From the NCBI GenBank assembly GCA_038886535.1, contig JAVZXS010000001.1, positions 32,001-96,000 on the forward strand: a DNA stretch of 64,000 bases, read 5' to 3'. How positions within the stretch are numbered: the stretch's first letter is position 1; the number at the start of each line of letters is the position of its first letter. This stretch comes from Candidatus Micrarchaeia archaeon (lineage in GTDB: Archaea > Micrarchaeota > Micrarchaeia > CABMEP01). The position numbers and the translations under genes are program-made. This document shows, piece after piece, positions 1 through 64,000 of this stretch. The notes beneath the pieces were generated by a model that had not been told where the DNA came from, made no database searches, and saw only the letters and a program-made list of their open reading frames with translations.

Positions 1-1
1 A

Positions 2-169
2 GAATACAAAGGAAAGTCACCAGATGAAATGTTCAAAATAGTAGAGAAAAAAATAACATCTAATGTAAAGAAAGTATTAATTTTATCCAGAAAAGAAGGG
101 ATAAAACCTCGAGATGCAGCAATGAAGATTGCTTTGCAAAGAATTGAGAAAAAAATGAAGAGACAATAA
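2..169 (+). CDS. 3' end of a probable Glu/Leu/Phe/Val (glutamate) dehydrogenase, truncated by the window edge
   Basis: Manual translation EYKGKSPDEMFKIVEKKITSNVKKVLILSRKEGIKPRDAAMKIALQRIEKKMKRQ* resembles the C-terminal helices of amino-acid dehydrogenases (R.AA..IA..R). Confidence 0.65.
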   Translation, partial: EYKGKSPDEMFKIVEKKITSNVKKVLILSRKEGIKPRDAAMKIALQRIEKKMKRQ

Positions 170-171
170 AA

Positions 172-258
172 TGCAGGGGGTGGGATTTGAACCCACGAAG
201 CGCCTACGCGCATAGGGTCCTAAGCCCTACCCTTTAGACCAAGCTCGGGCACCCCTGC
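172..258 (-). tRNA. tRNA-Leu(TAG)
   Basis: Reverse complement GCAGGGG...GTAGGGC-T-TAG-GA-CCCTAT, long variable arm, GTGGG-TTCAAAT-CCCAC T-arm, CCCCTGC-A acceptor; CCA not encoded. Confidence 0.95.
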
Positions 259-320
259 ATGTCTGTAATATTTTTGTGCTTAGGTCACTAATGTTATAAC
301 TATATCAGTTAAGAAAAAAT

Positions 321-1043
321 CTATCTATACATTGGAGATTGTATCTGTTCGTATGTTTTCTTGGCTTCTTTACTGTCTTTTATCAATTTCTTTAGTTTTT
401 CTTCTATCTCTTCTCCTTCTTTCTTTAGTTTTTCTGTATCTATTTTTATATGTAGCAATTCACTTAGCTTGTCAAGGACCTTAGCTGCCCCTATTAAGTT
501 GATGTTCATACCTCTGCTGGATGTAAGGATTGCGGCAGCAGGGAATTTTCTCACATATGCATTTGCCAATATCAAACCAGTAACACCAGTTGTTACTCCT
601 TCTTTGACTATAGTCACACCAGCATCTTTCAGATCATTTTTAAGACCTTCTGTAGATGCAATCCCGAATACCTCATCCTTCGAAGCATCTATCCCAACGC
701 CACCTAGTGATATAATCGCACTGAGTTTTTTATCCTCTCCCCACAAGACAATCTCATTCGCAACTGAACTTACTGCAGAGATAGGTATTACAAACTCTGA
801 AAATAAAACAAGAGCATTGTATTTTTTAGATTGATATATCCTTGCAGCAGGCAATGGTTCTTCATTATGAATAGTACATAATGGCGGAAAAGCTTCTGAA
901 TCTAGGTATCCAACTAGTTCCATATCCCATTCCTTAACCAAATGCATTGCTGCAATAGTTCCAATCATCCCAACTCCTGGGAACCCTTCTATCAATATTG
1001 GATTTTTTAGCTTTATCGGAGCAACTTCTACAATCTTTGTCAT
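321..1043 (-). CDS. PAC2-family proteasome assembly chaperone-like protein
   Basis: EGFPGVGMIGTIAA N-terminal motif, IISLGG, G..TG..G.IL and C-terminal MYR (HbYX-like) tail. Confidence 0.85.
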   Translation of the reverse strand: MTKIVEVAPIKLKNPILIEGFPGVGMIGTIAAMHLVKEWDMELVGYLDSEAFPPLCTIHNEEPLPAARIYQSKKYNALVLFSEFVIPISAVSSVANEIVLWGEDKKLSAIISLGGVGIDASKDEVFGIASTEGLKNDLKDAGVTIVKEGVTTGVTGLILANAYVRKFPAAAILTSSRGMNINLIGAAKVLDKLSELLHIKIDTEKLKKEGEEIEEKLKKLIKDSKEAKKTYEQIQSPMYR

Positions 1044-1131
1044 ACCTATATATTGCTGGTTGGTTTTTTAAAATCTTTGATGTTTGCTTAGAGTTGATCT
1101 AGATGATTTTGACTTGGGATAATTTAAGAAG

Positions 1132-2037
1132 CTAGAATACAATCTCCGCAGAATCCTTTCCCACCACAACTGTATGCTCAAACTGTGCAACCTTGCTTTT
1201 GCTCACTTCCCTTAGAACAGGATAGGCCATTAAAGAACCATTTCTAATAAGTTCCATCAATGCGATTTTTTCAGCCTGCGTATTTGCATAATGTCTTTCA
1301 GCAAATGGCATTGTTTTTCTCTCCATAACAATCCTTTCCATCATTTTTCTAGCTTGTCTATTTCTAGTAGCCTCAAAACTATGTGCGCTGAATATTTCAC
1401 ATCTATCCATTTCACTTACATGCCCTGCTGCATTGCCATAGGTTACGAAAGGCTCTATTGCGATTATATCTCCTTCATTCAATATAGTTCCTTTCTTTGT
1501 TTCAAAATTAGGTATTATTGGATCACAATGAATTATATATCTATCAAGACCATGACCAGTCAAATTATCTATAGGTTTTAGTCCTTTTTTCTTCAAAGTA
1601 TTTTCAATTTCTTTTCCTATTTCTGATGTTGATATTCCAGCCTTTATTTTTGATACTGCATTCTCTAATGCTTCTTTTGTGGCATCAATAATCTTTCCAT
1701 GTTCTCCACTTAGGTCTATTGTGATTGAGCCATCTGCAATGAAGCCCTCTTTGTGAACCCCGATATCTATCTTTACTAAATCATCCTTTGCAAATACCCT
1801 ATCATCATTTACAGATGCAGTATCGTGCGCTGTTATTTCGTTTATCGAAATATTTACTGGAAAAGCATATCCTCCACCCATTTCCTCCATTTTCTTTTCA
1901 AGCGATTCGCATAGCTTTAGTATTGAATCACCTTCTTTTATTTTAATAGAATCTCTTATTTTTCCTGCAATCTTTCCAGCCTCAATAGTATATTTTATCT
2001 TTTCTTCCTCACTATACTCCTCATAAAAGTCATCCAT
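1132..2037 (-). CDS. map: methionine aminopeptidase, type II
   Basis: AFPVNISINE..AH, KIDIGVH.EG.IAD, NLTGHGL, AIEPF and AQFEHT motifs. Confidence 0.97.
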   Translation of the reverse strand: MDDFYEEYSEEEKIKYTIEAGKIAGKIRDSIKIKEGDSILKLCESLEKKMEEMGGGYAFPVNISINEITAHDTASVNDDRVFAKDDLVKIDIGVHKEGFIADGSITIDLSGEHGKIIDATKEALENAVSKIKAGISTSEIGKEIENTLKKKGLKPIDNLTGHGLDRYIIHCDPIIPNFETKKGTILNEGDIIAIEPFVTYGNAAGHVSEMDRCEIFSAHSFEATRNRQARKMMERIVMERKTMPFAERHYANTQAEKIALMELIRNGSLMAYPVLREVSKSKVAQFEHTVVVGKDSAEIVF

Positions 2038-2053
2038 TTATTCACCTTTTAAA

Positions 2054-4423
2054 TTACATCCAATCTGAAAGAGAAGATTGTTTCCCTTCAAATATTATAT
2101 CTTCTTCACTGTAACCCAACTCACCAATTATTTTCATTACAGCAGGAAGTACTTGGTGATGAATGTAATATTCAGCATCATAATCATCAGCAAATTCAGC
2201 TATTTCTGCCTTTTCAGATATACTATTTCCTTTTTTAGTTATTATATATCCTACAATGGATCCAGGTCTTATTTCAATTCCCCTCTTTCTTGCCTTTTCA
2301 ACAGCTGAAATTTCTGGAGAAAGAACTTCATATTCTTCTTTTCTAAGTTGTGTATAAATAATCAAATCATCCTTTGACACTTTACCTTTATTTAGTTTTT
2401 CAATAACTTCCTTCACTATTGAGAGAGCCTTCTCCTTGCTGCCATCTATCAATATTGCCTCCAAAACCTTTCTCTGTGTTTCTCTTGCTATCTTAGACCA
2501 ATCTCTCCTTACAAGCTCAAATCCTCTTATCTTGATTTTGCCATCTTCTGTAACTAACGCATATTTCTTTTTTGCCCCTGTTTCTTTCTCTTGTTTTTTA
2601 GATACAAAAACCCCTCTTTTATAGATATTTTCTAATTCTAACTCCATAGTTTCAGGGAGCGTTTTGTTTATTTCTTCCATAAAATTGATAGCATCTTTTT
2701 CTGTCTTATTCTCAAGGAGAAGGAATATGCTGTCTGTGTCGCTATAAAGAACCTTAAATCCCTTTTCTTCAGCCCTTCTTCCTACTTCTTGAATGTAATT
2801 TCTTCCAAATGCAGTTATTGATTCCGCGCATTCTCTTGAATACCACCTTGATTTTGGATAGTTAAGCATTCCATATACAGTATTCAATACGATTTTTAGA
2901 GCAGCCACTCTAGCATTGAGCATGCTTACCTCCTTTTCATTTCCAGATTTCTGTGCTTCTTTAAGTTCTTTCTTTATTTTCTTTCTAAGCTCTAAAAGAT
3001 GAAGTATAGCAGAAGGAACCAAACCCTTTTCCTTTTCACAGAAGTAAAATCCATTTGGAGCCTTATTTCTTCCGTTCTTGCATTCTTCATGACCACAGTT
3101 AATAGTATATGGATCAATGTTGTGGGAAGTTATTATGGAAGGATACAGACTTCTGAAATCAAATACAGCGATTCTTTCATATATTCCTGGAGACGGAAGT
3201 TTTACATAAGCCCCTTGTATAGGCTTTGAAAAATCTTGAGCCCAGCTTGGCTTTTGAGGTATAATATATCCTCTTTTATAGCTTTCATCCATAAGCAATG
3301 ATTCCACCATCTGTCCTGTTGTAGAACCACTTATATTTGGAAGAGTTATTTTTGTTAGTCTAGCTAATTCTACTTCCAAAGGATAAAGTTTCTTGAAAAT
3401 CTCATGCGCTGCCTTTGCATCTTTTATTGCATATTCTAATAATTCCGTTCTTTTATTTTCATCATCCCACATTTTGTATATAGAAAACATGTCAACTTTC
3501 CAATCGTCTCCACCAACTAGCTCTTTGTAAACCTCTTCAAGAGTATGTCGCTCAAGCTTGATGGCCTGGGCAGCAGCAAGAATTCTTACTAGATAATAAA
3601 TATCAGAATGTACTCTACCTTCAAGTTTAGTGTGTGTTGTCATTCCAATTCTTTTTATCTTAGGTTCACTTCTTCCCCTACCTAGACCCAATTTTATACC
3701 AAGTTCTTTAGCTCTAGCTTGAAGATAAGGAATGTCAAAAACAGAGGAATTGTATCCTGCAAGAATATCAATATCTTTCTCTTCAATTAAATCACAGAAT
3801 TTTTCAATCATCTCTCTTTCATCTTTCACAATCAAAACATTTTCAGTTTTTCCATTTTTCCAAGTGATAGCCTCAGCTGTTTTGTCATTAGCATAGCTTA
3901 TGATTAGTGTTGGATCTTCATCTTCTCTAGGTATTCCATGTGGATTATATACTTCTATATCAAAGGTTAGAGAATTCAATGAATTGACATCCATTATATT
4001 TCCAATATCTTTTATACTTTTTACATATTTACCTTCGTATTCTATTTCCACTGTATTCATAGGTTTTAGATCTTTATCGATCAAGTATCTCTTATTAAAT
4101 TTGATATCTTTTTCATAAACCTTTCCTATTTCACTAAATATTTTAGCAAGAATCGGTATTTCTTTAGGGTCATTACAGGTTATTTTTTTTAATATTCTTT
4201 CCTCTCTTCCTATTCGCTTTTTTACCTCTTTAACATCTATTATTTCTATTCCATTATAAATTCCTTTTTTAATTTCTTGTTCAGTTTCTATGTAAAAATA
4301 AGGATAGAAATCTTTATCATAGAGTCTAAACATCTTTTTTCTTTTTAAAATTAATCTTATCATGCTTCTGTTATTTTTAGTTACAACATCAACATCAATG
4401 AGTATCGCTCTTATTTTACTCAT
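2054..4423 (-). CDS. polB: family B DNA polymerase (PolB3-type), intein-free
   Basis: Exo motifs FDIE, YNSSVFDIPYL and YAIKDA; polymerase motifs DFRSLYPS, KIVLNTVYG, YSDTDS, KKKY and RRDWS; C-terminal PIP box QSSLSDWM. Confidence 0.97.
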   Translation of the reverse strand: MSKIRAILIDVDVVTKNNRSMIRLILKRKKMFRLYDKDFYPYFYIETEQEIKKGIYNGIEIIDVKEVKKRIGREERILKKITCNDPKEIPILAKIFSEIGKVYEKDIKFNKRYLIDKDLKPMNTVEIEYEGKYVKSIKDIGNIMDVNSLNSLTFDIEVYNPHGIPREDEDPTLIISYANDKTAEAITWKNGKTENVLIVKDEREMIEKFCDLIEEKDIDILAGYNSSVFDIPYLQARAKELGIKLGLGRGRSEPKIKRIGMTTHTKLEGRVHSDIYYLVRILAAAQAIKLERHTLEEVYKELVGGDDWKVDMFSIYKMWDDENKRTELLEYAIKDAKAAHEIFKKLYPLEVELARLTKITLPNISGSTTGQMVESLLMDESYKRGYIIPQKPSWAQDFSKPIQGAYVKLPSPGIYERIAVFDFRSLYPSIITSHNIDPYTINCGHEECKNGRNKAPNGFYFCEKEKGLVPSAILHLLELRKKIKKELKEAQKSGNEKEVSMLNARVAALKIVLNTVYGMLNYPKSRWYSRECAESITAFGRNYIQEVGRRAEEKGFKVLYSDTDSIFLLLENKTEKDAINFMEEINKTLPETMELELENIYKRGVFVSKKQEKETGAKKKYALVTEDGKIKIRGFELVRRDWSKIARETQRKVLEAILIDGSKEKALSIVKEVIEKLNKGKVSKDDLIIYTQLRKEEYEVLSPEISAVEKARKRGIEIRPGSIVGYIITKKGNSISEKAEIAEFADDYDAEYYIHHQVLPAVMKIIGELGYSEEDIIFEGKQSSLSDWM

Positions 4424-4471
4424 ATCACTACCTAAACTAAGAAAGGAAGAAGAAAATTAAGAATTAAGTTG

Positions 4472-4975
4472 TTATTTCTTTCTTTTTATAGCTGCAATAT
4501 CTCCTAAAGAGAATTGTTCAATTACTGCTTCTCTTATTCTCTTTCTTGATGCCATTCTTTTTTCTTCTTTAAGTGCATCTATTTCTTCATTTATATTATC
4601 GATTTCCTTTTTAATTTTTTCTCTCTCATTTTTCAGTTGAGAAATCTTACCTTCCATCTCTTTCAGAATTCCCATCTTCTGTTTGAGTTCTCTTATTTTT
4701 TTCAGACGTGTCTCTAAATTATGTATCTTCTTAGCTAATTCCTTCTCCACCTTTAGTGGGAGGTTTTTAGCTGTCGAGATCTTAAAGTCTAGCTGGTTAA
4801 TCTGCTTGATTATTCTTTTTTCTTCATCCGCAGAACCCAAACCGCTTGTTTTTCTGATTTTTTCTATTTCATTAGCTAGAGTTCTGATCTCTTCGCTAAG
4901 CTTTTTAACATTTTCAAGTTTTGACTTTTTTTCTGCTTCAAGTTCCTGTATTTGTTGAGTAATAGTGTCGCTCAT
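4472..4975 (-). CDS. coiled-coil hypothetical protein (resembles the archaeal COG1340-like family)
   Basis: Heptad-rich; I.QLDFKIST..LPL..EKEL..KI segment. Confidence 0.55.
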   Translation of the reverse strand: MSDTITQQIQELEAEKKSKLENVKKLSEEIRTLANEIEKIRKTSGLGSADEEKRIIKQINQLDFKISTAKNLPLKVEKELAKKIHNLETRLKKIRELKQKMGILKEMEGKISQLKNEREKIKKEIDNINEEIDALKEEKRMASRKRIREAVIEQFSLGDIAAIKRKK

Positions 4976-5101
4976 CTATAAAATATGTCTAATTACATTT
5001 ATAAAGATTTTTTTATCTTGCATTATCTTTTTAAATCTTTTTTGCTCGTTTTTTATCTTTAAAAGTATTCTTTTTTATAGATTGCTAAATAAATATTCTT
5101 T

Positions 5102-7750
5102 ATGACAGAAGCGTATCATCTACTTTCAGTTAATCAAACATTAAATACTTTGAACACATCTAAAGAAGGACTGACTTCATCTGAAGCAAAAGCAAGACTT
5201 TCAAAATATGGATACAATGAAATACAAGAAAAAAGAAAAAAAACAGACATTGAAATTTTTATAGATCAATTCAAAAGCTTCCTTATTATAATTCTTATAG
5301 TAGCAGTAATACTCTCTTTTGCATTTGGAGAGTATATAGATGGAATTTTGATATTGTTAATAATCTTTCTTAATGCATTTTTAGGTTTTGTCCAAACAAA
5401 GAAAGCAGAAGAAGCAATAGCTGCCTTGAAAAAGCTTACAGTGCCTGTTGTTAAAGTATTGAGAGATAAAGAGGTAAAGAACATATCTTCAAGGGAACTT
5501 GTTCCTGGAGATATTGTGATTTTGGATACAGGAGATAAAGTACCTGCTGATTGTAGAATCATAAGTCAAATAAACCTGAAAGTAGACGAATCGGTGCTTA
5601 CTGGTGAATCTATCCCAGTTTCAAAATCTTCAGAACAAATAAAATCTCCTCAACCGATTCAAAATCAATCCAATATGCTGTTCATGGGGACGTCTATAGT
5701 ATATGGAAGATGCGAAGCAGTTGTAGTTTCAACAGGAATGAATACTGAGTTTGGAAAGATAGCACTTTCTATACAACAAGGAGAGGAAATCACTCCATTA
5801 CAAAGAAAATTGGATGAGTTTGGAAAGTTTATAGGTAAGGTTTTTCTTTTTATTTGTTTCACAGTCTTTATTTTGGGTTTGATAAATGGAATCGAATTTA
5901 TAACAATCGCAATAACTGCGATTTCTCTGGCTGTTGCAGCAGTTCCTGAAGGATTACTTGCATCTATAACGATAGCATTATCTTTAGGAGTAGCTACGAT
6001 GGCAAAACATAAGGCAATAGTAAGAAAATTAACTGCAGTTGAGGGATTGGGAAGTGTTACAGTTATATGTACAGATAAGACAGGAACCTTAACTGTAAAT
6101 GAAATGACAGTAAAGAGAATATGGAATATTGACAAAGAGTATAATGTTACAGGTGAGGGATATAAAAAAGAAGGAAAAATTTTGATCAATGACAAGGAGA
6201 TAGATAAACTTCCAGAGGAATTAAAATTAACACTGAAATCAGGTCTTTACTGCAACAACTCATTTATAAACGGCGAGCCAGTCGGTGATCCAACTGAAAT
6301 AGCATTGCTTTTATCTGCATACAAAGCAGGATTAGAAGATGATAGGTCAGAAAAAAATAGATTAGATGAAATCCAATTCGACTCAGAAAGAAAAATGATG
6401 TCTGTACTATATAAGTATGATAAGTCAAAGAATATAATATGGACAAAAGGTGCAACTGAAAAAGTGCTTGAAAGATGCGCATATGTAATGAAAGAAGGAA
6501 AAATAGTAAAGTTAACAAATCAGCATAAGAAAGCAATATTAAATAAAGAAAAAGAATATGCATCATTAAGCTTCAGAGTTTTAGCATTTGCAATGAAGAT
6601 TACATCTTCTAATAAGATAGTTGAAGACAAACTAGTCTTTTTAGGTCTTCAGGCTATGATAGATCCACCAAGACCAGAGGTTAAGAATGCAATAGCAACT
6701 TGTAAGAAAGCAGGAATAGATGTAATAATGATAACAGGTGACCATAAAGAGACTGCTATTGCGATAGGAAAAGAATTAGGTATAATGGATAATGGGCTTG
6801 CAATTACTGGTGCAGAGTTGGATAAGATAAGCGATTCAGAATTGAAGAAATTGATGCCAAATATAAAAATATTTGCAAGGGCATCTCCAGAGCATAAAGT
6901 TAGAATAACTAAGATACTCAAAGAAAATGGAGAAATAGTAGCAATGACTGGAGATGGAATAAACGATGCTCCAGCTTTGAAGGCTGCGGATGTTGGAGTA
7001 GCAATGGGTCAGACTGGAACTGATGTAACTAGAGAGGTTGCTGATCTTGTGATTTCAGATGACAACTTTGCAACTATTGTTAATGCTGTGGAACAAGGAA
7101 GAGGAATTTACGAAAACATAAGAAAGACGATAGCATTTCTACTTTCAGGGAATATAGCCGAAGTTTTCATAATATTTCTAGCAATACTTATAGGTCTTCC
7201 TCTACCTTTGGTTGCAATACAGATATTATGGATAAATCTGGTAACAGATGGTCTGCCAGCATTAGCTCTTTCTGTCGATCCAATCTCTAAGGAGGTCATG
7301 AATAGAAAACCAAGGTCTCCAAAAGAAGATATAACTAGTGGTTTGGAAATATATCTGATTCACTATCCTATAATATTGACATTCTTTTCACTTGTATCAT
7401 TTATTTATGTTTTAGAATCATCAAATGACTTGGTAAAAGCACAGACTATAGTATTCACATTAGTTGTATTTTTTGAGATGTTTCAATCTTTTGCATGCAG
7501 GTCTTTAGAAAAACCAGTAGGAAAAGAGATTCTTAAAAACAGATATTTATTACTGGCTGCTGTAGCAGCACTTGTTCTTCAAATGTCAATTTTATATTTT
7601 GAACCTATGCAAATGTTATTCGGTACAAAATCACTTACTGCTTTGGAATTAGTTGCGATAGTATCGGTGTCTTTAGTTGGATTCCTATATATCGAATTAA
7701 CCAAATCTTTGAAGAGTAAGGAAGTTCAAAGGCAATTAAATAAATCTTAA
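5102..7750 (+). CDS. P-type (P2) cation-transporting ATPase, likely Ca2+
   Basis: TGES, PEGL, DKTGTLT phosphorylation site, KGA, MITGD, TGDGINDAPAL and LWINLVTDG motifs. Confidence 0.96.
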   Translation: MTEAYHLLSVNQTLNTLNTSKEGLTSSEAKARLSKYGYNEIQEKRKKTDIEIFIDQFKSFLIIILIVAVILSFAFGEYIDGILILLIIFLNAFLGFVQTKKAEEAIAALKKLTVPVVKVLRDKEVKNISSRELVPGDIVILDTGDKVPADCRIISQINLKVDESVLTGESIPVSKSSEQIKSPQPIQNQSNMLFMGTSIVYGRCEAVVVSTGMNTEFGKIALSIQQGEEITPLQRKLDEFGKFIGKVFLFICFTVFILGLINGIEFITIAITAISLAVAAVPEGLLASITIALSLGVATMAKHKAIVRKLTAVEGLGSVTVICTDKTGTLTVNEMTVKRIWNIDKEYNVTGEGYKKEGKILINDKEIDKLPEELKLTLKSGLYCNNSFINGEPVGDPTEIALLLSAYKAGLEDDRSEKNRLDEIQFDSERKMMSVLYKYDKSKNIIWTKGATEKVLERCAYVMKEGKIVKLTNQHKKAILNKEKEYASLSFRVLAFAMKITSSNKIVEDKLVFLGLQAMIDPPRPEVKNAIATCKKAGIDVIMITGDHKETAIAIGKELGIMDNGLAITGAELDKISDSELKKLMPNIKIFARASPEHKVRITKILKENGEIVAMTGDGINDAPALKAADVGVAMGQTGTDVTREVADLVISDDNFATIVNAVEQGRGIYENIRKTIAFLLSGNIAEVFIIFLAILIGLPLPLVAIQILWINLVTDGLPALALSVDPISKEVMNRKPRSPKEDITSGLEIYLIHYPIILTFFSLVSFIYVLESSNDLVKAQTIVFTLVVFFEMFQSFACRSLEKPVGKEILKNRYLLLAAVAALVLQMSILYFEPMQMLFGTKSLTALELVAIVSVSLVGFLYIELTKSLKSKEVQRQLNKS

Positions 7751-7755
7751 ATCAA

Positions 7756-9063
7756 TTAGAAACCGAATCCTTTTCCTTTAAATAGCTTTTGTAGGTTTCT
7801 TTGCATACTTTTATTCTTCTGTAACTGTTCATACATCTTTTTCATCTTGCCAAATTGAGTTATAAATTCCTTTACAACAGAAGCAGGCACACCTGAACCT
7901 TTAGAAATTCTTTCTATTCTTGAAGGACTTTTTCTAACTAGATCTGGATTCTTTCTTTCAGCCTTAGTCATCGAATCTATGATTGATTCGTATTGGTTCA
8001 TTTTTTGCTCTCCCTGTTCAAGAACTTCTTTAGGTATATTAACCATTCCCATCATCTCAAACAGACCTTTCAGAGGACCCATATTTCTTGCAGCCTTTAA
8101 TTGTTTGTAGAAAGTTTCAATAGTGAATTCTTCAGGCATCTCTTCCATTCCTTCAGGCACTGCAGCTTTAACTTTTTCAATCAAAGCCTCGAAGTCAGGC
8201 ACACCTAAAAGTCTTCCCACAAATTTAGATGGATTGAATTCTTCTATGTCTCCTATCTTTTCTCCCACACCTATGAATATAACTTTCACGCCTGCAGTTG
8301 CACATGCTGTAAGTGCACCACCGCCCTTTCCGCTTCCATCCATCTTAGTTATTATAACTCCAGTTAGTCCAACTGCATTATTGAATTCTTCAGCCTGCTT
8401 CTTTGCAACCTGTCCTATGTCAGCAGATATTACAAGTATTCTCTCATCAGGCTTTGCAACTTCATTTATCTCTCTTAATTCGGCTATTAGTTCGTCATCA
8501 AGCGCATCTCTCCCAGAGGTGTCTATGATTATAACATCGTTCCTTAATTTTTCTAGGCCTTCTTTAACAACATCCTTAGCTTTGACACCTTCCCCTTTTC
8601 TTCCATAAAAGTTGCAGCCTACTTGCTTTGAAAGCTGTTCAAGCTGTTCATATGCTGCAGGCCTCATCATGTCAGCCGCAATCACACCTACGCTCATTCC
8701 TCTCTGTTTCAAATAATAAGCAACCTTTCCTACCTGCGTAGTCTTTCCCGACCCGAACAATCCACACATCATTATCTTTTGAGGTTTTAGCTCGAGCTTC
8801 CTTCCCTCTCCCATGATCTTAGTGAGTTCTTCATATACAATTGCATGGATGTGTTCGCTCATGCTTCTTCCAGCAGGAGGTTTTTCATGAAGAGAACGAT
8901 TTTCTATCTGCTTTGAAAGCTTGTACACTAACTCTATATTCACATCTGATAGTATAAGCGCTCTTTGTATCTCTTTTATCATTGATTTGACAGCACTTTC
9001 ATCTATTATTGCTTTTCCAGTTATTTTCGCAAGTGCTTTTCTTATTCCTTCTCCAATGTTCAT
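7756..9063 (-). CDS. srp54: signal recognition particle 54 kDa protein
   Basis: GLFGSGKTT, DTSGR, TKMDGSGKGGGAL and M-domain IIDSMT..ER...SRIERISKGSG. Confidence 0.97.
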   Translation of the reverse strand: MNIGEGIRKALAKITGKAIIDESAVKSMIKEIQRALILSDVNIELVYKLSKQIENRSLHEKPPAGRSMSEHIHAIVYEELTKIMGEGRKLELKPQKIMMCGLFGSGKTTQVGKVAYYLKQRGMSVGVIAADMMRPAAYEQLEQLSKQVGCNFYGRKGEGVKAKDVVKEGLEKLRNDVIIIDTSGRDALDDELIAELREINEVAKPDERILVISADIGQVAKKQAEEFNNAVGLTGVIITKMDGSGKGGGALTACATAGVKVIFIGVGEKIGDIEEFNPSKFVGRLLGVPDFEALIEKVKAAVPEGMEEMPEEFTIETFYKQLKAARNMGPLKGLFEMMGMVNIPKEVLEQGEQKMNQYESIIDSMTKAERKNPDLVRKSPSRIERISKGSGVPASVVKEFITQFGKMKKMYEQLQKNKSMQRNLQKLFKGKGFGF

Positions 9064-9085
9064 CTTATCACTATCTATTAATCAT

Positions 9086-10231
9086 TTATGGTTGTACCCA
9101 TTCTATTTCATAGTATTCATACTTGCTTTTAGGCAAGTTTATTCTTTTAACTCTGTAATATGTAACAGAAGTTTCCCTATCTACTATTCCAAGCATGACA
9201 TCTAATCCAATCTCCTTTGCTTCTTCTATTGCAGATGCGAGTTCATTCCCTCCAATCATCTCATCCTCACTAAGAGATACAAGTGCAAAGGAGGGACTGT
9301 CCTTTTCAGGTGTTTCAATATTGTTGTTTTTTCTATGATATAATAAGAAGCTTATCATTCCTTTTTCTAATTTTGTTTTCTTTCCAGGTATTGCAAGTAT
9401 GAAGGTTTTTCTTACCCCATGCGCAACCCTTATTGCTCTTGCCCATTCAGCAATTATCATTCTTTTTTCTCTTGGAAATACATGAAGAACATGTTTTGAA
9501 TGAGTCCAATCTTTTCCTTTTCCTGGCAATGCGCCAGGGAAATATATCCTGAAATGTGTTCCGAACTTGAAGCCAGTCTTCACTACAAATCCATTCATTC
9601 TCCAGTCTTCATAGACATTATACATTGATTCGAAATCGTTTTCTTCCTTCAATATTTTTTCCAATTCCTTTTCAGTCAAGTTAATCAGTTTCAGCCCACA
9701 ATTCTTAACAAGAAAATATGTCTCAAACTTATCTAACTTTAGGAACTTTCCTCTTCCTTCTGCCTTGTATGAACCATATTGTCCGATCCAATAATTATTA
9801 TAAAGCTCCTTTCCAATCTCTTCATTTTCCAATATTGCCATTTTATCGTCTTTGAAGAATATTGCTTCAGCCTGGATTTTTGGGAATTTTGTTTCTTTAC
9901 TTGGATATTTTACAGTGGGATTTTTTTCATATTTGCCATCTTTCTTGTATTTTTTAATTATCAGTCCTCTTTCTCTCCAATCACGGAATGTCATGTATTC
10001 TGCAAACATCTTTTCCTTATTGAATCTCTCTGCTATTTGCGAGAAGGTGATTTCCTTTCCATTTTCTATGCAAACAGCATTTCTCACTTCTATTAGATAC
10101 ATTGCTTCCTCAGGAGTTATAACTATCTCTCCCTTGCCTTTTTCACCGTAGTAAGATCTTCTCAGTGCTTCATAGTCTTCAGGATTTTTCACTTTAAGCT
10201 TTCCATCTTCAAGGAAAATAGTTATTGGCAT
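9086..10231 (-). CDS. endA: tRNA splicing endonuclease, three-unit (epsilon2-type) architecture
   Basis: Central catalytic unit KTGFKFGTHFRIY...HSKH...RVAHGVRK flanked by an N-terminal partial unit (EEAMYL...DWRERG) and a C-terminal unit ending EWVQP; 381 aa. Confidence 0.92.
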   Translation of the reverse strand: MPITIFLEDGKLKVKNPEDYEALRRSYYGEKGKGEIVITPEEAMYLIEVRNAVCIENGKEITFSQIAERFNKEKMFAEYMTFRDWRERGLIIKKYKKDGKYEKNPTVKYPSKETKFPKIQAEAIFFKDDKMAILENEEIGKELYNNYWIGQYGSYKAEGRGKFLKLDKFETYFLVKNCGLKLINLTEKELEKILKEENDFESMYNVYEDWRMNGFVVKTGFKFGTHFRIYFPGALPGKGKDWTHSKHVLHVFPREKRMIIAEWARAIRVAHGVRKTFILAIPGKKTKLEKGMISFLLYHRKNNNIETPEKDSPSFALVSLSEDEMIGGNELASAIEEAKEIGLDVMLGIVDRETSVTYYRVKRINLPKSKYEYYEIEWVQP

Positions 10232-10283
10232 ATGGTAATTATATCAAGTTAGGTTTAAATAAGATTCTTTTAATAATTTATTT

Positions 10284-10757
10284 ATGGTTGAAAATAAGGA
10301 AAAAATAAGGAAAGGAATAAGTGCCATAGTTTTCAGACTGAAAGATAAAGAGCCAGAATTCCTTATTCTTCATAGAATTAAAAGATGGAATGGCTGGGAA
10401 ATGTTGAAAGGAGGAAGAATTGGAAGAGAAAAACCGATGCATAATCTAATGAGAGAATTAAAAGAAGAAATTCATGCAGATCAGAAGAAATTAGGGACAA
10501 TAATTCCATTACCATTTAAGCTTAAATTTAAGACACCCAAAGATTATGTTAAAAAATATAGATACACAGGAATGGAATTTCAATCCTTTTTGGTTGAATA
10601 TAATGGACCTGTATCTATAAAAGGAAATGCTGTTCTTGAGCATGATGAATATAGATGGGTAAGCTATAAGGAAGCATTAAGACTTCTTACTCATGATACA
10701 AATAAGAACCTACTTAAAAAAGCATATAAAATACTTAAAGAGAAAATAAAACCATAA
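10284..10757 (+). CDS. NUDIX hydrolase
   Basis: KGG...E......RELKEE Nudix box; EHDEYRW. Confidence 0.9.
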   Translation: MVENKEKIRKGISAIVFRLKDKEPEFLILHRIKRWNGWEMLKGGRIGREKPMHNLMRELKEEIHADQKKLGTIIPLPFKLKFKTPKDYVKKYRYTGMEFQSFLVEYNGPVSIKGNAVLEHDEYRWVSYKEALRLLTHDTNKNLLKKAYKILKEKIKP

Positions 10758-10768
10758 TTCTATAACTG

Positions 10769-11173
10769 TTACTTGCAGAGTACTATAACTTTTCTTTCCC
10801 TAGGTCCATCAAACTCACACAGCATTATACCTTGCCATGTTCCTAAAAGAAGCTTACCATTTTTAAAAGGTATAGTAACACTAGGGCCTATAAGTGCAGC
10901 TTTTATATGCGCAGCTCCATTGCCATCTACCTTATCATGTCTCCACTTTCCTTCAGGGATAATTTTAGATAAAGAATCTAGAAAATCATCACATACGGAA
11001 GGATCCCAATTTTCATTTATAGTTAATGCTGCAGTCGCATGCGGAACATAGACAAGACAAATCCCTTCCTCTATCTTCTTTTCTTTTGATTCTTTTCTTA
11101 CAATTTCTTCTACTTCTTTAGTTATATTTATTATTTCATTTTTTCTTTCAGATTTGACTACAATTTCATGCAT
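10769..11173 (-). CDS. yjbQ: YjbQ/UPF0047 family protein
   Basis: PHATAALTINE, DGNGAAHIKA and LGTWQGI..CEFDGPR motifs. Confidence 0.93.
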   Translation of the reverse strand: MHEIVVKSERKNEIINITKEVEEIVRKESKEKKIEEGICLVYVPHATAALTINENWDPSVCDDFLDSLSKIIPEGKWRHDKVDGNGAAHIKAALIGPSVTIPFKNGKLLLGTWQGIMLCEFDGPRERKVIVLCK

Positions 11174-11247
11174 ACATCTTTTTCTGTAGATAATTATTTA
11201 AATTTGAATATAGTAATCTTATTATTCTCGCTTATTCTAGTGATTAT

Positions 11248-12240
11248 ATGATTTCAGATAGACTAAAGTCGCTACTAAAAAAACAAAAATATAGATTTGC
11301 AGGAAGGCATTCACTCGTAAAGATATGTCATTACACCCAGTCTTCAATGACAAAAGATCAATGGTGCTATAAGAATAAGTTTTATGGGATAAGAAGCAAT
11401 CAATGTTTGCAATGTACAACCACTCCTTTCTGTTTTAATCAATGCATATTCTGCTGGAGAGCCCAACCGGGTGAAGTTGAAGCAGATACTGATTTAATAT
11501 TTTCAAACAAAATAGATCAGTGGGATGAACCTAAAGAAATAATAGATCAGATGATTGAAGCACAACGTAAATTGCTTTCTGGAATTGGAGGGCACTATAA
11601 TGTAAACAAAGACCTTTGGAAAGAAGCACAAAATCCTAAGCATGTTGCATTAAGCGTACTTGGTGAACCTATATCTTATCCAAAATTGAAAGAACTTCTT
11701 TCTGAGTTCCATAGCAGAGGAATGAGTACTTTTATTGTAACGGCAGGAAGTGTTCCAGGCGCAATCAAGAAAATGATTGATGAAAAATATTTTCCCACAC
11801 AACTATATCTTTCAATGAGTGGGTATGATAAGGAAAGTTTCGAAAAGATTATGCGGCCTAAAAATAAAGACGGATGGGATAGATATCTTACATCTTTGAT
11901 GCTTTTAAAAGAGGCAGGCAAATATACGAGAACAGTTATAAGAATGACTTTAATAAAAGGACTAAATTTAAAATATCCTGAAAAATATGCAGAATTGATA
12001 AAGATTGCACAACCTCATTATGTAGAGGTAAAGGCATATATGGCAGTTGGTTTTTCAAGGAAAAGAATAGGTTTGTCAGGTATGCCATATATGGAAGAGA
12101 TAAGAGAGTTTGCAGAGAAATTAGCAAAAGAAACAGGTTATATAGTAACAGATGAGCACAAAGATTCCAGAGTTGTTCTTTTGTCAAGGGATAAAGAAGC
12201 AGAAAAAAATAGATTTATTGATTTCTCAAAAATAAAATAA
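11248..12240 (+). CDS. taw1: 4-demethylwyosine synthase (radical SAM, TYW1/Taw1)
   Basis: HS.VK.CHY, CYK.KFYGI.S.QC, CxxxCxxC (CFNQCIFCWR), GEP and EVKAYM..G.SR motifs. Confidence 0.95.
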   Translation: MISDRLKSLLKKQKYRFAGRHSLVKICHYTQSSMTKDQWCYKNKFYGIRSNQCLQCTTTPFCFNQCIFCWRAQPGEVEADTDLIFSNKIDQWDEPKEIIDQMIEAQRKLLSGIGGHYNVNKDLWKEAQNPKHVALSVLGEPISYPKLKELLSEFHSRGMSTFIVTAGSVPGAIKKMIDEKYFPTQLYLSMSGYDKESFEKIMRPKNKDGWDRYLTSLMLLKEAGKYTRTVIRMTLIKGLNLKYPEKYAELIKIAQPHYVEVKAYMAVGFSRKRIGLSGMPYMEEIREFAEKLAKETGYIVTDEHKDSRVVLLSRDKEAEKNRFIDFSKIK

Positions 12241-12243
12241 ATA

Positions 12244-12684
12244 TTATTTAACTAATTTTTCCAATGTTCCTATTAAACTATCAATAAGAAGATTATCTGC
12301 TCTTTTTATTATAGCAATCATTTTCCTTCTAGTAATTAAAGGAAATCTATTTTCTAATATCTCATCAATAGTTTTGATTTCTTTATCTTCAAAGATAGGT
12401 TTCCCATCTTTTCCTCTATTCTTTGCATTTTTGAATATTTTTATTATAATCTTTATATCATCTGCATTTAATGCAGCTAATTCTATTCCTGTTGATAAAC
12501 CTTGTACGAATACCACATCTCTTTCAACTCCATCCGCCATCAATCTTTTCACATGTGTGTATTCAGCAGGGGTGATCTTTCCTTTAATTAATGTAAGAAC
12601 TGACTTCAGAATATCGAGTCTTTTTCTAACCTCTTTTTTTGCATCTTTTTTTACATCTCTTTTTATTTTGTACATTTCAGCCAT
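12244..12684 (-). CDS. hypothetical protein
   Basis: 146-aa ORF with GGTGA RBS upstream; no family recognised. Confidence 0.7.
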   Translation of the reverse strand: MAEMYKIKRDVKKDAKKEVRKRLDILKSVLTLIKGKITPAEYTHVKRLMADGVERDVVFVQGLSTGIELAALNADDIKIIIKIFKNAKNRGKDGKPIFEDKEIKTIDEILENRFPLITRRKMIAIIKRADNLLIDSLIGTLEKLVK

Positions 12685-12837
12685 ATGTTCACCTTAATTT
12701 AATATTCCATTTAATTTTTAATACTTTCTTGCAATCTTCTTTATTTCTACTTTTATATATAAATAGAAATTAATTTAATTCTATTTTACTAATGTATAAA
12801 ATATAATTATCAAAAACAGCACTTAATATGTGATATA

Positions 12838-14508
12838 ATGGTAATAACTTTACAGGAAATGGTTGATCAATCAATAAGGACAGTTTTTACCACTGATTGG
12901 TTTGCAACTTCAATAATGGCACTCCTTCTATCCGCAGCTTTAAGTGCTTTGGCCTGGATGCTCTCTTCTGCATTTCAATCTAACGAATTGAAAGGATGGG
13001 CAAGAAAAGAATTAAGTGAATTTATAGTTACTGCATTAATTTTATTATTATCGGTCCCATTACTTATGACAATAACATCTATAACAATTGCATATGCAGG
13101 CAGTGATCCATTCTTTTTAGCAAAAAGTTTTTTAGATAAAGTCGAGGACGATTTGACATATACATATAGTTATCTTTTCGGGCTTAATATAGTTTATAGT
13201 GGGGCAAGCACACTTACGATTGATCTATCAAAAATACTATCCTGGCTTCTAACGATGGTTGGGTCGATTGCTGGACTAACAGCAGGCGGAGTCGGTGCGA
13301 TAGCTGGAGGTCTTGGTGGTTTTGGAATAGCTAATCTTGCAAAAGCAGTCACAGGTCTTAAATTAGGATTAAGTCTAGGAGCACCATTCAGTATGGTTGC
13401 AGATATTATTTCAAACATTTTATCTGGATTAGTGCCTTTCTTGTTAGCATTCTTTGTGCAGAAAGAACTTTTGTTTTTCATACAATATACAGCGCTCCCA
13501 GTGCTGTTCCCAACAGGGGTTCTTCTTCGTGCATTTCCACTTACTAGAAAAGCAGGTTCAACTTTGATTGCATTGTCACTAACATTATTTATAGCATATC
13601 CATTGACATTAGCATTTGCATCTAAGATGTATGACGATACAAAGGCTGCAATATCTACAGGACAATTAGATTATAGGCCTGAAAGAGTATCAATTCCATT
13701 TTTCAGACTTTTGCCTGATGCAGGAAGATATTATCTAAATCAATCTGATAGATTTCTTTGGGATGTATTTACTCCAATAAATTACTCAATTTGGGGAGAT
13801 GTTTCATGTAATGAAGTGGGTTCAATTTATGAATCAAGAAATCCCCAAAATCCAGAACCACCTCCAGAAGATTATATGTATTGGAAAATAACTGAAAGAA
13901 CAACTTATCCACTCTGTCCAAGTCCGTATGAGCCATGTAGAGAGGAAACAATGGAGGTTTCAAAATGCTATAGAAAGATTCAGAAAGGAGAAATTAATTC
14001 ATCTGGAAGTATTGAATACTTATTAAATAACGAGAATATATTTCCAAACAATAAGGTTCATTCAATAATATTGGTTACTAAGCAAACAAGAGAAGAAGGG
14101 GTTAGAATTGTTTCAGAAGAGGTTAGGTTTTATTTAGGTGATCCATGTCAAGAAAACTTATGGTCAATTTTATGGTGCAAGTTAAAGGGGACTGCAGGAG
14201 AATCTCCAATTAATGATGTTTCATACTTGAATCTGGCTGTAACTGCAAGTATTGGAGGAATAGAGGGTGCGGCAAGAGCAGTCGGTCAGATAACAGGTTA
14301 CACTGTAACAAATTATCTCGCTACTCCATATGCTGCAGGAATGGCATTTTATGGTTTAACTGATGTACTTCCTAATATTCTGTTTCCATATGTATTTACA
14401 ATATTTGTTTTCATAGTAATCATATTTGTGACAATCTCTACATTTAGATCTATATCAACAACATTAGGTGGAGAAACAAAGATAATTGAATTAGGCAGAT
14501 TGGTTTGA
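12838..14508 (+). CDS. polytopic membrane protein, paralog 1 of 6 (CedA/VirB6-like), with a large Cys-containing soluble insertion
   Basis: LKGWARKELSEFIVTALI; LFPTGVLLRAFPLTRKAGSTLIALSLTLFIAYP; C-terminus STTLGGETKIIELGRLV. Confidence 0.75.
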   Translation: MVITLQEMVDQSIRTVFTTDWFATSIMALLLSAALSALAWMLSSAFQSNELKGWARKELSEFIVTALILLLSVPLLMTITSITIAYAGSDPFFLAKSFLDKVEDDLTYTYSYLFGLNIVYSGASTLTIDLSKILSWLLTMVGSIAGLTAGGVGAIAGGLGGFGIANLAKAVTGLKLGLSLGAPFSMVADIISNILSGLVPFLLAFFVQKELLFFIQYTALPVLFPTGVLLRAFPLTRKAGSTLIALSLTLFIAYPLTLAFASKMYDDTKAAISTGQLDYRPERVSIPFFRLLPDAGRYYLNQSDRFLWDVFTPINYSIWGDVSCNEVGSIYESRNPQNPEPPPEDYMYWKITERTTYPLCPSPYEPCREETMEVSKCYRKIQKGEINSSGSIEYLLNNENIFPNNKVHSIILVTKQTREEGVRIVSEEVRFYLGDPCQENLWSILWCKLKGTAGESPINDVSYLNLAVTASIGGIEGAARAVGQITGYTVTNYLATPYAAGMAFYGLTDVLPNILFPYVFTIFVFIVIIFVTISTFRSISTTLGGETKIIELGRLV

Positions 14509-14522
14509 GTATGAGGGATTAA

Positions 14523-15425
14523 ATGGTTGTAAGTACTTGCCAGGCTGTATTTGATGTATGGACGTATATAGGGGCAGCGTCAGCACTTGCAATCGCATTA
14601 ATCGCTTTTCTTTATGCTTTAGGAAGAATACTTACAAAGAGTGAGCTTGAGTCATTGGCAAAGAAAGAACTTTCAGAGTTTTTCATTTCATTTTTAATAG
14701 TAATAGGCGTTGCTGGTCTTTCTTCAATTATATGTCAGGTTACTCCATACATAGTTAAAGATGTAATAGGTTACGGAGATCAATTTTCAGCATCATATGA
14801 TTATCTTAATACACTTATTTATAAGAAAGGAATACCAGCCATACAAAGAGTTTGGACTTCCTCTATTATTTTGGATTCAATATCTTCTGTTGAAAGCAAG
14901 TTCAAAATTGGTAAATCTTCTAAATTGCTAGAGCAGGCAGAGGTAAAGGTCAAGCCAGCAGTCATATTAAAACCACTTAGTAAGATGCTTGGCATATTTA
15001 CAGGAATATTTCAAATATTAATAGGAAGTTTGCAAGCGCAGATGGTATTCATTCAGTTAGCAGAGGCATTTGCTTTGACGCTAATACTTCCAATAGGAAT
15101 GATTCTAAGAGCAATTCCAGGATTAAGGAAAGGAGGTTCTTATTTGATAGCCTTCGCATTTGGCCTTTACGTCGTCTTTCCACTTATGTATGTTATGAAT
15201 TATTCTGTATATAAAATAATTGAGCCTAGCTTTGGCGAACTAGTTTCAGTTCAAGTTAATCCAATTGAAACATTTAAGTTGTCATCTGACATTATCAATA
15301 TATTTAAGTATTTTGATGAATTTTCATTATTATTCCCTCAAGCACTTCTGCTTCCAGCACTTAATCTTACTATAACAATTGCATTTATTTCATCATTCGC
15401 AACGTTTCTTTCTGAAATAAAATAG
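14523..15425 (+). CDS. polytopic membrane protein, paralog 2 of 6 (minimal form)
   Basis: LESLAKKELSEFFISFLI; ILPIGMILRAIPGLRKGGSYLIAFAFGLYVVFP. Confidence 0.75.
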   Translation: MVVSTCQAVFDVWTYIGAASALAIALIAFLYALGRILTKSELESLAKKELSEFFISFLIVIGVAGLSSIICQVTPYIVKDVIGYGDQFSASYDYLNTLIYKKGIPAIQRVWTSSIILDSISSVESKFKIGKSSKLLEQAEVKVKPAVILKPLSKMLGIFTGIFQILIGSLQAQMVFIQLAEAFALTLILPIGMILRAIPGLRKGGSYLIAFAFGLYVVFPLMYVMNYSVYKIIEPSFGELVSVQVNPIETFKLSSDIINIFKYFDEFSLLFPQALLLPALNLTITIAFISSFATFLSEIK

Positions 15426-15446
15426 ATAGATATCTGATGTGATTAA

Positions 15447-16634
15447 ATGGTATTTGAAATATTATTTGAATGGTGGGTTCCTGTTGCAGTTTTAATCCTA
15501 TTCATAACTCTTACATTCATTTCTTTAATCTATATGGTAGCAAGGGCTTTAGAGAATGATAATTTTAAGAAATGGGCCCAAAATGAAATATATCAGGTTT
15601 TTGCATCAGCTCTTATAATAGGCTCTTTATTCATATTTCTAGCTATAATTAATAATATTACATTAAATCTAATCCCTTTAATCGCACCCAATCTAGATTT
15701 TCAATGCAGTGGTGATAGCTGTACATTTAATACACTAAAAATAACTGCAGAGTCAATAAGATCGCAAAGCGGAGTAAAATTTGAATCTGTTCAAAAAGAG
15801 TGCAAGCAAGGATATTGCCATATAGAAGTGGCTAATTCGTTATTAGGTCAGTATTATGACATCATTCGTTTTTATTTAGGAAACAAGATCAGTGCTATAG
15901 GTTGGATTAGTGTGATTTCATCTTTCAAGATGCAATTATTAGGTTTTCACGTTTCTCCATTCTCCGGATTAACTCCTATATTAGATATTTATAAAAACTT
16001 CATTACATTTGGAACAAATTTACTTATACTTATAAAAGTAAATCAACTTTTCCTAGTATTTACTTCAGTTGCATTATTTCCAATGTTTTTGATTGCTGGA
16101 ATCGCACTACGTTCCATATCTCTATTGAGAGGTGTTGGAGGACTGTTATTAAGCATAGCAATTGGTTCATTCTTTGTTTATCCTTTCTTGCTATTGCTTT
16201 CTTTTTCAATTGTTTCACCAAATCCAAATTCTAATGTAATATATTTATCTGATGATAGTGGATTTGTTACTGATCTTCCAAGTCTGGATTCAGGTATTCA
16301 AGAAAATCAGATTGAATGGCTTTCAAGCAAATCTAGCTATACAAGTATAGTCGATTCAGTCAAAAAAGTGGCTCAATTTTCTATAAATTTATTTAACATG
16401 ATTGTAAACATTAAAGGAAATATCGGAGGACAGGAAGTCAGCACTGATTTTATATCTTACATGTTCTTTAGTTCGATTCTTCCTAATGGTTTTCTAGATA
16501 ATATGGCTTTCTTGTCCATGTGGATGTTTGTTCCATTTATAATTTCAATTTATTCACTACTGGTATTCATAAAGGAATTTTCTTCATTCCTTGGTGGAGA
16601 TATAGATATAGCAGGATTATCCAAGTTAATTTGA
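15447..16634 (+). CDS. polytopic membrane protein, paralog 3 of 6
   Basis: FKKWAQNEIYQVFASALI; FLIAGIALRSISLLRGVGGLLLSIAIGSFFVYP; C-terminus SSFLGGDIDIAGLSKLI. Confidence 0.75.
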   Translation: MVFEILFEWWVPVAVLILFITLTFISLIYMVARALENDNFKKWAQNEIYQVFASALIIGSLFIFLAIINNITLNLIPLIAPNLDFQCSGDSCTFNTLKITAESIRSQSGVKFESVQKECKQGYCHIEVANSLLGQYYDIIRFYLGNKISAIGWISVISSFKMQLLGFHVSPFSGLTPILDIYKNFITFGTNLLILIKVNQLFLVFTSVALFPMFLIAGIALRSISLLRGVGGLLLSIAIGSFFVYPFLLLLSFSIVSPNPNSNVIYLSDDSGFVTDLPSLDSGIQENQIEWLSSKSSYTSIVDSVKKVAQFSINLFNMIVNIKGNIGGQEVSTDFISYMFFSSILPNGFLDNMAFLSMWMFVPFIISIYSLLVFIKEFSSFLGGDIDIAGLSKLI

Positions 16635-16657
16635 TTGAAAAGTAATATAGTGAGAGT

Positions 16658-17797
16658 ATGGATCTAAATAAAATTGTTGTATTAATTTTATTTCTTTTGC
16701 CGATTTTAGTAGCAGAAGTTCCGCAAACAAATATTCCAACACTAAGATCTGTACCTTGGGAATTAACGGTTTTAGCAGCAATAATTCTATCTCTAACGTT
16801 GATAGCTTTAGGTTTTATGCTATCAAAAGCATTTGGAGTAAAGGAACTCAGCGCTTGGGCAAATAATGAATTATATCAAATAATAGTTCTCTCCTTTATA
16901 GTTTTCTTAATATTTGGAATTTTAAAAATAGAAAGTATAGTTTTCGAAGCATACAATCTTTCTTCACCAAATTCGGCCAATCCAGCAATTGAAAATGCGA
17001 AGAATTATCTTTATTCTGTAAGGTCCTATCTCACATTTATTATGGGTGGGTTAATATCTGAGAAGATGATTTTTACAGGAGGAAAAATAGCAACAAGTAT
17101 GGGTGTTTCATCACTTCCAGATCTTAGCAATTTTATATCGAAGTTTGTGTCAGTATTTAGTGTAGTATCTATAGACATAGGTGGGGTTATAGATGTGTTT
17201 TTCGATCCTATTACAAAAATAATAGATTTAGCTATAAGCGGATTCGGGGTTATTTATGCTCTTAATTCCATGCAAATTTATTTCTTAGAGTTTGTAGAGA
17301 ATGTTGCATTTGTTTTTATTCTTCCATTCGGTCTATTCTTTAGAATATTCAACTTTAGTAGAAAAGTGGCAAATCTTTTGATAGTTCTTGCAATCTCATT
17401 ATATATTGTATTTCCATTGACTTACTTATTGAATCAGAACATGGTAGATGCAGTACTTAATGAAGGATTATCAGGGGATAAAAGTTGGAGAGATATTTTA
17501 GGCGCAAGAATGGATAAACAAACAGGTGTAGAGGGATGTACAATTGGAGATATGTTTTCAGGCAAGTTTTTAGAATGTTTGCAAAAATCTTCAAAGAACA
17601 TTATAACAGCCAGTTTCTCTACCGCCACGTACATTTTTAATTTTGTATTTATAATATTTACAGAAGCCGCATTCGCATTTATATTATTTACATTAATACC
17701 GATCATAGATTTTACTATAACAGTTGTTATAGCAAGGGAATTGGGTTCCTTGCTAGGCTCAGATGTATCATTTGGAGATTTAATTAAATATTTATGA
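16658..17797 (+). CDS. polytopic membrane protein, paralog 4 of 6, with an N-terminal signal peptide-like segment
   Basis: LSAWANNELYQIIVLSFI; ILPFGLFFRIFNFSRKVANLLIVLAISLYIVFP; C-terminus GSLLGSDVSFGDLIKYL. Confidence 0.75.
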   Translation: MDLNKIVVLILFLLPILVAEVPQTNIPTLRSVPWELTVLAAIILSLTLIALGFMLSKAFGVKELSAWANNELYQIIVLSFIVFLIFGILKIESIVFEAYNLSSPNSANPAIENAKNYLYSVRSYLTFIMGGLISEKMIFTGGKIATSMGVSSLPDLSNFISKFVSVFSVVSIDIGGVIDVFFDPITKIIDLAISGFGVIYALNSMQIYFLEFVENVAFVFILPFGLFFRIFNFSRKVANLLIVLAISLYIVFPLTYLLNQNMVDAVLNEGLSGDKSWRDILGARMDKQTGVEGCTIGDMFSGKFLECLQKSSKNIITASFSTATYIFNFVFIIFTEAAFAFILFTLIPIIDFTITVVIARELGSLLGSDVSFGDLIKYL

Positions 17798-17886
17798 GTA
17801 ATTTGTATAAATTAAATTTAACTAGAAATGATCAAATTCATAATAAACAATGTAGATTGTAATGATCGATCATAGAGTGTGATTAC

Positions 17887-19455
17887 GTGGAAGGAATCGA
17901 TTTCATAAAAAGTAGAAAAATATTCATCTTTTTATTTCTATTTCTAGTTACATCTATTTTTGCCCAGTCAACACAAATAGAAAAAGCTAAGAAAATAGAA
18001 GATTTGAATAAGGAGGCATGTGAATTTACACTTACTAGCAATGATTGGAGAGTTTTATCAGCGATAGGATTATTATTGAGTGCAGTTTTTATCGCAGGCT
18101 TGTATCTTTATGGATCAGTTATAGATTCTTCATTTATAAATAAGGCCAAAGAGGAATTGTTTCAGCTCTTTTTCACCCTTGTCATTATAATATTTTTAGC
18201 GTTCATAGTTCAGACATTTATGTGTAGCGATATCATTTCTTCTATATTTAATTTGAATGATCCACCTTATATTGCATCTTATAATTATTTATCATCTGTT
18301 AAGAATTATATAATAAGTGCGGCTATAAAAATGGGTGCATTAGGATCTTCCTTATCATTAATCTCTTCATTTGAATACAAGTTAGACAGTTCAATAGCAA
18401 AGAGCGGATTATTTGGAGCGCTAATAAATCCGATCTCATATTTTTCAGATGCATCACTTGCTATATTCTCTTCTCTTGCAAGCGCATATATGGTTATTCT
18501 TATAATGATAAATATTTTGTTAATCATGCCTTTAATTTCTTTAAAGTTCTTTATTCCAATAGGAATAGTTTTTAGGTCGATATATCCATTTAGAAAATTC
18601 GGTGGAGGTTTATTAGGCATAGGAATTGCATTATACATCTTTATTCCAATAGTATTATTACTTAATAATTTGTTAGTCGGAAGTTATATATATGAACCGA
18701 TAAAGGAACTCAGTTTACAATGTCAGGATAATTCTGATTGTTATTCTCATATTTGTGAGTATAATTCTACACTTGGAATTAAAACATGTAATCCTATGAA
18801 AAAGGAAGGAGAGATCTGCAGAAATGATTTTGAGTGTCAATCAGGATTTTGTGATCCATCATCTAAAAGATGTATAAAATGTGTTTCCGAAGGATTCATT
18901 TCGGAAGGATTACCTTGTTGCAATGGTTTAATTTTAAATTCAACAACTAAAAGATGTGAATTAGGCAAGCTTCCTGGTCAGAATTGCATCTTCAATAGTG
19001 ATTGTGTACTTTCATTTTGCAAAACAGATATTTCAGGTATAAGAACATGTACTAGCTTAAAGAAGATAGGAGAATCATGTATGTTTGATGAAGAATGCAT
19101 ATCAAGAAGATGTATAGGTATAGCACCAAATAAAGTATGTGGAAGAAGTATAATTACAGAAGAGGATCAAAGTTCTATTTATGCTAGCGTTTCAGCATTT
19201 AGTTCAATAATGCCTGAAGATGCGCAGCAAATAATAACAGAGTTAGAGCTATCTAGATTCAATTTTGAAAATAGTGAAGGAAAGACCTATATAGATAAGG
19301 CATTTGATTATTTATTTAAGGATATAGTGATAACATTTATAGTAGGTATAGTATTGCCATTATTAAATCTAACTATAATAGCGAAGGCAACATCAGATCT
19401 ATCTCAAGCCCTTGGACAGGAGATTGAGACGGCAAGTATATGGAGATTAATATAA
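17887..19455 (+). CDS. polytopic membrane protein, paralog 5 of 6, with a 20-Cys repeat insertion
   Basis: FINKAKEELFQLFFTLVI; FIPIGIVFRSIYPFRKFGGGLLGIGIALYIFIP; four C-x5-C-x4-C units; C-terminus SQALGQEIETASIWRLI. Confidence 0.75.
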   Translation: MEGIDFIKSRKIFIFLFLFLVTSIFAQSTQIEKAKKIEDLNKEACEFTLTSNDWRVLSAIGLLLSAVFIAGLYLYGSVIDSSFINKAKEELFQLFFTLVIIIFLAFIVQTFMCSDIISSIFNLNDPPYIASYNYLSSVKNYIISAAIKMGALGSSLSLISSFEYKLDSSIAKSGLFGALINPISYFSDASLAIFSSLASAYMVILIMINILLIMPLISLKFFIPIGIVFRSIYPFRKFGGGLLGIGIALYIFIPIVLLLNNLLVGSYIYEPIKELSLQCQDNSDCYSHICEYNSTLGIKTCNPMKKEGEICRNDFECQSGFCDPSSKRCIKCVSEGFISEGLPCCNGLILNSTTKRCELGKLPGQNCIFNSDCVLSFCKTDISGIRTCTSLKKIGESCMFDEECISRRCIGIAPNKVCGRSIITEEDQSSIYASVSAFSSIMPEDAQQIITELELSRFNFENSEGKTYIDKAFDYLFKDIVITFIVGIVLPLLNLTIIAKATSDLSQALGQEIETASIWRLI

Positions 19456-19489
19456 ATTTTAAAAATAATAAAAAGAAGGAAGTGAAGGT

Positions 19490-20704
19490 ATGAAAAAATA
19501 CAATAAAAAAGCATTTACAAACGAATCAAAGGAATCAATTAAAATAGCAGCTTTCTTTCTTTTCCTATTAGTGTCTATTATATTTGCTCAAACATCTAGT
19601 CCAGGACAAGAGTTCAATAAAGTATGGACTTCTTCCGAATTTCCCTGGCAATTAATTGCCTTAATTGCGGTTTCTATTTCTTTTTTGTTCGCAGCCCTCG
19701 CTTATATGTTTTCTAAAATATTTCAGTCTTCTGATCTTGAAAAGTTTGCAAAATATGAGTTTCTTTATGCGTTATCTACTCTTTTGTTGGCAGTTTTTAT
19801 AGTAGCGGTAGTGGATGTACTTGCATTAAAGTCAGGCGAATTTGTATTTTTGCTATCTAAAAACATAAATCTGCCAGGAAGTGAAAAACTTATAGATTAT
19901 GTTTCTCAAAAAGGTTATTCTCCATTTTCAGTTGCAGATTTTTATTTATCTTCGCTAAATAAACTTGCAATCAAAAGATATCAAGATGTTTTCTGTATTG
20001 CATATCCATTCTTTGTGTTTACAGGAATAGACAAAAAAGAAGATGTGGAAACACAGTCTAAAGTGGGTTCTATATTTAAAGCTATTAGTAATTTCTTTGT
20101 TGGGAATACATTTACTTCGCAATTAAAGATTGCATCTTTCAATATATTTCTTACTTCTTTAAATAGAGCAATGTCTAACTTATCATATTTAATATATTCA
20201 TTATATTTCCAATTGCATCTTCTTTCATTTATCCAGCAAACAATGCTTACCGTGTTTCTTCCCATAGGAATTGTATTAAGAGGTTTTCCATTTGTACGAT
20301 CCATAGGCAACATGTTTATTTCTATAGCTTTAGGCCTGTATTTTGTTTATCCTATCACATTTAGTTTGTTTTTGACAATGGGAATGCAAGGTTCATCACA
20401 GATTTCATTTTTAGAGACATCTGGAAGAATGCAACTTTCTTGTATACAAGATCTTGTAACCAACATTCCATCATTACCTATAAAAATAACATCAATGATA
20501 ATAAAAATAAGTGGTGAAGGCGTAAGTGCGATTACAATGGAAATAAATGATAGTGTTAACGCTTTGGTCGGAGAACTATTCGTATTCGGTTTTATATTTC
20601 CGGTTTTATCATTAGTTATTACATATACTTTTATCAAATCTTTTGGAATTATATTAAATGCAGATATACAAGAGTTTGCAGAAGGTGTGGTTAAGCTAAT
20701 ATAA
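19490..20704 (+). CDS. polytopic membrane protein, paralog 6 of 6
   Basis: LEKFAKYEFLYALSTLLL; FLPIGIVLRGFPFVRSIGNMFISIALGLYFVYP; C-terminus GIILNADIQEFAEGVVKLI. Confidence 0.75.
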   Translation: MKKYNKKAFTNESKESIKIAAFFLFLLVSIIFAQTSSPGQEFNKVWTSSEFPWQLIALIAVSISFLFAALAYMFSKIFQSSDLEKFAKYEFLYALSTLLLAVFIVAVVDVLALKSGEFVFLLSKNINLPGSEKLIDYVSQKGYSPFSVADFYLSSLNKLAIKRYQDVFCIAYPFFVFTGIDKKEDVETQSKVGSIFKAISNFFVGNTFTSQLKIASFNIFLTSLNRAMSNLSYLIYSLYFQLHLLSFIQQTMLTVFLPIGIVLRGFPFVRSIGNMFISIALGLYFVYPITFSLFLTMGMQGSSQISFLETSGRMQLSCIQDLVTNIPSLPIKITSMIIKISGEGVSAITMEINDSVNALVGELFVFGFIFPVLSLVITYTFIKSFGIILNADIQEFAEGVVKLI

Positions 20705-20784
20705 GAGTAAAAGTAATAAGAGGAATCAATAAATATAAAAATGAAATTATATTATTTATATTATGTTGTATTTAGAGTGATTAT

Positions 20785-22548
20785 ATGCGTAACATAATTA
20801 AAATCTTGGTATTTTCTACATTCATAATCAGTCTAATTATAGCACAAGCAATACCAACATACATAATTTATGCAGATGCAAAGGAACAGACAAATAATAA
20901 TTACAATTTTTCTGCAACGCTTGTTTCCATTTCTGTTCCTGAAGATAGAACAACTTTAAAGGAAAAGTTAGAAACTGGAAAAGTTGATCCTTCAACAATA
21001 ATTAATAATTTTAAGTATTCACCAATCCTCTCTGCCAAAATATTAGTTTATTCAATCAACCCTGCCAACCAAGAAGATAAAAAATATGTTTGTGAATTCA
21101 TAACAGCTCAGGACGGAAGAGGAAGTTGTATAGGAAGAATTAGTGAATCTAATCCTATAATTCTCTTTATATTTGAAGGTAATTCAACTTATGCCCCATC
21201 TCAATTTACAATTTCAATTCCAAAACCATTTCCAATTCCGCCACTTAAGGAACTTGTGGACGCAAGTTGGCTAATTATATTCTTTATTATTGGAACGTTA
21301 ATTGCAGCTTTGTATGCTTCAGGAAGGGATCCATTGGCTTCATTAGATATAACAACTCCAAAAGCAAGAGGACCTTCTTATCCAAAGCCACAAAAACTTA
21401 AATTATCGAAAGCACCACAACTTCCTTTGATGGTTTATTCTATACCTGCTTCTACAAAAATAATTTCTGCAACATCTGCATTAAATAAATACGTGGAAAC
21501 TAAAGAGGAAAAGAAAATTCTAACAGAAATTCAAAAACAGGCATATACAAATCCATCTAAAGCATCAATAAATTTAGTTAAGTTTGTTATAGATAAGGGT
21601 ATTCTTAATAGACTTCAACAAAGAAAAGAATGGGCAGCTAAACAAATGAAAGAGACAGAAGAAAAACTTAAATTACAATCACCATATCCAAAAGGAAAAT
21701 TGACAGATGAAAAGTTTCGCAAGAGAATAGAAATCCAAGATCTTAGAGATAGATTAAGGATGTATAGAGAAGAACTTTCATCCGCTATTGAAGTAACGAA
21801 TAAGATAATCTCTGCTACAGCAGGAACAACTGCAACTAATCTGGATCCTGAAGTTTTTGGAAATACATTAGTAGAGGCAGAGAAAACACTATTAAACGAA
21901 ATAAAAGATAAAAAGCATATTAATAAAGAAACAAAAACAGTAAATATACAATCATTAGAGAAAGAATTAGATGAAAAGGTAGATAAATTAGTTAAGGTAT
22001 TAGTACCTAAGGATGTTCCAAGTGAGATAATTAATGAGCAAATTCATCCATTAATTAAAGCCAAAGTTGAACTCGACAGATTGTATATATCTAAGATCAT
22101 TGCAGCATTCAATAAAATGCAGCCAAGCGTAGAATCATTAATTAAGAAAGGAGATATCAATTTAAGTGAAATCAGAAAAATGAATTATATAGAAAAGACC
22201 AAATATATAACGAAACTAATCAATGAAATTAAACCAAAAGGATACAGACGAATAAACAAGGAGATATTACAAATTGCAATGACCAAAGAAGAATATGAGA
22301 ATATGATAGCAAAACTTCAAAAACTACTTAAGCAATACAGATCCGCAGTCAAGGTAAACGACGAAAAAACTAAAGATAAACTCACAATTCAAATTGGATT
22401 TCTTTATTACCAAATCGTAAGACGTGCTAAAGCATATTTAGAAAATATAAAAACAGGCAAATACGAAACAGAATTTACAATAGAAGGATTTGAAGAATTA
22501 TTAGCTGAAGAAGAGAAGCCAAAAGAGAAAGGAAAAGCAAACGAATGA
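20785..22548 (+). CDS. single-pass membrane protein: signal peptide, extracellular beta-rich domain, TM helix, large charged helical cytoplasmic domain
   Basis: N-terminal hydrophobic signal; TM WLIIFFIIGTLIAALYA followed by GRDPLASLDITTPK; Lys/Glu-rich helical C-terminal ~380 aa. Confidence 0.75.
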   Translation: MRNIIKILVFSTFIISLIIAQAIPTYIIYADAKEQTNNNYNFSATLVSISVPEDRTTLKEKLETGKVDPSTIINNFKYSPILSAKILVYSINPANQEDKKYVCEFITAQDGRGSCIGRISESNPIILFIFEGNSTYAPSQFTISIPKPFPIPPLKELVDASWLIIFFIIGTLIAALYASGRDPLASLDITTPKARGPSYPKPQKLKLSKAPQLPLMVYSIPASTKIISATSALNKYVETKEEKKILTEIQKQAYTNPSKASINLVKFVIDKGILNRLQQRKEWAAKQMKETEEKLKLQSPYPKGKLTDEKFRKRIEIQDLRDRLRMYREELSSAIEVTNKIISATAGTTATNLDPEVFGNTLVEAEKTLLNEIKDKKHINKETKTVNIQSLEKELDEKVDKLVKVLVPKDVPSEIINEQIHPLIKAKVELDRLYISKIIAAFNKMQPSVESLIKKGDINLSEIRKMNYIEKTKYITKLINEIKPKGYRRINKEILQIAMTKEEYENMIAKLQKLLKQYRSAVKVNDEKTKDKLTIQIGFLYYQIVRRAKAYLENIKTGKYETEFTIEGFEELLAEEEKPKEKGKANE

Positions 22549-22569
22549 AAATAAGCAAAAAGTGGTCTT

Positions 22570-24702
22570 ATGATCGAAGGCATCTTTAGAAACTTATTAA
22601 ATTTTAAAAACGAAAGATTTTTTCTTATATTTCTGGTTCTTACATTTGCATCTATCTTTCTTTTCGGTTGTATAAAAAAGATTGAACCAATAGACCAATA
22701 TATTAAAAAAGATAAAATTGAGTATCTTCAGCAGGTTCATTCATCTTTTAACAATTGTACAGTAATGGTCTGCGAATATTCTTCTTGGTGGATAAAAGTT
22801 TGGAGTTCAGTAAAAGGATATTTTTCAAAAGAAACCGCAAGTCTCGCAGGTAAGGAATGTACATTTCAACAATTTAATCTTGACGATGAAGAGGACTTAA
22901 AGAGATTGAATTCTATTACAGGCCTTACTAGAGTACTGGAAACTACTTCTCAATCAGGTTCGAGTTCTTCTCAAACCAGTTCATCATCTTCGAGTTCAAA
23001 GTTTATCCAATCTGTAATGATAGGAATAGGAGATAGTGCTTATGCAGGAGATGAAATATTTTCCAGCTGTAATGGACATTTGGGAATTAATCTTATTGAT
23101 GTCTCATCTATTCCAAAAGAAATAGAGAGCGACAGTGTTAAGAAAAGATTTACAGATATGAATGACTGTATATTAAATTCAGGTACTATTCCATTTTATA
23201 AATTTGGAAGGCTTGAAAGCTCTTTGAGTTTATTTGTAAAGAAGATAGAAGGAGAGGGACCTGCATTTATTTCCCCAGGATATGGTTTTAACAAATCTAG
23301 ATTTGATCCAAATATAATTTCTCCAATAGGTTCATTTTATTCTATAAATACAAGTTGCAAAAATTGTATTGTAACAGCTACAATAAATTATGGTGATCTG
23401 GATACATTAGATTATTATAAAAACTATCCATTAGACTGGGAGAGTATAGATGTAATTGCATTTATTGCAGATCTTAATTCATTTGACACTTGTGATCCTT
23501 TGATTTCTATTCAAAATGAAACAAATTCGCTTAAATCATTTGCTCAAAACATCACTGAGAAGTATCATAAGCCAGTGATAGTAATAGTGAAAGGGAGTGA
23601 GGGAAACAATGCAAAGAAAACATGCGAGTGGACTAATGAATCTATAGCTAGGTTTTATGATTATCTTATAAGGTCTATTCCAGATTTAGTTTCTTCAGGT
23701 GTTATAGGAATAATAGCACCAGATATTTCACAACTTTCTTCTGAAATGTATAATTCAATTAGCTTCTTCTGCTCTATTTATTATACACCAGCATCTTCCT
23801 CATTCAATTTTGCAACATACAGTATTTTTTCAAGAGAAGGTGATAAGCCTTCAGCTTGCGGAATGTATAAATCATCGACAACAATGTTTATGTTTGGTGA
23901 TGTAAAAAATTATAGTGAATTGCCTTTACCAAGAATAAAGAGAGATGAAACCTGTAATTCAAAATTGTTTTATGAGATATCTGTTGGACCAGGTACTTTC
24001 TTTAGCTCTTATTGTGAGAAGAATAATAAGTTTATATCTAACATTGCTTCAAAGTATTTTATAGATTCCTCCCTTTTCATGGCAACACTTCAGAAATTAG
24101 GTTATTATCAAAATCAGCTCCAGCAATATGAAAAGCACTGCGGAAATAAGTGCGAAGTTTATTCAAACCAGGAACAAAGAGATTTATGCTGTCTTGCAGA
24201 GACAATGGCATATTATCAAAATAAGACATTAAACAAGAAATCAGATATTGATGATATATTCCTTGCATATTTCATTGTGTATGGAACATTGAAGGGAGAG
24301 TCAGCTTATAAAGAAGAATTTAATAAATACTCACCTTCTGCAAACATGGAAAGAAAAAGCGAATCACCTATCATTTTATTAGAACCTTCCTCAAGTAATT
24401 CTAAATCAGTATATATGCAATCTTCATTCTGCGATCTTTATTTAACATTATGTAAAGAGTATCAAGATGTGTTCTATTGTATGTTATATGATCAGAATTG
24501 TAAATATCAAACCCCAACCATTCCTGAACAGCCTTCTTTGCCTACCCCACCTACGCCACCAACACAACCGCCAGAGCCTTCACAGCCACAACCTCCTCAA
24601 TCTCCGTCCGGAAGCGATCAACCTACTTATAATTTTGATAGTTCTATTTTACAAGTAATTAAGGATGCGGTTGCTGCAAGAGTAATTTGTGGACTAACTT
24701 AG
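22570..24702 (+). CDS. Cys-rich putative lipoprotein with Ser-rich and Pro-rich linkers
   Basis: Lipobox-like FLFGC after a hydrophobic stretch; many Cys; SSSS linker; PTPPTPPTQPPEP tail. Confidence 0.75.
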   Translation: MIEGIFRNLLNFKNERFFLIFLVLTFASIFLFGCIKKIEPIDQYIKKDKIEYLQQVHSSFNNCTVMVCEYSSWWIKVWSSVKGYFSKETASLAGKECTFQQFNLDDEEDLKRLNSITGLTRVLETTSQSGSSSSQTSSSSSSSKFIQSVMIGIGDSAYAGDEIFSSCNGHLGINLIDVSSIPKEIESDSVKKRFTDMNDCILNSGTIPFYKFGRLESSLSLFVKKIEGEGPAFISPGYGFNKSRFDPNIISPIGSFYSINTSCKNCIVTATINYGDLDTLDYYKNYPLDWESIDVIAFIADLNSFDTCDPLISIQNETNSLKSFAQNITEKYHKPVIVIVKGSEGNNAKKTCEWTNESIARFYDYLIRSIPDLVSSGVIGIIAPDISQLSSEMYNSISFFCSIYYTPASSSFNFATYSIFSREGDKPSACGMYKSSTTMFMFGDVKNYSELPLPRIKRDETCNSKLFYEISVGPGTFFSSYCEKNNKFISNIASKYFIDSSLFMATLQKLGYYQNQLQQYEKHCGNKCEVYSNQEQRDLCCLAETMAYYQNKTLNKKSDIDDIFLAYFIVYGTLKGESAYKEEFNKYSPSANMERKSESPIILLEPSSSNSKSVYMQSSFCDLYLTLCKEYQDVFYCMLYDQNCKYQTPTIPEQPSLPTPPTPPTQPPEPSQPQPPQSPSGSDQPTYNFDSSILQVIKDAVAARVICGLT

Positions 24703-24740
24703 ATGAAATTAATTTTTTAGAAAAGAAGAAACAATAAACA

Positions 24741-25259
24741 TCACTTTTTAGGAATAATTGTTCTCAATATTCCACTTACTTTTTCTTTTGCTTTTCTAAA
24801 TATACTTATTTTTTCTGGTACATAGTTCTCCCAGAATTTAAACACTTTTTCAGCGTCTTTCATATCGAAAAAGAATATTACAGAATCAAATGCAGAAGTT
24901 ACTGCAACAATGTTAATTCTTTGCCTCGCTAAAGGTGAGGTAAGCTTATTTAAAAGACCAGGTGTGGTGACCATTTCAGGTCCATTAACACTGATCATGC
25001 CCAATCCTCTTCTTACAGCTATACTTTCAAATGAACTTTCTGCAGCCTCCTCAGTAAGATATATAACTGCCTTATCACTTTCAGCCTCATCAATAAAAAG
25101 TATCACTTCTTTTTCTCCAGTTGATATAGCATAAATTTGTATGTTTTTTTCAACTAAAGGTTTGAGAAATTTAGTAAGAACAGAAGGCGTGATCCTTGAT
25201 CTATCACCCGTGATACTAATCGCTGCAATTGGCCTTTTATAATGCTTTATAGTCAACAT
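24741..25259 (-). CDS. stand-alone tandem ACT-domain protein (aspartokinase C-terminal-like)
   Basis: ISVNGPEMVTTPGLLNKLTSPLARQRINI, preceded by a similar ACT repeat; no kinase domain. Confidence 0.8.
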   Translation of the reverse strand: MLTIKHYKRPIAAISITGDRSRITPSVLTKFLKPLVEKNIQIYAISTGEKEVILFIDEAESDKAVIYLTEEAAESSFESIAVRRGLGMISVNGPEMVTTPGLLNKLTSPLARQRINIVAVTSAFDSVIFFFDMKDAEKVFKFWENYVPEKISIFRKAKEKVSGILRTIIPKK

Positions 25260-25287
25260 ATAAACACCATTGAATTTGATAAATAAA

Positions 25288-26184
25288 TTAAGAGAATAAA
25301 GCTTTTATTCTCTTCTTTAAGCTTGGATGTGTGCTTAGGATTTCAAGTGGATTATCTGGTTCTTTTTCTATTGCTGCCAATAAAGCATTTGGATCATTTT
25401 TGCTAATTGCATTAGCAACACTATTTGAAACTATCTCATGCTCGGCCACATATAAAGTACTCAAAGATTCATTCGTGCTGCCTTGTGGAATATTGTATGT
25501 AATTTTTACCAATGCTCTTGCTAGAGGCATTGAATCTTTCATTATATAAGCACTGTGTGCATCTGCATAATATTCTCTTTGTCTTGATAGCCACAGTACA
25601 ACTAATTGTCCTAAAAGTCTTGCAAGAATTGCACCAACAAATACAGCGATTGGGTTTGGTTTATCGTCTCTTCCGCTAATAAGTGCAACTGCGAGATAGT
25701 ATAACAATACAGGTATAACACTTGCAATAGTCATTATTACAACATCATTGTGCTTAATATGACCTATTTCATGTGCAATTACCGCTTCAACCTCTTGTTT
25801 ATTTAATCTCTGTAATAAACCAGTGTGTATCGCAATTCCAGAGTCATTTTTTCCTCTTCCAAAAGCGAATGCATTAGGCACTTGGCTGTTTACAATATAT
25901 AACTTCGGCTTAGGTATTCCAGATTCTTTAGCAATTCTTTCAACAGCAGCATGCAATTCCGGAGCTTCATTAATACTTACTTCTCTTGCTCCACTTACCC
26001 ACTTAACAATTATAGGACCTAAGTACCATTGAATTCCTAATAATATTAAGCTGAAAAATAATACTACAAATATAGATATTTCATTTCCAGTCAGAAGCAT
26101 TATAACTCCAAGTATACCTGCAATTAAACCAAATACCAGAGCTGTTGAAATCCAAACTTGTAAATCAGGAGAGCCTTTTATCAT
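25288..26184 (-). CDS. htpX: HtpX-family (M48) zinc metalloprotease
   Basis: PNAFAFG, AVIAHEIGH, SRQREYYAD and STHPSL..RI motifs. Confidence 0.95.
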   Translation of the reverse strand: MIKGSPDLQVWISTALVFGLIAGILGVIMLLTGNEISIFVVLFFSLILLGIQWYLGPIIVKWVSGAREVSINEAPELHAAVERIAKESGIPKPKLYIVNSQVPNAFAFGRGKNDSGIAIHTGLLQRLNKQEVEAVIAHEIGHIKHNDVVIMTIASVIPVLLYYLAVALISGRDDKPNPIAVFVGAILARLLGQLVVLWLSRQREYYADAHSAYIMKDSMPLARALVKITYNIPQGSTNESLSTLYVAEHEIVSNSVANAISKNDPNALLAAIEKEPDNPLEILSTHPSLKKRIKALFS

Positions 26185-26208
26185 AATATCACCTTTTAAT
26201 CAAAGATT

Positions 26209-26727
26209 TTATTTGATGTTTATTCTCTTTTTCTTTTCTTCTTCTTTTGAAGGTTCAACTTTTTTGATTATAACTTCTAAAACGCCATTATTATATTTAG
26301 CATCCGCTGTTTCTGGCTTTATCTTTGCTGGAAGCTCAAGTTTCTTGTAATATTTCCTCTCAGGCGTATCTACTTTTATTTCAAGTCCCTTTTCAGTTGC
26401 ATTGAGTTCGATATCTTCTTTTCTCACACCAGGCAATTCAGCTATTATCTTAATATCATTTTTTTCATTTATTATATCAACAAGCGGTTCTCTTTTTTCC
26501 TCTATTCCTTTAGGAGTAATCTGTGGCTTATCTCCGAATTCCTGTATTATCGGTTTTCCATCTGGTCCTATCGTTATAGAGAACCCTCTTACAAAGGATT
26601 TTCCTTCTCTGGCTCTTTTTTCTAGTTCTTCAAAGTCCTCAAATCCCCTTGTCATTTCTTCAAACATTCTTTCAATCATTCTTTCAAAATCATCATCGAA
26701 AAAACTGAATCTTCGTCTTTTAACCAT
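26209..26727 (-). CDS. hsp20: small heat shock protein (Hsp20, archaeal type)
   Basis: GFSITIGPDGKP.IQEFG, REPLVD, AELPGV.KEDI, A.YNNGVLEV and C-terminal IxI. Confidence 0.95.
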   Translation of the reverse strand: MVKRRRFSFFDDDFERMIERMFEEMTRGFEDFEELEKRAREGKSFVRGFSITIGPDGKPIIQEFGDKPQITPKGIEEKREPLVDIINEKNDIKIIAELPGVRKEDIELNATEKGLEIKVDTPERKYYKKLELPAKIKPETADAKYNNGVLEVIIKKVEPSKEEEKKKRINIK

Positions 26728-26820
26728 TCTTCCACCACCAATATATATTACTTATATATATTTTTATTTTTATCTTTATAATATTTTTTATAAATTAGGT
26801 TAATAAATATCGGTGTTTTT

Positions 26821-27330
26821 ATGAGTAATTGGATAGTTCACTCAATTATAGGAATAATTCTTGGCATATTATGTATAATTATAAATTCAGGCATGGATCA
26901 AAATGTACTATTTGCAGCAGTTATAGCAACAGTACTTGGCTCATTAATACCAGATATAGATCATAAAAGAAGCAAGATTAGAGGAATTTTCAGATGGGTT
27001 GTTCTGATAATTCTTCTTTTCATTATCTATCTTTCAATTTCATCTTATTTTGGTATAAACCCAGATCTTTCAGCTCTGTTGAATGCAGATTTAGCTGTGG
27101 TTTTAACTGTGTTTGCAATTTCAGTTTTCATCGCATCAATAATCACATCATTCATAGAGTCATTAATACCTCGACATAGAGGGCCAGTACATAGAATATT
27201 TGCCTCATTGATGTATTCATTCCTTGTATTTACATCTGCGACATTCTTTGGATTCAGTGAAGCTGCGTTAATCGCGTTATGGGGCTTTATTGGTTATATA
27301 AGCCACATATTTATGGATATTTTAATATGA
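26821..27330 (+). CDS. membrane-bound metal-dependent hydrolase (YdjM-like)
   Basis: N-terminal H, GSLIPDIDH, HRG..H and GYISHIFMD motifs. Confidence 0.88.
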   Translation: MSNWIVHSIIGIILGILCIIINSGMDQNVLFAAVIATVLGSLIPDIDHKRSKIRGIFRWVVLIILLFIIYLSISSYFGINPDLSALLNADLAVVLTVFAISVFIASIITSFIESLIPRHRGPVHRIFASLMYSFLVFTSATFFGFSEAALIALWGFIGYISHIFMDILI

Positions 27331-27352
27331 TTTAAGAATAGATTAATTAGAG

Positions 27353-27463
27353 CGCGGGGTATGGGATTCGAACCCATATACCCTTTCGGGAACTGGTTTT
27401 CTCATAAACTTTTTTATAAAGTTTATTCGAGACCAGCGCACTACCAGGTTATGCGAACCCCGC
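27353..27463 (-). tRNA. tRNA-Ser(CGA) with a 27-nt intron at canonical 37/38 (intron 27399..27425)
   Basis: GCGGGGT acceptor; CTGGT-CT-CGA-A|TAAACTTTATAAAAAAGTTTATGAGAA|A-ACCAG; long variable arm; ATGGG-TTCGAAT-CCCAT; G discriminator. Confidence 0.93.
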
Positions 27464-27557
27464 ACTAATCTATTATATACTATTCATTACTGCTTAAAAA
27501 TGTTAATCTTAAAATAAGCTAGAAAAAATAATAAAAATTATTAAAAAATATTAAAAT

Positions 27558-27779
27558 TCAGTATCTTTTCTTCTGTTTTTTCTTTCGCTCGTATACACCA
27601 AGGCTCTTTCCACAAGAGACACAGTAGTATACTTTTCTTTTTTCCATATATCTCAAATCGTCAGCGCTTCTGAGGTCTGTAGTGTAAACAATCGGTCTGT
27701 AATCAACCACCGCTTTACCTCTTGGGACGCTACGCCCACAAGCATTACATCTTACTAATGTTGTTTTTCCTCTTCCCAT
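27558..27779 (-). CDS. rps26e: 30S ribosomal protein eS26
   Basis: GRG...LVRCNACGRSVPRGKAV...YYCVSC zinc-ribbon signature. Confidence 0.88.
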   Translation of the reverse strand: MGRGKTTLVRCNACGRSVPRGKAVVDYRPIVYTTDLRSADDLRYMEKRKVYYCVSCGKSLGVYERKKKQKKRY

Positions 27780-27806
27780 TTTATAACCTCCTATGCGGTG
27801 AAATAA

Positions 27807-28568
27807 TCATATCTTTATCTGCGTTCCATCCAGCAAGAATACCTCAATTTCGTTCATCTTCAGTATTTTATCCTTAAGTAATGGCCCCAAGAACTTATTC
27901 TTTTCGTTGATTGGAGAGCCAATTATCAAAGGATTGAAAACCGGAAGAACAATTACAGAAATCTCTTTATTAATATTAGGATATTGGGTTTTTAATTCTT
28001 TTGAATTAAGGCTTCCTTTAACCCATACCTTTTGCTTTGTTTTGTATCCAAACTGGTCTTTGAATGAAACTGCAGGATGGGAATGAGCAACAATCAAAGT
28101 ATCTATTTGCTCAATCATTTCTTGAGAAGGCCATTTATGGCTATGTATTATGCCTACATTATCAATAATGATTTCATCAGCTGTTTCAAAATAACTCTTT
28201 AATGCACCATCATGATTTCCAGGTATTATTTTAACTTCGCAATACTGCTTTAATCTGAAAAGCATATCTGGTATTTCTATTGAAATCCTATGTTCAATCT
28301 CTTCCTCTTCTGTCATTTGTTGCCAATATTCCTTTTCTACAGGTATCTTATGTCTAATATCTCCTACAAGTATAAGTTGGTTGGCTTTTGTCTCTTTTAT
28401 TAAATTTATTATATTGTCAATCATTTGGTTTATCGCATTTTTCGCCAATTTTTCAGTTCCTAATTGTGTTTCTACTCCAATATGTAAATCTCCAATCACT
28501 AATGTTCTTTCTTTTCCTTTCTCTATAATGATTGCAGGCTCATTAGCTACAATCTTTATCTTTGCCAT
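27807..28568 (-). CDS. metallophosphoesterase (calcineurin-like, COG1407-type)
   Basis: GDLHIG, LVGD, PGNHD, HSH, AHSHP and VLPVFN motifs; start reassigned to the ATG of MAKIKI. Confidence 0.9.
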   Translation of the reverse strand: MAKIKIVANEPAIIIEKGKERTLVIGDLHIGVETQLGTEKLAKNAINQMIDNIINLIKETKANQLILVGDIRHKIPVEKEYWQQMTEEEEIEHRISIEIPDMLFRLKQYCEVKIIPGNHDGALKSYFETADEIIIDNVGIIHSHKWPSQEMIEQIDTLIVAHSHPAVSFKDQFGYKTKQKVWVKGSLNSKELKTQYPNINKEISVIVLPVFNPLIIGSPINEKNKFLGPLLKDKILKMNEIEVFLLDGTQIKI

Positions 28569-28619
28569 GAATAGAATAATAAAAAAAGTTATATATTCTT
28601 TTATATCCAATAAATTTCT

Positions 28620-29270
28620 ATGAAATCAAGAAGCACAATACTAAAAATAATAAATTTGTTGAAAAAAGAATATCCTGATGAATTTAATGGCTCAAATATA
28701 AGCAGAGATCCATTTAAGGTTTTGATTGGAACTGTTTTGTCTCATCAAACTAGGGATGAAAGAACAATAATTGCAAGCAATTCTCTTTTTGCAAGATTTG
28801 ATACTCCGGAAAAGCTTGCAAAAGCAAGTATAAACGAAATTAAAAAATTAATCAGGCCAGTGGGGATGTATAATACAAAAGCAAAGAGAATAAAACAGAT
28901 AAGCAAAATTTTAGTTGAAAAATACGATGGTAAAGTTCCAACAGAGTATAATTCTTTAATTGAACTTCCAGGAGTTGGTAGAAAAACAGCTAATATAGTG
29001 TTTACATATGCATACGGGAAAGATGAATATATAGCTGTTGATACACATGTGCATAAAATTTCAAACAGGTTGGGATTAGTTAAAACAAAAAGCCCTGAAA
29101 AAACAGAACAGGAACTTTATAAAATAATACCGAGAAATGAATGGAGATATATCAATGAATTATTTGTTCAACATGGACAAAAAATATGTAAGGCAAGGCC
29201 TTTATGTGAAAGATGCGTAATATCTAAGTATTGTGATTTTTTCAAATCCTTGAAAAAAGCAAAATTATAA
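28620..29270 (+). CDS. nth: endonuclease III
   Basis: HhH LPGVGRKTA, AVDTHV and 4Fe-4S C-x5-C-x2-C-x5-C motif (CKARPLCERCVISKYC). Confidence 0.96.
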   Translation: MKSRSTILKIINLLKKEYPDEFNGSNISRDPFKVLIGTVLSHQTRDERTIIASNSLFARFDTPEKLAKASINEIKKLIRPVGMYNTKAKRIKQISKILVEKYDGKVPTEYNSLIELPGVGRKTANIVFTYAYGKDEYIAVDTHVHKISNRLGLVKTKSPEKTEQELYKIIPRNEWRYINELFVQHGQKICKARPLCERCVISKYCDFFKSLKKAKL

Positions 29271-29315
29271 GGTTTTTTAAATTTATTCTACAAACTAGTA
29301 CTAAGGTGAAATATT

Positions 29316-29786
29316 ATGTTCAATAAAAAAGGTCAAGCTGCAATGGAATATCTTATGACATATGGTTGGGCTATTTTGATAGTCCTTGCTATAATGGCAA
29401 TACTTGTCTATTTAGTCAGACCACAGCAAATTGAAACATGCCAGGTTGCACAACCTTTTCAATGCGAACAAGACAAATATACTATCAATTCAACCCATCA
29501 AGTCAAGATAAGCTTAATGAACATGGGTGCTGTTACATATAACATCTCATCTGCAAACTGTCCTTCTACAGATAATACAAACAGATTGGTTGGCGGGCCA
29601 GTGCAGATAACACCTGGAAGCAGTGCAACTGTTGTTATAAATTGTGCAGCTTCAGCTAATATAGTTTCAAACCCACAATCAGGAAAGGATGTATTTAAGG
29701 AAAAGCTTAAAATAACATATTATCCTGCAAATTCGCCTGATTTTCCAAAAGCTCAGGAAATAGAATTAGTGGTTAAGTACAGCTAA
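29316..29786 (+). CDS. type IV pilin-like protein with a class III signal peptide
   Basis: MFNKKG|QAAMEYLMTYGWAILIV: prepilin peptidase site, +5 Glu and hydrophobic helix; four Cys in the globular domain. Confidence 0.88.
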   Translation: MFNKKGQAAMEYLMTYGWAILIVLAIMAILVYLVRPQQIETCQVAQPFQCEQDKYTINSTHQVKISLMNMGAVTYNISSANCPSTDNTNRLVGGPVQITPGSSATVVINCAASANIVSNPQSGKDVFKEKLKITYYPANSPDFPKAQEIELVVKYS

Positions 29787-29833
29787 TCTATTTCTTTATT
29801 TTCAATTTTTTTAATATTACTAGAGGTAATTTT

Positions 29834-30527
29834 TTGAATCCAAATATAAAGATAGCCGCTCTAGCTATTGTTCTTATTTTTGGATCAATATTCCTGAGCG
29901 GTTGCGCAGGTCAACCGAAACTAAAAAGAACTTTCAAGAGGTTAATAAGACTTTAAATCAAACAGAACAAACAAAAGATACAACTAAATCATCATCTTCT
30001 CTTTCAGACATATTTGCAAAAACCTCGCTATTAAAAGCATAAAATACGAATGTTGATGACAGGTTTGGGTTCTTCAGTTACTCAAACAGTTTGGCTGAAA
30101 GGAAATGAAATCAGAGATTTCTGCAGAAGTTGAGAAAATAATCAATATTGTTGATTTAGATAAAAAAGTAATATACAGCTATATGCCGTCTCAAGGAATC
30201 GCATTCAGGACCAATTTTGATTATTCTTCTCAATATGCTTCTCCAACAGAAAGCATAGAAAAATACAATCCAGTTGTATTAGGGAATGAGATAATAGATG
30301 GAAAAGATTGTGTTATAGTCCAGTATTCTATGGAGGGAATGCAGATCAAATCTTGGATCTGGAAGGAAAAGGGTTTTCCAATAAGAATTGAAACAACAAG
30401 CGGAGAAGAAAAAACATTTATAGAATACAAAAACATAGAATTCATAGAAATTCCAGATTCTGAATTTGAGCTTCCTGCTGGAGTACAGATATGGGTTAAT
30501 CCTTTTTTATTCTTTTTTAATTTTTAA
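29834..30527 (+). pseudogene. frameshifted lipoprotein gene (LolA/DUF4412-like fold suspected)
   Basis: GAGGT RBS + TTG start gives a signal peptide ending LSGC; the continuation is split over successive frames (...SLSDIFAK / IKSIKYE / MLMTG..VWLKG / MKSEISAE...G.E.IDGKDC...W...GFPIR..FELP). Confidence 0.75.
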
Positions 30528-30564
30528 TCACATTGTTTAAAAACATTCTTCTCTAACTATTTTT

Positions 30565-32982
30565 ATGAAGCATATCTATTGGTTTGAGGAGCTGAATAAA
30601 GACAGCCTTCCAATCGCCGGTGGAAAAGGCGCCAATCTTGGTGAGATGATCCGGGCTGGTTTTCCGATCCCACCTGGCTTCGTAGTTTCTGCTGATTCTT
30701 ATTATGAATATATAAAAAAATACGGAATAGACAAATTGATTATAGAGACATTGGAGAATTTAGATGTGGAGGATACTGCAAAACTGAACGAGGCTTCCAA
30801 AAAAATTTCAAATGCTATTCTTTCATATGAAATGCCTGAAGAGATTGCAAACCAGATAATAGAAGCATATTCCCAATTAAAAAATAGAACAGGTTCGAAA
30901 ATAGAATATGTTGCAGTAAGAAGCAGTGCCACTGCGGAAGACGTACCTAGTGCTTCCTTTGCAGGCCAACAGGCATCATTTCTCAATATCTACGGGGAAC
31001 AAGCATTAATAGATGCAGTTAAAAGATGCTGGGCATCTCTTTTTACTCCTCGTGCAATCTATTATCGAGTGCGACAGGGATTTGAGCATTCTAAGGTGAA
31101 GATTGCTGTTGTTGTTCAGCACATGGTCCAATCAGAAAAAGCAGGTGTTTTCTTCACTGTGGATCCGGTTTCTCAAGATCCAAACAAGATGGTGATAGAG
31201 GCAGCATTCGGACTTGGAGAAACAGTTGTTTCTGGAGCAATTACACCAGATACATATATCATAAACAAAAGCACACTAGATATAATACATAAGCATATTG
31301 CAAAACAGGAATGGATGCTAATAAAATCTGAAAATGCAAATGTAAAGTTAGGTATAAAAGCAGAATATCAAAACATGCAAAAACTTGAAGATGAAAAAAT
31401 AATAGAATTAGCAAAAATAGGAAGAGAAATAGAAAAGCATTATAAGTGGCCACAGGATATAGAATGGGCATCAGAGGGAGGAAGACTGTTTATCGTTCAA
31501 TCAAGACCAGTTACAACATTGAAGAAAGAAGTGACAGAAAGTTTTGTCAGAGAGATGAAGCAAAAAGAGGTTGAAAATATAGAAGCATATCCTTCTGTAA
31601 GAACTGAAGAAAAGGTGGAAACAATGGAAACTGAGACAAAGGTAGAGAAAGGTTCAATAATACTTAGGGGATTACCAGCAAGTCCTGGGTTTGCAACTGG
31701 TAAAGTAAGAGTTATATTAGATATTTCTGATCTTCCATCAATGCAATCAGGGGAAATATTAGTTACAAAGATGACAACCCCTGATTTTGTTCCAGCAATG
31801 AGAAAGGCATCCGCAATTATTACAGATGAAGGCGGATTGACTTCACATGCAGCAATTGTAAGCAGAGAACTCGGTGTTCCTGCTGTGATAGGAACAGAAA
31901 AAGCAACATCTATTCTAAAAAATGAAATGCTTGTTACAGTAGATGCAAACAAAGGAATCATTTATGAGGGAAAGGTTGATCTTACAGAAGTACCAAAGCA
32001 ACCTGCATCAATATCTGGTGAGATTCTACCAGTCACAGCAACCAAGATCTATGTTAATCTTGCAGAACCAGACATGGCTGAAAAGATAGCAAAGCTATCC
32101 GTTGACGGGGTTGGCTTATTGCGTGCAGAGTTTATGATAGCGTCTATAGGCGAGCATCCAAAGAAGATGTTAAAAGAAGGAAGAGAGCAGGAGTTTATAG
32201 ATAGACTTGCAGATGGGATAGCTAAGATTGCAGGCGCATTTTATCCAAGACCGGTTGTCTACAGAGCAACTGATTTCAAGACAAACGAATACAGAAACCT
32301 AAAAGGTGGAGAAGAGTTTGAACCAAAAGAAGAAAATCCAATGATGGGTTATAGGGGAGCAATGAGGTATATAAAGGAGCCTGAGCTTTTCAAGATGGAA
32401 TTAAAGGCAATTAAAAAAGTCAGGGAAGAATTTCAGCTGAAAAATGTATGGCTGATGATTCCATTTGTAAGGAGATCAGAACAGATAGTAAAGATAAAGA
32501 AAATCATGGAAGAGGAAGGTTTGCATCAATCAAAAGACTTTAAGCTTTGGATCATGATTGAAGTTCCAAGCACTGTTTTCATGATTGAAGAGATATGTCA
32601 GACTGGAATTGATGGGATATCCATAGGAAGCAATGACTTAACACAACTTATACTAGGAGTAGATAGAGACAATTCATCTATTGCATCTGAGTTTGATGAG
32701 AGAAGCACAGCTGTTTTAAGAGCAATACAATATGTAATAAAAGTCTGCAGAAAATATGGAGTAACAACATCAATATGCGGCCAGGCACCTTCAGTTTATC
32801 CAGAGATAGCTGAAAAATTAGTTGAATTCGGAGTTACAAGCATATCTGTCAATCCAGATGCAATCGAAAGAACAAGAAAGATAGTTGCTGCAGCTGAACA
32901 AAAAGTTTTACTTGAAAGAACAAGGAAAATATTAGAAAAGATTGGAATAGAAGATGAACAAGTTAAGCACACTAAAACATGA
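30565..32982 (+). CDS. ppsA: phosphoenolpyruvate synthase
   Basis: GGKGANLGE, AVRSSATAED, SFAGQ, GG.TSHAAIVSRELG phospho-His, GLLRAEF, SIGSNDLTQ and ICGQAPS motifs. Confidence 0.97.
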   Translation: MKHIYWFEELNKDSLPIAGGKGANLGEMIRAGFPIPPGFVVSADSYYEYIKKYGIDKLIIETLENLDVEDTAKLNEASKKISNAILSYEMPEEIANQIIEAYSQLKNRTGSKIEYVAVRSSATAEDVPSASFAGQQASFLNIYGEQALIDAVKRCWASLFTPRAIYYRVRQGFEHSKVKIAVVVQHMVQSEKAGVFFTVDPVSQDPNKMVIEAAFGLGETVVSGAITPDTYIINKSTLDIIHKHIAKQEWMLIKSENANVKLGIKAEYQNMQKLEDEKIIELAKIGREIEKHYKWPQDIEWASEGGRLFIVQSRPVTTLKKEVTESFVREMKQKEVENIEAYPSVRTEEKVETMETETKVEKGSIILRGLPASPGFATGKVRVILDISDLPSMQSGEILVTKMTTPDFVPAMRKASAIITDEGGLTSHAAIVSRELGVPAVIGTEKATSILKNEMLVTVDANKGIIYEGKVDLTEVPKQPASISGEILPVTATKIYVNLAEPDMAEKIAKLSVDGVGLLRAEFMIASIGEHPKKMLKEGREQEFIDRLADGIAKIAGAFYPRPVVYRATDFKTNEYRNLKGGEEFEPKEENPMMGYRGAMRYIKEPELFKMELKAIKKVREEFQLKNVWLMIPFVRRSEQIVKIKKIMEEEGLHQSKDFKLWIMIEVPSTVFMIEEICQTGIDGISIGSNDLTQLILGVDRDNSSIASEFDERSTAVLRAIQYVIKVCRKYGVTTSICGQAPSVYPEIAEKLVEFGVTSISVNPDAIERTRKIVAAAEQKVLLERTRKILEKIGIEDEQVKHTKT

Positions 32983-33075
32983 TCTCTATTTCTAATGTTT
33001 CTTTCTGTTTGTTTTTTATTCTTTTTCGTATTATCTTATTTATCACATTTACAGGTTAGGCTTAAGGTGTAATAA

Positions 33076-33726
33076 ATGGTTATTTATGTTGGTCTTTCAG
33101 GTACGATGCTTAGTGGAAAGGGTTTGATAAGAGAAATCATAAAGAAGAATTTCAAGACTTACGATATTAGTTTGTCTGATATGTTAAGAGAAGAGGCAGA
33201 TAGAAGAGGAATTGAAAAGACAAGAGACAATCTTAGGGATTTAGCAGATGAATTAAGATTGAAAAACGGACCAGGCATATTGGCTGAATTAGCAATAAAA
33301 AAATTCCAGTCCTTAGGAGATAAAATCCTAGATTATGAGGTAGTGGTAATAGATTCTATAAGGAATCCATGGGAAGCAGAAGCTCTAAGACAGACATTCA
33401 AGAAATACTTCTATTTGATTTTCGTAGATGCAGATGTAAGAATTAGATATGAGAGAGCACTTTCAAGAAAAAGAGAAGGAGAGGAAGTAATGGACTTTGA
33501 ATCATTCAAAGAACGTGATCACGAAGAGATGGCTGGAAGAGAGGACAGAAAGATAGAAGATACTGAAAGTGAACATGGCGGTGTAATAGATTATGGAGTA
33601 AATTTAGCAGCATGCTTAAGGAAAGCAAATGTTAGATTGATTAATGAAGGTTCAAGGGAGGAGATAGAGGAAAAAGTAGTTTCTCTAATTAAGAAAAGAA
33701 TGGAGGAGGTCAAAAAACCTATCTAA
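33076..33726 (+). CDS. P-loop nucleotide kinase (dephospho-CoA kinase-like)
   Basis: GLSG...SGKG P-loop, SD..REE, DSIRN..E, VDA....RYER and I.NEGS motifs. Confidence 0.75.
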   Translation: MVIYVGLSGTMLSGKGLIREIIKKNFKTYDISLSDMLREEADRRGIEKTRDNLRDLADELRLKNGPGILAELAIKKFQSLGDKILDYEVVVIDSIRNPWEAEALRQTFKKYFYLIFVDADVRIRYERALSRKREGEEVMDFESFKERDHEEMAGREDRKIEDTESEHGGVIDYGVNLAACLRKANVRLINEGSREEIEEKVVSLIKKRMEEVKKPI

Positions 33727-33776
33727 TAATCTTACAGACTTATGTGGGAGCAATATAGAGCAATATAAGTGATGAA

Positions 33777-34799
33777 ATGGTTATCGCACTAAAAGTTGAA
33801 AAGAAAAACGCCGAAAAGGCAAGAAGATTCCTTATCTCAAAGAAGCTAATAAATTTTAATTACAATCCATCTTCAAATAATGATTTCGTATTCTTTCCGT
33901 TAGATGAAAATATAAAAGAAAAAATGGAAGAATTAAATCAACTTAATTTCAAATTCGAACTATGTAAAAAAAGATTGAGAAAAAAAGAGAGCAAAAAAGT
34001 CAGTCTTCCTCCATTTGATATAATTGGTGATGTAGCAATATTCGAATTGCCAAAAGAATACAAAGATTTGCCTGAAAAACAAAAAGAAAAAATATCTAAA
34101 AAGATTGCATCGGATATAATGGAGCAGCATAAAAACATAAAATCAGTAGCAGTTAAAACAGGGGGAATAAAAGGTCCGTTTAGAATAAGGTCATTTAAAG
34201 TTGTTGCAGGAAGGAAGTCAACTCTTACAATACATAAGGAGCACGGTTGTAGATTCAAGCTAGATGTTTCAAAGGCATATTATTCCCCAAGATTAAGTTA
34301 TGAAAGAAAAAGAATTAACTCATTAGTAAAAGATGGGGAAACAGTATTTGTTCCATTCGCGGGTGTTGGACCTTTTGCTTTAATAATAGCAAAGAACCAT
34401 CCTAATTCAAAGGTCTATGCTAATGAACTAAATCCAGACGCATACAGCTATCTTATAGAAAACATCAAATTAAATAAGCTCACAAACGTAATTTCAATTC
34501 CTGGTGATGCGAGAGATTTATTGAAGAAAAAGGAGTATGAAGGAATAGCGGACAGAGTAATCATGCCTCTTCCTATGTCTGCAGATCAATTTCTTGATGT
34601 TGCTTTTTATCTGGTAAAGAATGGAGGAATTGTTCATTTCTATCATTTTACAGATTCAATTGAGAATGCAGAAAAAATTGTAAGCGAGGCTGCGAAAAAA
34701 CAAAAGAAAAAAATAAAGATTCTTCAATCAAGATTGGTAAGGGATTATTCTCCAGATATAATTGAGGTAGTGGTTGATTTTCAAGTATTAAATATTTAA
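33777..34799 (+). CDS. trm5: tRNA G37 methyltransferase, Trm5/Met-10+ family
   Basis: FDIIGDVAI, HKEHGC.F.LD...Y.SPRL..ER, PFAGVGPF, NELNP, DRVIMPLP and HFY motifs. Confidence 0.9.
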   Translation: MVIALKVEKKNAEKARRFLISKKLINFNYNPSSNNDFVFFPLDENIKEKMEELNQLNFKFELCKKRLRKKESKKVSLPPFDIIGDVAIFELPKEYKDLPEKQKEKISKKIASDIMEQHKNIKSVAVKTGGIKGPFRIRSFKVVAGRKSTLTIHKEHGCRFKLDVSKAYYSPRLSYERKRINSLVKDGETVFVPFAGVGPFALIIAKNHPNSKVYANELNPDAYSYLIENIKLNKLTNVISIPGDARDLLKKKEYEGIADRVIMPLPMSADQFLDVAFYLVKNGGIVHFYHFTDSIENAEKIVSEAAKKQKKKIKILQSRLVRDYSPDIIEVVVDFQVLNI

Positions 34800-34869
34800 A
34801 TAATTATCGTTCTATTAATATATCAGACCAAGAGGCAGAGGCGAGACGATTACCGAAGGGTTAGACAAG

Positions 34870-35652
34870 ATGTTCGCGCAAAAGATAAAAGAGCAGGAAG
34901 TTGCCTCAGAGTCTAAGGTAAATGAGCAGAGAGAAAATTCTATTTTTGATAAAAACCTACTTATCGAAGATGCGTCTGATTTTTCAGACTTTGCAGACTA
35001 TAGGAGAGTTTGCGTTCCTATAAGATGCGGCTCAAGAATGGGTATCGTTTGTACTTTTTCGCACAAAGATAATCTTGATTCTAAGTTTGATACTCTTTAT
35101 ATAACAGGATTAAAGGATTTAATTGAATATAAAAAATATATAGAATCAGAAAAAATGAATTTTGATGTAGGTCCTGCTTATGCTATTGCTGCTATAATTG
35201 AAGATGGAGATTACTATAGATTTCTTTCAAAATTTATAGGAAAAATAAAAATGAATGATTTTGAACATATATTTCAAGTTAAAGAAAATGGAGAAACATA
35301 TCACATTCTTCCTTCAAAATATGAAACTGCATTTGGAAATATTGAGCAAATAGGATTGATCAGATTTTCGATTATTAAAGCATTTGGCATATCTGAATTT
35401 ACAAAAGAAAAGAGTGAAATAAATAAATTCATAATTGATTGGTTTGGTCAAAATAATAGTGAAAACGCAAAAAGATTAAGAAATATTCTAAACAATTCAA
35501 AGAGAAATAGAATTAAAGATATAGACCGAGAATTTTCTAATTGCATTATTTATGAAGGTATTTTTGAGAAGATTAAAACTTCATTTGAATTGGAAAATCT
35601 TGTGAATAAACTAAAGTTGTATATCGAATCAAATAGTAAGGAAATAGAATGA
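34870..35652 (+). CDS. hypothetical protein
   Basis: 260-aa ORF; no family recognised. Confidence 0.7.
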   Translation: MFAQKIKEQEVASESKVNEQRENSIFDKNLLIEDASDFSDFADYRRVCVPIRCGSRMGIVCTFSHKDNLDSKFDTLYITGLKDLIEYKKYIESEKMNFDVGPAYAIAAIIEDGDYYRFLSKFIGKIKMNDFEHIFQVKENGETYHILPSKYETAFGNIEQIGLIRFSIIKAFGISEFTKEKSEINKFIIDWFGQNNSENAKRLRNILNNSKRNRIKDIDREFSNCIIYEGIFEKIKTSFELENLVNKLKLYIESNSKEIE

Positions 35653-35665
35653 ATTATAAAAAAAG

Positions 35666-35738
35666 TGGCCCCGCGGAGAATCGAACTCCGAATCTTCACC
35701 TTGTAAGGGTGACGTCTTAACCATTCGACTACAGGGCC
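35666..35738 (-). tRNA. tRNA-Val(TAC)
   Basis: GGCCCTG...TCACC-CT-TAC-AA-GGTGA...CGGAG-TTCGATT-CTCCG-CGGGGCC-A. Confidence 0.95.
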
Positions 35739-35858
35739 GAAACATACAACGAAAATAAAGATCAGACTATAATATTATAGTATCTTGGATTTTTAAACTT
35801 TAATATTTATCCATTTTTATCTACAATCGATATCTATCTAAAATCAGATGGTGAAAGC

Positions 35859-36269
35859 ATGAATTCTTATACCGAATATCTTTGGTTTAATACAAAAAAG
35901 GAAAGAGAGATAATAAACATTACAAACCAGATAGAGGAAATTGTTAAGAAGAGCAAGGTGAAGGAAGGATTCTGTTTGGTTAGTGCAATGCATATAACTG
36001 CAGCTATATGGGTTAATGATGAAGAACCTGGATTAAAGGAAGATGTTATGGAATGGCTTGAGAGGCTTGCACCAAAAGCAGACTACAAGCATCACAGGAC
36101 AGGTGAAACAAATGGCGATGCCCATCTTAAGCGCACGCTAATACACCATCAGGTAGTACTGCCTATAACAAACGGTGAACTTGATCTTGGTCCTTGGGAG
36201 CAAGTGTTCTATATGGAGTTTGACGGACAAAGAAGGAAAAGAGTTATAGTAAAGATAATCGGAGAATAA
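35859..36269 (+). CDS. yjbQ: YjbQ/UPF0047 family protein (second paralog)
   Basis: SAMHITA...[16 protein letters not shown] and [17 protein letters not shown] motifs. Confidence 0.93.
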
Positions 36270-36273
36270 TCTA

Positions 36274-36585
36274 TCAAATATCTTGTTCTTTACTTTTTAT
36301 TTTTCCAAAAAGAATCCTCAATTCCTGTTTTGCCTTTTCCAAAATTATCTTTCTTTCAGGTTTTAATCTTCTTCCAGCTCGATTTATATAGAAATTTAAC
36401 ATAGACATTGCAGATTGGAAAGGAGCTCCTTTTCTTGCAATGCTTTCTTCTGCAGATTGTTTCAATGACTTTGCTATTCTTTTTGGATCTTTCCAAGTAA
36501 AGACACCAGGTTCTAGTGATAGTGCAAAACTATGCTATGTCATATATTGTGACCACTTTTTCTTTCTTTTATTTTTTGTTCTCAT
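36274..36585 (-). pseudogene. DUF3175-like gene interrupted by an in-frame TAG (36535..36537)
   Basis: MRTKNKRKKKWSQYMT*HSFALSLEPGVFTWKDPKRIAKSLKQSAE...PFQSAMSMLNFYINRAG: family-like sequence continues in frame across the stop. Confidence 0.78.
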
Positions 36586-36586
36586 T

Positions 36587-36961
36587 TCATTCGTTCGGTT
36601 CTCCTTGTCCCAAGAGCTGGATTCCATGTCCACCTCTATATCTAGGTATCACATGAATATGGAGATGCATTATAACTTGACCTGCAGCCTCTCCGTTGTT
36701 TGAACCAATATTATACCCTTTAGGTTTTTCCTTTCCTACACTCTTCTCAATTTTTTCTTTTACCTTATTCAAAATCAAAGGCAATTCTTTTCCTTCTTCT
36801 TCATTCATTTCAAACATATTAACTATGTGTCTTTTCGGTATTATCATAGCATGCCCTTTTGAAACAGGGTATTTGTCCCAAACAGCAAATAGGTTCTTAG
36901 TTTCTGCGATATAATTCTCTTTCATTTCAGCAAGCTTACAAAAAATACAATTATTTTCCAT
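36587..36961 (-). CDS. HIT family hydrolase
   Basis: CIFC, DKYPVSKGH, NNG.AAGQ and HLHIHVIPR motifs. Confidence 0.95.
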   Translation of the reverse strand: MENNCIFCKLAEMKENYIAETKNLFAVWDKYPVSKGHAMIIPKRHIVNMFEMNEEEGKELPLILNKVKEKIEKSVGKEKPKGYNIGSNNGEAAGQVIMHLHIHVIPRYRGGHGIQLLGQGEPNE

Positions 36962-37025
36962 CTCTTCACCTTCTTAATACTCAAATTTTCATAAGATTAA
37001 TTTTTATAATAATCTAGAATAATTT

Positions 37026-37544
37026 TCAGAATAATTCTTCCGCGGATTTGAAATTAGTGTATTTGTTTATTTTTTTTGTTATTTCATCTTTTTTAGGGTT
37101 TTTATTGAGCTCTTCTAAGATTGCTTTTATATTTTTGTATCTCTTTAATCTATGTTCATCTATCTTTATATCTGCCTCTAACAATTTTTCTTCTTCCAAT
37201 ATCATATCCTTTATCTTAGTAAGTAGTTTTTTCACTCCTTTAATTTCCTCGTTTTTCTTCTCTTTTTTCATTTTTTCCAGTTTCATTTTATTTTCAACCA
37301 ATCTTTTTTCTATTTCTGGAATTGAGATATTAAGATCATCGATTGCTTCGGTTCTTAATTTTCCTCGAGGAGAGTTTAAGCCAATTGTTTCAATTATTCT
37401 TTGTGGTGACAAACCATTCTTTTCCGCTAATTTTAAAATAAATTTGGCTTCTTCATCAGTAAATTTACATTTCTTTTTATAGTGCTCTAATTCTTCTTTC
37501 CATTCAGGTTTAATACTCTCTGCCTTTTTAATTGCGAATGGCAT
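37026..37544 (-). CDS. hypothetical charged helical protein
   Basis: 172-aa Lys/Glu-rich ORF. Confidence 0.65.
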   Translation of the reverse strand: MPFAIKKAESIKPEWKEELEHYKKKCKFTDEEAKFILKLAEKNGLSPQRIIETIGLNSPRGKLRTEAIDDLNISIPEIEKRLVENKMKLEKMKKEKKNEEIKGVKKLLTKIKDMILEEEKLLEADIKIDEHRLKRYKNIKAILEELNKNPKKDEITKKINKYTNFKSAEELF

Positions 37545-37568
37545 TTAGTCGCCCCATTTCTGATTTTA

Positions 37569-37640
37569 TGGACCTGGCGCGACTCGAACGCGCAGCCTCA
37601 TCCATGCCATGGATGCGCTCTACCATTGAGCTACAGGCCC
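37569..37640 (-). tRNA. tRNA-Ala(GGC)
   Basis: GGGCCTG/CAGGTCC acceptor with G3:U70; CATCC-AT-GGC-AT-GGATG; GCGCG-TTCGAGT-CGCGC. Confidence 0.96.
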
Positions 37641-37765
37641 TTCAATATATGTATAAATAAATTAATAAAATAAGATTAAAAAACTTGATAGTAGAACAGC
37701 TAGATCTAAATCTAGCCATTCTTGCACGATAAATTAAAATTAGTAATTAAATTAAGTAAAAGAGG

Positions 37766-37999
37766 TTATGCTGGTGAGAAGAATACTATACTGTCTCCTC
37801 TTACTAGCATTGTACCTAATTTTCTTTTAATTTCTCCATTTTCAAGTTGTTCTGCATCCTGAAGAACAATATTCATATGTACATCATATGCAGTCATTGT
37901 TCCTCTAAGCTCTGTACCTCCTTTCAATCTTATTATAACTGGCTTGTTTAAGGCACCGTTCAATACATCAAATGGTCTATTTTCTGGCATTTCTCTCAC
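37766..37999 (-). CDS. Sm-like (LSm/SmAP) RNA-binding protein
   Basis: RPFDVL, G...AYD.HMN.VL..AE and VRGD motifs. Confidence 0.95.
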
Positions 38000-38064
38000 C
38001 TATAAAAAACAGCAAATCTCTGAATTTGCTTATTTTAATATTATACGGAAAGAGATTATAAATC

Positions 38065-38595
38065 TTATTCTTTCTTCCTGGGCTTACTCTCCATATGTCT
38101 TTTAATGAAATAAGCTCCACCAATTCCTCCCATGCCTATTCCTATTGCGAGATTAGCAAGGAACCTAATTTTTAATGTAGCAAGGGTAAGAAATGGGTCT
38201 ATCCCTGAAAGAGTAAGAAGAATAGTTGTTGTTTCAAAATCAAATATATTCCTGAAGAAAAGTGAGATAGAATCACCATAAAGAACAGCTATAACAATAA
38301 TTAAGGCAGTTCCAAGGAATGCGCCTATGAAACCAGTAATAACCCCCACTTTCATTGCATCATAAATAGTTATGTATTTTTCATAATAATCTCTTACTAA
38401 AGCAACTGCATAATAACCTCCAATTGCTGCAAGGGGAAATAATATATTTAATCCAGGTATTCCAAGAATTATTCCTATTATTAAACCGCCAATAAATGCA
38501 GGAGTTATTGCTTCTGCAAAAGAGACACTTTGGTTTTCTTTTATTTCCAATTCTTTTTTGATTCTTTTACCTAGTAGCTCTCTTAAGGTTACCAT
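38065..38595 (-). CDS. membrane protein
   Basis: About four Gly-rich hydrophobic helices. Confidence 0.75.
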   Translation of the reverse strand: MVTLRELLGKRIKKELEIKENQSVSFAEAITPAFIGGLIIGIILGIPGLNILFPLAAIGGYYAVALVRDYYEKYITIYDAMKVGVITGFIGAFLGTALIIVIAVLYGDSISLFFRNIFDFETTTILLTLSGIDPFLTLATLKIRFLANLAIGIGMGGIGGAYFIKRHMESKPRKKE

Positions 38596-38690
38596 TTGAT
38601 TACCTTTTAAATTTAAAGATCAGAACTCAAGACCTATTTCATTGGACATATGTCCTCAATACTCATAAGATTCATCATCTCATTAATATA

Positions 38691-38987
38691 TTATTCAAAT
38701 ATTGCTCCAAATCCGCCCGCTGCCGATTCCTCTTCTTTATGTATCATTTCTATTATTTCAGCTTCTTCCTTTTCGCTTGCTCTTTCTCCATTTATAGTTT
38801 TTAATTGTTCCTCAACAAATTTGAATACAGGTTCTTCTTCTGACTTTACATAAATAAATATAAATTCATCTTTCTCCTTAATTAAAGGAGCTATTCTACC
38901 AAATGATATAGGTGCATAAGGATCTTTTGCCATTAATGCATCCAACTCTTTCTTCTTGCTTTTTTCTACTTTATAAACTCTTTCCAT
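38691..38987 (-). CDS. hypothetical protein
   Basis: 98-aa ORF with DPYA.ISF and a C-terminal EEESAAGGFGAIF motif. Confidence 0.7.
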   Translation of the reverse strand: MERVYKVEKSKKKELDALMAKDPYAPISFGRIAPLIKEKDEFIFIYVKSEEEPVFKFVEEQLKTINGERASEKEEAEIIEMIHKEEESAAGGFGAIFE

Positions 38988-39032
38988 TATAATCCCTCTT
39001 TTTATATTAGCAGTTTAAGTATTTTAATTCTA

Positions 39033-39131
39033 AGCCCGAGAAGGGATTTGAACCCTTGACCTCCTGTTTACGAGATTCGCCGAAACTTTATTATAAGTTT
39101 CTCAGGCGCTCTACCACTGAGCTACTCGGGC
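39033..39131 (-). tRNA. tRNA-Thr(CGT) with a 27-nt intron at non-canonical position 30/31 (intron 39076..39102)
   Basis: GCCCGAG-TA-GCTC..GAGC-G-CCTG|AGAAACTTATAATAAAGTTTCGGCGAA|T-CT-CGT-AA-ACAGG..AAGGG-TTCAAAT-CCCTT-CTCGGGC-T; complete bulge-helix-bulge. Confidence 0.93.
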
Positions 39132-39184
39132 TTAAATATTATTTCCAGATTATGTTTATAAAGGATATCAATAAATTATTAGAT

Positions 39185-40480
39185 ATGAAACATCTAGTGA
39201 TTTTAGTTTTAATTTCATCTTTTTTAATTTTCGGATGCATTGGAATCGAGGAAATAATTTCAGAGCCGACTACTTTTAGCTTGAATGGTACAGTTAAATC
39301 AATTAATGGAGATGCAATTCCAAATGCAAAGATAGAGATGATTTCTAATAAAACATACTTCACATATAGCGATGACAATGGTTTTTATAAATTTTCAAAT
39401 CTTACACAAGGAAGCTATAAAATAAGAATAACTAAAGAAGGATATAAGGATTATAATCTTTCATTTATTTTTTATCCTGGAAGCTATGATTGGAATTTTA
39501 CATTAGTTAAAGACTGTTTATATTATGAAATTCCAACAAAAAGAGATTATTTAGTTATATATGGTTATAATGGAACTTTGTATCGTACAGAATTAACTTG
39601 TGATTTACCTTATCCTGAAAATTCATTATTAAATATTTCTTTTGATGGAACAAAAAAAGATATTTATTATATTGGTCAGAATAGAATGGTACGACTTTCA
39701 ATCGATAATATTAATCAGAAATATAATTCAATCAAGTTCTATTTTTTAATTGCGCTTAATGGAACTAATAGCATAAAGATATTTGAAAGAAAGGAGACAA
39801 CTATACAGGAGGCTTCATCTTTAATGCAAAATTATCTTGGAGAAAGGACAATGACCGATGTTTCAACAGGAAAGACAAAGAAAATGATTGATCCAAATAA
39901 TGAAGAAATTAAGATGATTGTCACAGACATTAAGAAAAGAGTAAACAGTGATAATGTTTGGGATGTAGCAAGGGAATTATTCATTTGGCTTAAAAACAAT
40001 ACTTCCTATTTCAATCAAGGCGGGGTAGACGAATATGTTCAGTCTCCAGCTGAGATGATGAAATCAAGGAAAGGTGACTGTGATGAACTAAGCTATCTTT
40101 ATATCTCTCTTCTCAGGGCAGCAGGTATTCCTTCGAGATATGTAGAAGGGTTTTTAGCCAAAGAAAATGAAACTAGGTTCGTAAGGCATATGTGGGTTGA
40201 ATTTTACGATGGAGAGTGGGTACCAGTGGAGGTAGCAGGAACTGGAAAAATTGAAGATGAAGTTAATACTAATTTCGGTGTTGAAAGAAACATACACGTC
40301 CCAATCTTTATAGATGATGGGACACAGGCATCTTTCGAAAGAACCGGATGCAAATATAAGTATTATGTTCAAAAGCCAGAAGTATCAAATTATGCCTATT
40401 ATACTTCAATACCATTTGATGAAGCGTATATTGCAGTTTGTAGTAATGGAGAAAGATATATTACTTATCAAAAAGAATAG
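39185..40480 (+). CDS. lipoprotein with a carboxypeptidase-regulatory-like Ig domain and a transglutaminase-like domain
   Basis: Start reassigned to MKHLV because the ORF-track start overlaps the tRNA; lipobox LIFGC; G.V....G..IPNA...D.NG.Y.F..L..G.Y.I...KEGY; GDCDELS..LLRAAGIP.RYV.G..HMWVE. Confidence 0.88.
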   Translation: MKHLVILVLISSFLIFGCIGIEEIISEPTTFSLNGTVKSINGDAIPNAKIEMISNKTYFTYSDDNGFYKFSNLTQGSYKIRITKEGYKDYNLSFIFYPGSYDWNFTLVKDCLYYEIPTKRDYLVIYGYNGTLYRTELTCDLPYPENSLLNISFDGTKKDIYYIGQNRMVRLSIDNINQKYNSIKFYFLIALNGTNSIKIFERKETTIQEASSLMQNYLGERTMTDVSTGKTKKMIDPNNEEIKMIVTDIKKRVNSDNVWDVARELFIWLKNNTSYFNQGGVDEYVQSPAEMMKSRKGDCDELSYLYISLLRAAGIPSRYVEGFLAKENETRFVRHMWVEFYDGEWVPVEVAGTGKIEDEVNTNFGVERNIHVPIFIDDGTQASFERTGCKYKYYVQKPEVSNYAYYTSIPFDEAYIAVCSNGERYITYQKE

Positions 40481-40535
40481 AAATTTAAATTCAAAAAACG
40501 TTAGTTAATATAACAGTTAAGACAAGTGATATTAT

Positions 40536-41924
40536 ATGCCGCCTATGTTAAAAGAAATTCAAAATGAAAGAGAGGAAATAAATAAAATATTAGGAAAAAT
40601 AAAAGAAATAGCAGAAAGAAAAGTGACAGAATTCTCTATAAAAGATTTAGAGGGTGCAAAAGGGTCTTTTTTTAAGATTGAATTGAATATAAAAAATGAT
40701 AACTTTAAGAAAAAACTGATAAATGAAGTTTATGATTTTATTAGGGAAAATGGTTACCAGATTGTATTCAGATTGGGAGAGGAAAGTAATAAGTCAATAC
40801 TTTATATTGGGAAAAGTTATGCAAGAGAGATAAACTACTTTTTACCATCTAAAGACATCATTCAAGGTTTTATTGATGATGCAATAAAAAGAAAAAATCT
40901 TACTGGAAAGGGATCCGAGCTTTATGCAAATCCTAACATGGGAATATTAGTAAAAGTAAAAGATGGAAAGGTAGAAAACGTAGCAATCCTTTCAGGCGCT
41001 TCTATTTCAATCCCATTAAGGACAGGTACTTTTCAATTAGGACAATTAGAAAAAGGAGGATGGATCATACCCTCTGGAAGAAAGGGTTTTTCAGAACTAA
41101 GGGAGAGATATCCCGATTCTTTTTCTTCTTCAAACTCACCTTATCCTTGGAGTATATTTAATCTTATGGGATCAGCCAAAATATCATTTAAAGGAACAGA
41201 AAAGCTTCACTTCCGTTCTTTAATCTATCCTGGTTTTACTGGAGAGGCACCGTTAGGAAGTGAGGCAGGAATACTTGATGATCTTTACAATCAAACTACA
41301 GCAGGCTGCCTTTTTGTTGGAGAGGGTTCGTTCTACGCAATTAAGAAAGGGAATAAATACATAACTGGAACAGACGAAGAGATAAGAAAGAAAGATATTG
41401 GAGTCTTATTGCATAAAGGAGAACTTAATCTTGAGCCATTAGAAGTAGGAACTAGGTTAAGAATGAGGAATGGAGAATGGGCAACCCTTTCTCTTGACCA
41501 ATATAATAATCAGGTGTGGCTTGATGAAAATGGATATTATGTTCCCTTCGATTCCATAAACTTCGATTGGGATTCAAAAGAAATGCCTCAAATAGTATGG
41601 AAGCCACCAGAATTTGGAGAATCTAGATTTATAAATAATGAAATATCAAATAAACAGATTTATATAGATGATAAAAGATATTATATTGTGGAAAAAGATG
41701 ATAAATTACAGGTTGTTATATATCCTCAAAGATATTATACAAAAGGAAAAGATATGAAACAATTAAAAGAAGAAATAAAAGATAATTTGTCAAATCTACT
41801 TAATAGAAAAGATCTCGAAATTTCAGAAGATGAAATTAAAAACTTAGATTATGCAATTAAAATTGCACAACTTACACCTATTATGATAAATATTGACATT
41901 TCTAAATTTTACGCGGAGAGGTGA
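40536..41924 (+). CDS. hypothetical protein
   Basis: 462-aa ORF; no family recognised. Confidence 0.75.
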   Translation: MPPMLKEIQNEREEINKILGKIKEIAERKVTEFSIKDLEGAKGSFFKIELNIKNDNFKKKLINEVYDFIRENGYQIVFRLGEESNKSILYIGKSYAREINYFLPSKDIIQGFIDDAIKRKNLTGKGSELYANPNMGILVKVKDGKVENVAILSGASISIPLRTGTFQLGQLEKGGWIIPSGRKGFSELRERYPDSFSSSNSPYPWSIFNLMGSAKISFKGTEKLHFRSLIYPGFTGEAPLGSEAGILDDLYNQTTAGCLFVGEGSFYAIKKGNKYITGTDEEIRKKDIGVLLHKGELNLEPLEVGTRLRMRNGEWATLSLDQYNNQVWLDENGYYVPFDSINFDWDSKEMPQIVWKPPEFGESRFINNEISNKQIYIDDKRYYIVEKDDKLQVVIYPQRYYTKGKDMKQLKEEIKDNLSNLLNRKDLEISEDEIKNLDYAIKIAQLTPIMINIDISKFYAER

Positions 41925-41928
41925 TATA

Positions 41929-43467
41929 ATGTTAATTTTATTTCAACTTGCAATGCAAAAACCAGAACAAAAACTGACAGCAGAAAAACTTTTTGATAAT
42001 GCCAAATTGAAAAATTTAGAAAATAACGAAAGGAATGCATTAGAAAAACTAATTCAGCAAATGAGTTATGTGAACAACAAAGATTTTACTGATTCTGTAC
42101 GTAAATTCTTCAAATCAAACAAAGGAGAGATCAAATTTACAGGAATTTTTACTGCATCTGAATTAGATAATCTTGAGAAGGCACTTAATAAACTAGGCTA
42201 TAAATTTGAATTTTCAATCATTCCAAATGATGACGAACAAATTCAAAAGTGGTATAAATATACAAATAAAGATCCAGCTTTAGATATCAAAAATTTCATT
42301 AATTTCATGAATGGTGGTAGTGTTGAATTTGAGTTAAGTACGAGCAAAATATCAAAAGAATCTAATGAAGGAATGGACGGAACGCTTCAAGTTATGAATA
42401 TAAATATAACTACTATACAGAAAAATATTGATAATATTCAAGAAGATTTAAAAGGTATAAAGAAAAAGTATAATGATACATCTTCTACTCAAGTAGAACA
42501 ATCTAAATCAGAAGGAAAAAAAGAAGAGGAAGAGGTAAGAGAGCAAAAATCAGATGAAACATTGCAGAAAGCATTAGATCAAATTGGAAATATTCAAGTT
42601 AAAATTGGAGGCAAACAAACTAGAATTAATGAAATTTCATCTGCAAAATCTAAGCTTAAAAAACTGGAGCAAGGTCTTAATGAAGGAGAATCTGTTTCAT
42701 TCACTATGAATCCAAATCTAGTTATGATGAATAACTTAAAGGAAATTGCTAAATATTGGGCAGGAAAAGATGTAAAAGAAGAGCAGATTAGCGAAAACAA
42801 ATTTGTATATACTGGGGAAGGAGGGTCTTATGAAGTTAAGTATGAGAAAGGCCAATATATTATTACTCATCTTCAATCCATCCAAAAGAAAGAACCAAAG
42901 CAGGAAATAACAAATGTATTTTCTATGGAATTAATCATCAATGGAATAAACTTCAATAAGCCAGATACAGATGGTAAACATAAAGTTCAAAAGTTATTGG
43001 AAGGGAAAGAAGTAGAATATAATTATAAAGACTTTCCTAAAATCAAAGATGCATTCCTAGCTGAGATTAACAATAGAACAGGACGTACATATAAGTATGC
43101 GGCAGGTTATCCTAAACAAGTTGGTACTACTAATAAATATATCGTTAAATTAGAACTTGTGAGTGACGAAAAGTCAAACTCTTCATCTACGCAACCTCCG
43201 GAGGGAATGCAAAAACCAACAGAAACATCTAAACAAGAAAAAAAAGGTTCGACTACAAAAGAAACTAAAGAAGATATTTTAAATAATCTTTTAACTGAAA
43301 TAAACAAAAGCGAAAATTTAACGCAAACTGTGGCAAATATTCAGAGCGGTCTCCGTATATCTGTTTCTGCTGGTGAAATAACAAAGGATGATGCAATATG
43401 GATAGCGAACGAATTGAATAAAAAAATTTCTGAAAGAGATAGTAAATTAAAGATTACTATACTGTAA
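41929..43467 (+). CDS. hypothetical hydrophilic protein
   Basis: GAGGTG RBS supports the ATG at 41929; Lys/Glu/Gln-rich with low-complexity linkers. Confidence 0.75.
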   Translation: MLILFQLAMQKPEQKLTAEKLFDNAKLKNLENNERNALEKLIQQMSYVNNKDFTDSVRKFFKSNKGEIKFTGIFTASELDNLEKALNKLGYKFEFSIIPNDDEQIQKWYKYTNKDPALDIKNFINFMNGGSVEFELSTSKISKESNEGMDGTLQVMNINITTIQKNIDNIQEDLKGIKKKYNDTSSTQVEQSKSEGKKEEEEVREQKSDETLQKALDQIGNIQVKIGGKQTRINEISSAKSKLKKLEQGLNEGESVSFTMNPNLVMMNNLKEIAKYWAGKDVKEEQISENKFVYTGEGGSYEVKYEKGQYIITHLQSIQKKEPKQEITNVFSMELIINGINFNKPDTDGKHKVQKLLEGKEVEYNYKDFPKIKDAFLAEINNRTGRTYKYAAGYPKQVGTTNKYIVKLELVSDEKSNSSSTQPPEGMQKPTETSKQEKKGSTTKETKEDILNNLLTEINKSENLTQTVANIQSGLRISVSAGEITKDDAIWIANELNKKISERDSKLKITIL

Positions 43468-43817
43468 TTGCTTCTTAAATTTATTTTTTCATTTATGAGA
43501 TATGATCGCTTTTCAAAAAGGAGATCCATGCATATCAAATTTATAGGTTCACTATTTGCATTAATTAGCGAAGACAATCTGAATACAGATAAGGATACTC
43601 TTGTTAGTCTACTTAAAAAAGATGTATCTTTCATTTGATAAATTCTAATCACTGTCTTTCAGAGAAATTTTAATACATATATCTAGTAACTAAAAAATTC
43701 ACAGAGATTGAATAGAAAAACATTCAACGCTTTTAAATCACCTAAAAGCAATAAAGAATTTCTTCCTTACCATACTTTATTTAGAAGCTATATTCTGTTC
43801 TTATATGTCTTTTTTTA

Positions 43818-46800
43818 TTAATATCTTACTTTTAAGCCGAGATGTGCACTCCAATAAGTGTTGATTTTGCCATTGTAATTGAATTGATTAAGCGAAAGAC
43901 TACCAGAAATACGAACGTTTTCTTCCAATTTTGTTTCTGCTGAGAGTTTGGTGATTACTGATGACCATTTTCTTGATAAGGGATTGTAACCTGTTTCTTT
44001 ATAGTCTGTCTTTATAAGTTCGAAGTATCCAGTAAATCTATCTTTATCAGTCGCGTTTATACGCAAAGTATAGGAATCCCTTTCTCCCTTTAATAATTTC
44101 TCAATTTCTTTTGTTTCCCAATCTTGCAATGAATATCCAAATCCAATACCTAAAAGCCAATTGTTTTTTAATTCAAATGTTGGTTGGAAGAAATATATTT
44201 TATTATGGCTTTCCTCTTCCCTTGTTAGATGAGGTGTAAACCATTTACTATTTCTGTTATTTCCTTCATAATAACCAGTTATATCTGTTGAAAGTCCAAA
44301 GATTTTTGTTTTTATTATTTCCATCCCAATATGTACTAAATTCTCGTATATTTTATTTACATTACTGGTTTCAATATTAAGGTTATTACTATATTTATAA
44401 CTATCTTTTATTTTAGTTTCACTATAACCGAAATCAAGTTTAGTATTACCAAGAAATATAGTTGTATACGGATTCATTTTCGTTTTTAAATATTCATCAA
44501 ACGTTTTTGAATCTAAAGTTCCACGGAATTTAGTAGTTTCAGTTTTTTCCATTTTTTCGATTCCAAACCCGGGTTGTATCTTAGCACCCCATGCATAGAT
44601 GGTATTATATATCAAAACAGTAGAAAATTCGCTACCTTTAACCATCTTTTCTCCAGCTTTGCTCTCCCCATAAATTCTTTCATGATTATAATAGATTTTA
44701 TTTACAGTTAATCCAGATCCATTCGGATCTTTTGTTTGATATCTAAATTCTTCTCCCTTGCCACTTAGATATGTATCTACTTCATATGCCCATTCATCTA
44801 TACTCTTTTTATTAATATTCCAAAGTCCAGATAAGTTAAGTATTTTCTCAAAATGATAGTCAATTGATCCTATTACGCCGATACTTTTTTCTCTTCTTAA
44901 GTAGTCTCTTCTTTCTTCTTCCTCCGTTTTCTTTTGGAGTTCTTCCTTTCTTTCGGCTTTGAAGCCTGTAACTTTTATTTTGTCTATTACTCTAAAACCT
45001 TTGGTAATTACATTAAGCATATATTGTAGGTTTTCATTAGTTGCAATTCCATTGTCTATTAGTGGCTTTCCATCGTGTATAAATAAAGTAACTCCAGTTC
45101 CATCATCACGTCTATAATCAATCATTCCACCAATCATTGTAGTTTCTCCAAGCCAACCTCTCATAGTTGCTAAAGCTTGCTTTCGGTTCCTTTCTTCCCA
45201 CTTTAGCATAAGATCTTTATAATCATCTGCAGTTATTTCATTAATATTTCCTTGTTTCGTCAAATTAAAAATTCCTCTTGATTGGATTGGTTCTGTTGTT
45301 AAATAGTTTATACTTGAAGTGATTGTTGCTATACCTTTTGATCCGCCAATACGCGAAACTCCATTGACGTTTGTAATGTATTTTTCCTCATTATTTTCAT
45401 TAACATATCTTATAGTTTTCATTTCTATTTTTGAATCTATATAATTCATGTAACTCATCGAAGCTATATTTTGTATCAAACTAACTTTGATTGGAACCAT
45501 CTGATTTTGAACCGGTATTTGTGTGTCTTCACCTATATTAATTTCTACACTTTTATTATCTAACAGTGTTCCTTTTGAATCTGACATAGCAATGTCAAGT
45601 TTAGCTTTTAGTTCAATTCGAGATCCAATACGCATTCCTGTGTCACTAATTTGTAAGAATATTTCATATTTGTTTCCTTTTTCATCTCTTAATTCAATCG
45701 GTTTTGATGGTTCAACTGCTATTTCCATCCCTCTAAAATTAAGCTTAATTAATGTTGTCTGTTGCATGAATTTATCAATAGCTTTCGCTATTTCAGCTTT
45801 CGGCACTATTATTTCTATATTATATCTCTCATTTTCGATTGCCAAGGGAGTTGGTGTATTAGTTGGTATTTTATAACTATTTACAACTTGAATTGTATCG
45901 TCTTTGCCTTTCTTAACAAAATCCATCCAAACGTATACATTAGGTTTACCACTTTCATCTACTTCTATTATCGGATTTGAAATTCGATAGCCAACCTCAT
46001 CTTTCCAGTTGATCTCCCCTTTATAATTCTCTACTTCCGATTTACCTTTTGTCGTTATTTTTACAGTACAGTTGTTGATATTACCTAAATATGAAGGTAT
46101 ACCTGCCTTTTCAGCTATTTCTGCTGTTTGTAAAAGACCTTGGTATACGCCCCATAAAGTAGGATCGACTCTTCTTTCAGTAATTTTTTCATTTATCGAA
46201 GCATAAAAGAAATTTGGATCACCATTCATTTCATATATTAAAGATTTATCCTTTTCAGTTTTAGTAGAAAGAATAAAATATGCTCCAGTTTTTGCATTTA
46301 TACCATGTGTAAGAAGCGAATTTTCAGTTGTAGAATAGTACCTATAATAAGAAGGTCTTCCTCCTTTTCCGCCGAATAATGTATCAATAAGATCTGATGC
46401 TTCTGCTTCAAACACTTTTCTCTTTTTTGGATCTTTAGGCCACTCACCTCTAAAGTATTCTTTTGAGTAACTGTAATCACCTGTTTTATTGTAGTTTATT
46501 CCGTAAATTACTTGGGTTCCATCTTTATATCTAATTACTGCTACAGAATCAAAATGTCCTGTTGTTTCATTTTCCCATCTTTGACTATTCGCATTTAGAT
46601 AAAGTTCAAAACTATCGATGTTCGAGTGTTTTTCCTTTTCAATTGCAGATGAAAGCAATATTGTTTCAATTGTTTTTAGATCAAGAGTTCCATTAGGTTC
46701 AGTTTCTAGTGGTTTTTTCTTTTCTTTTTTGATAGAAATAGGTGTTTCAATATAACTACTGCCAGTTTCTTGTATTCGTTTCTGGAAATTTTTGATTATT

Positions 46801-47537
46801 TGCTTAGTAGCTGGATCGAATATATTTGATTTTATATCAATTTTTTCGTTATTATTTATCTTATTAAAGTTTTCATATATTTCTCTGATTGGAATCTCTA
46901 AATTTGAAAGAAAAGCTTTTCTTAGAGATTCATATTCGTCTCCTTTATACACCATTGCTAAATATACAATTGTATCTTCTAATGTAAGATTTTGTTTGTT
47001 TAATTCACCTATTAATTTATAGAACATATCATTAATTTGGTGGAGTCCTTGAGCATTAGCAAGATCTTGAATTGCCACATCAATATTTTTAAGTCGGCCT
47101 ATTTTTTCTTGAGGCAAAGTATTATTTATAATATTATCAATATTTTGTTTATTTTTTTTATCTAGTTTATCATAATAATTTTTCCATTCCTTTTCATACT
47201 CTTTATCTTTAATTCTTTTTTCAGCGATAGTAGCATAAGATATGCTTCCTTTTAACAATAAGTCAATATCATTTTTTACTTCGATTTTCTTTTTTTCTAA
47301 GTTGATAGTTTTCTGTGCACTCACTTTATCACCCATCCTTTCCACCTTTATAGTATTACTCATTTGATTTTTAAATCCTTTTATACTTGTGTCCTTTGCA
47401 TTTAGTGGAAGGATCAGTGGTTCAACTAGCAGAAGAGAAGCAAGTGTAATTCTAGCTAATCTTTCGATTTTTCCACTATTCTTATAGAATCTTAAATACT
47501 CTTTCTCCTGCATAAAATCAGCAAAAATAAGACGCAA
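43818..47537 (-). CDS. very large orphan protein with a beta-barrel-like C-terminal region (true start may be the ATG at 47336)
   Basis: 1239-aa ORF; last ~350 aa are amphipathic beta-strand-like, ending YWSAHLGLKVRY. Confidence 0.8.
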   Translation of the reverse strand: MRLIFADFMQEKEYLRFYKNSGKIERLARITLASLLLVEPLILPLNAKDTSIKGFKNQMSNTIKVERMGDKVSAQKTINLEKKKIEVKNDIDLLLKGSISYATIAEKRIKDKEYEKEWKNYYDKLDKKNKQNIDNIINNTLPQEKIGRLKNIDVAIQDLANAQGLHQINDMFYKLIGELNKQNLTLEDTIVYLAMVYKGDEYESLRKAFLSNLEIPIREIYENFNKINNNEKIDIKSNIFDPATKQIIKNFQKRIQETGSSYIETPISIKKEKKKPLETEPNGTLDLKTIETILLSSAIEKEKHSNIDSFELYLNANSQRWENETTGHFDSVAVIRYKDGTQVIYGINYNKTGDYSYSKEYFRGEWPKDPKKRKVFEAEASDLIDTLFGGKGGRPSYYRYYSTTENSLLTHGINAKTGAYFILSTKTEKDKSLIYEMNGDPNFFYASINEKITERRVDPTLWGVYQGLLQTAEIAEKAGIPSYLGNINNCTVKITTKGKSEVENYKGEINWKDEVGYRISNPIIEVDESGKPNVYVWMDFVKKGKDDTIQVVNSYKIPTNTPTPLAIENERYNIEIIVPKAEIAKAIDKFMQQTTLIKLNFRGMEIAVEPSKPIELRDEKGNKYEIFLQISDTGMRIGSRIELKAKLDIAMSDSKGTLLDNKSVEINIGEDTQIPVQNQMVPIKVSLIQNIASMSYMNYIDSKIEMKTIRYVNENNEEKYITNVNGVSRIGGSKGIATITSSINYLTTEPIQSRGIFNLTKQGNINEITADDYKDLMLKWEERNRKQALATMRGWLGETTMIGGMIDYRRDDGTGVTLFIHDGKPLIDNGIATNENLQYMLNVITKGFRVIDKIKVTGFKAERKEELQKKTEEEERRDYLRREKSIGVIGSIDYHFEKILNLSGLWNINKKSIDEWAYEVDTYLSGKGEEFRYQTKDPNGSGLTVNKIYYNHERIYGESKAGEKMVKGSEFSTVLIYNTIYAWGAKIQPGFGIEKMEKTETTKFRGTLDSKTFDEYLKTKMNPYTTIFLGNTKLDFGYSETKIKDSYKYSNNLNIETSNVNKIYENLVHIGMEIIKTKIFGLSTDITGYYEGNNRNSKWFTPHLTREEESHNKIYFFQPTFELKNNWLLGIGFGYSLQDWETKEIEKLLKGERDSYTLRINATDKDRFTGYFELIKTDYKETGYNPLSRKWSSVITKLSAETKLEENVRISGSLSLNQFNYNGKINTYWSAHLGLKVRY
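47325..47352 (-). repeat. 28-bp sequence TATAAAGGTGGAAAGGATGGGTGATAAA, identical to 51393..51420 in inverted orientation
   Basis: Direct comparison; covers a GGTGG RBS-like element plus the codons for MGDK. Confidence 0.92.
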
Positions 47538-47654
47538 ATGAGGTTAATAAACTTTCCGCCATCCAGGTATTAAGCTTTATATATTTTTTCTAAGTTAATA
47601 TATTTTACAGTCTTAACTTATGTTTTGACTTATTAAATTATCTAAAGTGATGTT

Positions 47655-48137
47655 ATGTCTCTTTATAAGCAAATTCAGGAAACGTTCCAAAAGGAATATA
47701 AAGAAAGATCTCCTGCCTACAGGGCAAGAATATCTCAATGGAGAAAAGAGTCTCCAATCGTTAGAGTGGAAAAACCTACAAACCTTGCAAGAGCAAGAAC
47801 ATTAGGTTACAAGGCGAAGGATGGATTTGTAATAGTAAGAGTGAGAGTTAAGCGAGGAAAGAGGAAGAGACATATTCGTATGAGAGGAAGAAAGCCTTCA
47901 AAGACAGGAAGATTCTATTCAAGGCACAAATCACTTCAACTTATAGCAGAGGAAAGAGCAGGAAGAAAGTTCAGGAATCTTGAGGTTCTTAATTCATACT
48001 TTGTAGGAGAAGATGGTCAATACAAATTCTATGAAGTAATACTTGTAGATCCGGAAAAAACAGGTTTGAAGCTTCAAAAAGGAAGAGTATTTAGGGGTCT
48101 TACCTCTCAAGGAAGAAAGATGAGAGGATTAAGATAA
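47655..48137 (+). CDS. rpl15e: 50S ribosomal protein eL15
   Basis: WR.....[35 protein letters not shown] and RVFRGLTS motifs. Confidence 0.97.
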
Positions 48138-48180
48138 ACCTAATCTTTTATTTCTTTTTCTTTTAACTTATTTTGATAAT

Positions 48181-48627
48181 ATGTATTTTGACATAGTTGA
48201 CTTTCCTATTGATGAAAGTATAGAAAAAAAGAGCCAGTTTAAATTCTATAGGTTGTCAGATATTAAAGACCTTTTCCTAGTAGGAGATCCAGAAAAAATA
48301 ACAAAGTTAATAAGAAAAGGAAAGATTCTCTACTGTCCTAAATATGAGATATCCTTAGAGATGTTTGCAAAGGCAAAATCACTAAATAAACCATTTTTGA
48401 TCTCTCTTTCAGACATTATAACTGAAAAACCACATTTAGCAATTTACAGGATTTCAAATTTCATAAGAGTTGGAAGGCATTATAAATTGAAATTTATCAT
48501 CGCTTCATTTGCAAAGGATAAATACTCGGTAAGAAGCATAGATGAAGCTGCATCAATAATGAGACTTTGCGGAATGAGCAAGGATCAAGTAAGGCAGTCT
48601 TTCATGCTTATTAAAAGATATCTATGA
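48181..48627 (+). CDS. short, divergent RNase P protein Rpp30 (p30)
   Basis: Lies between rpl15e and pop5; C-terminal IIASFAKD.YSVRS...SI..L.GM matches the Rpp30 tail. Confidence 0.65.
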   Translation: MYFDIVDFPIDESIEKKSQFKFYRLSDIKDLFLVGDPEKITKLIRKGKILYCPKYEISLEMFAKAKSLNKPFLISLSDIITEKPHLAIYRISNFIRVGRHYKLKFIIASFAKDKYSVRSIDEAASIMRLCGMSKDQVRQSFMLIKRYL

Positions 48628-48655
48628 ATTATGATTTTTATGATTTGGTGGTTTC

Positions 48656-48979
48656 ATGAAAGCTACTCTAAGAGAGAATTACAGGTATGTTGCAATAGAG
48701 ATTATTTCAGAGGTTCCTTTAGTTAAAGACGATCTTATTTCCATACTTAGGAACGACTTATTGACTTTAATAGGTAAAATCCATTATTCAGATGTAATGC
48801 CTAATCTAGCTTATTTTGACCACTTGAATCAAAAGGCAGTTATAAGATGCCTGAACAAGGGAACAGAGGATTTGAAGACTGCTTTGGCTCTTTTTAATTC
48901 ATACAAAGGAAAAAAGATTCACCTTAAAGCAATTTATACGTCTGGTACAATAAAGAAAGCTAAGGAAGTAATTAGATGA
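48656..48979 (+). CDS. pop5: RNase P protein Pop5/Rpp14
   Basis: TLRE..RY, VIRC and TSGTIKKA motifs; synteny. Confidence 0.9.
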   Translation: MKATLRENYRYVAIEIISEVPLVKDDLISILRNDLLTLIGKIHYSDVMPNLAYFDHLNQKAVIRCLNKGTEDLKTALALFNSYKGKKIHLKAIYTSGTIKKAKEVIR

Positions 48980-49003
48980 TACTTTAAATTTGTTTTTTAC
49001 AAC

Positions 49004-49948
49004 TCATGCTGCTTTTTGCAATCTATCTAAAGCAGAATAAGCAAGAAGTAGACCTTCTATCTCTATTTTTGTTTGTTCTTCAATTTTCTTTGCATTAGGA
49101 ACAAAATTTTTCCATTTTTCTGCTGCTTCCTTCACCATTTCTATAGAAATGTTCTTGTCTCCACTTGCAACTTTTCTGAAAAAAGAAAGACTTCTTTCTT
49201 TTATTTCTTTAACATTTTCAAGATTTTTTGTAAGTTGGTCTATTTTGGCTTGTATTTCTTTCTTTATATTTTCCATTAAATGAATTTCTTCATTACTATA
49301 CTCTCTTTTATTCTTAAATAATCCTTTATACTGATATATAATGTTAGCAAATTCCTTACTCATCAAACCTGCTAATGAAAGATCTATTTGCCCGACCATG
49401 AAGTTATTGAATTTTTCTGCATCTTCCATTCCCATTAACATACCTTTATAATCCACTCCTCTTTCTTTTGCAATTTCTATACTATTTCTATATATTTCTA
49501 TTATGTCTAGGTAATATTTTCTTATTTTTATATTATTCACATTCTCTTCTATTTCAGCATTTCTGAGATTTTCTATTGCTTCTTTAGTTTTATTGAGTCT
49601 TTTACGAATAGATGGTTCATTTATGAGTTCAATAACTGCTAAATTATCATCTCGTAATTTCAATGTTTCTTTGTTAATTTCTTCCCTTCTTATCCAGTAC
49701 GCCATTATCTTAAATCTATTTCCATTATACTTACCATCTTTATCATAAAGTATAATATTCATTTCTTTTTCAAGCATCTTACCAAAATTAGGATTGTCTT
49801 TAATTTTATTATTTAAATCAGAAATTTCACGAATTAATTCTTTCCTTTGAGTAGAATTTAAATTAGTGAAATTTTTGAATTTTTTATTAATTTCTTCATA
49901 TTTCTTTTTTATCTCTTCATATTTATTTTGTTCTATCTGTTTTTGCAT
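49004..49948 (-). CDS. hypothetical helical protein
   Basis: 314-aa ORF; no family recognised. Confidence 0.7.
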   Translation of the reverse strand: MQKQIEQNKYEEIKKKYEEINKKFKNFTNLNSTQRKELIREISDLNNKIKDNPNFGKMLEKEMNIILYDKDGKYNGNRFKIMAYWIRREEINKETLKLRDDNLAVIELINEPSIRKRLNKTKEAIENLRNAEIEENVNNIKIRKYYLDIIEIYRNSIEIAKERGVDYKGMLMGMEDAEKFNNFMVGQIDLSLAGLMSKEFANIIYQYKGLFKNKREYSNEEIHLMENIKKEIQAKIDQLTKNLENVKEIKERSLSFFRKVASGDKNISIEMVKEAAEKWKNFVPNAKKIEEQTKIEIEGLLLAYSALDRLQKAA

Positions 49949-50045
49949 AATTTGATATATATTTTATGATTTAAATATTTATCTTTTTAAGAAACAAAAG
50001 GCAAACATATTTAAATAATAATGTACTTTAGTATATTGTGGTGAC

Positions 50046-51170
50046 ATGAAAGAAGGTGGAAAGATGACTCAAGTTCAAAAGGAAAAATTTGATATTGATA
50101 AATTTATAAAAGATTATTTAGATCAAGTTGCACCTAATTCTTTTATAGAAAAAATAAGGTTAAATAATGATATAAAGTTGATCCGTTCTGACCGAGAAGG
50201 TATTATCATAGAATTTAAAGACGAATCTCCAAGAAATAAATTTCTTGAATCTTTAGATAAAGGCTATAATGCTAAAAAATATTATAGATTTGGAATCAAG
50301 ATCAAATCAGATGATCTTATAAACATGTATAGAGAAGAGACAGAAAAATTAGAGCAACAAAAAGTTATTGAGGAAGTTAAACCTCAAGAAATTGAAATTT
50401 CTTCCATTCCTATCGCTGAAATACAAGAATCTACTCAGTCTTTAGAACAATCAATTAAGGAAATGGAAAAAGTAATAGACAAAATACAGCCAGAACAAAA
50501 AAATAAAAGTGACAAATTAAAAACAATTAAAAAATGGACAAAGGAGTATTTCGAAGACACAAAAACAGTTTTGAAATTTGCTAAAGAATATCTCTCTGGG
50601 AAATATAAGGATGAAGCTATAAAGGCAGAAGAAACTAAACAAAAACTTATACAATTACTGACTAATAAAAATAAAGAATTAACTGAAAAACTAATGGAAG
50701 TTAAAAAAGAGCTTGCTGTAGAGAAAGAAGAAAATAAACAAAAGATAGTAGAGCTTGAAAAGAGGCAACAAGAAATTTTAGCACAACAGAAATATTTATT
50801 GAATCTATTAGAAGGAGGCAAAAAAATAGGTAAAAAGATAAAAGAAGAAGAGTTAGAGAAAAAACCTATGGAGAAACAAGTAGTTTCTGTTTCAACAGCG
50901 ACAGTTTCTAATACGTCTCAATCTCAAACCATTGCGAAATTCAGTAAATTAGAAGATATTAAAGAAGAAATAATTAATAGTGTTGGTAAATTAACAAATA
51001 CACCTAAAGATAGCATATCTCTCAATCGAAGCGATTTTGATACTACTTTTTTAAACGATCTTTTAAACAAGCGGCCTTCAGAAGTAGAAGTAAAGATAGG
51101 TAACAAAAATATAACCTACGTTATAGATGTAAAACAAAAATTTGTTATTTTAAAGATGAAAAAAGAATAA
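50046..51170 (+). CDS. hypothetical coiled-coil protein (alternative start ATG 50064)
   Basis: 374-aa ORF with a central coiled coil; AAGGTGGAAAG precedes the second ATG. Confidence 0.72.
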   Translation: MKEGGKMTQVQKEKFDIDKFIKDYLDQVAPNSFIEKIRLNNDIKLIRSDREGIIIEFKDESPRNKFLESLDKGYNAKKYYRFGIKIKSDDLINMYREETEKLEQQKVIEEVKPQEIEISSIPIAEIQESTQSLEQSIKEMEKVIDKIQPEQKNKSDKLKTIKKWTKEYFEDTKTVLKFAKEYLSGKYKDEAIKAEETKQKLIQLLTNKNKELTEKLMEVKKELAVEKEENKQKIVELEKRQQEILAQQKYLLNLLEGGKKIGKKIKEEELEKKPMEKQVVSVSTATVSNTSQSQTIAKFSKLEDIKEEIINSVGKLTNTPKDSISLNRSDFDTTFLNDLLNKRPSEVEVKIGNKNITYVIDVKQKFVILKMKKE

Positions 51171-51249
51171 TAAGTAACTTTATTTATTTTTTATTACTGG
51201 GGTTTAATACAAGCGAAAGTTATTTTAATTCCAATATTCTTATTATAAT

Positions 51250-54200
51250 ATGTCTATTCGTGATTATAAGAAGATAGCTTTAATCAGAGTAAATAAACTC
51301 ATATTTTCATCTTTTCTTCTTTTTGAGCCACTATTTGAACCAATATATGTAAAAGAAACAAAGGTATTTAAATACATACAAAATAATAGTAGTATAAAGG
51401 TGGAAAGGATGGGTGATAAATTGGCGACTGCACAGAAGCAAAAGGAAGAACAGGAAAAGATTCAAATAGAATGGCCTATTGATTCTTATAAAAAATTAGA
51501 TACTATTTATAAAATCATAAAAGAACTTGAATCAAAATTAGATAATAAAAAGAAAAAGGAAATAGAAAAAATATTAGAGTCAGTAGGTTATAGAGGTCTA
51601 ATTTCTGCTATAGAAAATTATAGAAATGGCTTAGTTGAAATGAAAGTGCCAGAGAATTATGCAAATATGAAACGCGATGGTTCTATAACTTTTTTCATGG
51701 AAGCTAAAATGTTTTTCCTTGTAGCATATATCACTGAAAACGAAGAAATGGCTAATGCAGTATTAGATGCTATTAAAAATAGAAAAAAAATCGATATAGG
51801 CTACTATATGGGCGGGTATGGAAAAGGAACGAAATATTTTCTTAACCTTAATCCAGAGAAGTCACAAATTGCAAGTCTTTATAGAGTCTTAAAAAGATTA
51901 AAAGAAGAAGGTTATGATATTTCTCAAATAGATTGGAATGGAGTATCTTATGATACTGGTAAAGGAAACCCATTTCAGAGGTTAGATGAAATATATAGCG
52001 CAGGTGAATATCCTCAAAATTATGAGGTTGAGATGTACAATTTATTAAAGAATTATATCTCTACTAAGAAGACAAATAAACCTCTTAGAAATGTAGACAT
52101 GGATCCGGAAAAAGGTAACGTGATTCCTGATCTCACCCTTAGAGAAATGTATGGTAAAACTAAAAATGAAATAAATAAACTTTTAATTGAATTGATTTCA
52201 AAGTATCCTGAGGTTGCATATTTTATACCAGATATATATTCGGATATTACAAGTATCTTAGTCAAGGAAGGATTTAATAAATATATAGGAGATCCAAATA
52301 ATAAAGATAAAGGAAAGCTATTTGAGAAAAAAATGGATGAAGCTGTAAATTACATGGAGGCATTAAAACTATGCTTCGAGAGTATAGAACAAAACATGCC
52401 TAAAATAATTGAAGCTATTCAGAAAAAAGATTTTCTTAAATTATACCCACCTCTTGTAGCGAAATTAATAAGCGACAGCATTCAAAATAAAGACATAAAT
52501 CTAGAAAAAATGTCTAAAAATGATATAGAGTCGCTTAGAATTAAAATTATCAGTTCATTTCTTACTAATACGTTACCAAACTACGCTAATTATTCAGAGT
52601 TGCATATAATTTCTAATCCTTGGTTTAAAGCAATTTATTTTGATGGAAAAAAGAGAATCAGTGCAACATTAACAGAGAAGGAGGTACAAAATGCAAAAGA
52701 AATTCTTAAGAAGAAATGGGAATCTTTTATTTTAGTACCTAAAGATATAGTAACTACAAAAGAAGAGAGAGATCCAACCTTTGATTCAATATCGGATACA
52801 ATTTACAATGATATGGATGCGAAAGTATACGTATTCGATGTGAAAAAAAGACAATACACTAAATATGTTAATGGTTCATTCCCATTAATACTTCAACCTA
52901 TAAATACCACTGCCCTTCGAAAGACAGTTGGAATTGGGGAGAATTGGCCAAGGGGAGACAGATTTAATATAGATTTAGGTTGGTTTGATAAAAATTATTT
53001 GTTAGAAGATGGTTGGAAATTTTCTAACAGCTATATTGATAAAACCTCTAAAGAAAAGATAGAGTTATATCAGAGAAAAGATGAAACATTAGAAGTCATA
53101 TTAAAAAACGAAGAAATTATTTCATTTAACTATTATCCGTGTCCATTAAAAGTCTTAGGTTTATTCGAATTCACAAGAGCAAAATTAATTACAGTTCAAA
53201 AAACTGAAGACGGATTTAAAATAAGATGGGAGATTATTCCGCCGTATGGCAGATACAGTGGTGCAAAATTATTAACTAAAAATAATTTTGCATTTAATAG
53301 AGACAAAAGGGATGCTAGATTATCATTTGTTGAAAGGGAATATTTACCAAAACCTCCAATTATTCCTTCAGCTACATCAAGAATTAGCGTTCAAGGTCTT
53401 TCATTTGATCCCAACTCATTCTATAGCGTTGCAAATGATTTGGGAATAAATATAGATTATTTAAATAATCTCTATTATTCTTCTATAGATTTGGAAAAAG
53501 CATTATCTTCTGGAAGAGAAGAAGATATAAACAATGCAGCTTGGAAATTAATTCAATCTGCAAGAGATTTTACCTCTGTAATATGGGATAGTAAATTAGC
53601 AAACGATTCTTCGCTTTCAAATTCAGATAAAGAATTTCTGCAGTCATTTAAAGATGGCAAAGTAAACGACTTAAATAGATGGATAGATATAATGAAAGGT
53701 AGAAATTATGGAGGTGCTGCGGATCTTAGTAGAATATTTTTAGCTAAGAGTCAAGCCACAACCGATATCACAACCTCTATGAAAATTAATACCTTTTCAA
53801 TTGCATTAGAGAAGCCCATTAATATGATTCCTTTGAAAGATGCTTCAATATTATCTTTTTCAGGTATAACTTATGGAAGAGCAACTACAAAGTTAGATGG
53901 AATGCTGACTACTACAATACAGGAAATAAATCCAGATGGTACCTACAGTGATCCAATTGTGACACAGCAGAAAATTCATTTTGAAGAAAGCGATGGTTTA
54001 TGGGGTGGGACTTTTGATTTTGGTCGTACTAAAAAAGGAAAGTACGGTAGTTTAAATCTTCTTTTTGGTAATGGTTTTAGGCACTTTGATTTTATTGGAG
54101 CAGGAGATAACATTGTTGATTCGATTTTGACTAAAAAAAATCTATTGCAGATAATTGCAAGCATACCTCAAGCAACTAAGTTAAGTTACACTCAATACAA

Positions 54201-54585
54201 CCTTTTTGGTACTGATTATTATAGCACACGTATAGAAGCAAAATATATATCTTTATCACCACTATCTGACTTATTATATTTGTTAACTGGAAAGAAGGTC
54301 TCTCCCGTATTAGACCTAGGATTAGGTGACATATTCGAATATGATAAAAAAGAAGGTATGAAGTTGAATAAAGAAAAGTTCTCATATGTCGAATCCACAT
54401 TTAATCTCGGTAAGGCATCTACATACATTAGAAAGGAGTTAGGTGGAACTAAAGCCACAGAGATTTATGCATCTTGGAAGAAACCATTTAATGTCGACTT
54501 CTTAGACGAGGTTGGAATGTATGGTAGATGGAATGCTTTGGAAGGCTCTAATTACGGCTTTTCAATTAAAATAGGATTAAAATAA
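51250..54585 (+). CDS. very large orphan protein with a beta-barrel-like C-terminal region (true start may be the ATG at 51409)
   Basis: 1111-aa ORF; helical N-terminal half; C-terminal amphipathic strands ending GSNYGFSIKIGLK. Confidence 0.8.
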   Translation: MSIRDYKKIALIRVNKLIFSSFLLFEPLFEPIYVKETKVFKYIQNNSSIKVERMGDKLATAQKQKEEQEKIQIEWPIDSYKKLDTIYKIIKELESKLDNKKKKEIEKILESVGYRGLISAIENYRNGLVEMKVPENYANMKRDGSITFFMEAKMFFLVAYITENEEMANAVLDAIKNRKKIDIGYYMGGYGKGTKYFLNLNPEKSQIASLYRVLKRLKEEGYDISQIDWNGVSYDTGKGNPFQRLDEIYSAGEYPQNYEVEMYNLLKNYISTKKTNKPLRNVDMDPEKGNVIPDLTLREMYGKTKNEINKLLIELISKYPEVAYFIPDIYSDITSILVKEGFNKYIGDPNNKDKGKLFEKKMDEAVNYMEALKLCFESIEQNMPKIIEAIQKKDFLKLYPPLVAKLISDSIQNKDINLEKMSKNDIESLRIKIISSFLTNTLPNYANYSELHIISNPWFKAIYFDGKKRISATLTEKEVQNAKEILKKKWESFILVPKDIVTTKEERDPTFDSISDTIYNDMDAKVYVFDVKKRQYTKYVNGSFPLILQPINTTALRKTVGIGENWPRGDRFNIDLGWFDKNYLLEDGWKFSNSYIDKTSKEKIELYQRKDETLEVILKNEEIISFNYYPCPLKVLGLFEFTRAKLITVQKTEDGFKIRWEIIPPYGRYSGAKLLTKNNFAFNRDKRDARLSFVEREYLPKPPIIPSATSRISVQGLSFDPNSFYSVANDLGINIDYLNNLYYSSIDLEKALSSGREEDINNAAWKLIQSARDFTSVIWDSKLANDSSLSNSDKEFLQSFKDGKVNDLNRWIDIMKGRNYGGAADLSRIFLAKSQATTDITTSMKINTFSIALEKPINMIPLKDASILSFSGITYGRATTKLDGMLTTTIQEINPDGTYSDPIVTQQKIHFEESDGLWGGTFDFGRTKKGKYGSLNLLFGNGFRHFDFIGAGDNIVDSILTKKNLLQIIASIPQATKLSYTQYNLFGTDYYSTRIEAKYISLSPLSDLLYLLTGKKVSPVLDLGLGDIFEYDKKEGMKLNKEKFSYVESTFNLGKASTYIRKELGGTKATEIYASWKKPFNVDFLDEVGMYGRWNALEGSNYGFSIKIGLK
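51393..51420 (+). repeat. second copy of the 28-bp sequence (inverted relative to 47325..47352)
   Basis: TATAAAGGTGGAAAGGATGGGTGATAAA. Confidence 0.92.
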
Positions 54586-54611
54586 ATCAAATTAAACGAT
54601 TAGGTGATCAT

Positions 54612-56135
54612 TTGTATTTTCTACGATCCAATGTTTCCATATTTTACTTTATTATATTTCTTTCTTCTTTAATTAACGCCATAGATATTCAAACAATATT
54701 TTTATCACACATTAATAATCAATATAATGCTACAGTGAGATTTAACGCTGTAATTCCGTTTAATATATCTTATGGTTCAGTTATAGTAACAAATGGGAGT
54801 TATGTTTGTACTGGTTCTCAATTAGGTTTAACAGCAAATAATATCACTACATTTTCTCCAATTTCGGTTGTGGTTGAATGTCCTCGTGAATGCTCTACTT
54901 ATTCTTCTCCATCATCTTCTTTCCCACAATCTATTTTATGGATTTCAGAAAATGCCTATAATGCAAACAAATCACAATACAATATTACAAGATCTTGGTG
55001 TAATTATAGCAGATTCGCTCAACCCGAACATCCTTTGGCGCAATATAATTATACTTCTATTTATAAATTGCCAGTTAAGCAAACTTCTGGCATTGCAAGT
55101 TTGGGTGTTTTTTGTTATGGGAACATTTCTTTTTATGAGAACAACAATCAAATATCTTCTCCATTCACAGTTTCTTCAACTGGATTAGCTTATTTGTCTG
55201 CAAGATTAATTACAGGAGAATGTTCTTTGCTAGCTAGATCATTTGAGACATCAGGTCCTACTTTAGATTGCTGGTATAGTAATCAAATGTTAAATAACTA
55301 TGTATTTGAAAATTCCACTGAAATTAATGTAATTTCAGGTCCAAACCTTACCCTCACTCCTACTCAATCTGATTATGTTGTGACACCTGGGGGAACGGTA
55401 ACATTTAGGTTTAAGCTAAATAACTCAGGTGATATGAATGCTACTATTTCTGGAGTTACAGTATCTGACGGTTTTTCAGTTGATTCATTTTCACCTTCAA
55501 CTATAAATGCGGGAGAGGTTGTAGATTTTACAGTGTCAGCAACAGCACCCAGTCTGCAGGCAGGAACAACCGTCACTCCTACCATAAGTTTTGACTTCAA
55601 TTCTACAGTTCCAATAATAGGTACATGTGGTGCAGCATCGGTTGCAAATGTAAATGTAGGAAATGTACTTATTGGAGACATTAATCCAATAAATGTAAGG
55701 ATTTATGCAACTCCATCAGGATTCTTTAATGAAGGAAACACATTTCTTCCTTCAAAGTTGAATATAACAGCAAGAATATGGAGAGAAGATCCACCTAATC
55801 TATATTTGAGTGACGTCGTCACGAACATATCAATCTATTATTATAATACAACTCTCAAGAACTGGAGATTGAAATTTGATGTGACCGGCATTTCTGGTTC
55901 AACTGGTTCAGCTACCGAAGATGAAAGAAAGATAGCGTGGTGGAATAATGCAGAAGGAATATTCATTAATCTGAATGAAACAATTTCATCTTCCTCTCCA
56001 TTTAGCTATGTGCCTGGCGTTTATAAGGTTGAAATCAGATCTTATGATGGTGCAGCAACAAGAGGAAGCAAGATTCAAACTGATTCTAGCTATTTTGTAA
56101 TATTCAACCTTCCAGGATGTGCAAGAAAGGTATAA
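54612..56135 (+). CDS. secreted Ser/Thr/Asn-rich surface glycoprotein with an Ig-like (CARDB/NEW3-like) domain
   Basis: Signal peptide; many N-x-S/T sequons; V.PGGTVTFRFKLNNSGD.NAT...FTVSATAP Ig-like module. Confidence 0.8.
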   Translation: MYFLRSNVSIFYFIIFLSSLINAIDIQTIFLSHINNQYNATVRFNAVIPFNISYGSVIVTNGSYVCTGSQLGLTANNITTFSPISVVVECPRECSTYSSPSSSFPQSILWISENAYNANKSQYNITRSWCNYSRFAQPEHPLAQYNYTSIYKLPVKQTSGIASLGVFCYGNISFYENNNQISSPFTVSSTGLAYLSARLITGECSLLARSFETSGPTLDCWYSNQMLNNYVFENSTEINVISGPNLTLTPTQSDYVVTPGGTVTFRFKLNNSGDMNATISGVTVSDGFSVDSFSPSTINAGEVVDFTVSATAPSLQAGTTVTPTISFDFNSTVPIIGTCGAASVANVNVGNVLIGDINPINVRIYATPSGFFNEGNTFLPSKLNITARIWREDPPNLYLSDVVTNISIYYYNTTLKNWRLKFDVTGISGSTGSATEDERKIAWWNNAEGIFINLNETISSSSPFSYVPGVYKVEIRSYDGAATRGSKIQTDSSYFVIFNLPGCARKV

Positions 56136-56223
56136 GTCAGGCATGAAGTAGAATAGGCATACAAAGGAACGTTTAAAAGATTTGATGGACATTTATTTCT
56201 TAGAATAACTTAAGGGTGGAAAT

Positions 56224-56958
56224 ATGATAGATACACTTAAGAATGCAATAGAGAGCTATACAAAGAATATAGGGATGATATTATTCTTTTCAATTCCATT
56301 TTTGCTTTCATTAGTTCTTTTGCTTCCTCCGTTCTCACCAGCACCAGTATTCACAGCTCTAGGTGGGTATTTCCTTAGATCAGGAAGCATTCCAGAAATG
56401 ACAATGATGGATTTTATAACAATAATATTTTCAGCAGGCATCTCATTACTCTTTATCTCCCTTGCAGCAGTTGCAGTCACCCTTGTAGTTAAGGCTTCAA
56501 GGACAAGAACAAGAGTATCTGCAGAGGCAATGAGAAACCTTGGAAGATACACTTTTACAGTATTTGGAATATTTGTTGGAATAAAGGTGCTTGAATTCTT
56601 GCTTCTCAGTTATTTATTATCAATTAATATGAATGAACTTCCTGCATTGTTAGTTAATTTCATTGTTTCATTAGGTTTGTTCTATATAGCACCAGCAGTG
56701 GTTCTTGAAGAGAAAAAGCCAGTTCCAGCATTGGTAAGCAGCTTCAACCATATAGCAAGAAGGCCATTGAATTTCATAATGTGGCTTTTGGTTGCATTTA
56801 TCATGATTTATGTGTTCTCATCGTTGTCATTCATGATGTTCTCAGATCCAATGATGAGACAAGGATTCATTATTCTTATGAATTCTGCAATAGTGCTTCC
56901 ATTCCTGGTTGTCCTTCAAGCTCATCTTTACTTGTCAAAATATACTATAGTAAGATAA
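56224..56958 (+). CDS. integral membrane protein (about 6 TM)
   Basis: Hydrophobic helices; P.VVLE....AL..S motif typical of GDPD-membrane-domain-like proteins. Confidence 0.78.
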   Translation: MIDTLKNAIESYTKNIGMILFFSIPFLLSLVLLLPPFSPAPVFTALGGYFLRSGSIPEMTMMDFITIIFSAGISLLFISLAAVAVTLVVKASRTRTRVSAEAMRNLGRYTFTVFGIFVGIKVLEFLLLSYLLSINMNELPALLVNFIVSLGLFYIAPAVVLEEKKPVPALVSSFNHIARRPLNFIMWLLVAFIMIYVFSSLSFMMFSDPMMRQGFIILMNSAIVLPFLVVLQAHLYLSKYTIVR

Positions 56959-56979
56959 CATGATGAGCAAGGTGTAGAT

Positions 56980-57219
56980 ATGGCTGCTAAGCGAAAGAAG
57001 GAAAAAAGTCTTTTTACCAAGTCAAACCGACAGCTATTAGGATTTGTTCTTCTTTTATTTGTTTTCGCACTTCTTTTATACACCACATTTGTTCTTTTCA
57101 ATGAAGGAAATGTTTTCAAAGACAAAAAAGAGAACAATACAGCCATATCAAAGCAGGATGAAGGAATGACATCAGTGTCTATCATCTATAAACAGAACAG
57201 CACAAAAAATTCAAGATAA
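56980..57219 (+). CDS. small single-TM protein
   Basis: Basic N-terminus, one hydrophobic helix, AAGGTG RBS. Confidence 0.65.
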   Translation: MAAKRKKEKSLFTKSNRQLLGFVLLLFVFALLLYTTFVLFNEGNVFKDKKENNTAISKQDEGMTSVSIIYKQNSTKNSR

Positions 57220-57312
57220 CACCCTATAATCTATGTAATTGAAGGGTTAATGTCAATAGTTTTTTAAATATAAACCTACAATAATTATTGTTATTTTCTA
57301 TTTGTCATTCAA

Positions 57313-58044
57313 ATGACAAGGAGTGGTATTATGTATCCGACATCACCTTCTGCATATGATAGAGCAATCACAGTTTTCTCTCCAGATGGAAGATTATTCC
57401 AAGTAGAATATGCTAAAGAGGCAGTCAACAGAGGAGCAACATCCATGGCATTGGCTGGAAAAGACGGAGTAGTATTCATAGCACATAAGACAAAGATTTC
57501 AAAATTATTTGTTCCAGAATCGTTAAAGAAGATATTCATGATAGATGAACACATGGCGATAGTTGCATCTGGGTTGATAGCAGATGCAAGAAGACTGATA
57601 GACACAGCAAGAATAGAAGCACAGAGGTATAGATACACTTACAATGAGCCTGCAGATGTTGAATATATAACAAGAGAAATAGCAGATATGATGCAGGCAT
57701 ATACTCAATATGGAGGTGCAAGACCTTTCGGTGCTTCATTAATATTTGGAGGTGTAGATTCAGAACCTAGAGTTTTTGAAACTGAACCCAGTGGTTCATA
57801 TACTGGTATGAAAGCAGCAGTGATTGGAGCAGGAAGAAACGAGGTTTCAGAATTCTTTGAAAAAGAATATGATGAAAAAATGAATATAGAAGAGCTTATA
57901 CTTTTTGGATTCAAAGCTCTCAAAAAGATTCCAGATATGAAACTTAAATCAGAAATATTTGACGTAGGAATAGTTCCATTATCTACAAAGAAGTTTGAAT
58001 TTCTTTCTCCTGAAAAAGTTTCAAGCTACGTTTCTAAAGTTTAA
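57313..58044 (+). CDS. psmA: proteasome subunit alpha
   Basis: [37 protein letters not shown] and EPSG motifs. Confidence 0.98.
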
Positions 58045-58076
58045 TTAATATTGAATTCTGCAATAGAGGTAATCTT

Positions 58077-58778
58077 ATGGGACTAGAGAAGGCAGTTGTT
58101 GCCTCGATTAAGATAAACGGAGAGACATTTGAAATATACGTTGATCCTAACGCTGCTCTTGATTTTAAGCTTGGAAAGAAAAAAGATTTTAACAATGTTT
58201 TAGTAGTAGAAGAGGTCTTCAAAGATGCTAAGAAGGGTGAAAGGGCTTCTGGTGAAAAAGTAAAGAAGGCCTTTGGAACAGAAGATATTTTTGAGATAGG
58301 AAAAAGAATAGTGCTTAATGGAGATGTTCCAATCACAACAGAGCAGAGAAGACAGATGATAGAAGAAAAAAGAAAGAAAATTATTTCTATATTAGCAAGA
58401 GAAACTATAGATCCAAGGACAAATGCACCCCACCCACCACAAAGAATTGAAAAAGCAATGGAAGAGGTAAAAATAAACATTGATCCGTTCAAACCAGCAG
58501 AAAATCAGATAAATGATGTAATTTCAGCATTAAGAGCTATTCTACCTATGAAAATAGAAACTGCAGTATACGCAATAAAAGTGCCCGCTGATTTGGCACA
58601 GAAAATATACGGTAGTATAAAATCTTACAATGTACAGAAAGAGGAATGGCAATCTGATGGTTCATTAATTGCATTGATAGAGATACCAGCAGGAATGCAA
58701 ACTGAATTTCTTGATAAAATAAATAAACTTACATCAGGTAGAGCACAAGTAAAGAATATGCCTAAAGATAAAAAGTAA
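58077..58778 (+). CDS. ribosome maturation protein SBDS/Sdo1
   Basis: [21 protein letters not shown] and IDPRT.APHPP.RIE.AM motifs. Confidence 0.96.
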
Positions 58779-58973
58779 GTCCGTTTCAAACTAAAAAGGA
58801 AAGTTTTAAATATGATAAGTGTATAAGATATTTATATTCCTCATCTTTTCACGCTATATGCTTTTACTATTGCTTAGGCGTTGATTAAGAGGGATCTTTT
58901 CATTCGACTATTTTATACACTTAATAAATTAGAATTATGAATTTTGAAAAACTAAAAAAGAAAGGTGAATTAA

Positions 58974-59618
58974 ATGGGAAGACTAGTAATACCTGGCGAT
59001 TTACTTTTAGATAAGCCAATAAGAAATCCTTATACATATATAAAGGAAGGAAAAACATACGCAGCTATAGTCGGTATGTTTGATGATCAGCAAAATAAAT
59101 TTATGCCAATAAAGGCATCTTATCTTCCATCACTTAGAGATAGTGTGATAGGAATAATAGAAGAGGAGAAAGTAATAGGGTATGGAGTAAATTTATTTTC
59201 TCCTTACCATGGTCTTCTTTCTTCAAAGATACTTAGAACTACATTTAATGTAGGTGATATAATTTTGGCAGAAGTTTCAGAAATTAGTGAGGTAAAAGAC
59301 ATATGGCTTTCTAGACCAATAAAGTTAGTTGGTGGAGAAATAATAGATATCTCACCAACAAAAATTTCAAGAGTAATAGGAAAGCATTCATCAATGCTTA
59401 ATATATTAAAGATAGGAACTGGATGTGAGATAATAGTAGGAAAAAACGGTCTTATTTGGATAAAAGGTCAGAATTCAGCGAAGGCAATAGACGCAATAGA
59501 AAAGATCTCAAGGGAAGCGCATACAAGCGGGCTTACAGATAGGATAATGGAATATCTTGGAGTTACTCAGGAAATGCTTCAGAGATTCCAGACTTCAAGA
59601 GAGCAATACAGATACTAA
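58974..59618 (+). CDS. rrp4: exosome RNA-binding subunit Rrp4
   Basis: VIPGD, Y.P...D.VIG.I, KH motif RVIGK..SM, VGKNG.IWI and AHTSGLTD. Confidence 0.95.
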   Translation: MGRLVIPGDLLLDKPIRNPYTYIKEGKTYAAIVGMFDDQQNKFMPIKASYLPSLRDSVIGIIEEEKVIGYGVNLFSPYHGLLSSKILRTTFNVGDIILAEVSEISEVKDIWLSRPIKLVGGEIIDISPTKISRVIGKHSSMLNILKIGTGCEIIVGKNGLIWIKGQNSAKAIDAIEKISREAHTSGLTDRIMEYLGVTQEMLQRFQTSREQYRY

Positions 59619-59666
59619 TCTGGGAATGCAGATTCAATAGAATTATGATTATTAGAGGTGAATTAA

Positions 59667-60467
59667 ATGGGAGGAAATTCAGAAGTGCCGTTGATCGTAA
59701 ACGGTAAGAGATTAGATGGGCGAGGATTAGAAGATTTGCGGCCAATAACAATAGAGGCAGGAGTATTAAATAGGGCAAACGGAAGTGCTTACCTAACCTG
59801 GGGGAAGAACAAGGTTCTTGCCGCAGTATATGGACCAAGAGAGGTTTTTCCAAAACACGAAACAAATCTTTATGGTTCAATAGTTAGATGCAGATACATG
59901 ATGGCTCCTTTTTCTACTGAGGAACATGGAAGAGCTGGTCCAAACAGAAGATCAAGGGAAATTTCAAAAGTTATGAAAGAAGCGTTTGAATATGTTATAA
60001 TTAAAGAAGTTTATCCAAAAACAGCAATAGATATATATGTAGATATACTTGAAGGCCAAGGTTCTACAAGAGTCGCAGGTCTTACTGCGGCTGCAGTTGC
60101 TCTTGCAAATGCAGGTATACCAATGAGAGACATACCTATAGGCATTTCAGTAGGAAAGATAGACAACAAGATAGCTGTTGATATGATGAGAGAAGAGGAT
60201 AATTTTGGTCAGGCAGATATGCCATTAGCAATAAATCCAACAACAGGGGAGATAATACTTCTTCAGATGGACGGAAAGATGACAAGAGAGGAATTCATTC
60301 AAGCATTGGAGCTTGCATTTGCAAAAGTTCCTGAAATAAGAGAAAAGCAGATAGAGGCATTAAGAGAATTTTTCAAGAAATCATCTGCAAGTATAGAGGA
60401 AAGTAATGGAAATGGTTCTCAAGAAGAACAGATTCAAGAACCTGTAGATCAACAAGCGCAGGAATAA
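59667..60467 (+). CDS. rrp41: exosome catalytic subunit Rrp41
   Basis: RLDGR..DLRP, A.GSAY, YGPRE, RRSREIS, G.GSTR and EED..G.ADMP motifs. Confidence 0.97.
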   Translation: MGGNSEVPLIVNGKRLDGRGLEDLRPITIEAGVLNRANGSAYLTWGKNKVLAAVYGPREVFPKHETNLYGSIVRCRYMMAPFSTEEHGRAGPNRRSREISKVMKEAFEYVIIKEVYPKTAIDIYVDILEGQGSTRVAGLTAAAVALANAGIPMRDIPIGISVGKIDNKIAVDMMREEDNFGQADMPLAINPTTGEIILLQMDGKMTREEFIQALELAFAKVPEIREKQIEALREFFKKSSASIEESNGNGSQEEQIQEPVDQQAQE

Positions 60468-60488
60468 TTGAATAAAAAAGGTGATTAT

Positions 60489-61268
60489 ATGGTTATGGTT
60501 ATTGATGAGTTGAAAAAAGAAGCGATTAGAGACATGCTTAAGCTAGGAAAGAGAATTGATGATAGGGCCTTTGATGAATATAGAGAGATAAGTATTAAAA
60601 CCAATGTAATTTCTGCTGCAGAAGGTTCTGCAGATGTTACCATAGGAAAATCTAGAGTAATGGCAGGTGTAAAACTTGAAGTGGTAGAACCATTCCCAGA
60701 TAGACCAAGAGAAGGAACGCTAACTGTGAACGCAGACCTTCTTCCAACTGCGCATGAAACATTTGAAGAAGGACCACCATCTGATGAATCAATCGAACTT
60801 GCAAGAGTGGTTGATAGAGGAATAAGGGCGGCAGAAGCAGTTGATTTGAAATCTTTGTTTATAGAAGAAGGAAAAGTGTGGGGAGTATTTGTTGATATAT
60901 ATACTTTAGATCATGATGGAAATCTTCTTGATGCAGCAGCATTGGCAGCTACAGCAGCTCTCCATAGCATGAAGATTCCAAGATATGAAAATGAAAAAGT
61001 AATAAGAGAAAATATGACACCAAAGAAGTTATTAACAATACCTACACAATGTACATTTGTAAAAATAGGTAAAGATATAATTTTAGATCCAACATACGCT
61101 GAAGAGATTGTAGCTGATGCAAGAATCACATATTGTGTTGGAGATGGAATGCTTTATGCAATTCAGAAAGCAGGTCCAGGTGCCTTTACAAAGGAAGAGA
61201 TAATATCTTTGCTTGATAAATCTTTTGAGCAAAGAAAATATTTATTAAGTCTTTTGGAGAAAATATGA
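60489..61268 (+). CDS. rrp42: exosome subunit Rrp42
   Basis: GKRIDDR..DEYR, AEGSA, GPP..ESIELARVVDRGIR, DHDGNL.DA and DPT..EE motifs; start at the ATG after a GGTGA RBS. Confidence 0.97.
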   Translation: MVMVIDELKKEAIRDMLKLGKRIDDRAFDEYREISIKTNVISAAEGSADVTIGKSRVMAGVKLEVVEPFPDRPREGTLTVNADLLPTAHETFEEGPPSDESIELARVVDRGIRAAEAVDLKSLFIEEGKVWGVFVDIYTLDHDGNLLDAAALAATAALHSMKIPRYENEKVIRENMTPKKLLTIPTQCTFVKIGKDIILDPTYAEEIVADARITYCVGDGMLYAIQKAGPGAFTKEEIISLLDKSFEQRKYLLSLLEKI

Positions 61269-61315
61269 TTACACTGTTAGTTAAGTACTTATAATGGTTA
61301 AATGGAGTGATTAAT

Positions 61316-61558
61316 ATGGTATCTCCCACAATAAGAGGAGGACGTTCTGTCAAGATTCGTCTAGAGGCTGTAAAGAAGCAGTTGAAACAGAAATACAAGT
61401 GCCCTTCATGTGGCAAGGTAAAAGTAAAAAGAATTTCAAGTGGAGTTTGGAAATGCAAATCCTGTTCTTATACTTTCGCAGGAGGAGCATATTCACCTAC
61501 TACACAATTCGGTGAAACAGTAGCACGTATAATATCTGACTACAATAAGAAGCAATGA
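61316..61558 (+). CDS. rpl37ae: 50S ribosomal protein eL43 (L37Ae)
   Basis: CPSCGK..VKR.SSGVW.C..C..TFAGGAY.P. Confidence 0.95.
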   Translation: MVSPTIRGGRSVKIRLEAVKKQLKQKYKCPSCGKVKVKRISSGVWKCKSCSYTFAGGAYSPTTQFGETVARIISDYNKKQ

Positions 61559-61594
61559 AGTGTAAGAAAAGTTATAATCTAAAAAGGTGATACT

Positions 61595-61723
61595 TTGTAT
61601 ATCTGTGGAAACTGCGGAAAAGAAATAGAAGAAATAACGAACTTTGTAAGGTGTCCTTACTGTGCTTGGAGGATTCTTTACAAACCACGTCTCCCAGTAG
61701 CAAGAGTTGTTAAAACAGATTAA
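61595..61723 (+). CDS. rpoP: RNA polymerase subunit Rpo12 (RpoP); absent from the ORF track
   Basis: AGGTGA RBS + TTG start: MYICGNCGKEIEEITNFVRCPYCAWRILYKPRLPVARVVKTD*; zinc ribbon; canonical position after rpl37ae. Confidence 0.95.
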   Translation: MYICGNCGKEIEEITNFVRCPYCAWRILYKPRLPVARVVKTD

Positions 61724-61767
61724 TTTTTTTTGACCTTTTTCATTTTGATATAATCTTTAGTGATCTG

Positions 61768-62271
61768 ATGTACGTCACTACAAGTAGAAAACCATCTCTT
61801 TCTACTAAGATTTTAGCATCAAATCTTGCAACATTTCTAAATTCAAAGTACGAACCTAGAGGGAAAAAATCAATCGAAGATGTTATAAGTAGAGCAGATG
61901 AGTTAGGATACACAAGAATAATTATTGTAAGCGAGACAAAAGGCAATCCAAATAAACTTTCCTTCATAGATATTAGTGATGAATGGAGATGGGTTTTTCC
62001 GTTCATAATATTTTCAGTTGATACTAAGTTTGTACATAAGAAGATAGGTAGAATAAATAAGGAAGTTGAAATGATAATAAAAAATAGCAGTAAGTCAGAA
62101 AAGGCTAAAAGAATAGCAGATTTGTTTGTTATTCCAGAACCAACAACTGATGATACAACAAAGTTTATAATATCAGACAATTCATTACTATTCAAGTATA
62201 AAGATAAACGAATGCAATTAAAGATAAAAGAACTTTTGGAGTCAAGGAGATCTGAAGAACATTCTGATTAA
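61768..62271 (+). CDS. Brix-domain ribosome biogenesis protein (Imp4-like)
   Basis: TTSRKPS..T, RGKKS and E.KGNP motifs; synteny. Confidence 0.9.
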   Translation: MYVTTSRKPSLSTKILASNLATFLNSKYEPRGKKSIEDVISRADELGYTRIIIVSETKGNPNKLSFIDISDEWRWVFPFIIFSVDTKFVHKKIGRINKEVEMIIKNSSKSEKAKRIADLFVIPEPTTDDTTKFIISDNSLLFKYKDKRMQLKIKELLESRRSEEHSD

Positions 62272-62296
62272 TAATAGCATCTGATTAATAATAGCA
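62263..62296 (+). repeat. exact tandem duplication of the 17-mer TCTGATTAATAATAGCA
   Basis: Two adjacent copies spanning the Brix stop codon. Confidence 0.9.
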
Positions 62297-62313
62297 GATT
62301 TTAAGGTGTTTTA

Positions 62314-62556
62314 ATGAAAATAAAGCTAACTATAGAAATGCCTTTTAATAATAAAAAAGAATTAGATGACGCATATAAATCTTTGCAGCCAGAACTTGAA
62401 TTTAAGGGAAGAGCAAAGATAAGTCTTTCAAAATCAGATAAAACTTTAATAATATTAATAACCGCTGATGATCTTGCTTCTCTTCATGCAGCAGTTGGGT
62501 CTCAACTTAGAGCTTTAAAAGTTATTAAGGGGGTTCAGAACTTTGCAGAAGAGTAA
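62314..62556 (+). CDS. pcc1: KEOPS complex subunit Pcc1
   Basis: Y.SL.PE, R....L and I.ADDL.SL.AA..S.LR motifs; synteny. Confidence 0.88.
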   Translation: MKIKLTIEMPFNNKKELDDAYKSLQPELEFKGRAKISLSKSDKTLIILITADDLASLHAAVGSQLRALKVIKGVQNFAEE

Positions 62557-62657
62557 ATAAAAGATAGAATGATATAAAGTAGGTAAAGATTATTAAATTT
62601 CATAATATATAAGTAATTGGAATGTTTGTAAGCAGTTCATATTAACGAGGTGTTTTT

Positions 62658-62954
62658 ATGGAAGAAGACAGACAATTGGAATTGCAGTCACTGCAGCAAC
62701 AGCTTCAGATACTCTCTCTTCAGAAGCAACAGATGAAAATACAGTCTGATGAGATAGACCACGCTCTAAAAGAGATAGAATCTGCAAAAGGAGACATATA
62801 TCGGTTGGTAGGTCCTATCCTTCTTAAATCAACAAAAGAGGAAGTGGTAAAGGATCTTAATGACAAAAAGGCAACATTGGAAGCAAGAATACAGATATTA
62901 GAAAAACAGGAAGAAAGAATAAAGAAGCAATTACAAGAATCAAAGAAAAAATAA
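62658..62954 (+). CDS. pfdB: prefoldin subunit beta
   Basis: Coiled coil - YRLVGPILLK hairpin - coiled coil; synteny. Confidence 0.92.
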   Translation: MEEDRQLELQSLQQQLQILSLQKQQMKIQSDEIDHALKEIESAKGDIYRLVGPILLKSTKEEVVKDLNDKKATLEARIQILEKQEERIKKQLQESKKK

Positions 62955-63027
62955 GTAAAACAAGCAAAGAAACTACAAATAAGCAACAAACAAAAAGATT
63001 AAATCCAATTTTAATTTGTTAAATTTG

Positions 63028-63366
63028 TCAATATAAAAATTTCTTTTCTATCTTTCCATTTTTTATTTTTATTCCATCTCTCTTTAGGAGTTCAATCTTT
63101 TTCTTCACACCGCCCTTTGCAGAATATCCTCCAACCTCACCATTGCTTTTAACAACTTTGTAGCAAGGAATTTTTTCAGGATTTTTATTTCTTCTCATTA
63201 GATTTCCAACAACACGCGCTGCTTTATTGTTTCCGGCAAGCTCAGCCAGCCTTTTATAGGTTATTACCTTACCTTTTGGTATCTTTCTAAGGATAGAGTA
63301 AACTCTTTCTTTAAATTTAATTCCATTATCGTTATTTCTAATTTCTTTATTTTTCATATTTGTCAT
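63028..63366 (-). CDS. single-domain O6-alkylguanine-DNA alkyltransferase (MGMT family)
   Basis: IPKGKV.TY..LA, AAR.VG, IPCYKVV.S.G..GGY and K..LL..DG motifs. Confidence 0.9.
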   Translation of the reverse strand: MTNMKNKEIRNNDNGIKFKERVYSILRKIPKGKVITYKRLAELAGNNKAARVVGNLMRRNKNPEKIPCYKVVKSNGEVGGYSAKGGVKKKIELLKRDGIKIKNGKIEKKFLY

Positions 63367-63437
63367 ATTTTATCTAGTTATAGATATCAACTAAACAGAT
63401 TTTAAAACTTATACACCAATATCTTTTCAGTGAGCAA

Positions 63438-64000
63438 ATGCCATTAGACTCAGGAATTGTTGCATATATATTAACACCTATTCTTCTTTTTATAGGTATT
63501 CTTCTTTTTTGGTTTATTCAGTCTGCTGTTTTGCTTTTTGTAGCAAGGAGATTTATATTTCCATCGCTATATAAATACAGATTGACAGAATGGTTTATTA
63601 TTGAATTTGCGATTGCTATACATGAATTATCCCATTTCTTTGCAGCATTTTTTACTGGTTCTGAGATAAATTTAAAAGAATCGTTCGTAACATCAAAAGG
63701 AGGAAGAATAGCAGCAAGATCCTCTCAATCTATAGGAGGCTGGATCTCAATAATAATAGCTGCATTCGCACCAGCCTTTATCCCGTCATTGGTTCTTTTT
63801 ATCTTAAGCATAATCTTATTTCAAGTAAATATACCGATGTATAAAGTATTGGATGCTAAGCCAAACATAGGTCTTGATTCCTACATCTCTATTCTGTCAT
63901 CAATAGTTCTTCCCTTGTTTAATTTATTATTATCATTAATAATCTCACCTTCACTATTTTCGATTATTTTCATCTACTTTATGATAGTATTCTCTCTTAC
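63438..64000 (+). CDS. membrane metalloprotease, M50-like (partial; runs off the window edge)
   Basis: Manual translation MPLDSGIVAY...IAIHELSHFFAA...IIIAAFAPAF: HExxH inside a hydrophobic segment; no stop found in the part translated. Confidence 0.78.
   Translation, partial: MPLDSGIVAYILTPILLFIGILLFWFIQSAVLLFVARRFIFPSLYKYRLTEWFIIEFAIAIHELSHFFAAFFTGSEINLKESFVTSKGGRIAARSSQSIGGWISIIIAAFAPAFIPSLVLFILSIILFQVNIPMYKVLDAKPNIGLDSYISILSSIVLPLFNLLLSLIISPSLFSIIFIYFMIVFSL

Follow-up and report, generated by a model that had tools for sequence, protein, structure and literature searches.

Six consecutive genes in a 64,000-nucleotide stretch of DNA (hereinafter, the window) from a Candidatus Micrarchaeia archaeon (GCA_038886535.1 JAVZXS010000001.1:32001-96000) encode divergent membrane proteins that probably occupy the VirB6/DotA/CedA/TedA slot of a Ced/Ted-like, T4SS-derived apparatus, expanded here to six fixed subunits. 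Co-occurrence and adjacency with pilin and ATPase genes, a pilin-like N-terminus and near-full-length, albeit weak, fold matches to TrwI/VirB6 and DotA all bear out the original prediction that these proteins are CedA/VirB6-like components of a transfer apparatus. Most Micrarchaeia have this chromosomal apparatus.

An array of six paralogous genes

The array, all on the plus strand, consists of p1 (12838-14508, 556 aa), with an N-terminal TM hairpin, the core and a C-terminal tail; p2 (14523-15425, 300 aa), the minimal member; p3 (15447-16634, 395 aa), whose core is devoid of the leading Pro; p4 (16658-17797, 379 aa), with a signal-peptide-like N-terminus; p5 (17887-19455, 522 aa), with a GTG start, a signal-peptide-like N-terminus and a Cys-rich insert; and p6 (19490-20704, 404 aa), with a signal-peptide-like N-terminus and a variant C-terminal tail. 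The numbers denote the position of each paralog in the array, and the six proteins sum to 2556 residues. The genes were predicted to be consecutive and co-oriented with mostly short spacers, as indeed they are (14, 21, 23, 89 and 34 nt, in order from p1 to p6), and a purine-rich, GTGA-type Shine-Dalgarno-like motif lies upstream of all six starts, including the GTG start of p5.

The paralogy of the six proteins is beyond chance. BLASTP connects p1 with p4 (2e-17) and p6 (4e-15), p4 with p6 (1e-12) and, more weakly, p2 with p4 (2e-10), p3 with p6 (2e-7) and p5 with p6 (4e-6), the latter being the sole significant link of p5 to the other paralogs. A profile of the six, run against the 5794 six-frame ORFs of the genome, retrieved p1-p6 and six more proteins encoded in a second six-gene array on another contig (C4), with no further family member at E≤10. 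Searches of Pfam, NCBIfam (threshold E≤0.1) and PDB yielded no sequence match for p1-p6; in metagenomes, the family comprises 3001 clusters.

Conserved motifs and predicted topology

Alignment of the six proteins recovers all three common motifs that had been claimed for them. In the 'WA..E' element that follows TM1, A55 and E58 are invariant in all six, as are G227, R231, R237 and P255 in the core (p1 numbering), the core motif of p1 being PTGVLLRAFPLTRKAG. The four core residues, which belong to the TM3-TM4 hairpin, are the most conserved in the family and are still invariant across 102 members (G225, R229, R235 and P253 in p4 numbering). The C-terminal tail, 'LG.D/E....L..LI', is present in p1, p3, p4, p5 and p6 and absent from p2, in agreement with the five of six originally reported; the position-2 orthologs are tailless in 13 of 13 arrays.

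The different insertions anticipated after the core range from 12 to ~233 aa and differ in Cys counts: ~233 aa with 6 Cys in p1, 12 aa in p2, 58 aa in p4, ~200 aa with 20 Cys in p5 and 48 aa in p6, the five members with the strict motif, which p3 lacks. The inserts also vary between orthologs and are predicted to be extracellular. All members possess three further hydrophobic helices after the N-terminal hairpin, and the tail after TM5 is conserved. AF2 models of p3 and p4 are all-helical, with the N-terminal hairpin followed by long helices (in p4, residues 34-59, 62-98, 109-147, 175-228, 232-267 and 321-365), and the hydropathy segments agree with the modeled helices. Based on hydropathy, these models and the positive-inside rule, a subunit would consist, from N to C, of an optional signal peptide, the pilin-like TM hairpin, long helices bundled on the extracellular side, the TM3-TM4 hairpin with a short cytoplasmic loop bearing the invariant Arg residues, the variable extracellular insert, which would be disulfide-rich in p1 and p5, and TM5 followed by a cytoplasmic amphipathic tail.

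Association with pilin and ATPase genes

Searches with the family profile, a pilin profile and the ATPase encoded on contig C2 of the source genome indicate that 34 of the 41 class-level relatives possess the family together with a VirB2-like pilin and a CedB/VirB4-like ATPase, and that the remaining seven (G010, G015, G020, G025, G030, G035 and G040), which represent 4 families and are 89-97% complete, lack all three. Moreover, in 8 genomes from three families (f5, f7 and f10), the array sits between the pilin genes and the ATPase gene. In one of these clusters (G034), the array is flanked on one side by a gene with a weak TrbC/VirB2 and T4SS_pilin match (PF04956, 1e-4; PF18895, 2.4e-4; both under the Pfam cut-offs) and on the other side by two 270-aa genes and a gene for an ATPase with the AAA_10/HerA/TraG P-loop domain (PF12846, 3.6e-13). 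The same layout is apparent from coordinates in G014, G024 and G029, and from HMM and BLAST searches in G037, G012, G022 and G017. Furthermore, three genomes (G037, G017 and G022) encode a mini-module consisting, in order, of a pilin-like gene, a single family member, a p280-like gene and an ATPase-like gene; in such a minimal module, the only slot for a polytopic protein is therefore occupied by the family.

The original prediction correctly stated that the window contains no ATPase gene; the CedB/VirB4-like ATPase is encoded on contig C2, in a pilin-ATPase module that is unlinked from both arrays. The VirB2-like pilins of this module number three or four, and alongside the 523-aa CedB/VirB4/HerA-like ATPase it encodes two proteins with two TM segments (273 and 160 aa), a coiled-coil protein of 248 aa and another protein of 873 aa; the pilins aside, none of its proteins has more than two predicted TM segments. 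Counterparts of these genes directly flank the array in relatives, and the flanking genes of G034 are orthologs of the contig C2 genes of the source genome (G000), with 57% identity between the ATPases. The best NCBIfam match of the contig C2 ATPase is CedB (NF041017; 3.7e-24, at 85 bits against a cut-off of 700), followed by the VirB4-like, CedD and HerA models, and its top-scoring sequence matches in PDB are HerA (1e-13) and VirB4 (4ag5; 8e-5). The separation of both arrays from the module, and the presence of two arrays versus one archaeal-type ATPase in the source genome, speak against the proposed assignment.

The connection to the pilin extends to the proteins themselves. In an hhalign comparison, the N-terminal 105 residues of the family matched a profile of 56 cognate pilins with a probability of 87.8% (E = 3.3e-6) over 86 columns that cover the signal peptide, TM1, the loop and TM2; with a 6-pilin profile, the probability was 90.3% over 20 columns, and the controls (reversed sequence, three other TM regions of the family and 20 column shuffles) gave at most 0.4%. 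As judged from these profile comparisons, the N-terminal hairpin of the family is homologous to the cognate pilin. The same relationship between the N-terminus of the polytopic protein and the pilin is described, in the accessible part of the source, for CedA/CedA1 and VirB6/VirB2 (PMC9905601).

Downstream genes and giant surface proteins

The array is followed, 80 nt downstream of p6, by d1 (20785-22548, plus strand, 587 aa), which encodes a membrane-anchored coiled-coil protein and may be co-transcribed with the array, and by d2 (22570-24702, plus strand, 710 aa), whose product has numerous Cys residues, Ser-rich and Pro/Thr-rich segments and an anchor at the N-terminus, and is probably located at the surface. 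Neither shows BLASTP similarity to p1-p6. Residues 258-380 of d2 resemble part of a giant, 2791-aa protein encoded downstream of the contig C4 array; the link of d2 to the array is uncertain. Very large secreted proteins are also encoded after arrays in G031 (1366 aa) and G026 (1640 aa), and the G034 cluster ends with a gene for a 2194-aa secreted protein. SecD/SecF genes follow one array.

Conceivably, the arrays encode a separate membrane complex for the export, anchoring or display of the giant surface proteins (adhesins), with the link to the pilin-ATPase genes reflecting a shared cell-surface function rather than a single machine. The frequent placement of arrays ahead of genes for proteins of 1366-2791 aa, the domain shared by d2 and the contig C4 giant, the SecD/SecF genes and the lack of a VirB6 sequence-profile match (see below) are compatible with this possibility. 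Nevertheless, we consider it improbable: the giant neighbors are inconstant, with none at the arrays of one type (type a; see below) in G011, G019 and G026, and d1 and d2 are not conserved beside the arrays of other families, whereas the pilin homology of the N-terminus, the mini-module that combines a pilin, one family member and an ATPase, and the identical presence and absence of the family, the pilin and the ATPase are all left unexplained.

Weak structural similarity to VirB6 and DotA

With respect to the fold, the models of p4 and p3 (pLDDT of 85 and 81.5, respectively) have, among the matches listed, only TrwI/VirB6 and DotA as near-full-length structural matches, with Z scores of 7-9 that are weak, given that Z under ~13 is common for helical proteins. 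Among 48,161 chains, DotA was ranked first for p4 (Z 8.5, rmsd 8.1, 272 residues aligned) and TrwI/VirB6 fourth (Z 7.4, rmsd 5.9, 228/261 aligned), whereas in a second examination of the Foldseek list, TrwI chains occupied ranks 1 and 2 of 833 (Z 8.7, 236/260 aligned, and Z 8.2). For p3, DotA is the only near-full-length match (Z 7.9, 255 aligned) among the best 50 structural matches listed, and TrwI is not one of these. Foldseek itself gave no match at E≤0.001 (E values of 0.85-1.3). The architecture, in which two TM helices at the N-terminus are followed by long hydrophobic helices and which accommodates an insert of up to 233 aa, fits the VirB6/DotA plan, which, according to the available part of the source, consists of a signal peptide, TMI/TMII plus five long helices that are hydrophobic, with an additional extended disulfide domain in DotA (bioRxiv 10.1101/2025.06.23.660953).

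A profile match to bacterial VirB6/TrbL, one of the checks proposed with the original prediction, did not materialize. PF04610 gave no match to the six proteins at E≤1, to 102 family members at E≤0.01 or in the six-frame translation of the genome at E≤10, and hhalign of the family (102 sequences) against TrwI and 32 homologs, a shallow alignment in which all sequences are at least 50% identical, so that a distant relationship may still exist, returned 0.2%.

The pilin homology admits a different interpretation, under which the six proteins would be derived from pilins by enlargement, serving for instance as minor pilins or as adaptors at the base or tip; through the hairpin they would enter or cap a VirB2-like pilus, and they would display variable extracellular domains rather than form a membrane channel. 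The homologous region of ~95 N-terminal residues includes the signal peptide, the inserts vary and one is cysteine-rich, and the nearest named Atlas cluster, to be taken as a lead only, is a 293-aa 'CedA1 domain-containing' one (0.86 for p4 and 0.90 for the mono-module member), with PF27251 on 23% of its members. Yet a pilin-like N-terminus is also found in VirB6 and CedA, and the full-length fold matches are to VirB6 and DotA. Moreover, the three additional hydrophobic helices, the invariant G, R, R and P and the conserved tail after TM5 make an integral membrane subunit a better fit than a fiber subunit, so that this interpretation appears decidedly improbable.

Antiquity of the six-gene arrays

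The survey of relatives suggested along with the original prediction revealed that the six-gene order is kept and that the pilin and the CedB/VirB4-like ATPase co-occur with it. All 17 arrays examined, in 13 Micrarchaeia genomes, consist of six genes. In the phylogenetic tree, a single branch separates each of positions 1, 2, 3, 5 and 6 from all other sequences (SH-aLRT 86-99), and the position labels require 5 changes, the minimum, compared with 50.9 for shuffled labels. Gene position thus tracks orthology, which makes the expansion to six genes ancient, as had been predicted, and likewise their order. The array duplicates arose as entire six-gene blocks (types a, b and c). These observations strongly support six position-fixed, anciently diverged paralogs of one polytopic membrane protein.

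The proposal that this is a lineage-specific membrane family, whose tandem copies persist for redundancy or surface variation and act singly or as homo-oligomers without needing to assemble all six, would accommodate the differences in inserts between orthologs, the predicted status of the hetero-oligomer and the tandem, variable paralogs of T4SS surface parts in host-associated bacteria that the accessible text of PMC12102498 interprets as aids to variation, but it is highly improbable because redundant or variable copies should differ in number and order, whereas here the copy number is constant, each position is an old orthologous class with features of its own, such as the perpetually tailless position 2, and duplication involves whole blocks.

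Comparison with known systems

The Sulfolobales Ced system and the Ted system of Thermoproteales are DNA-import systems that, as described in the accessible part of PMC9905601, consist of CedA/TedA (VirB6-like), CedA1/TedC (VirB2-like pilin) and CedB/TedB (VirB4-like ATPase). Like these, the Micrarchaeia apparatus is a minimal, archaeal, chromosomal T4SS derivative composed of a pilin, a polytopic membrane protein with a pilin-homologous N-terminus and an ATPase; its pilin, like TedC, carries a signal peptide that looks cleavable, and CedB is the best curated match of its ATPase. Unlike these, it has six fixed paralogs in place of one CedA/TedA, includes additional conserved partners (the two-TM p280 protein and the 248-aa and 873-aa proteins) and an ATPase far under the CedB family cut-off, and belongs to a lineage, Micrarchaeota/DPANN, with 0 mentions in the accessible text of PMC9905601. 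The probable equivalence of the six proteins to CedA/TedA is based on gene context, pilin homology and the weak fold match to VirB6/DotA, and not on the motif resemblance to CedA given in the original prediction.

The bacterial VirB6 (R388 TrwI; PDB 7o3v, 8rtd; PF04610) and Legionella DotA (PDB 9ngy) share with the six proteins a plan in which a signal peptide and a pair of N-terminal TM helices precede long hydrophobic helices and an extended domain with disulfides is inserted, so far as the available account of these proteins goes, and genes for a VirB2-like pilin and a VirB4-like ATPase likewise accompany that of VirB6. The differences, apart from the lack of sequence-profile similarity and the low structural Z, are that TrwI and DotA are homopentamers, according to the part of the source at hand (bioRxiv 10.1101/2025.06.23.660953), as opposed to six different subunits in Micrarchaeia. 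Furthermore, no VirB5/IcmX-like partner or outer-membrane parts were identified in Micrarchaeia, and VirB3, VirB8 and a coupling protein were not detected in the system.

The Rickettsiales rvh T4SS has four to five RvhB6/VirB6 paralogs, and Bao and colleagues reportedly described, in 2009, four VirB6 paralogs of Ehrlichia. Judging from the accessible text of PMC8035066, the parallels are that one T4SS of a host-dependent, genome-reduced organism includes duplicated VirB6-type genes and that the paralogs are enlarged and divergent. In contrast, the rvh system is bacterial, diderm and P-type, with a recognizable VirB6 domain, whereas the Micrarchaeia set counts six paralogs, has no sequence relationship to it and was duplicated in complete blocks of six genes. 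The Patescibacteria (CPR) T4SS is similarly kept in ultrasmall episymbionts with reduced genomes and includes VirB4, VirB6 and multiple VirB2-like pilin genes, with virB6 essential for the growth of one epibiont; it differs in being bacterial, related to monoderm conjugation systems and detectable by standard VirB6 profiles, and the accessible portion of the source describes no six-paralog array (PMC12102498).

Functional implications

In the proposed VirB6/CedA-like role, the six proteins would provide the base of the pilus with its membrane platform or channel. We infer that, most likely, six subunits, one of each, come together as a ring or platform that would support pilin polymerization and let cargo pass through it, with the C-terminal tails contacting the ATPase. 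By analogy with Ced/Ted, the cargo and the direction of its transport might be those of DNA import or might involve other molecules exchanged with the host, and the apparatus may act at host contact. The six-paralog VirB6-like layout has not been described before for host-dependent archaea of this kind.

A more specific scenario, unlikely in its entirety, combines a hetero-hexameric VirB6-like ring, alternative six-gene cassettes on one motor and an ancestral mono-member module. If it is true, the ring would contain one copy per ancient paralog, matching the six-fold symmetry of the CedB/VirB4-like ATPase and contrasting with the homopentameric VirB6 and DotA of bacteria, and the single-member mini-module would represent the ancestral, Ced-like form. 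Furthermore, one pilin-ATPase motor would serve two or three six-gene cassettes (types a, b and c), some of them tied to different giant surface proteins; therefore, the whole membrane and extracellular platform could be swapped, which would change host-contact specificity or cargo.

Six paralogous membrane proteins with shared motifs

The genes p1 to p6 are open reading frames of one orientation that occupy exactly positions 12838-20704 of the window (plus strand), as the original prediction had placed them, with spacers of 14, 21, 23, 89, and 34 nt. A GTGA-type Shine-Dalgarno-like motif precedes every start in the array, including the GTG start of p5, as well as the starts of the two same-strand genes downstream of p6, d1 (20785-22548) and d2 (22570-24702). 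All six proteins are joined by significant pairwise BLASTP matches (2e-17 to 4e-6), p5 being linked to the other five via p6 only. The three motifs that had been recognized in the bare sequence are recovered in the alignment of p1-p6, where A55, E58, G227, R231, R237, and P255 are invariant, and the C-terminal tail, claimed for five of the six paralogs, is indeed absent from p2 alone. Insert length after the core was measured in every paralog except p3, where the strict motif is missing, and lies between 12 and 233 aa; the large inserts belong to p1 and p5 and contain 6 and 20 Cys residues, respectively.

The genome (Candidatus Micrarchaeia archaeon, GCA_038886535.1) is represented by a 1.14 Mb assembly in 40 contigs, with a GC content of ~32%, completeness of 88%, and contamination of 0.25%; the window corresponds to positions 32001-96000 of contig C1. 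Archaeal housekeeping genes surround the array, namely those for family-B DNA polymerase, SRP54, tRNA-intron endonuclease, the proteasome alpha subunit, exosome subunits, and L15e. The source names of the close homologs of p4 are Candidatus Micrarchaeia or Micrarchaeota, and Microcaldota appears as an Atlas label on clusters of the family. A listing of sequencing runs contained no RNA data; its 7 DNA runs are hot-spring metagenomes from 2 studies, and this DNA may have come from 2 of them. The window also encodes two UPF0047 (YjbQ-like) paralogs (10769-11173, minus strand; 35859-36269, plus strand) and further clusters at 39056-47537 and 51250-56135 with large proteins (462, 524, 1239, and 1111 aa) that have no family matches, are probably surface proteins, and are accompanied by a transglutaminase-like protein and a CARDB-domain protein.

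Neither Pfam (searched with 102 family members) nor the PDB (searched by sequence with p1-p6 and the family profiles) yielded a meaningful match, and NCBIfam yielded none for p1-p6. The family is nonetheless large: a profile search of 1.84 billion representative proteins retrieved 3001 clusters at 50% identity with E<=0.001, of which 2221 reach E<=1e-10 and 182 reach E<=1e-30.

A fixed and old six-fold order

The profile of p1-p6 revealed a second array of six genes in the same genome (minus strand of contig C4, 24767-32068); at E<=10, it matched none of the genome's 5794 six-frame ORFs beyond these two sets of six. For p1, p2, p3, p5, and p6, p4 being the exception, the best BLAST match across the arrays is the C4 gene in the same position. 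Exactly six family genes are present in all 17 arrays examined from 13 genomes (13 arrays in 9 genomes and 4 in the relatives G037, G012, G017, and G022), a non-random sample picked from match lists, from which a fragmentary array of G009 with one member broken by stops was left out.

In a tree of 78 proteins from 13 arrays (IQ-TREE quick, LG+G4, 334 columns), positions 1, 2, 3, 5, and 6 each make up one side of a branch (SH-aLRT 86, 99, 98, 89, and 97), and position 4 is split into four pieces with long branches. The position labels require 5 changes, the minimum possible, compared to a mean of 50.9 for shuffled labels, with 0 of 200 shuffles as low. A second tree of 87 rows, which adds the divergent arrays of G037, G017, and G012 along with three members that occur singly and omits G014, G029, and the G022 array, is less clean, with 10 label changes vs. 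a minimum of 6 (shuffled mean 57.7) and single branches for positions 2 and 5 only; no well-supported branch in it requires that any position arose more than once. Moreover, each of 160 representative matches scored highest with the profile of one of the six classes (36, 1, 46, 42, 14, and 21 for positions 1-6). Within each class, the arrays fall into types, namely a (that of the window), b (that of C4), c, and one type in f7, a family of relatives. The arrays have therefore been copied as whole blocks of six. The six-fold number and the gene order are fixed and old, which bears out the ancient six-fold expansion envisaged originally.

As conserved partners, d1 and d2 were rejected, because arrays in other families lack homologs of them as neighbors. 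The second array is followed by a gene for a 2791-aa protein (C4, 15509-23881, minus strand) with cupredoxin-like and cysteine-rich (Dickkopf_N, DUF7107-like) stretches, which is similar in residues 2574-2703 to residues 258-380 of d2, and other arrays also precede genes for large proteins (1366-2194 aa).

Association with a pilin-ATPase module

A genome search with PF04610 (TrbL/VirB6) found no match in this genome, which encodes three AAA_10/VirB4-like ATPases and has TrbC/VirB2-type matches on contig C2. The C2 locus consists, in order, of three pilin genes and genes for a 273-aa two-TM protein (p280), a 523-aa ATPase, a 160-aa two-TM protein, a 248-aa coiled-coil protein, and an 873-aa protein; it has no polytopic protein of its own. 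The best NCBIfam match of the ATPase, well below the cut-off, is CedB (3.7e-24), followed by VirB4-like, CedD, and HerA models, and among PDB sequences it matches HerA and VirB4. In G034, a relative from f7, the six-gene array is directly flanked by the pilin genes on one side and by the orthologs of p280 and the ATPase on the other, the latter 57% identical to that of C2. The same layout was found by coordinates in G014, G024, and G029, and by HMM and BLAST in G037, G012, and G022 (family f5) and G017 (family f10), where the class order is 1(?), 2, 3, 4, 5, 6. Furthermore, the family, the ATPase, and the pilin are common to the same 34 of 41 class-level relatives and are all absent from the same seven (four families, 89-97% complete), which, the relatives being non-independent, amounts to at most 4 separate absences with zero exceptions. 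Among the class-level relatives, the conserved six-gene order and the co-occurring ATPase and pilin that the original prediction suggested looking for were both recovered.

A platform protein of the GspF/PilC/FlaJ type was rejected, since T2SSF gave no match and the pilins resemble VirB2. Two other VirB4-like loci of the genome, on contigs C7 and C8, were considered as partners and ruled out by their bacterial F-type genes (TraC, TraN, and secretin). These loci encode TraC-like VirB4 proteins of 804 and 868 aa, TraN, secretin, and a TrbC pilin; the GC content of the two contigs (31.5% and 32.7%) equals that of the rest of the assembly, and they may stem from a contaminating bacterium of low GC content or represent an element of bacterial type.

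In G014 (C2, 186493-189627), G009 (C115, 1972-5481), and G039 (C37, 2713-5802), the CedB/VirB4-like ATPase match is split in two within a single open frame of 1050-1176 aa, the parts covering query residues 1-75 and about 70-520 in the first two and 9-292 and 291-521 in the third; these look like elements, possibly inteins, inserted at two different sites. In f5, f7, and f10 genomes, a ~100-aa gene homologous to the C-terminal ~100 residues of the ATPase (28-40% identity), and thus a separate copy of this domain, directly follows it (excised regions L016, 5284-5580, from G034; L067, 335-637; L068, 590-883; L069, 407-706; L070, 348-662). RadA (Rad51 family, 3.9e-93) and a P-loop protein are encoded in divergent orientation just upstream of the C2 pilin genes (51879-52832, minus strand), a neighborhood absent in G034. 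In G019, a type-a array is directly followed by the gene for a 437-aa ATPase (C1, 81019-82329; PF00437, 5.7e-36) of the T2SSE family, which includes VirB11 and archaeal pilus ATPases.

An apparent one-subunit version of the module

Three genomes additionally contain a mini-module with the gene order of the large cluster, in which a gene resembling those of the pilins is followed by a single family member, then, in G037 and G017, by a p280-like gene, and finally by an ATPase-like gene (G037, C1, 163000-169000; G017, C3, 314500-320500; G022, C3, 22000-28000). The family members are 345, 333, and 355 aa long, respectively, and group in the second tree as a separate clade whose nearest neighbor is class 4; the ATPase-like protein is 26-42% identical to the main ATPase. 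It follows that this family takes the only polytopic position in a minimal pilin-channel-ATPase module, and that the array represents an expansion at this position. The mini-module looks like a one-subunit version of the six-subunit apparatus that exists beside it.

Relationship to pilins, DotA, and VirB6

A profile of 6 cognate pilins matched the family with an hhalign probability of 90.3% over 20 columns, and a profile of 56 pilins matched the N-terminal 105 residues at 87.8% (E 3.3e-6) over 86 columns that cover the signal peptide, TM1, the loop, and TM2. All controls, comprising the reversed N-terminus, the TM3-TM4 core, the C-terminus, the long loop, and 20 column shuffles, gave at most 0.4%. 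Judging from these profile comparisons, the N-terminus of the family is homologous to the cognate pilin, a relationship also reported between CedA and CedA1 and between VirB6 and VirB2 (PMC9905601).

The AF2 models of p4 (pLDDT 85, pTM 0.81) and p3 (pLDDT 81.5, pTM 0.77) are mostly helical, with very long helices and, in p3, a few short strands. A Foldseek search with the p4 model returned nothing at E<=0.001; the top rows (TTYH2, E 0.15, TM about 0.2) were judged to be chance matches, and chains of R388 appeared at E 0.85-1.3. Against representative structures, the only near-full-length rows for p4 were Legionella DotA at rank 1 (Z 8.5, rmsd 8.1, 272 aligned) and R388 TrwI/VirB6 at rank 4 (Z 7.4, rmsd 5.9, 228/261), re-alignment of the Foldseek list placed two TrwI chains on top (Z 8.7, 236/260; Z 8.2, 227/268), and DotA was the sole long match of p3 (Z 7.9, 255 aligned), with TrwI outside the top 50; according to the calibration of the tool, such Z values are not decisive for helical proteins. 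PF04610 matched neither p1-p6 nor the 102 family members, and hhalign of the family with the TrwI/VirB6 alignment (R388 sequence from NC_028464) gave 0.2%. At the level of sequence profiles, the family and VirB6 are not connected, and the fold matches to TrwI and DotA are weak. A recent preprint describes DotA and VirB6 as pentamers with two N-terminal TM helices and five long hydrophobic helices, and DotA as having, in addition, a signal peptide and an extended disulfide-bonded domain (bioRxiv 10.1101/2025.06.23.660953). The shared plan of DotA and VirB6 is also that of the present family. Complex prediction for p3 with p4, run without controls on alignments of 39 and 38 rows, scored 0.03 vs. 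a mark of 0.32, a result that speaks neither for nor against their pairing.

Proposed topology and mechanism

Hydropathy, the AF2 models, and the positive-inside rule together suggest a topology in which the N-terminus would lie outside, following signal-peptide cleavage in p4 to p6; TM1 would run inward to a short cytoplasmic 'F..EL..WA..E' loop, and TM2 outward to a long, extracellular helical bundle. TM3 would then return inward to a cytoplasmic loop bearing the invariant Arg residues, TM4 would lead outward to the variable insert, cysteine-rich in some paralogs, and TM5 would lead inward to the amphipathic tail, predicted to be cytoplasmic. Topology mapping of Agrobacterium VirB6 reportedly placed the N-terminus outside and the C-terminus inside, with five TM segments and a large central periplasmic loop, which we take to be the same pattern.

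That number and order are fixed and that each class has features of its own argues for p1-p6 being non-equivalent subunits of one putative assembly. We propose a ring or platform beneath the VirB2-like pilus, built from one copy of each paralog, with the C-terminal tails contacting the ATPase. With respect to the cargo, the default analogy with Ced and Ted would be DNA import; for a DPANN cell, exchange with a host would be plausible.

Implications

Co-occurrence with pilin and ATPase in 34 of 41 relatives, adjacency, and N-terminal pilin homology support, in its main lines, the reading of the array as a CedA/VirB6-like transfer apparatus. It is best filed as a Ced/Ted-like apparatus derived from type IV secretion systems, with the protein in the VirB6 slot turned into six fixed subunits. 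To our knowledge, six fixed, non-interchangeable VirB6-type subunits are a layout unseen in known type IV secretion systems, from which the present one differs in that these subunits are six, fixed, and duplicated solely as whole blocks. Literature searches on type IV secretion, VirB4, VirB2, or pilins in Micrarchaeota and DPANN returned no title or abstract describing such a system. Multiplied VirB6 genes have their nearest counterpart in the rvh system of Rickettsiales (PMC8035066).

The present analysis places the family in the polytopic position of an apparatus that derives from conjugation systems and is common to most Micrarchaeia. DPANN archaea are host-dependent, and the machines at their contact sites are, as far as we know, largely unknown. 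The six membrane proteins, the pilins, and one ATPase provide defined targets for study, and the six-subunit and one-subunit forms of one module offer a natural comparison and a test case for the evolution of homo-oligomeric secretion platforms into hetero-oligomers.

Follow-up and report, generated by a model that had tools for sequence, protein, structure and literature searches.

The window analysed here is a stretch of 64,000 nucleotides from a Micrarchaeia genome (G000, 88% complete; contig JAVZXS010000001.1, positions 32,001 to 96,000 of the forward strand), the organism being a tiny hot-spring archaeon. It contains a long open reading frame (ORF) whose coordinates, strand, length and TTG start are as originally predicted (Table 1), and all 6 of the 6 peptides quoted in that prediction were found in its translation. 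The C-terminal end of the 1239-aa ORF reads ...YWSAHLGLKVRY. The public protein record takes the ATG at residue 9 as the start, with a length of 1231 aa, and this form is probably the true product, which we call the A protein (P0001).

The ORF is adjoined by archaeal housekeeping genes, namely those for ribosomal protein L15e, RNase P Rpp14/Pop5 and the proteasome alpha subunit, and is part of a cassette, a second copy of which lies 4 kb off. The conserved cassette gene has a homolog in G001 (35% identity) that adjoins a look-alike of the A protein, P0009. The 524-aa neighbour, which like the A protein is hypervariable, is a candidate partner of it. Searches of NCBIfam and PHROGs with the cassette proteins gave no match, and a viral or mobile origin of the cassette was dropped because housekeeping genes lie inside the locus and PHROGs were blank.

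The gene is real and purifying selection acts on it. In the comparison with the 95%-identical ortholog of G007, dN/dS is 0.26 for the whole ORF, and residues 856-1239 are the most constrained region, with a value of 0.13. Moreover, full-length orthologs without stops are present in G007, G008, G003 and G005, and another full-length relative is 32% identical. These observations leave next to no chance that the ORF is spurious, or that its tail is a functionless decayed remnant, although no known family was matched.

Table 1. Genes and protein features of the locus, with positions in the window.
Feature	Position	Strand	Description
Whole ORF (A protein)	43818..47537	-	1239 aa from TTG; 1231 aa if started at the ATG of residue 9
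Leader, residues 1-47	47397..47537	-	basic stretch, short hydrophobic core ITLASLLLV, then EPLILPLNA
Conserved mature N-terminus, residues 48-75	47313..47396	-	includes IKVERMGDK
K/E/I/N-rich region, residues 76-300	46638..47312	-	K 15%, E 10%, I 14%, G 3%
Central domain, residues 301-560	45858..46637	-	best-conserved motifs DTLFGGKGGRP, GDPNF and NCTV (alignment A1)
Second beta-rich passenger domain, residues 561-855	44973..45857	-	collinear 23% identity with G008 and G003 orthologs
Charged linker KAERKEELQKKTEEEERRDYLRREK, residues 856-882	44892..44972	-	directly before the beta-rich tail
Porin-like beta domain, residues 883-1239	43821..44891	-	~357 aa; roughly 14-17 candidate strands
Last strand HLGLKVRY	43821..43844	-	fits polar-x-G-x-x-hydrophobic-x-hydrophobic; aromatic end
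Conserved cassette gene	40536..41924	+	462 aa; marks the locus across genera; 72% identity in G008
524-aa neighbour	41893..43467	+	hypervariable; G000 and G008 copies 29% identical, conserved neighbours 72-92%
Gene upstream of paralog B	50046..51170	+	374 aa; hypervariable; 36-39% identity over part of the length between species
Paralog B (P0003)	51250..54585	+	1111 aa; same leader and ERMGDK motif; body unrelated; beta-rich tail ending NYGFSIKIGLK

Leader, passenger domains and linker

Judged from its sequence, the protein starts with a leader typical of exported proteins and is otherwise free of hydrophobic helices: Kyte-Doolittle averages over 19 residues exceed 1.6 in the leader alone (1.82 at residue 27), and beyond residue 120 they reach 0.75 at most. 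This leader, which is kept in both paralog families, is probably a cleavable Sec signal peptide cut after LNA. A type IV pilin-like signal was also considered and was rejected because the leader, as read from its sequence, does not have the cleavage context of such signals.

The motif [VYC]ERMGD[KR], located near the start of the putative mature protein, is present in 2 of the 2396 ORFs of the genome, and its residues M68, G69 and D70 show little or no variation (alignment A2). The following region, residues 76-300, displays the highest dN/dS of the protein (0.58) and, on its composition, presumably forms a helical stalk. For the central domain (residues 301-560), Pfam, NCBIfam and PHROGs gave no family and the sequences of solved structures no match. 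N-glycosylation sequons are not enriched in the protein (11 vs 12.4 +/- 3.1).

A charged stretch stands at the position of the linker in the alignment of the other A-family members, and this position may recall that of the autotransporter linker helix. Complex prediction of residues 836-882, which include the linker, against the beta domain gave a score of 0.00 in two runs for which no controls were folded, an outcome that speaks neither for nor against an interaction.

Sequence and predicted structure of the beta-rich tail

The tail has sequence features of the kind seen in bacterial outer-membrane proteins (OMPs). We tentatively favour the reading that it is a BAM-independent porin-like barrel on an exported, fast-diversifying envelope or host-contact protein, and we give this somewhat less than an even chance. 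A possible though doubtful explanation is that it is a soluble beta-rich domain, built as a sandwich, a solenoid or a curved open sheet, in a hypervariable adhesin or a protein associated with the S-layer; the likeness to OMPs would then come from alternating strands, aromatics and a low-GC amino-acid make-up.

The original prediction had described the last ~350-440 aa as a run of alternating strands. Residues 880-1239 contain 13 ten-residue windows of alternating hydrophobicity, compared with 5.3 +/- 2.0 after shuffling (0/500 shuffles reach 13), so the alternation is above chance; the tail, however, starts at about residue 883, and residues 797-882, which had also been flagged, are part of the preceding domain and the charged segment 856-882. 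Alternation is as high in the middle domain, residues 461-820 (12 windows vs 6.6 +/- 2.1; 6/500), and the densest 300-aa window of the whole protein starts at residue 401, outside the tail. A value as high as its 11 is seen in 9 of the 663 ORFs of at least 200 aa, some of them cytoplasmic-looking, and the genome-wide alternation screen failed to set barrel candidates apart. The statistic lacks specificity for barrels, and alternation of hydrophobicity cannot separate a lipid-facing side from a buried core. These observations, together with the abundance of charged residues (D+E+K+R make up 27% of the tail), favour a soluble domain.

The C-terminal end argues in the other direction. The beta-signal of OMPs has the form polar-x-G-x-x-hydrophobic-x-hydrophobic with an aromatic end, and such a signal, with a terminal aromatic residue, was found at the very end of the tail (HLGLKVRY). 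A motif of this type is located on the last strand according to a review (PMC8292188). The final residue is indeed aromatic, as had been predicted, but this is common in the genome, because 84 of the 663 ORFs of at least 200 aa end in F, Y or W; for comparison, F or Y is terminal in 7 of 12 sequences of the protein family. The beta-signal-like pattern within the last 16 aa is rarer: it is present in 17/663 ORFs of that size, including the ORF and its paralog, and its occurrence in 6 of the 12 family sequences, or in 4 of 9 lineages when near-identical pairs are counted once, compares with 15 of the 661 other ORFs. This enrichment in the family speaks against a soluble domain. In the comparison of P0001 with P0007, indels avoid the predicted strands (2 of the 21 gap columns fall inside strands), and conservation is no higher in the strands than elsewhere (26% vs 32-33%).

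AlphaFold gave a mean pLDDT of 30.7 for residues 797-1239 as a single sequence and of 38.2 (pTM 0.35) with 7 sequences; because these values are so low, the models establish neither closure into a barrel with a hydrophobic belt nor a soluble sandwich fold. That no closed barrel was obtained is in line with a soluble tail, and the weak model also places 3-5 helices in it. The last ~130 residues of the 7-sequence model reach a pLDDT of about 48-65 and form four strands of 12-15 residues with connections of 4-7 residues. Strands of this length exceed what is usual in soluble sandwiches, a point against a soluble domain.

A Foldseek search of the PDB with the 7-sequence model gave no match at E 0.001 or better. 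The same weak model was also compared with 48,161 chains. Among the best 50 neighbours, all with Z scores below the 7-8 that is typical of unrelated models, the first is the KdgM porin 4pr7 (Z 6.0, rmsd 2.9, 89 aligned), followed by SAM-Mdm10 (Z 5.7) and the beta domain of the BrkA autotransporter (Z 5.7, rmsd 2.8, 83 aligned); 18 of these 50 are transmembrane barrels by title. Soluble curved sheets, START-like proteins and levivirus coats among them, share the Z range of the barrels in this list, as a soluble tail would have it.

Comparisons with known families are also consistent with a soluble tail, since outer-membrane families were left unmatched. Pfam assigned 0 families to P0001 and NCBIfam had no match for it; with the Pfam outer-membrane families and E values up to 10, the 12 tails gave a single hit, OMP_b-brl on the fragment P0008 (E 0.35). 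OMP_b-brl, Autotransporter and KdgM profiles found nothing in the genome, and a sequence search against solved structures returned nothing meaningful.

A protein language model, in contrast, places residues 880-1239 nearest to the CymA porin cluster (0.96, 173/256 shared features), other near clusters being the LptD C-terminal domain, BBP2 and SlipAM; the statistics of this tool are calibrated on whole proteins, whereas our queries are tails. The tail of the G008 ortholog falls into the same CymA cluster (0.95, 171 shared), and also near SlipAM. That two members of the family, only 19% identical, go to one porin cluster with 171-173 shared features speaks against a soluble domain. The low recognition value of the G008 query (1488, compared with the tool's reference mark of 2300), which the tool grades as weak evidence, leaves room for it.

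As for the barrel interpretation as a whole, the indirect tests (porin-cluster neighbours, beta-signal, strand lengths and the 18 barrels in 50) are consistent with what had been predicted, but the AlphaFold confidence is not of the level that would bear it out.

Relatives, distribution and rate of change

The protein had been called an orphan, and this is nearly right. A phmmer search of 1.84 billion representative sequences with residues 797-1239 gave 3 matches: the protein itself, P0007, which is the 32%-identical full-length relative (1142 aa), and P0008, a 134-aa fragment. Word-indexed protein searches with the tail, with a 10-sequence family alignment and with the P0009 tail recovered only the query's own cluster; these blanks say little, because the search with the family alignment missed even P0007. 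A scan of metagenome contigs gave 208 pattern matches and 0 relatives, and a scan of genome contigs found none beyond two known relatives. All or part of the gene is present in 7 hot-spring metagenome runs, and no RNA run is listed with it.

Relatives were found in one genus, with the syntenic look-alike P0009 in a sister genus. P0009 has a similar type of leader and a beta-rich tail that ends in GGYKF and is less unusual in composition than the A-type tail, and its alternating windows are not above those of shuffles (6 vs 4.8 +/- 1.9). Profile comparison of the A-type tail with the G008/G003-type tail gave a match that was collinear but weak (E 0.016, 221 columns, probability 2.8); the A-type tail matched neither the tail of paralog B nor that of P0009.

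The protein family is lineage-restricted and hypervariable. It was found in 5 of 401 sampled genomes of the phylum (one of them marginal), all within one family of the phylum, and G000 has two such proteins only. Body identity between G000 and G008 is ~23%, while neighbouring genes there are 56-92% identical. Such hypervariability is in keeping with a surface that faces a host or viruses.

Envelope of the lineage and comparison with known systems

Archaea are not known to have BAM-type machinery, and this agrees with the genome under study, where Omp85 and POTRA profiles gave 0 matches (E up to 1; G000, 88% complete). Omp85 was also found in 0 of the 401 sampled genomes of the phylum, by a search that placed the control above the cut-off in 7 diderm bacteria. 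Thin sections of ARM-1, a cultured hot-spring relative, were first read in 2022 as having inner and outer membranes (PMC8784108), and ARMAN cells were read likewise (PMC4243693). Cryo-tomography of ARM-1 then described the "outer membrane" as an S-layer in 2024 (PMC11329633), and the outer layer of Micrarchaeum harzensis is also reported to be an S-layer (bioRxiv 10.1101/2021.04.28.441871). The combination of S-layers in relatives and no Omp85 in the phylum suits a soluble tail.

The branch of the original prediction in which the archaeon has an outer membrane of its own is weakened by these data. It now seems very improbable that this lineage is bounded by a true lipid outer membrane in which the protein resides as a component of the autotransporter type: the early two-membrane readings, the autotransporter-like order of signal peptide, passenger, charged linker and beta tail, and the weak structural matches to the beta domains of BrkA and NalP favour it, but the outer layer of ARM-1 and M. 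harzensis is reported to be an S-layer, the genome has just two such proteins, no porin, Omp85, POTRA or autotransporter family was found in it, and a lineage-restricted, hypervariable family is unlike core envelope proteins.

The other branch, in which the protein inserts into a host membrane and carries a large N-terminal passenger, would fit both architecture and hypervariability. In the mechanism that we propose for a porin-like barrel, the Sec-type leader would be removed on export; the N-terminal motif, the helical stalk and two globular domains would form a passenger of ~830 residues; and after the charged linker, the last ~357 residues would fold as a monomeric barrel, an antiparallel beta-meander like those of bacterial porins or autotransporters. 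No other part of the mature protein would be membrane-active, and the protein has no other anchor, a fact that itself argues against a soluble tail; the barrel would insert without any Omp85/BAM machine. A foreign, host-cell membrane would be the most likely target, because the cultured relatives have an S-layer and not a lipid outer membrane, with the barrel serving as anchor and possibly as uptake pore. Closure of the barrel, membrane insertion, target membrane and function are all parts of this conjecture. In its full form, in which the porin-type barrel of a hypervariable protein self-inserts, BAM-free, into the membrane of the host archaeon as both anchor and conduit, we consider the proposal unlikely.

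Oligomeric barrels assemble without BAM. The tail might supply hairpins to a large barrel of several subunits, a ring resembling those of secretins or pore-forming toxins; one example would be the 21-nm ARM-1 complex. This secretin-like, barrel-shaped docking complex lies beneath the ARM-1 S-layer (Johnson et al. 2024, PMC11329633), and symbiont proteins have been suggested as its possible building material (PMC11329633). Such a role is improbable, even though the PulD secretin (Z 4.3) and the RCD-1 pore (Z 4.5) are among the weak neighbours and a barrel of this kind exists in the ARM-1 envelope: Secretin, aerolysin/ETX-MTX2, leukocidin and MACPF had no Pfam match on P0001 or its relatives, and in 401 genomes the protein family was found within a single family of the phylum.

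If our preferred reading of a porin-like barrel is right, several consequences follow. Barrel insertion is generally considered to depend on Omp85-family machines. Transmembrane beta-barrels are held to be exclusive to bacterial, mitochondrial and plastid outer membranes (PMC8292188). A porin-like barrel in an S-layered archaeon, from a phylum in which no Omp85 was found, would contradict both views and would be a concrete protein candidate for the host-contact apparatus of Micrarchaeota. If it also inserts itself into the host membrane, it would function as a transmembrane beta-barrel outside bacteria and organelles and offer a molecular handle on the tapping of hosts by DPANN archaea. If the tail is soluble, what remains is a lineage-specific, fast-evolving family of surface proteins with an unusually conserved leader. 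We found no description of such a Micrarchaeota protein in the literature; the one published hint that we found concerns Altiarchaeales, for which a possible PopA relative is mentioned in passing (PMC12228718).

Among known systems, the 12-strand KdgM/NanC porins, the 14-strand CymA porin, Slam/SlipAM and BBP2 share with the tail the alternating strands and a beta-signal-type aromatic end, and barrels of the KdgM, CymA, Slam/SlipAM and BBP2 types provide its nearest language-model clusters or its best structural neighbour (KdgM, 4pr7). Unlike these bacterial outer-membrane barrels, the tail has no profile match and is a predicted barrel only; it is more charged, carries an 880-residue N-terminal part and belongs to an archaeon without Omp85.

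Type Va autotransporters such as BrkA and NalP have the order of signal peptide, large variable passenger, charged linker and C-terminal beta domain that is proposed for the A protein, in which the leader and the charged linker can be read from the sequence and the linker helix and the barrel are putative, and their translocator domains are among the weak structural neighbours (BrkA, Z 5.7; NalP, Z 4.2). The differences are that the Pfam Autotransporter family (beta domain PF03797) is absent from both the protein and the genome, that the tail, at ~357 aa, is larger than a 12-strand translocator, and that neither an outer membrane nor BAM would be available to it.

The OmpM/SlpA-type tethers of Deinococcus-Thermus and Negativicutes are composed of an N-terminal wall anchor, a coiled-coil stalk and a C-terminal porin-like barrel. 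The A protein differs from them in having neither an SLH domain nor sequence similarity, in its two extra globular domains, and in being hypervariable and not conserved. It shares with them a conserved N-terminal module, a predicted helical K/E-rich stalk and a C-terminal beta domain, and the Deinococcus S-layer complex 7zgx is one of its structural neighbours, at Z 4.4.

The gene and its leader

The original prediction placed the flagged interval within one long open reading frame, and this is borne out: it forms the 3' end of a frame encoding 1239 aa (the A protein, P0001). The A-protein ORF is a real gene because its overall dN/dS is 0.26 against a 95%-identical ortholog in G007, another genome of the phylum, because uninterrupted full-length frames occur in four such genomes (G007, G008, G003 and G005), and because P0007, a relative of 1142 aa from elsewhere, is 32-33% identical to it over the whole length. 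In the same comparison with G007, dN/dS is 0.13 for residues 856-1239 (6 non-synonymous and 11 synonymous changes) and 0.58 for residues 81-300. Two start codons are possible (window 47513-47537, minus strand): a TTG opens the longest ORF, and an ATG eight codons downstream, at residue 9, opens the 1231-aa form found in public collections.

The gene is adjoined by archaeal genes (ribosomal protein L15e, RNase P subunits, proteasome alpha subunit), and the local GC of ~0.30 equals that of the rest of the window; the source genome comprises 1.14 Mb in 40 contigs and is 88% complete. The match of the short RNase P p30-like gene to its Pfam model is confined to the last, C-terminal third of that model and scores 21.3 bits, below the curated cut-off of 35.

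Features of the A-protein locus, its paralog and a syntenic relative (window coordinates unless otherwise stated)
Feature	Position	Strand	Description
Transglutaminase-like gene, cassette head	39056-40480	+	exported-looking; transglutaminase-like core and CarboxypepD_reg domain; conserved in G007 and G004
524-aa gene, beside A protein	41893-43467	+	29% identity between species (own genome G000 vs G008)
A-protein ORF (P0001)	43818..47537	-	1239 aa from TTG; flagged interval is its 3' third
RNase P p30-like gene	48181-48627	+	148 aa
374-aa gene, beside paralog B	50046-51170	+	36-39% identity between species
Paralog B (P0003)	51250-54585	+	1111 aa; shares only leader and IKVERMGDK with A protein, body unrelated
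507-aa protein, directly downstream of paralog B	54612-56135	+	weak CARDB/Ig-like match
P0009 (sister genus, G001)	L034:351-4208	+	1286 aa; adjoins 35%-identical homolog of the 462-aa protein
Leader	A protein, hydrophobic segment ~27-45		basic stretch before, EPLILPLNA after; sole hydrophobic segment
K/E-rich stretch	A protein, 76-300		follows the motif
Central domain	A protein, 301-560		motifs DTLFGGKGGRP, GDPNF, NCTV
Beta-rich domain	A protein, 561-855		
Linker	A protein, 856-882		very charged
Beta tail	A protein, 883-1239		

The leader is predicted to be a cleavable Sec signal peptide. Together with the IKVERMGDK motif it is the best-conserved part of the family, and motifs of this type occur in 2 of the 2396 ORFs of the genome, namely the A protein and paralog B, which lie 4 kb apart and are otherwise unrelated. 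Two gene callers put the start of the relatives P0007 and P0010 at the M of MGDK/MGDR, and the leader is therefore missing from these records.

Distribution and divergence of the family

The protein had been called an orphan, which comes close to the truth: when its C-terminal 443 residues were searched with phmmer among 1.84 billion representatives, three matches came back, the protein itself, P0007 and P0008 (a 134-aa fragment). These two relatives and orthologs confined to one genus do exist. The taxonomic distribution is accordingly narrow, with matches in 6 of the 10 genomes of the order, all from one genus, and in 5 of the 401 sampled genomes of the phylum, four of them in that genus and the fifth marginal and carrying stop codons. 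The A protein matched no family in Pfam, NCBIfam or PHROGs, and no solved-structure sequence.

Between G000 and G008, genes flanking the locus are 72%, 75%, 92% and 56% identical; for the A protein the figure is 50% over the leader and ~23% over the body, and paralog B retains the leader only, as also holds for its counterpart in G005. The 524-aa and 374-aa genes, for which no match to a known family was found, are as hypervariable as the adjoining giants, the other neighbours staying at 56-92%, and their products may be co-evolving partners of the giant proteins. A cassette composed of the transglutaminase-like protein, a 462-aa protein, the 524-aa protein and, on the opposite strand, the A protein is present also in G007, G008 and G004. 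In the sister genus, of higher GC, the leader of the syntenic P0009 (LLAEGLILP ... SMGDRK) resembles that of the A protein, and its Gly/Ser/Ala-rich, beta-rich tail ends GGYKF, with no detectable sequence similarity to the A-protein tail; the public annotation of P0009 ('Uncharacterised protein', 1153 aa) starts at the M of MGDRK, and the leader is thereby lost from the record. Such a pattern is the signature of a lineage-specific, putative surface family under diversifying pressure. The 507-aa protein has 19 N-glycosylation sequons (10.0 +/- 2.7 expected) and 9 cysteines, and is probably a glycosylated surface protein.

The C-terminal tail as a candidate barrel

The claim of a barrel-like tail stands in part. 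The tail contains 13 strand-like alternating windows against 5.3 +/- 2.0 in shuffled sequences, none of 500 shuffles reaching 13; the middle domain scores just as high, and comparable values are reached by some ordinary proteins encoded in this low-GC genome. The terminal HLGLKVRY fits the beta-signal pattern (polar-x-G-x-x-hydrophobic-x-hydrophobic), as does the NYGFSIKIGLK of paralog B. Six of 12 family sequences have this pattern within their final 16 residues, compared with 15 of the 661 other long ORFs. The nearest language-model clusters are bacterial porin-type, namely CymA (0.96, 173 shared features), LptD C-terminal, BBP2 and SlipAM, and the G008 ortholog tail, only 19% identical, falls in the same CymA cluster (0.95, 171 shared) with a low recognition value. 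Only 2 of the 21 gap columns between P0001 and P0007 lie in predicted strands, which are thus avoided by indels; 27% of the tail residues are charged. On the other side, no match to a curated outer-membrane family was found, and the Foldseek search of the tail model, one of the checks proposed with the original prediction, found nothing.

AlphaFold gave only low-confidence models of the tail (mean pLDDT 30.7 and 38.2, pTM 0.35). When seven sequences were aligned, pLDDT was ~48-65 over the final ~130 residues, where the model places four strands, each 12-15 residues long and separated by short connections. When the weak tail model was compared with all representatives, the KdgM porin, SAM-Mdm10 and the BrkA translocator came top, and 18 of the 50 best structural neighbours listed are transmembrane barrels by title; Z does not exceed 6.0, below the level common for unrelated models, and curved sheets of soluble proteins score alike. 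The main rival, a soluble beta-rich surface domain, is consistent with these sheets and with the blank searches, the porin-type clusters and beta-signal ending pointing the other way, and we regard it as possible, though less likely than not. An oligomeric ring to which the tail contributes is improbable. That the tail is a porin-type beta-meander barrel has about an even chance.

Envelope context

A genome search for Omp85/BamA-like genes, also proposed at the outset, came back empty: no Omp85 or POTRA was found in the genome (88% complete), and Omp85 was found in none of the 401 sampled genomes of the phylum, the positive control having found it in seven diderm bacteria. Our tentative preference, at a little under even, is for a monomeric, BAM-independent barrel that would anchor the exported, hypervariable protein in some lipid layer besides the cytoplasmic membrane of the cell itself, the host's membrane being the likeliest. 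A true archaeal outer membrane would recall the first interpretation of ARMAN cells as two-membraned (Klingl 2014, PMC4243693), and the cultured hot-spring Micrarchaeon ARM-1 was likewise first so read (Sakai 2022, PMC8784108). However, an S-layer was then reported in Micrarchaeum harzensis (Gfrerer et al., bioRxiv 10.1101/2021.04.28.441871), and later cryo-tomography identified the outer layer of ARM-1 as an S-layer too (Johnson et al., PMC11329633); because of the S-layer findings in that organism and in ARM-1 a resident outer-membrane protein is the least likely version, a true outer membrane being unlikely. The envelope of ARM-1 is described as bearing a 21-nm barrel-shaped docking complex, of composition unknown in that account (Johnson et al., PMC11329633).
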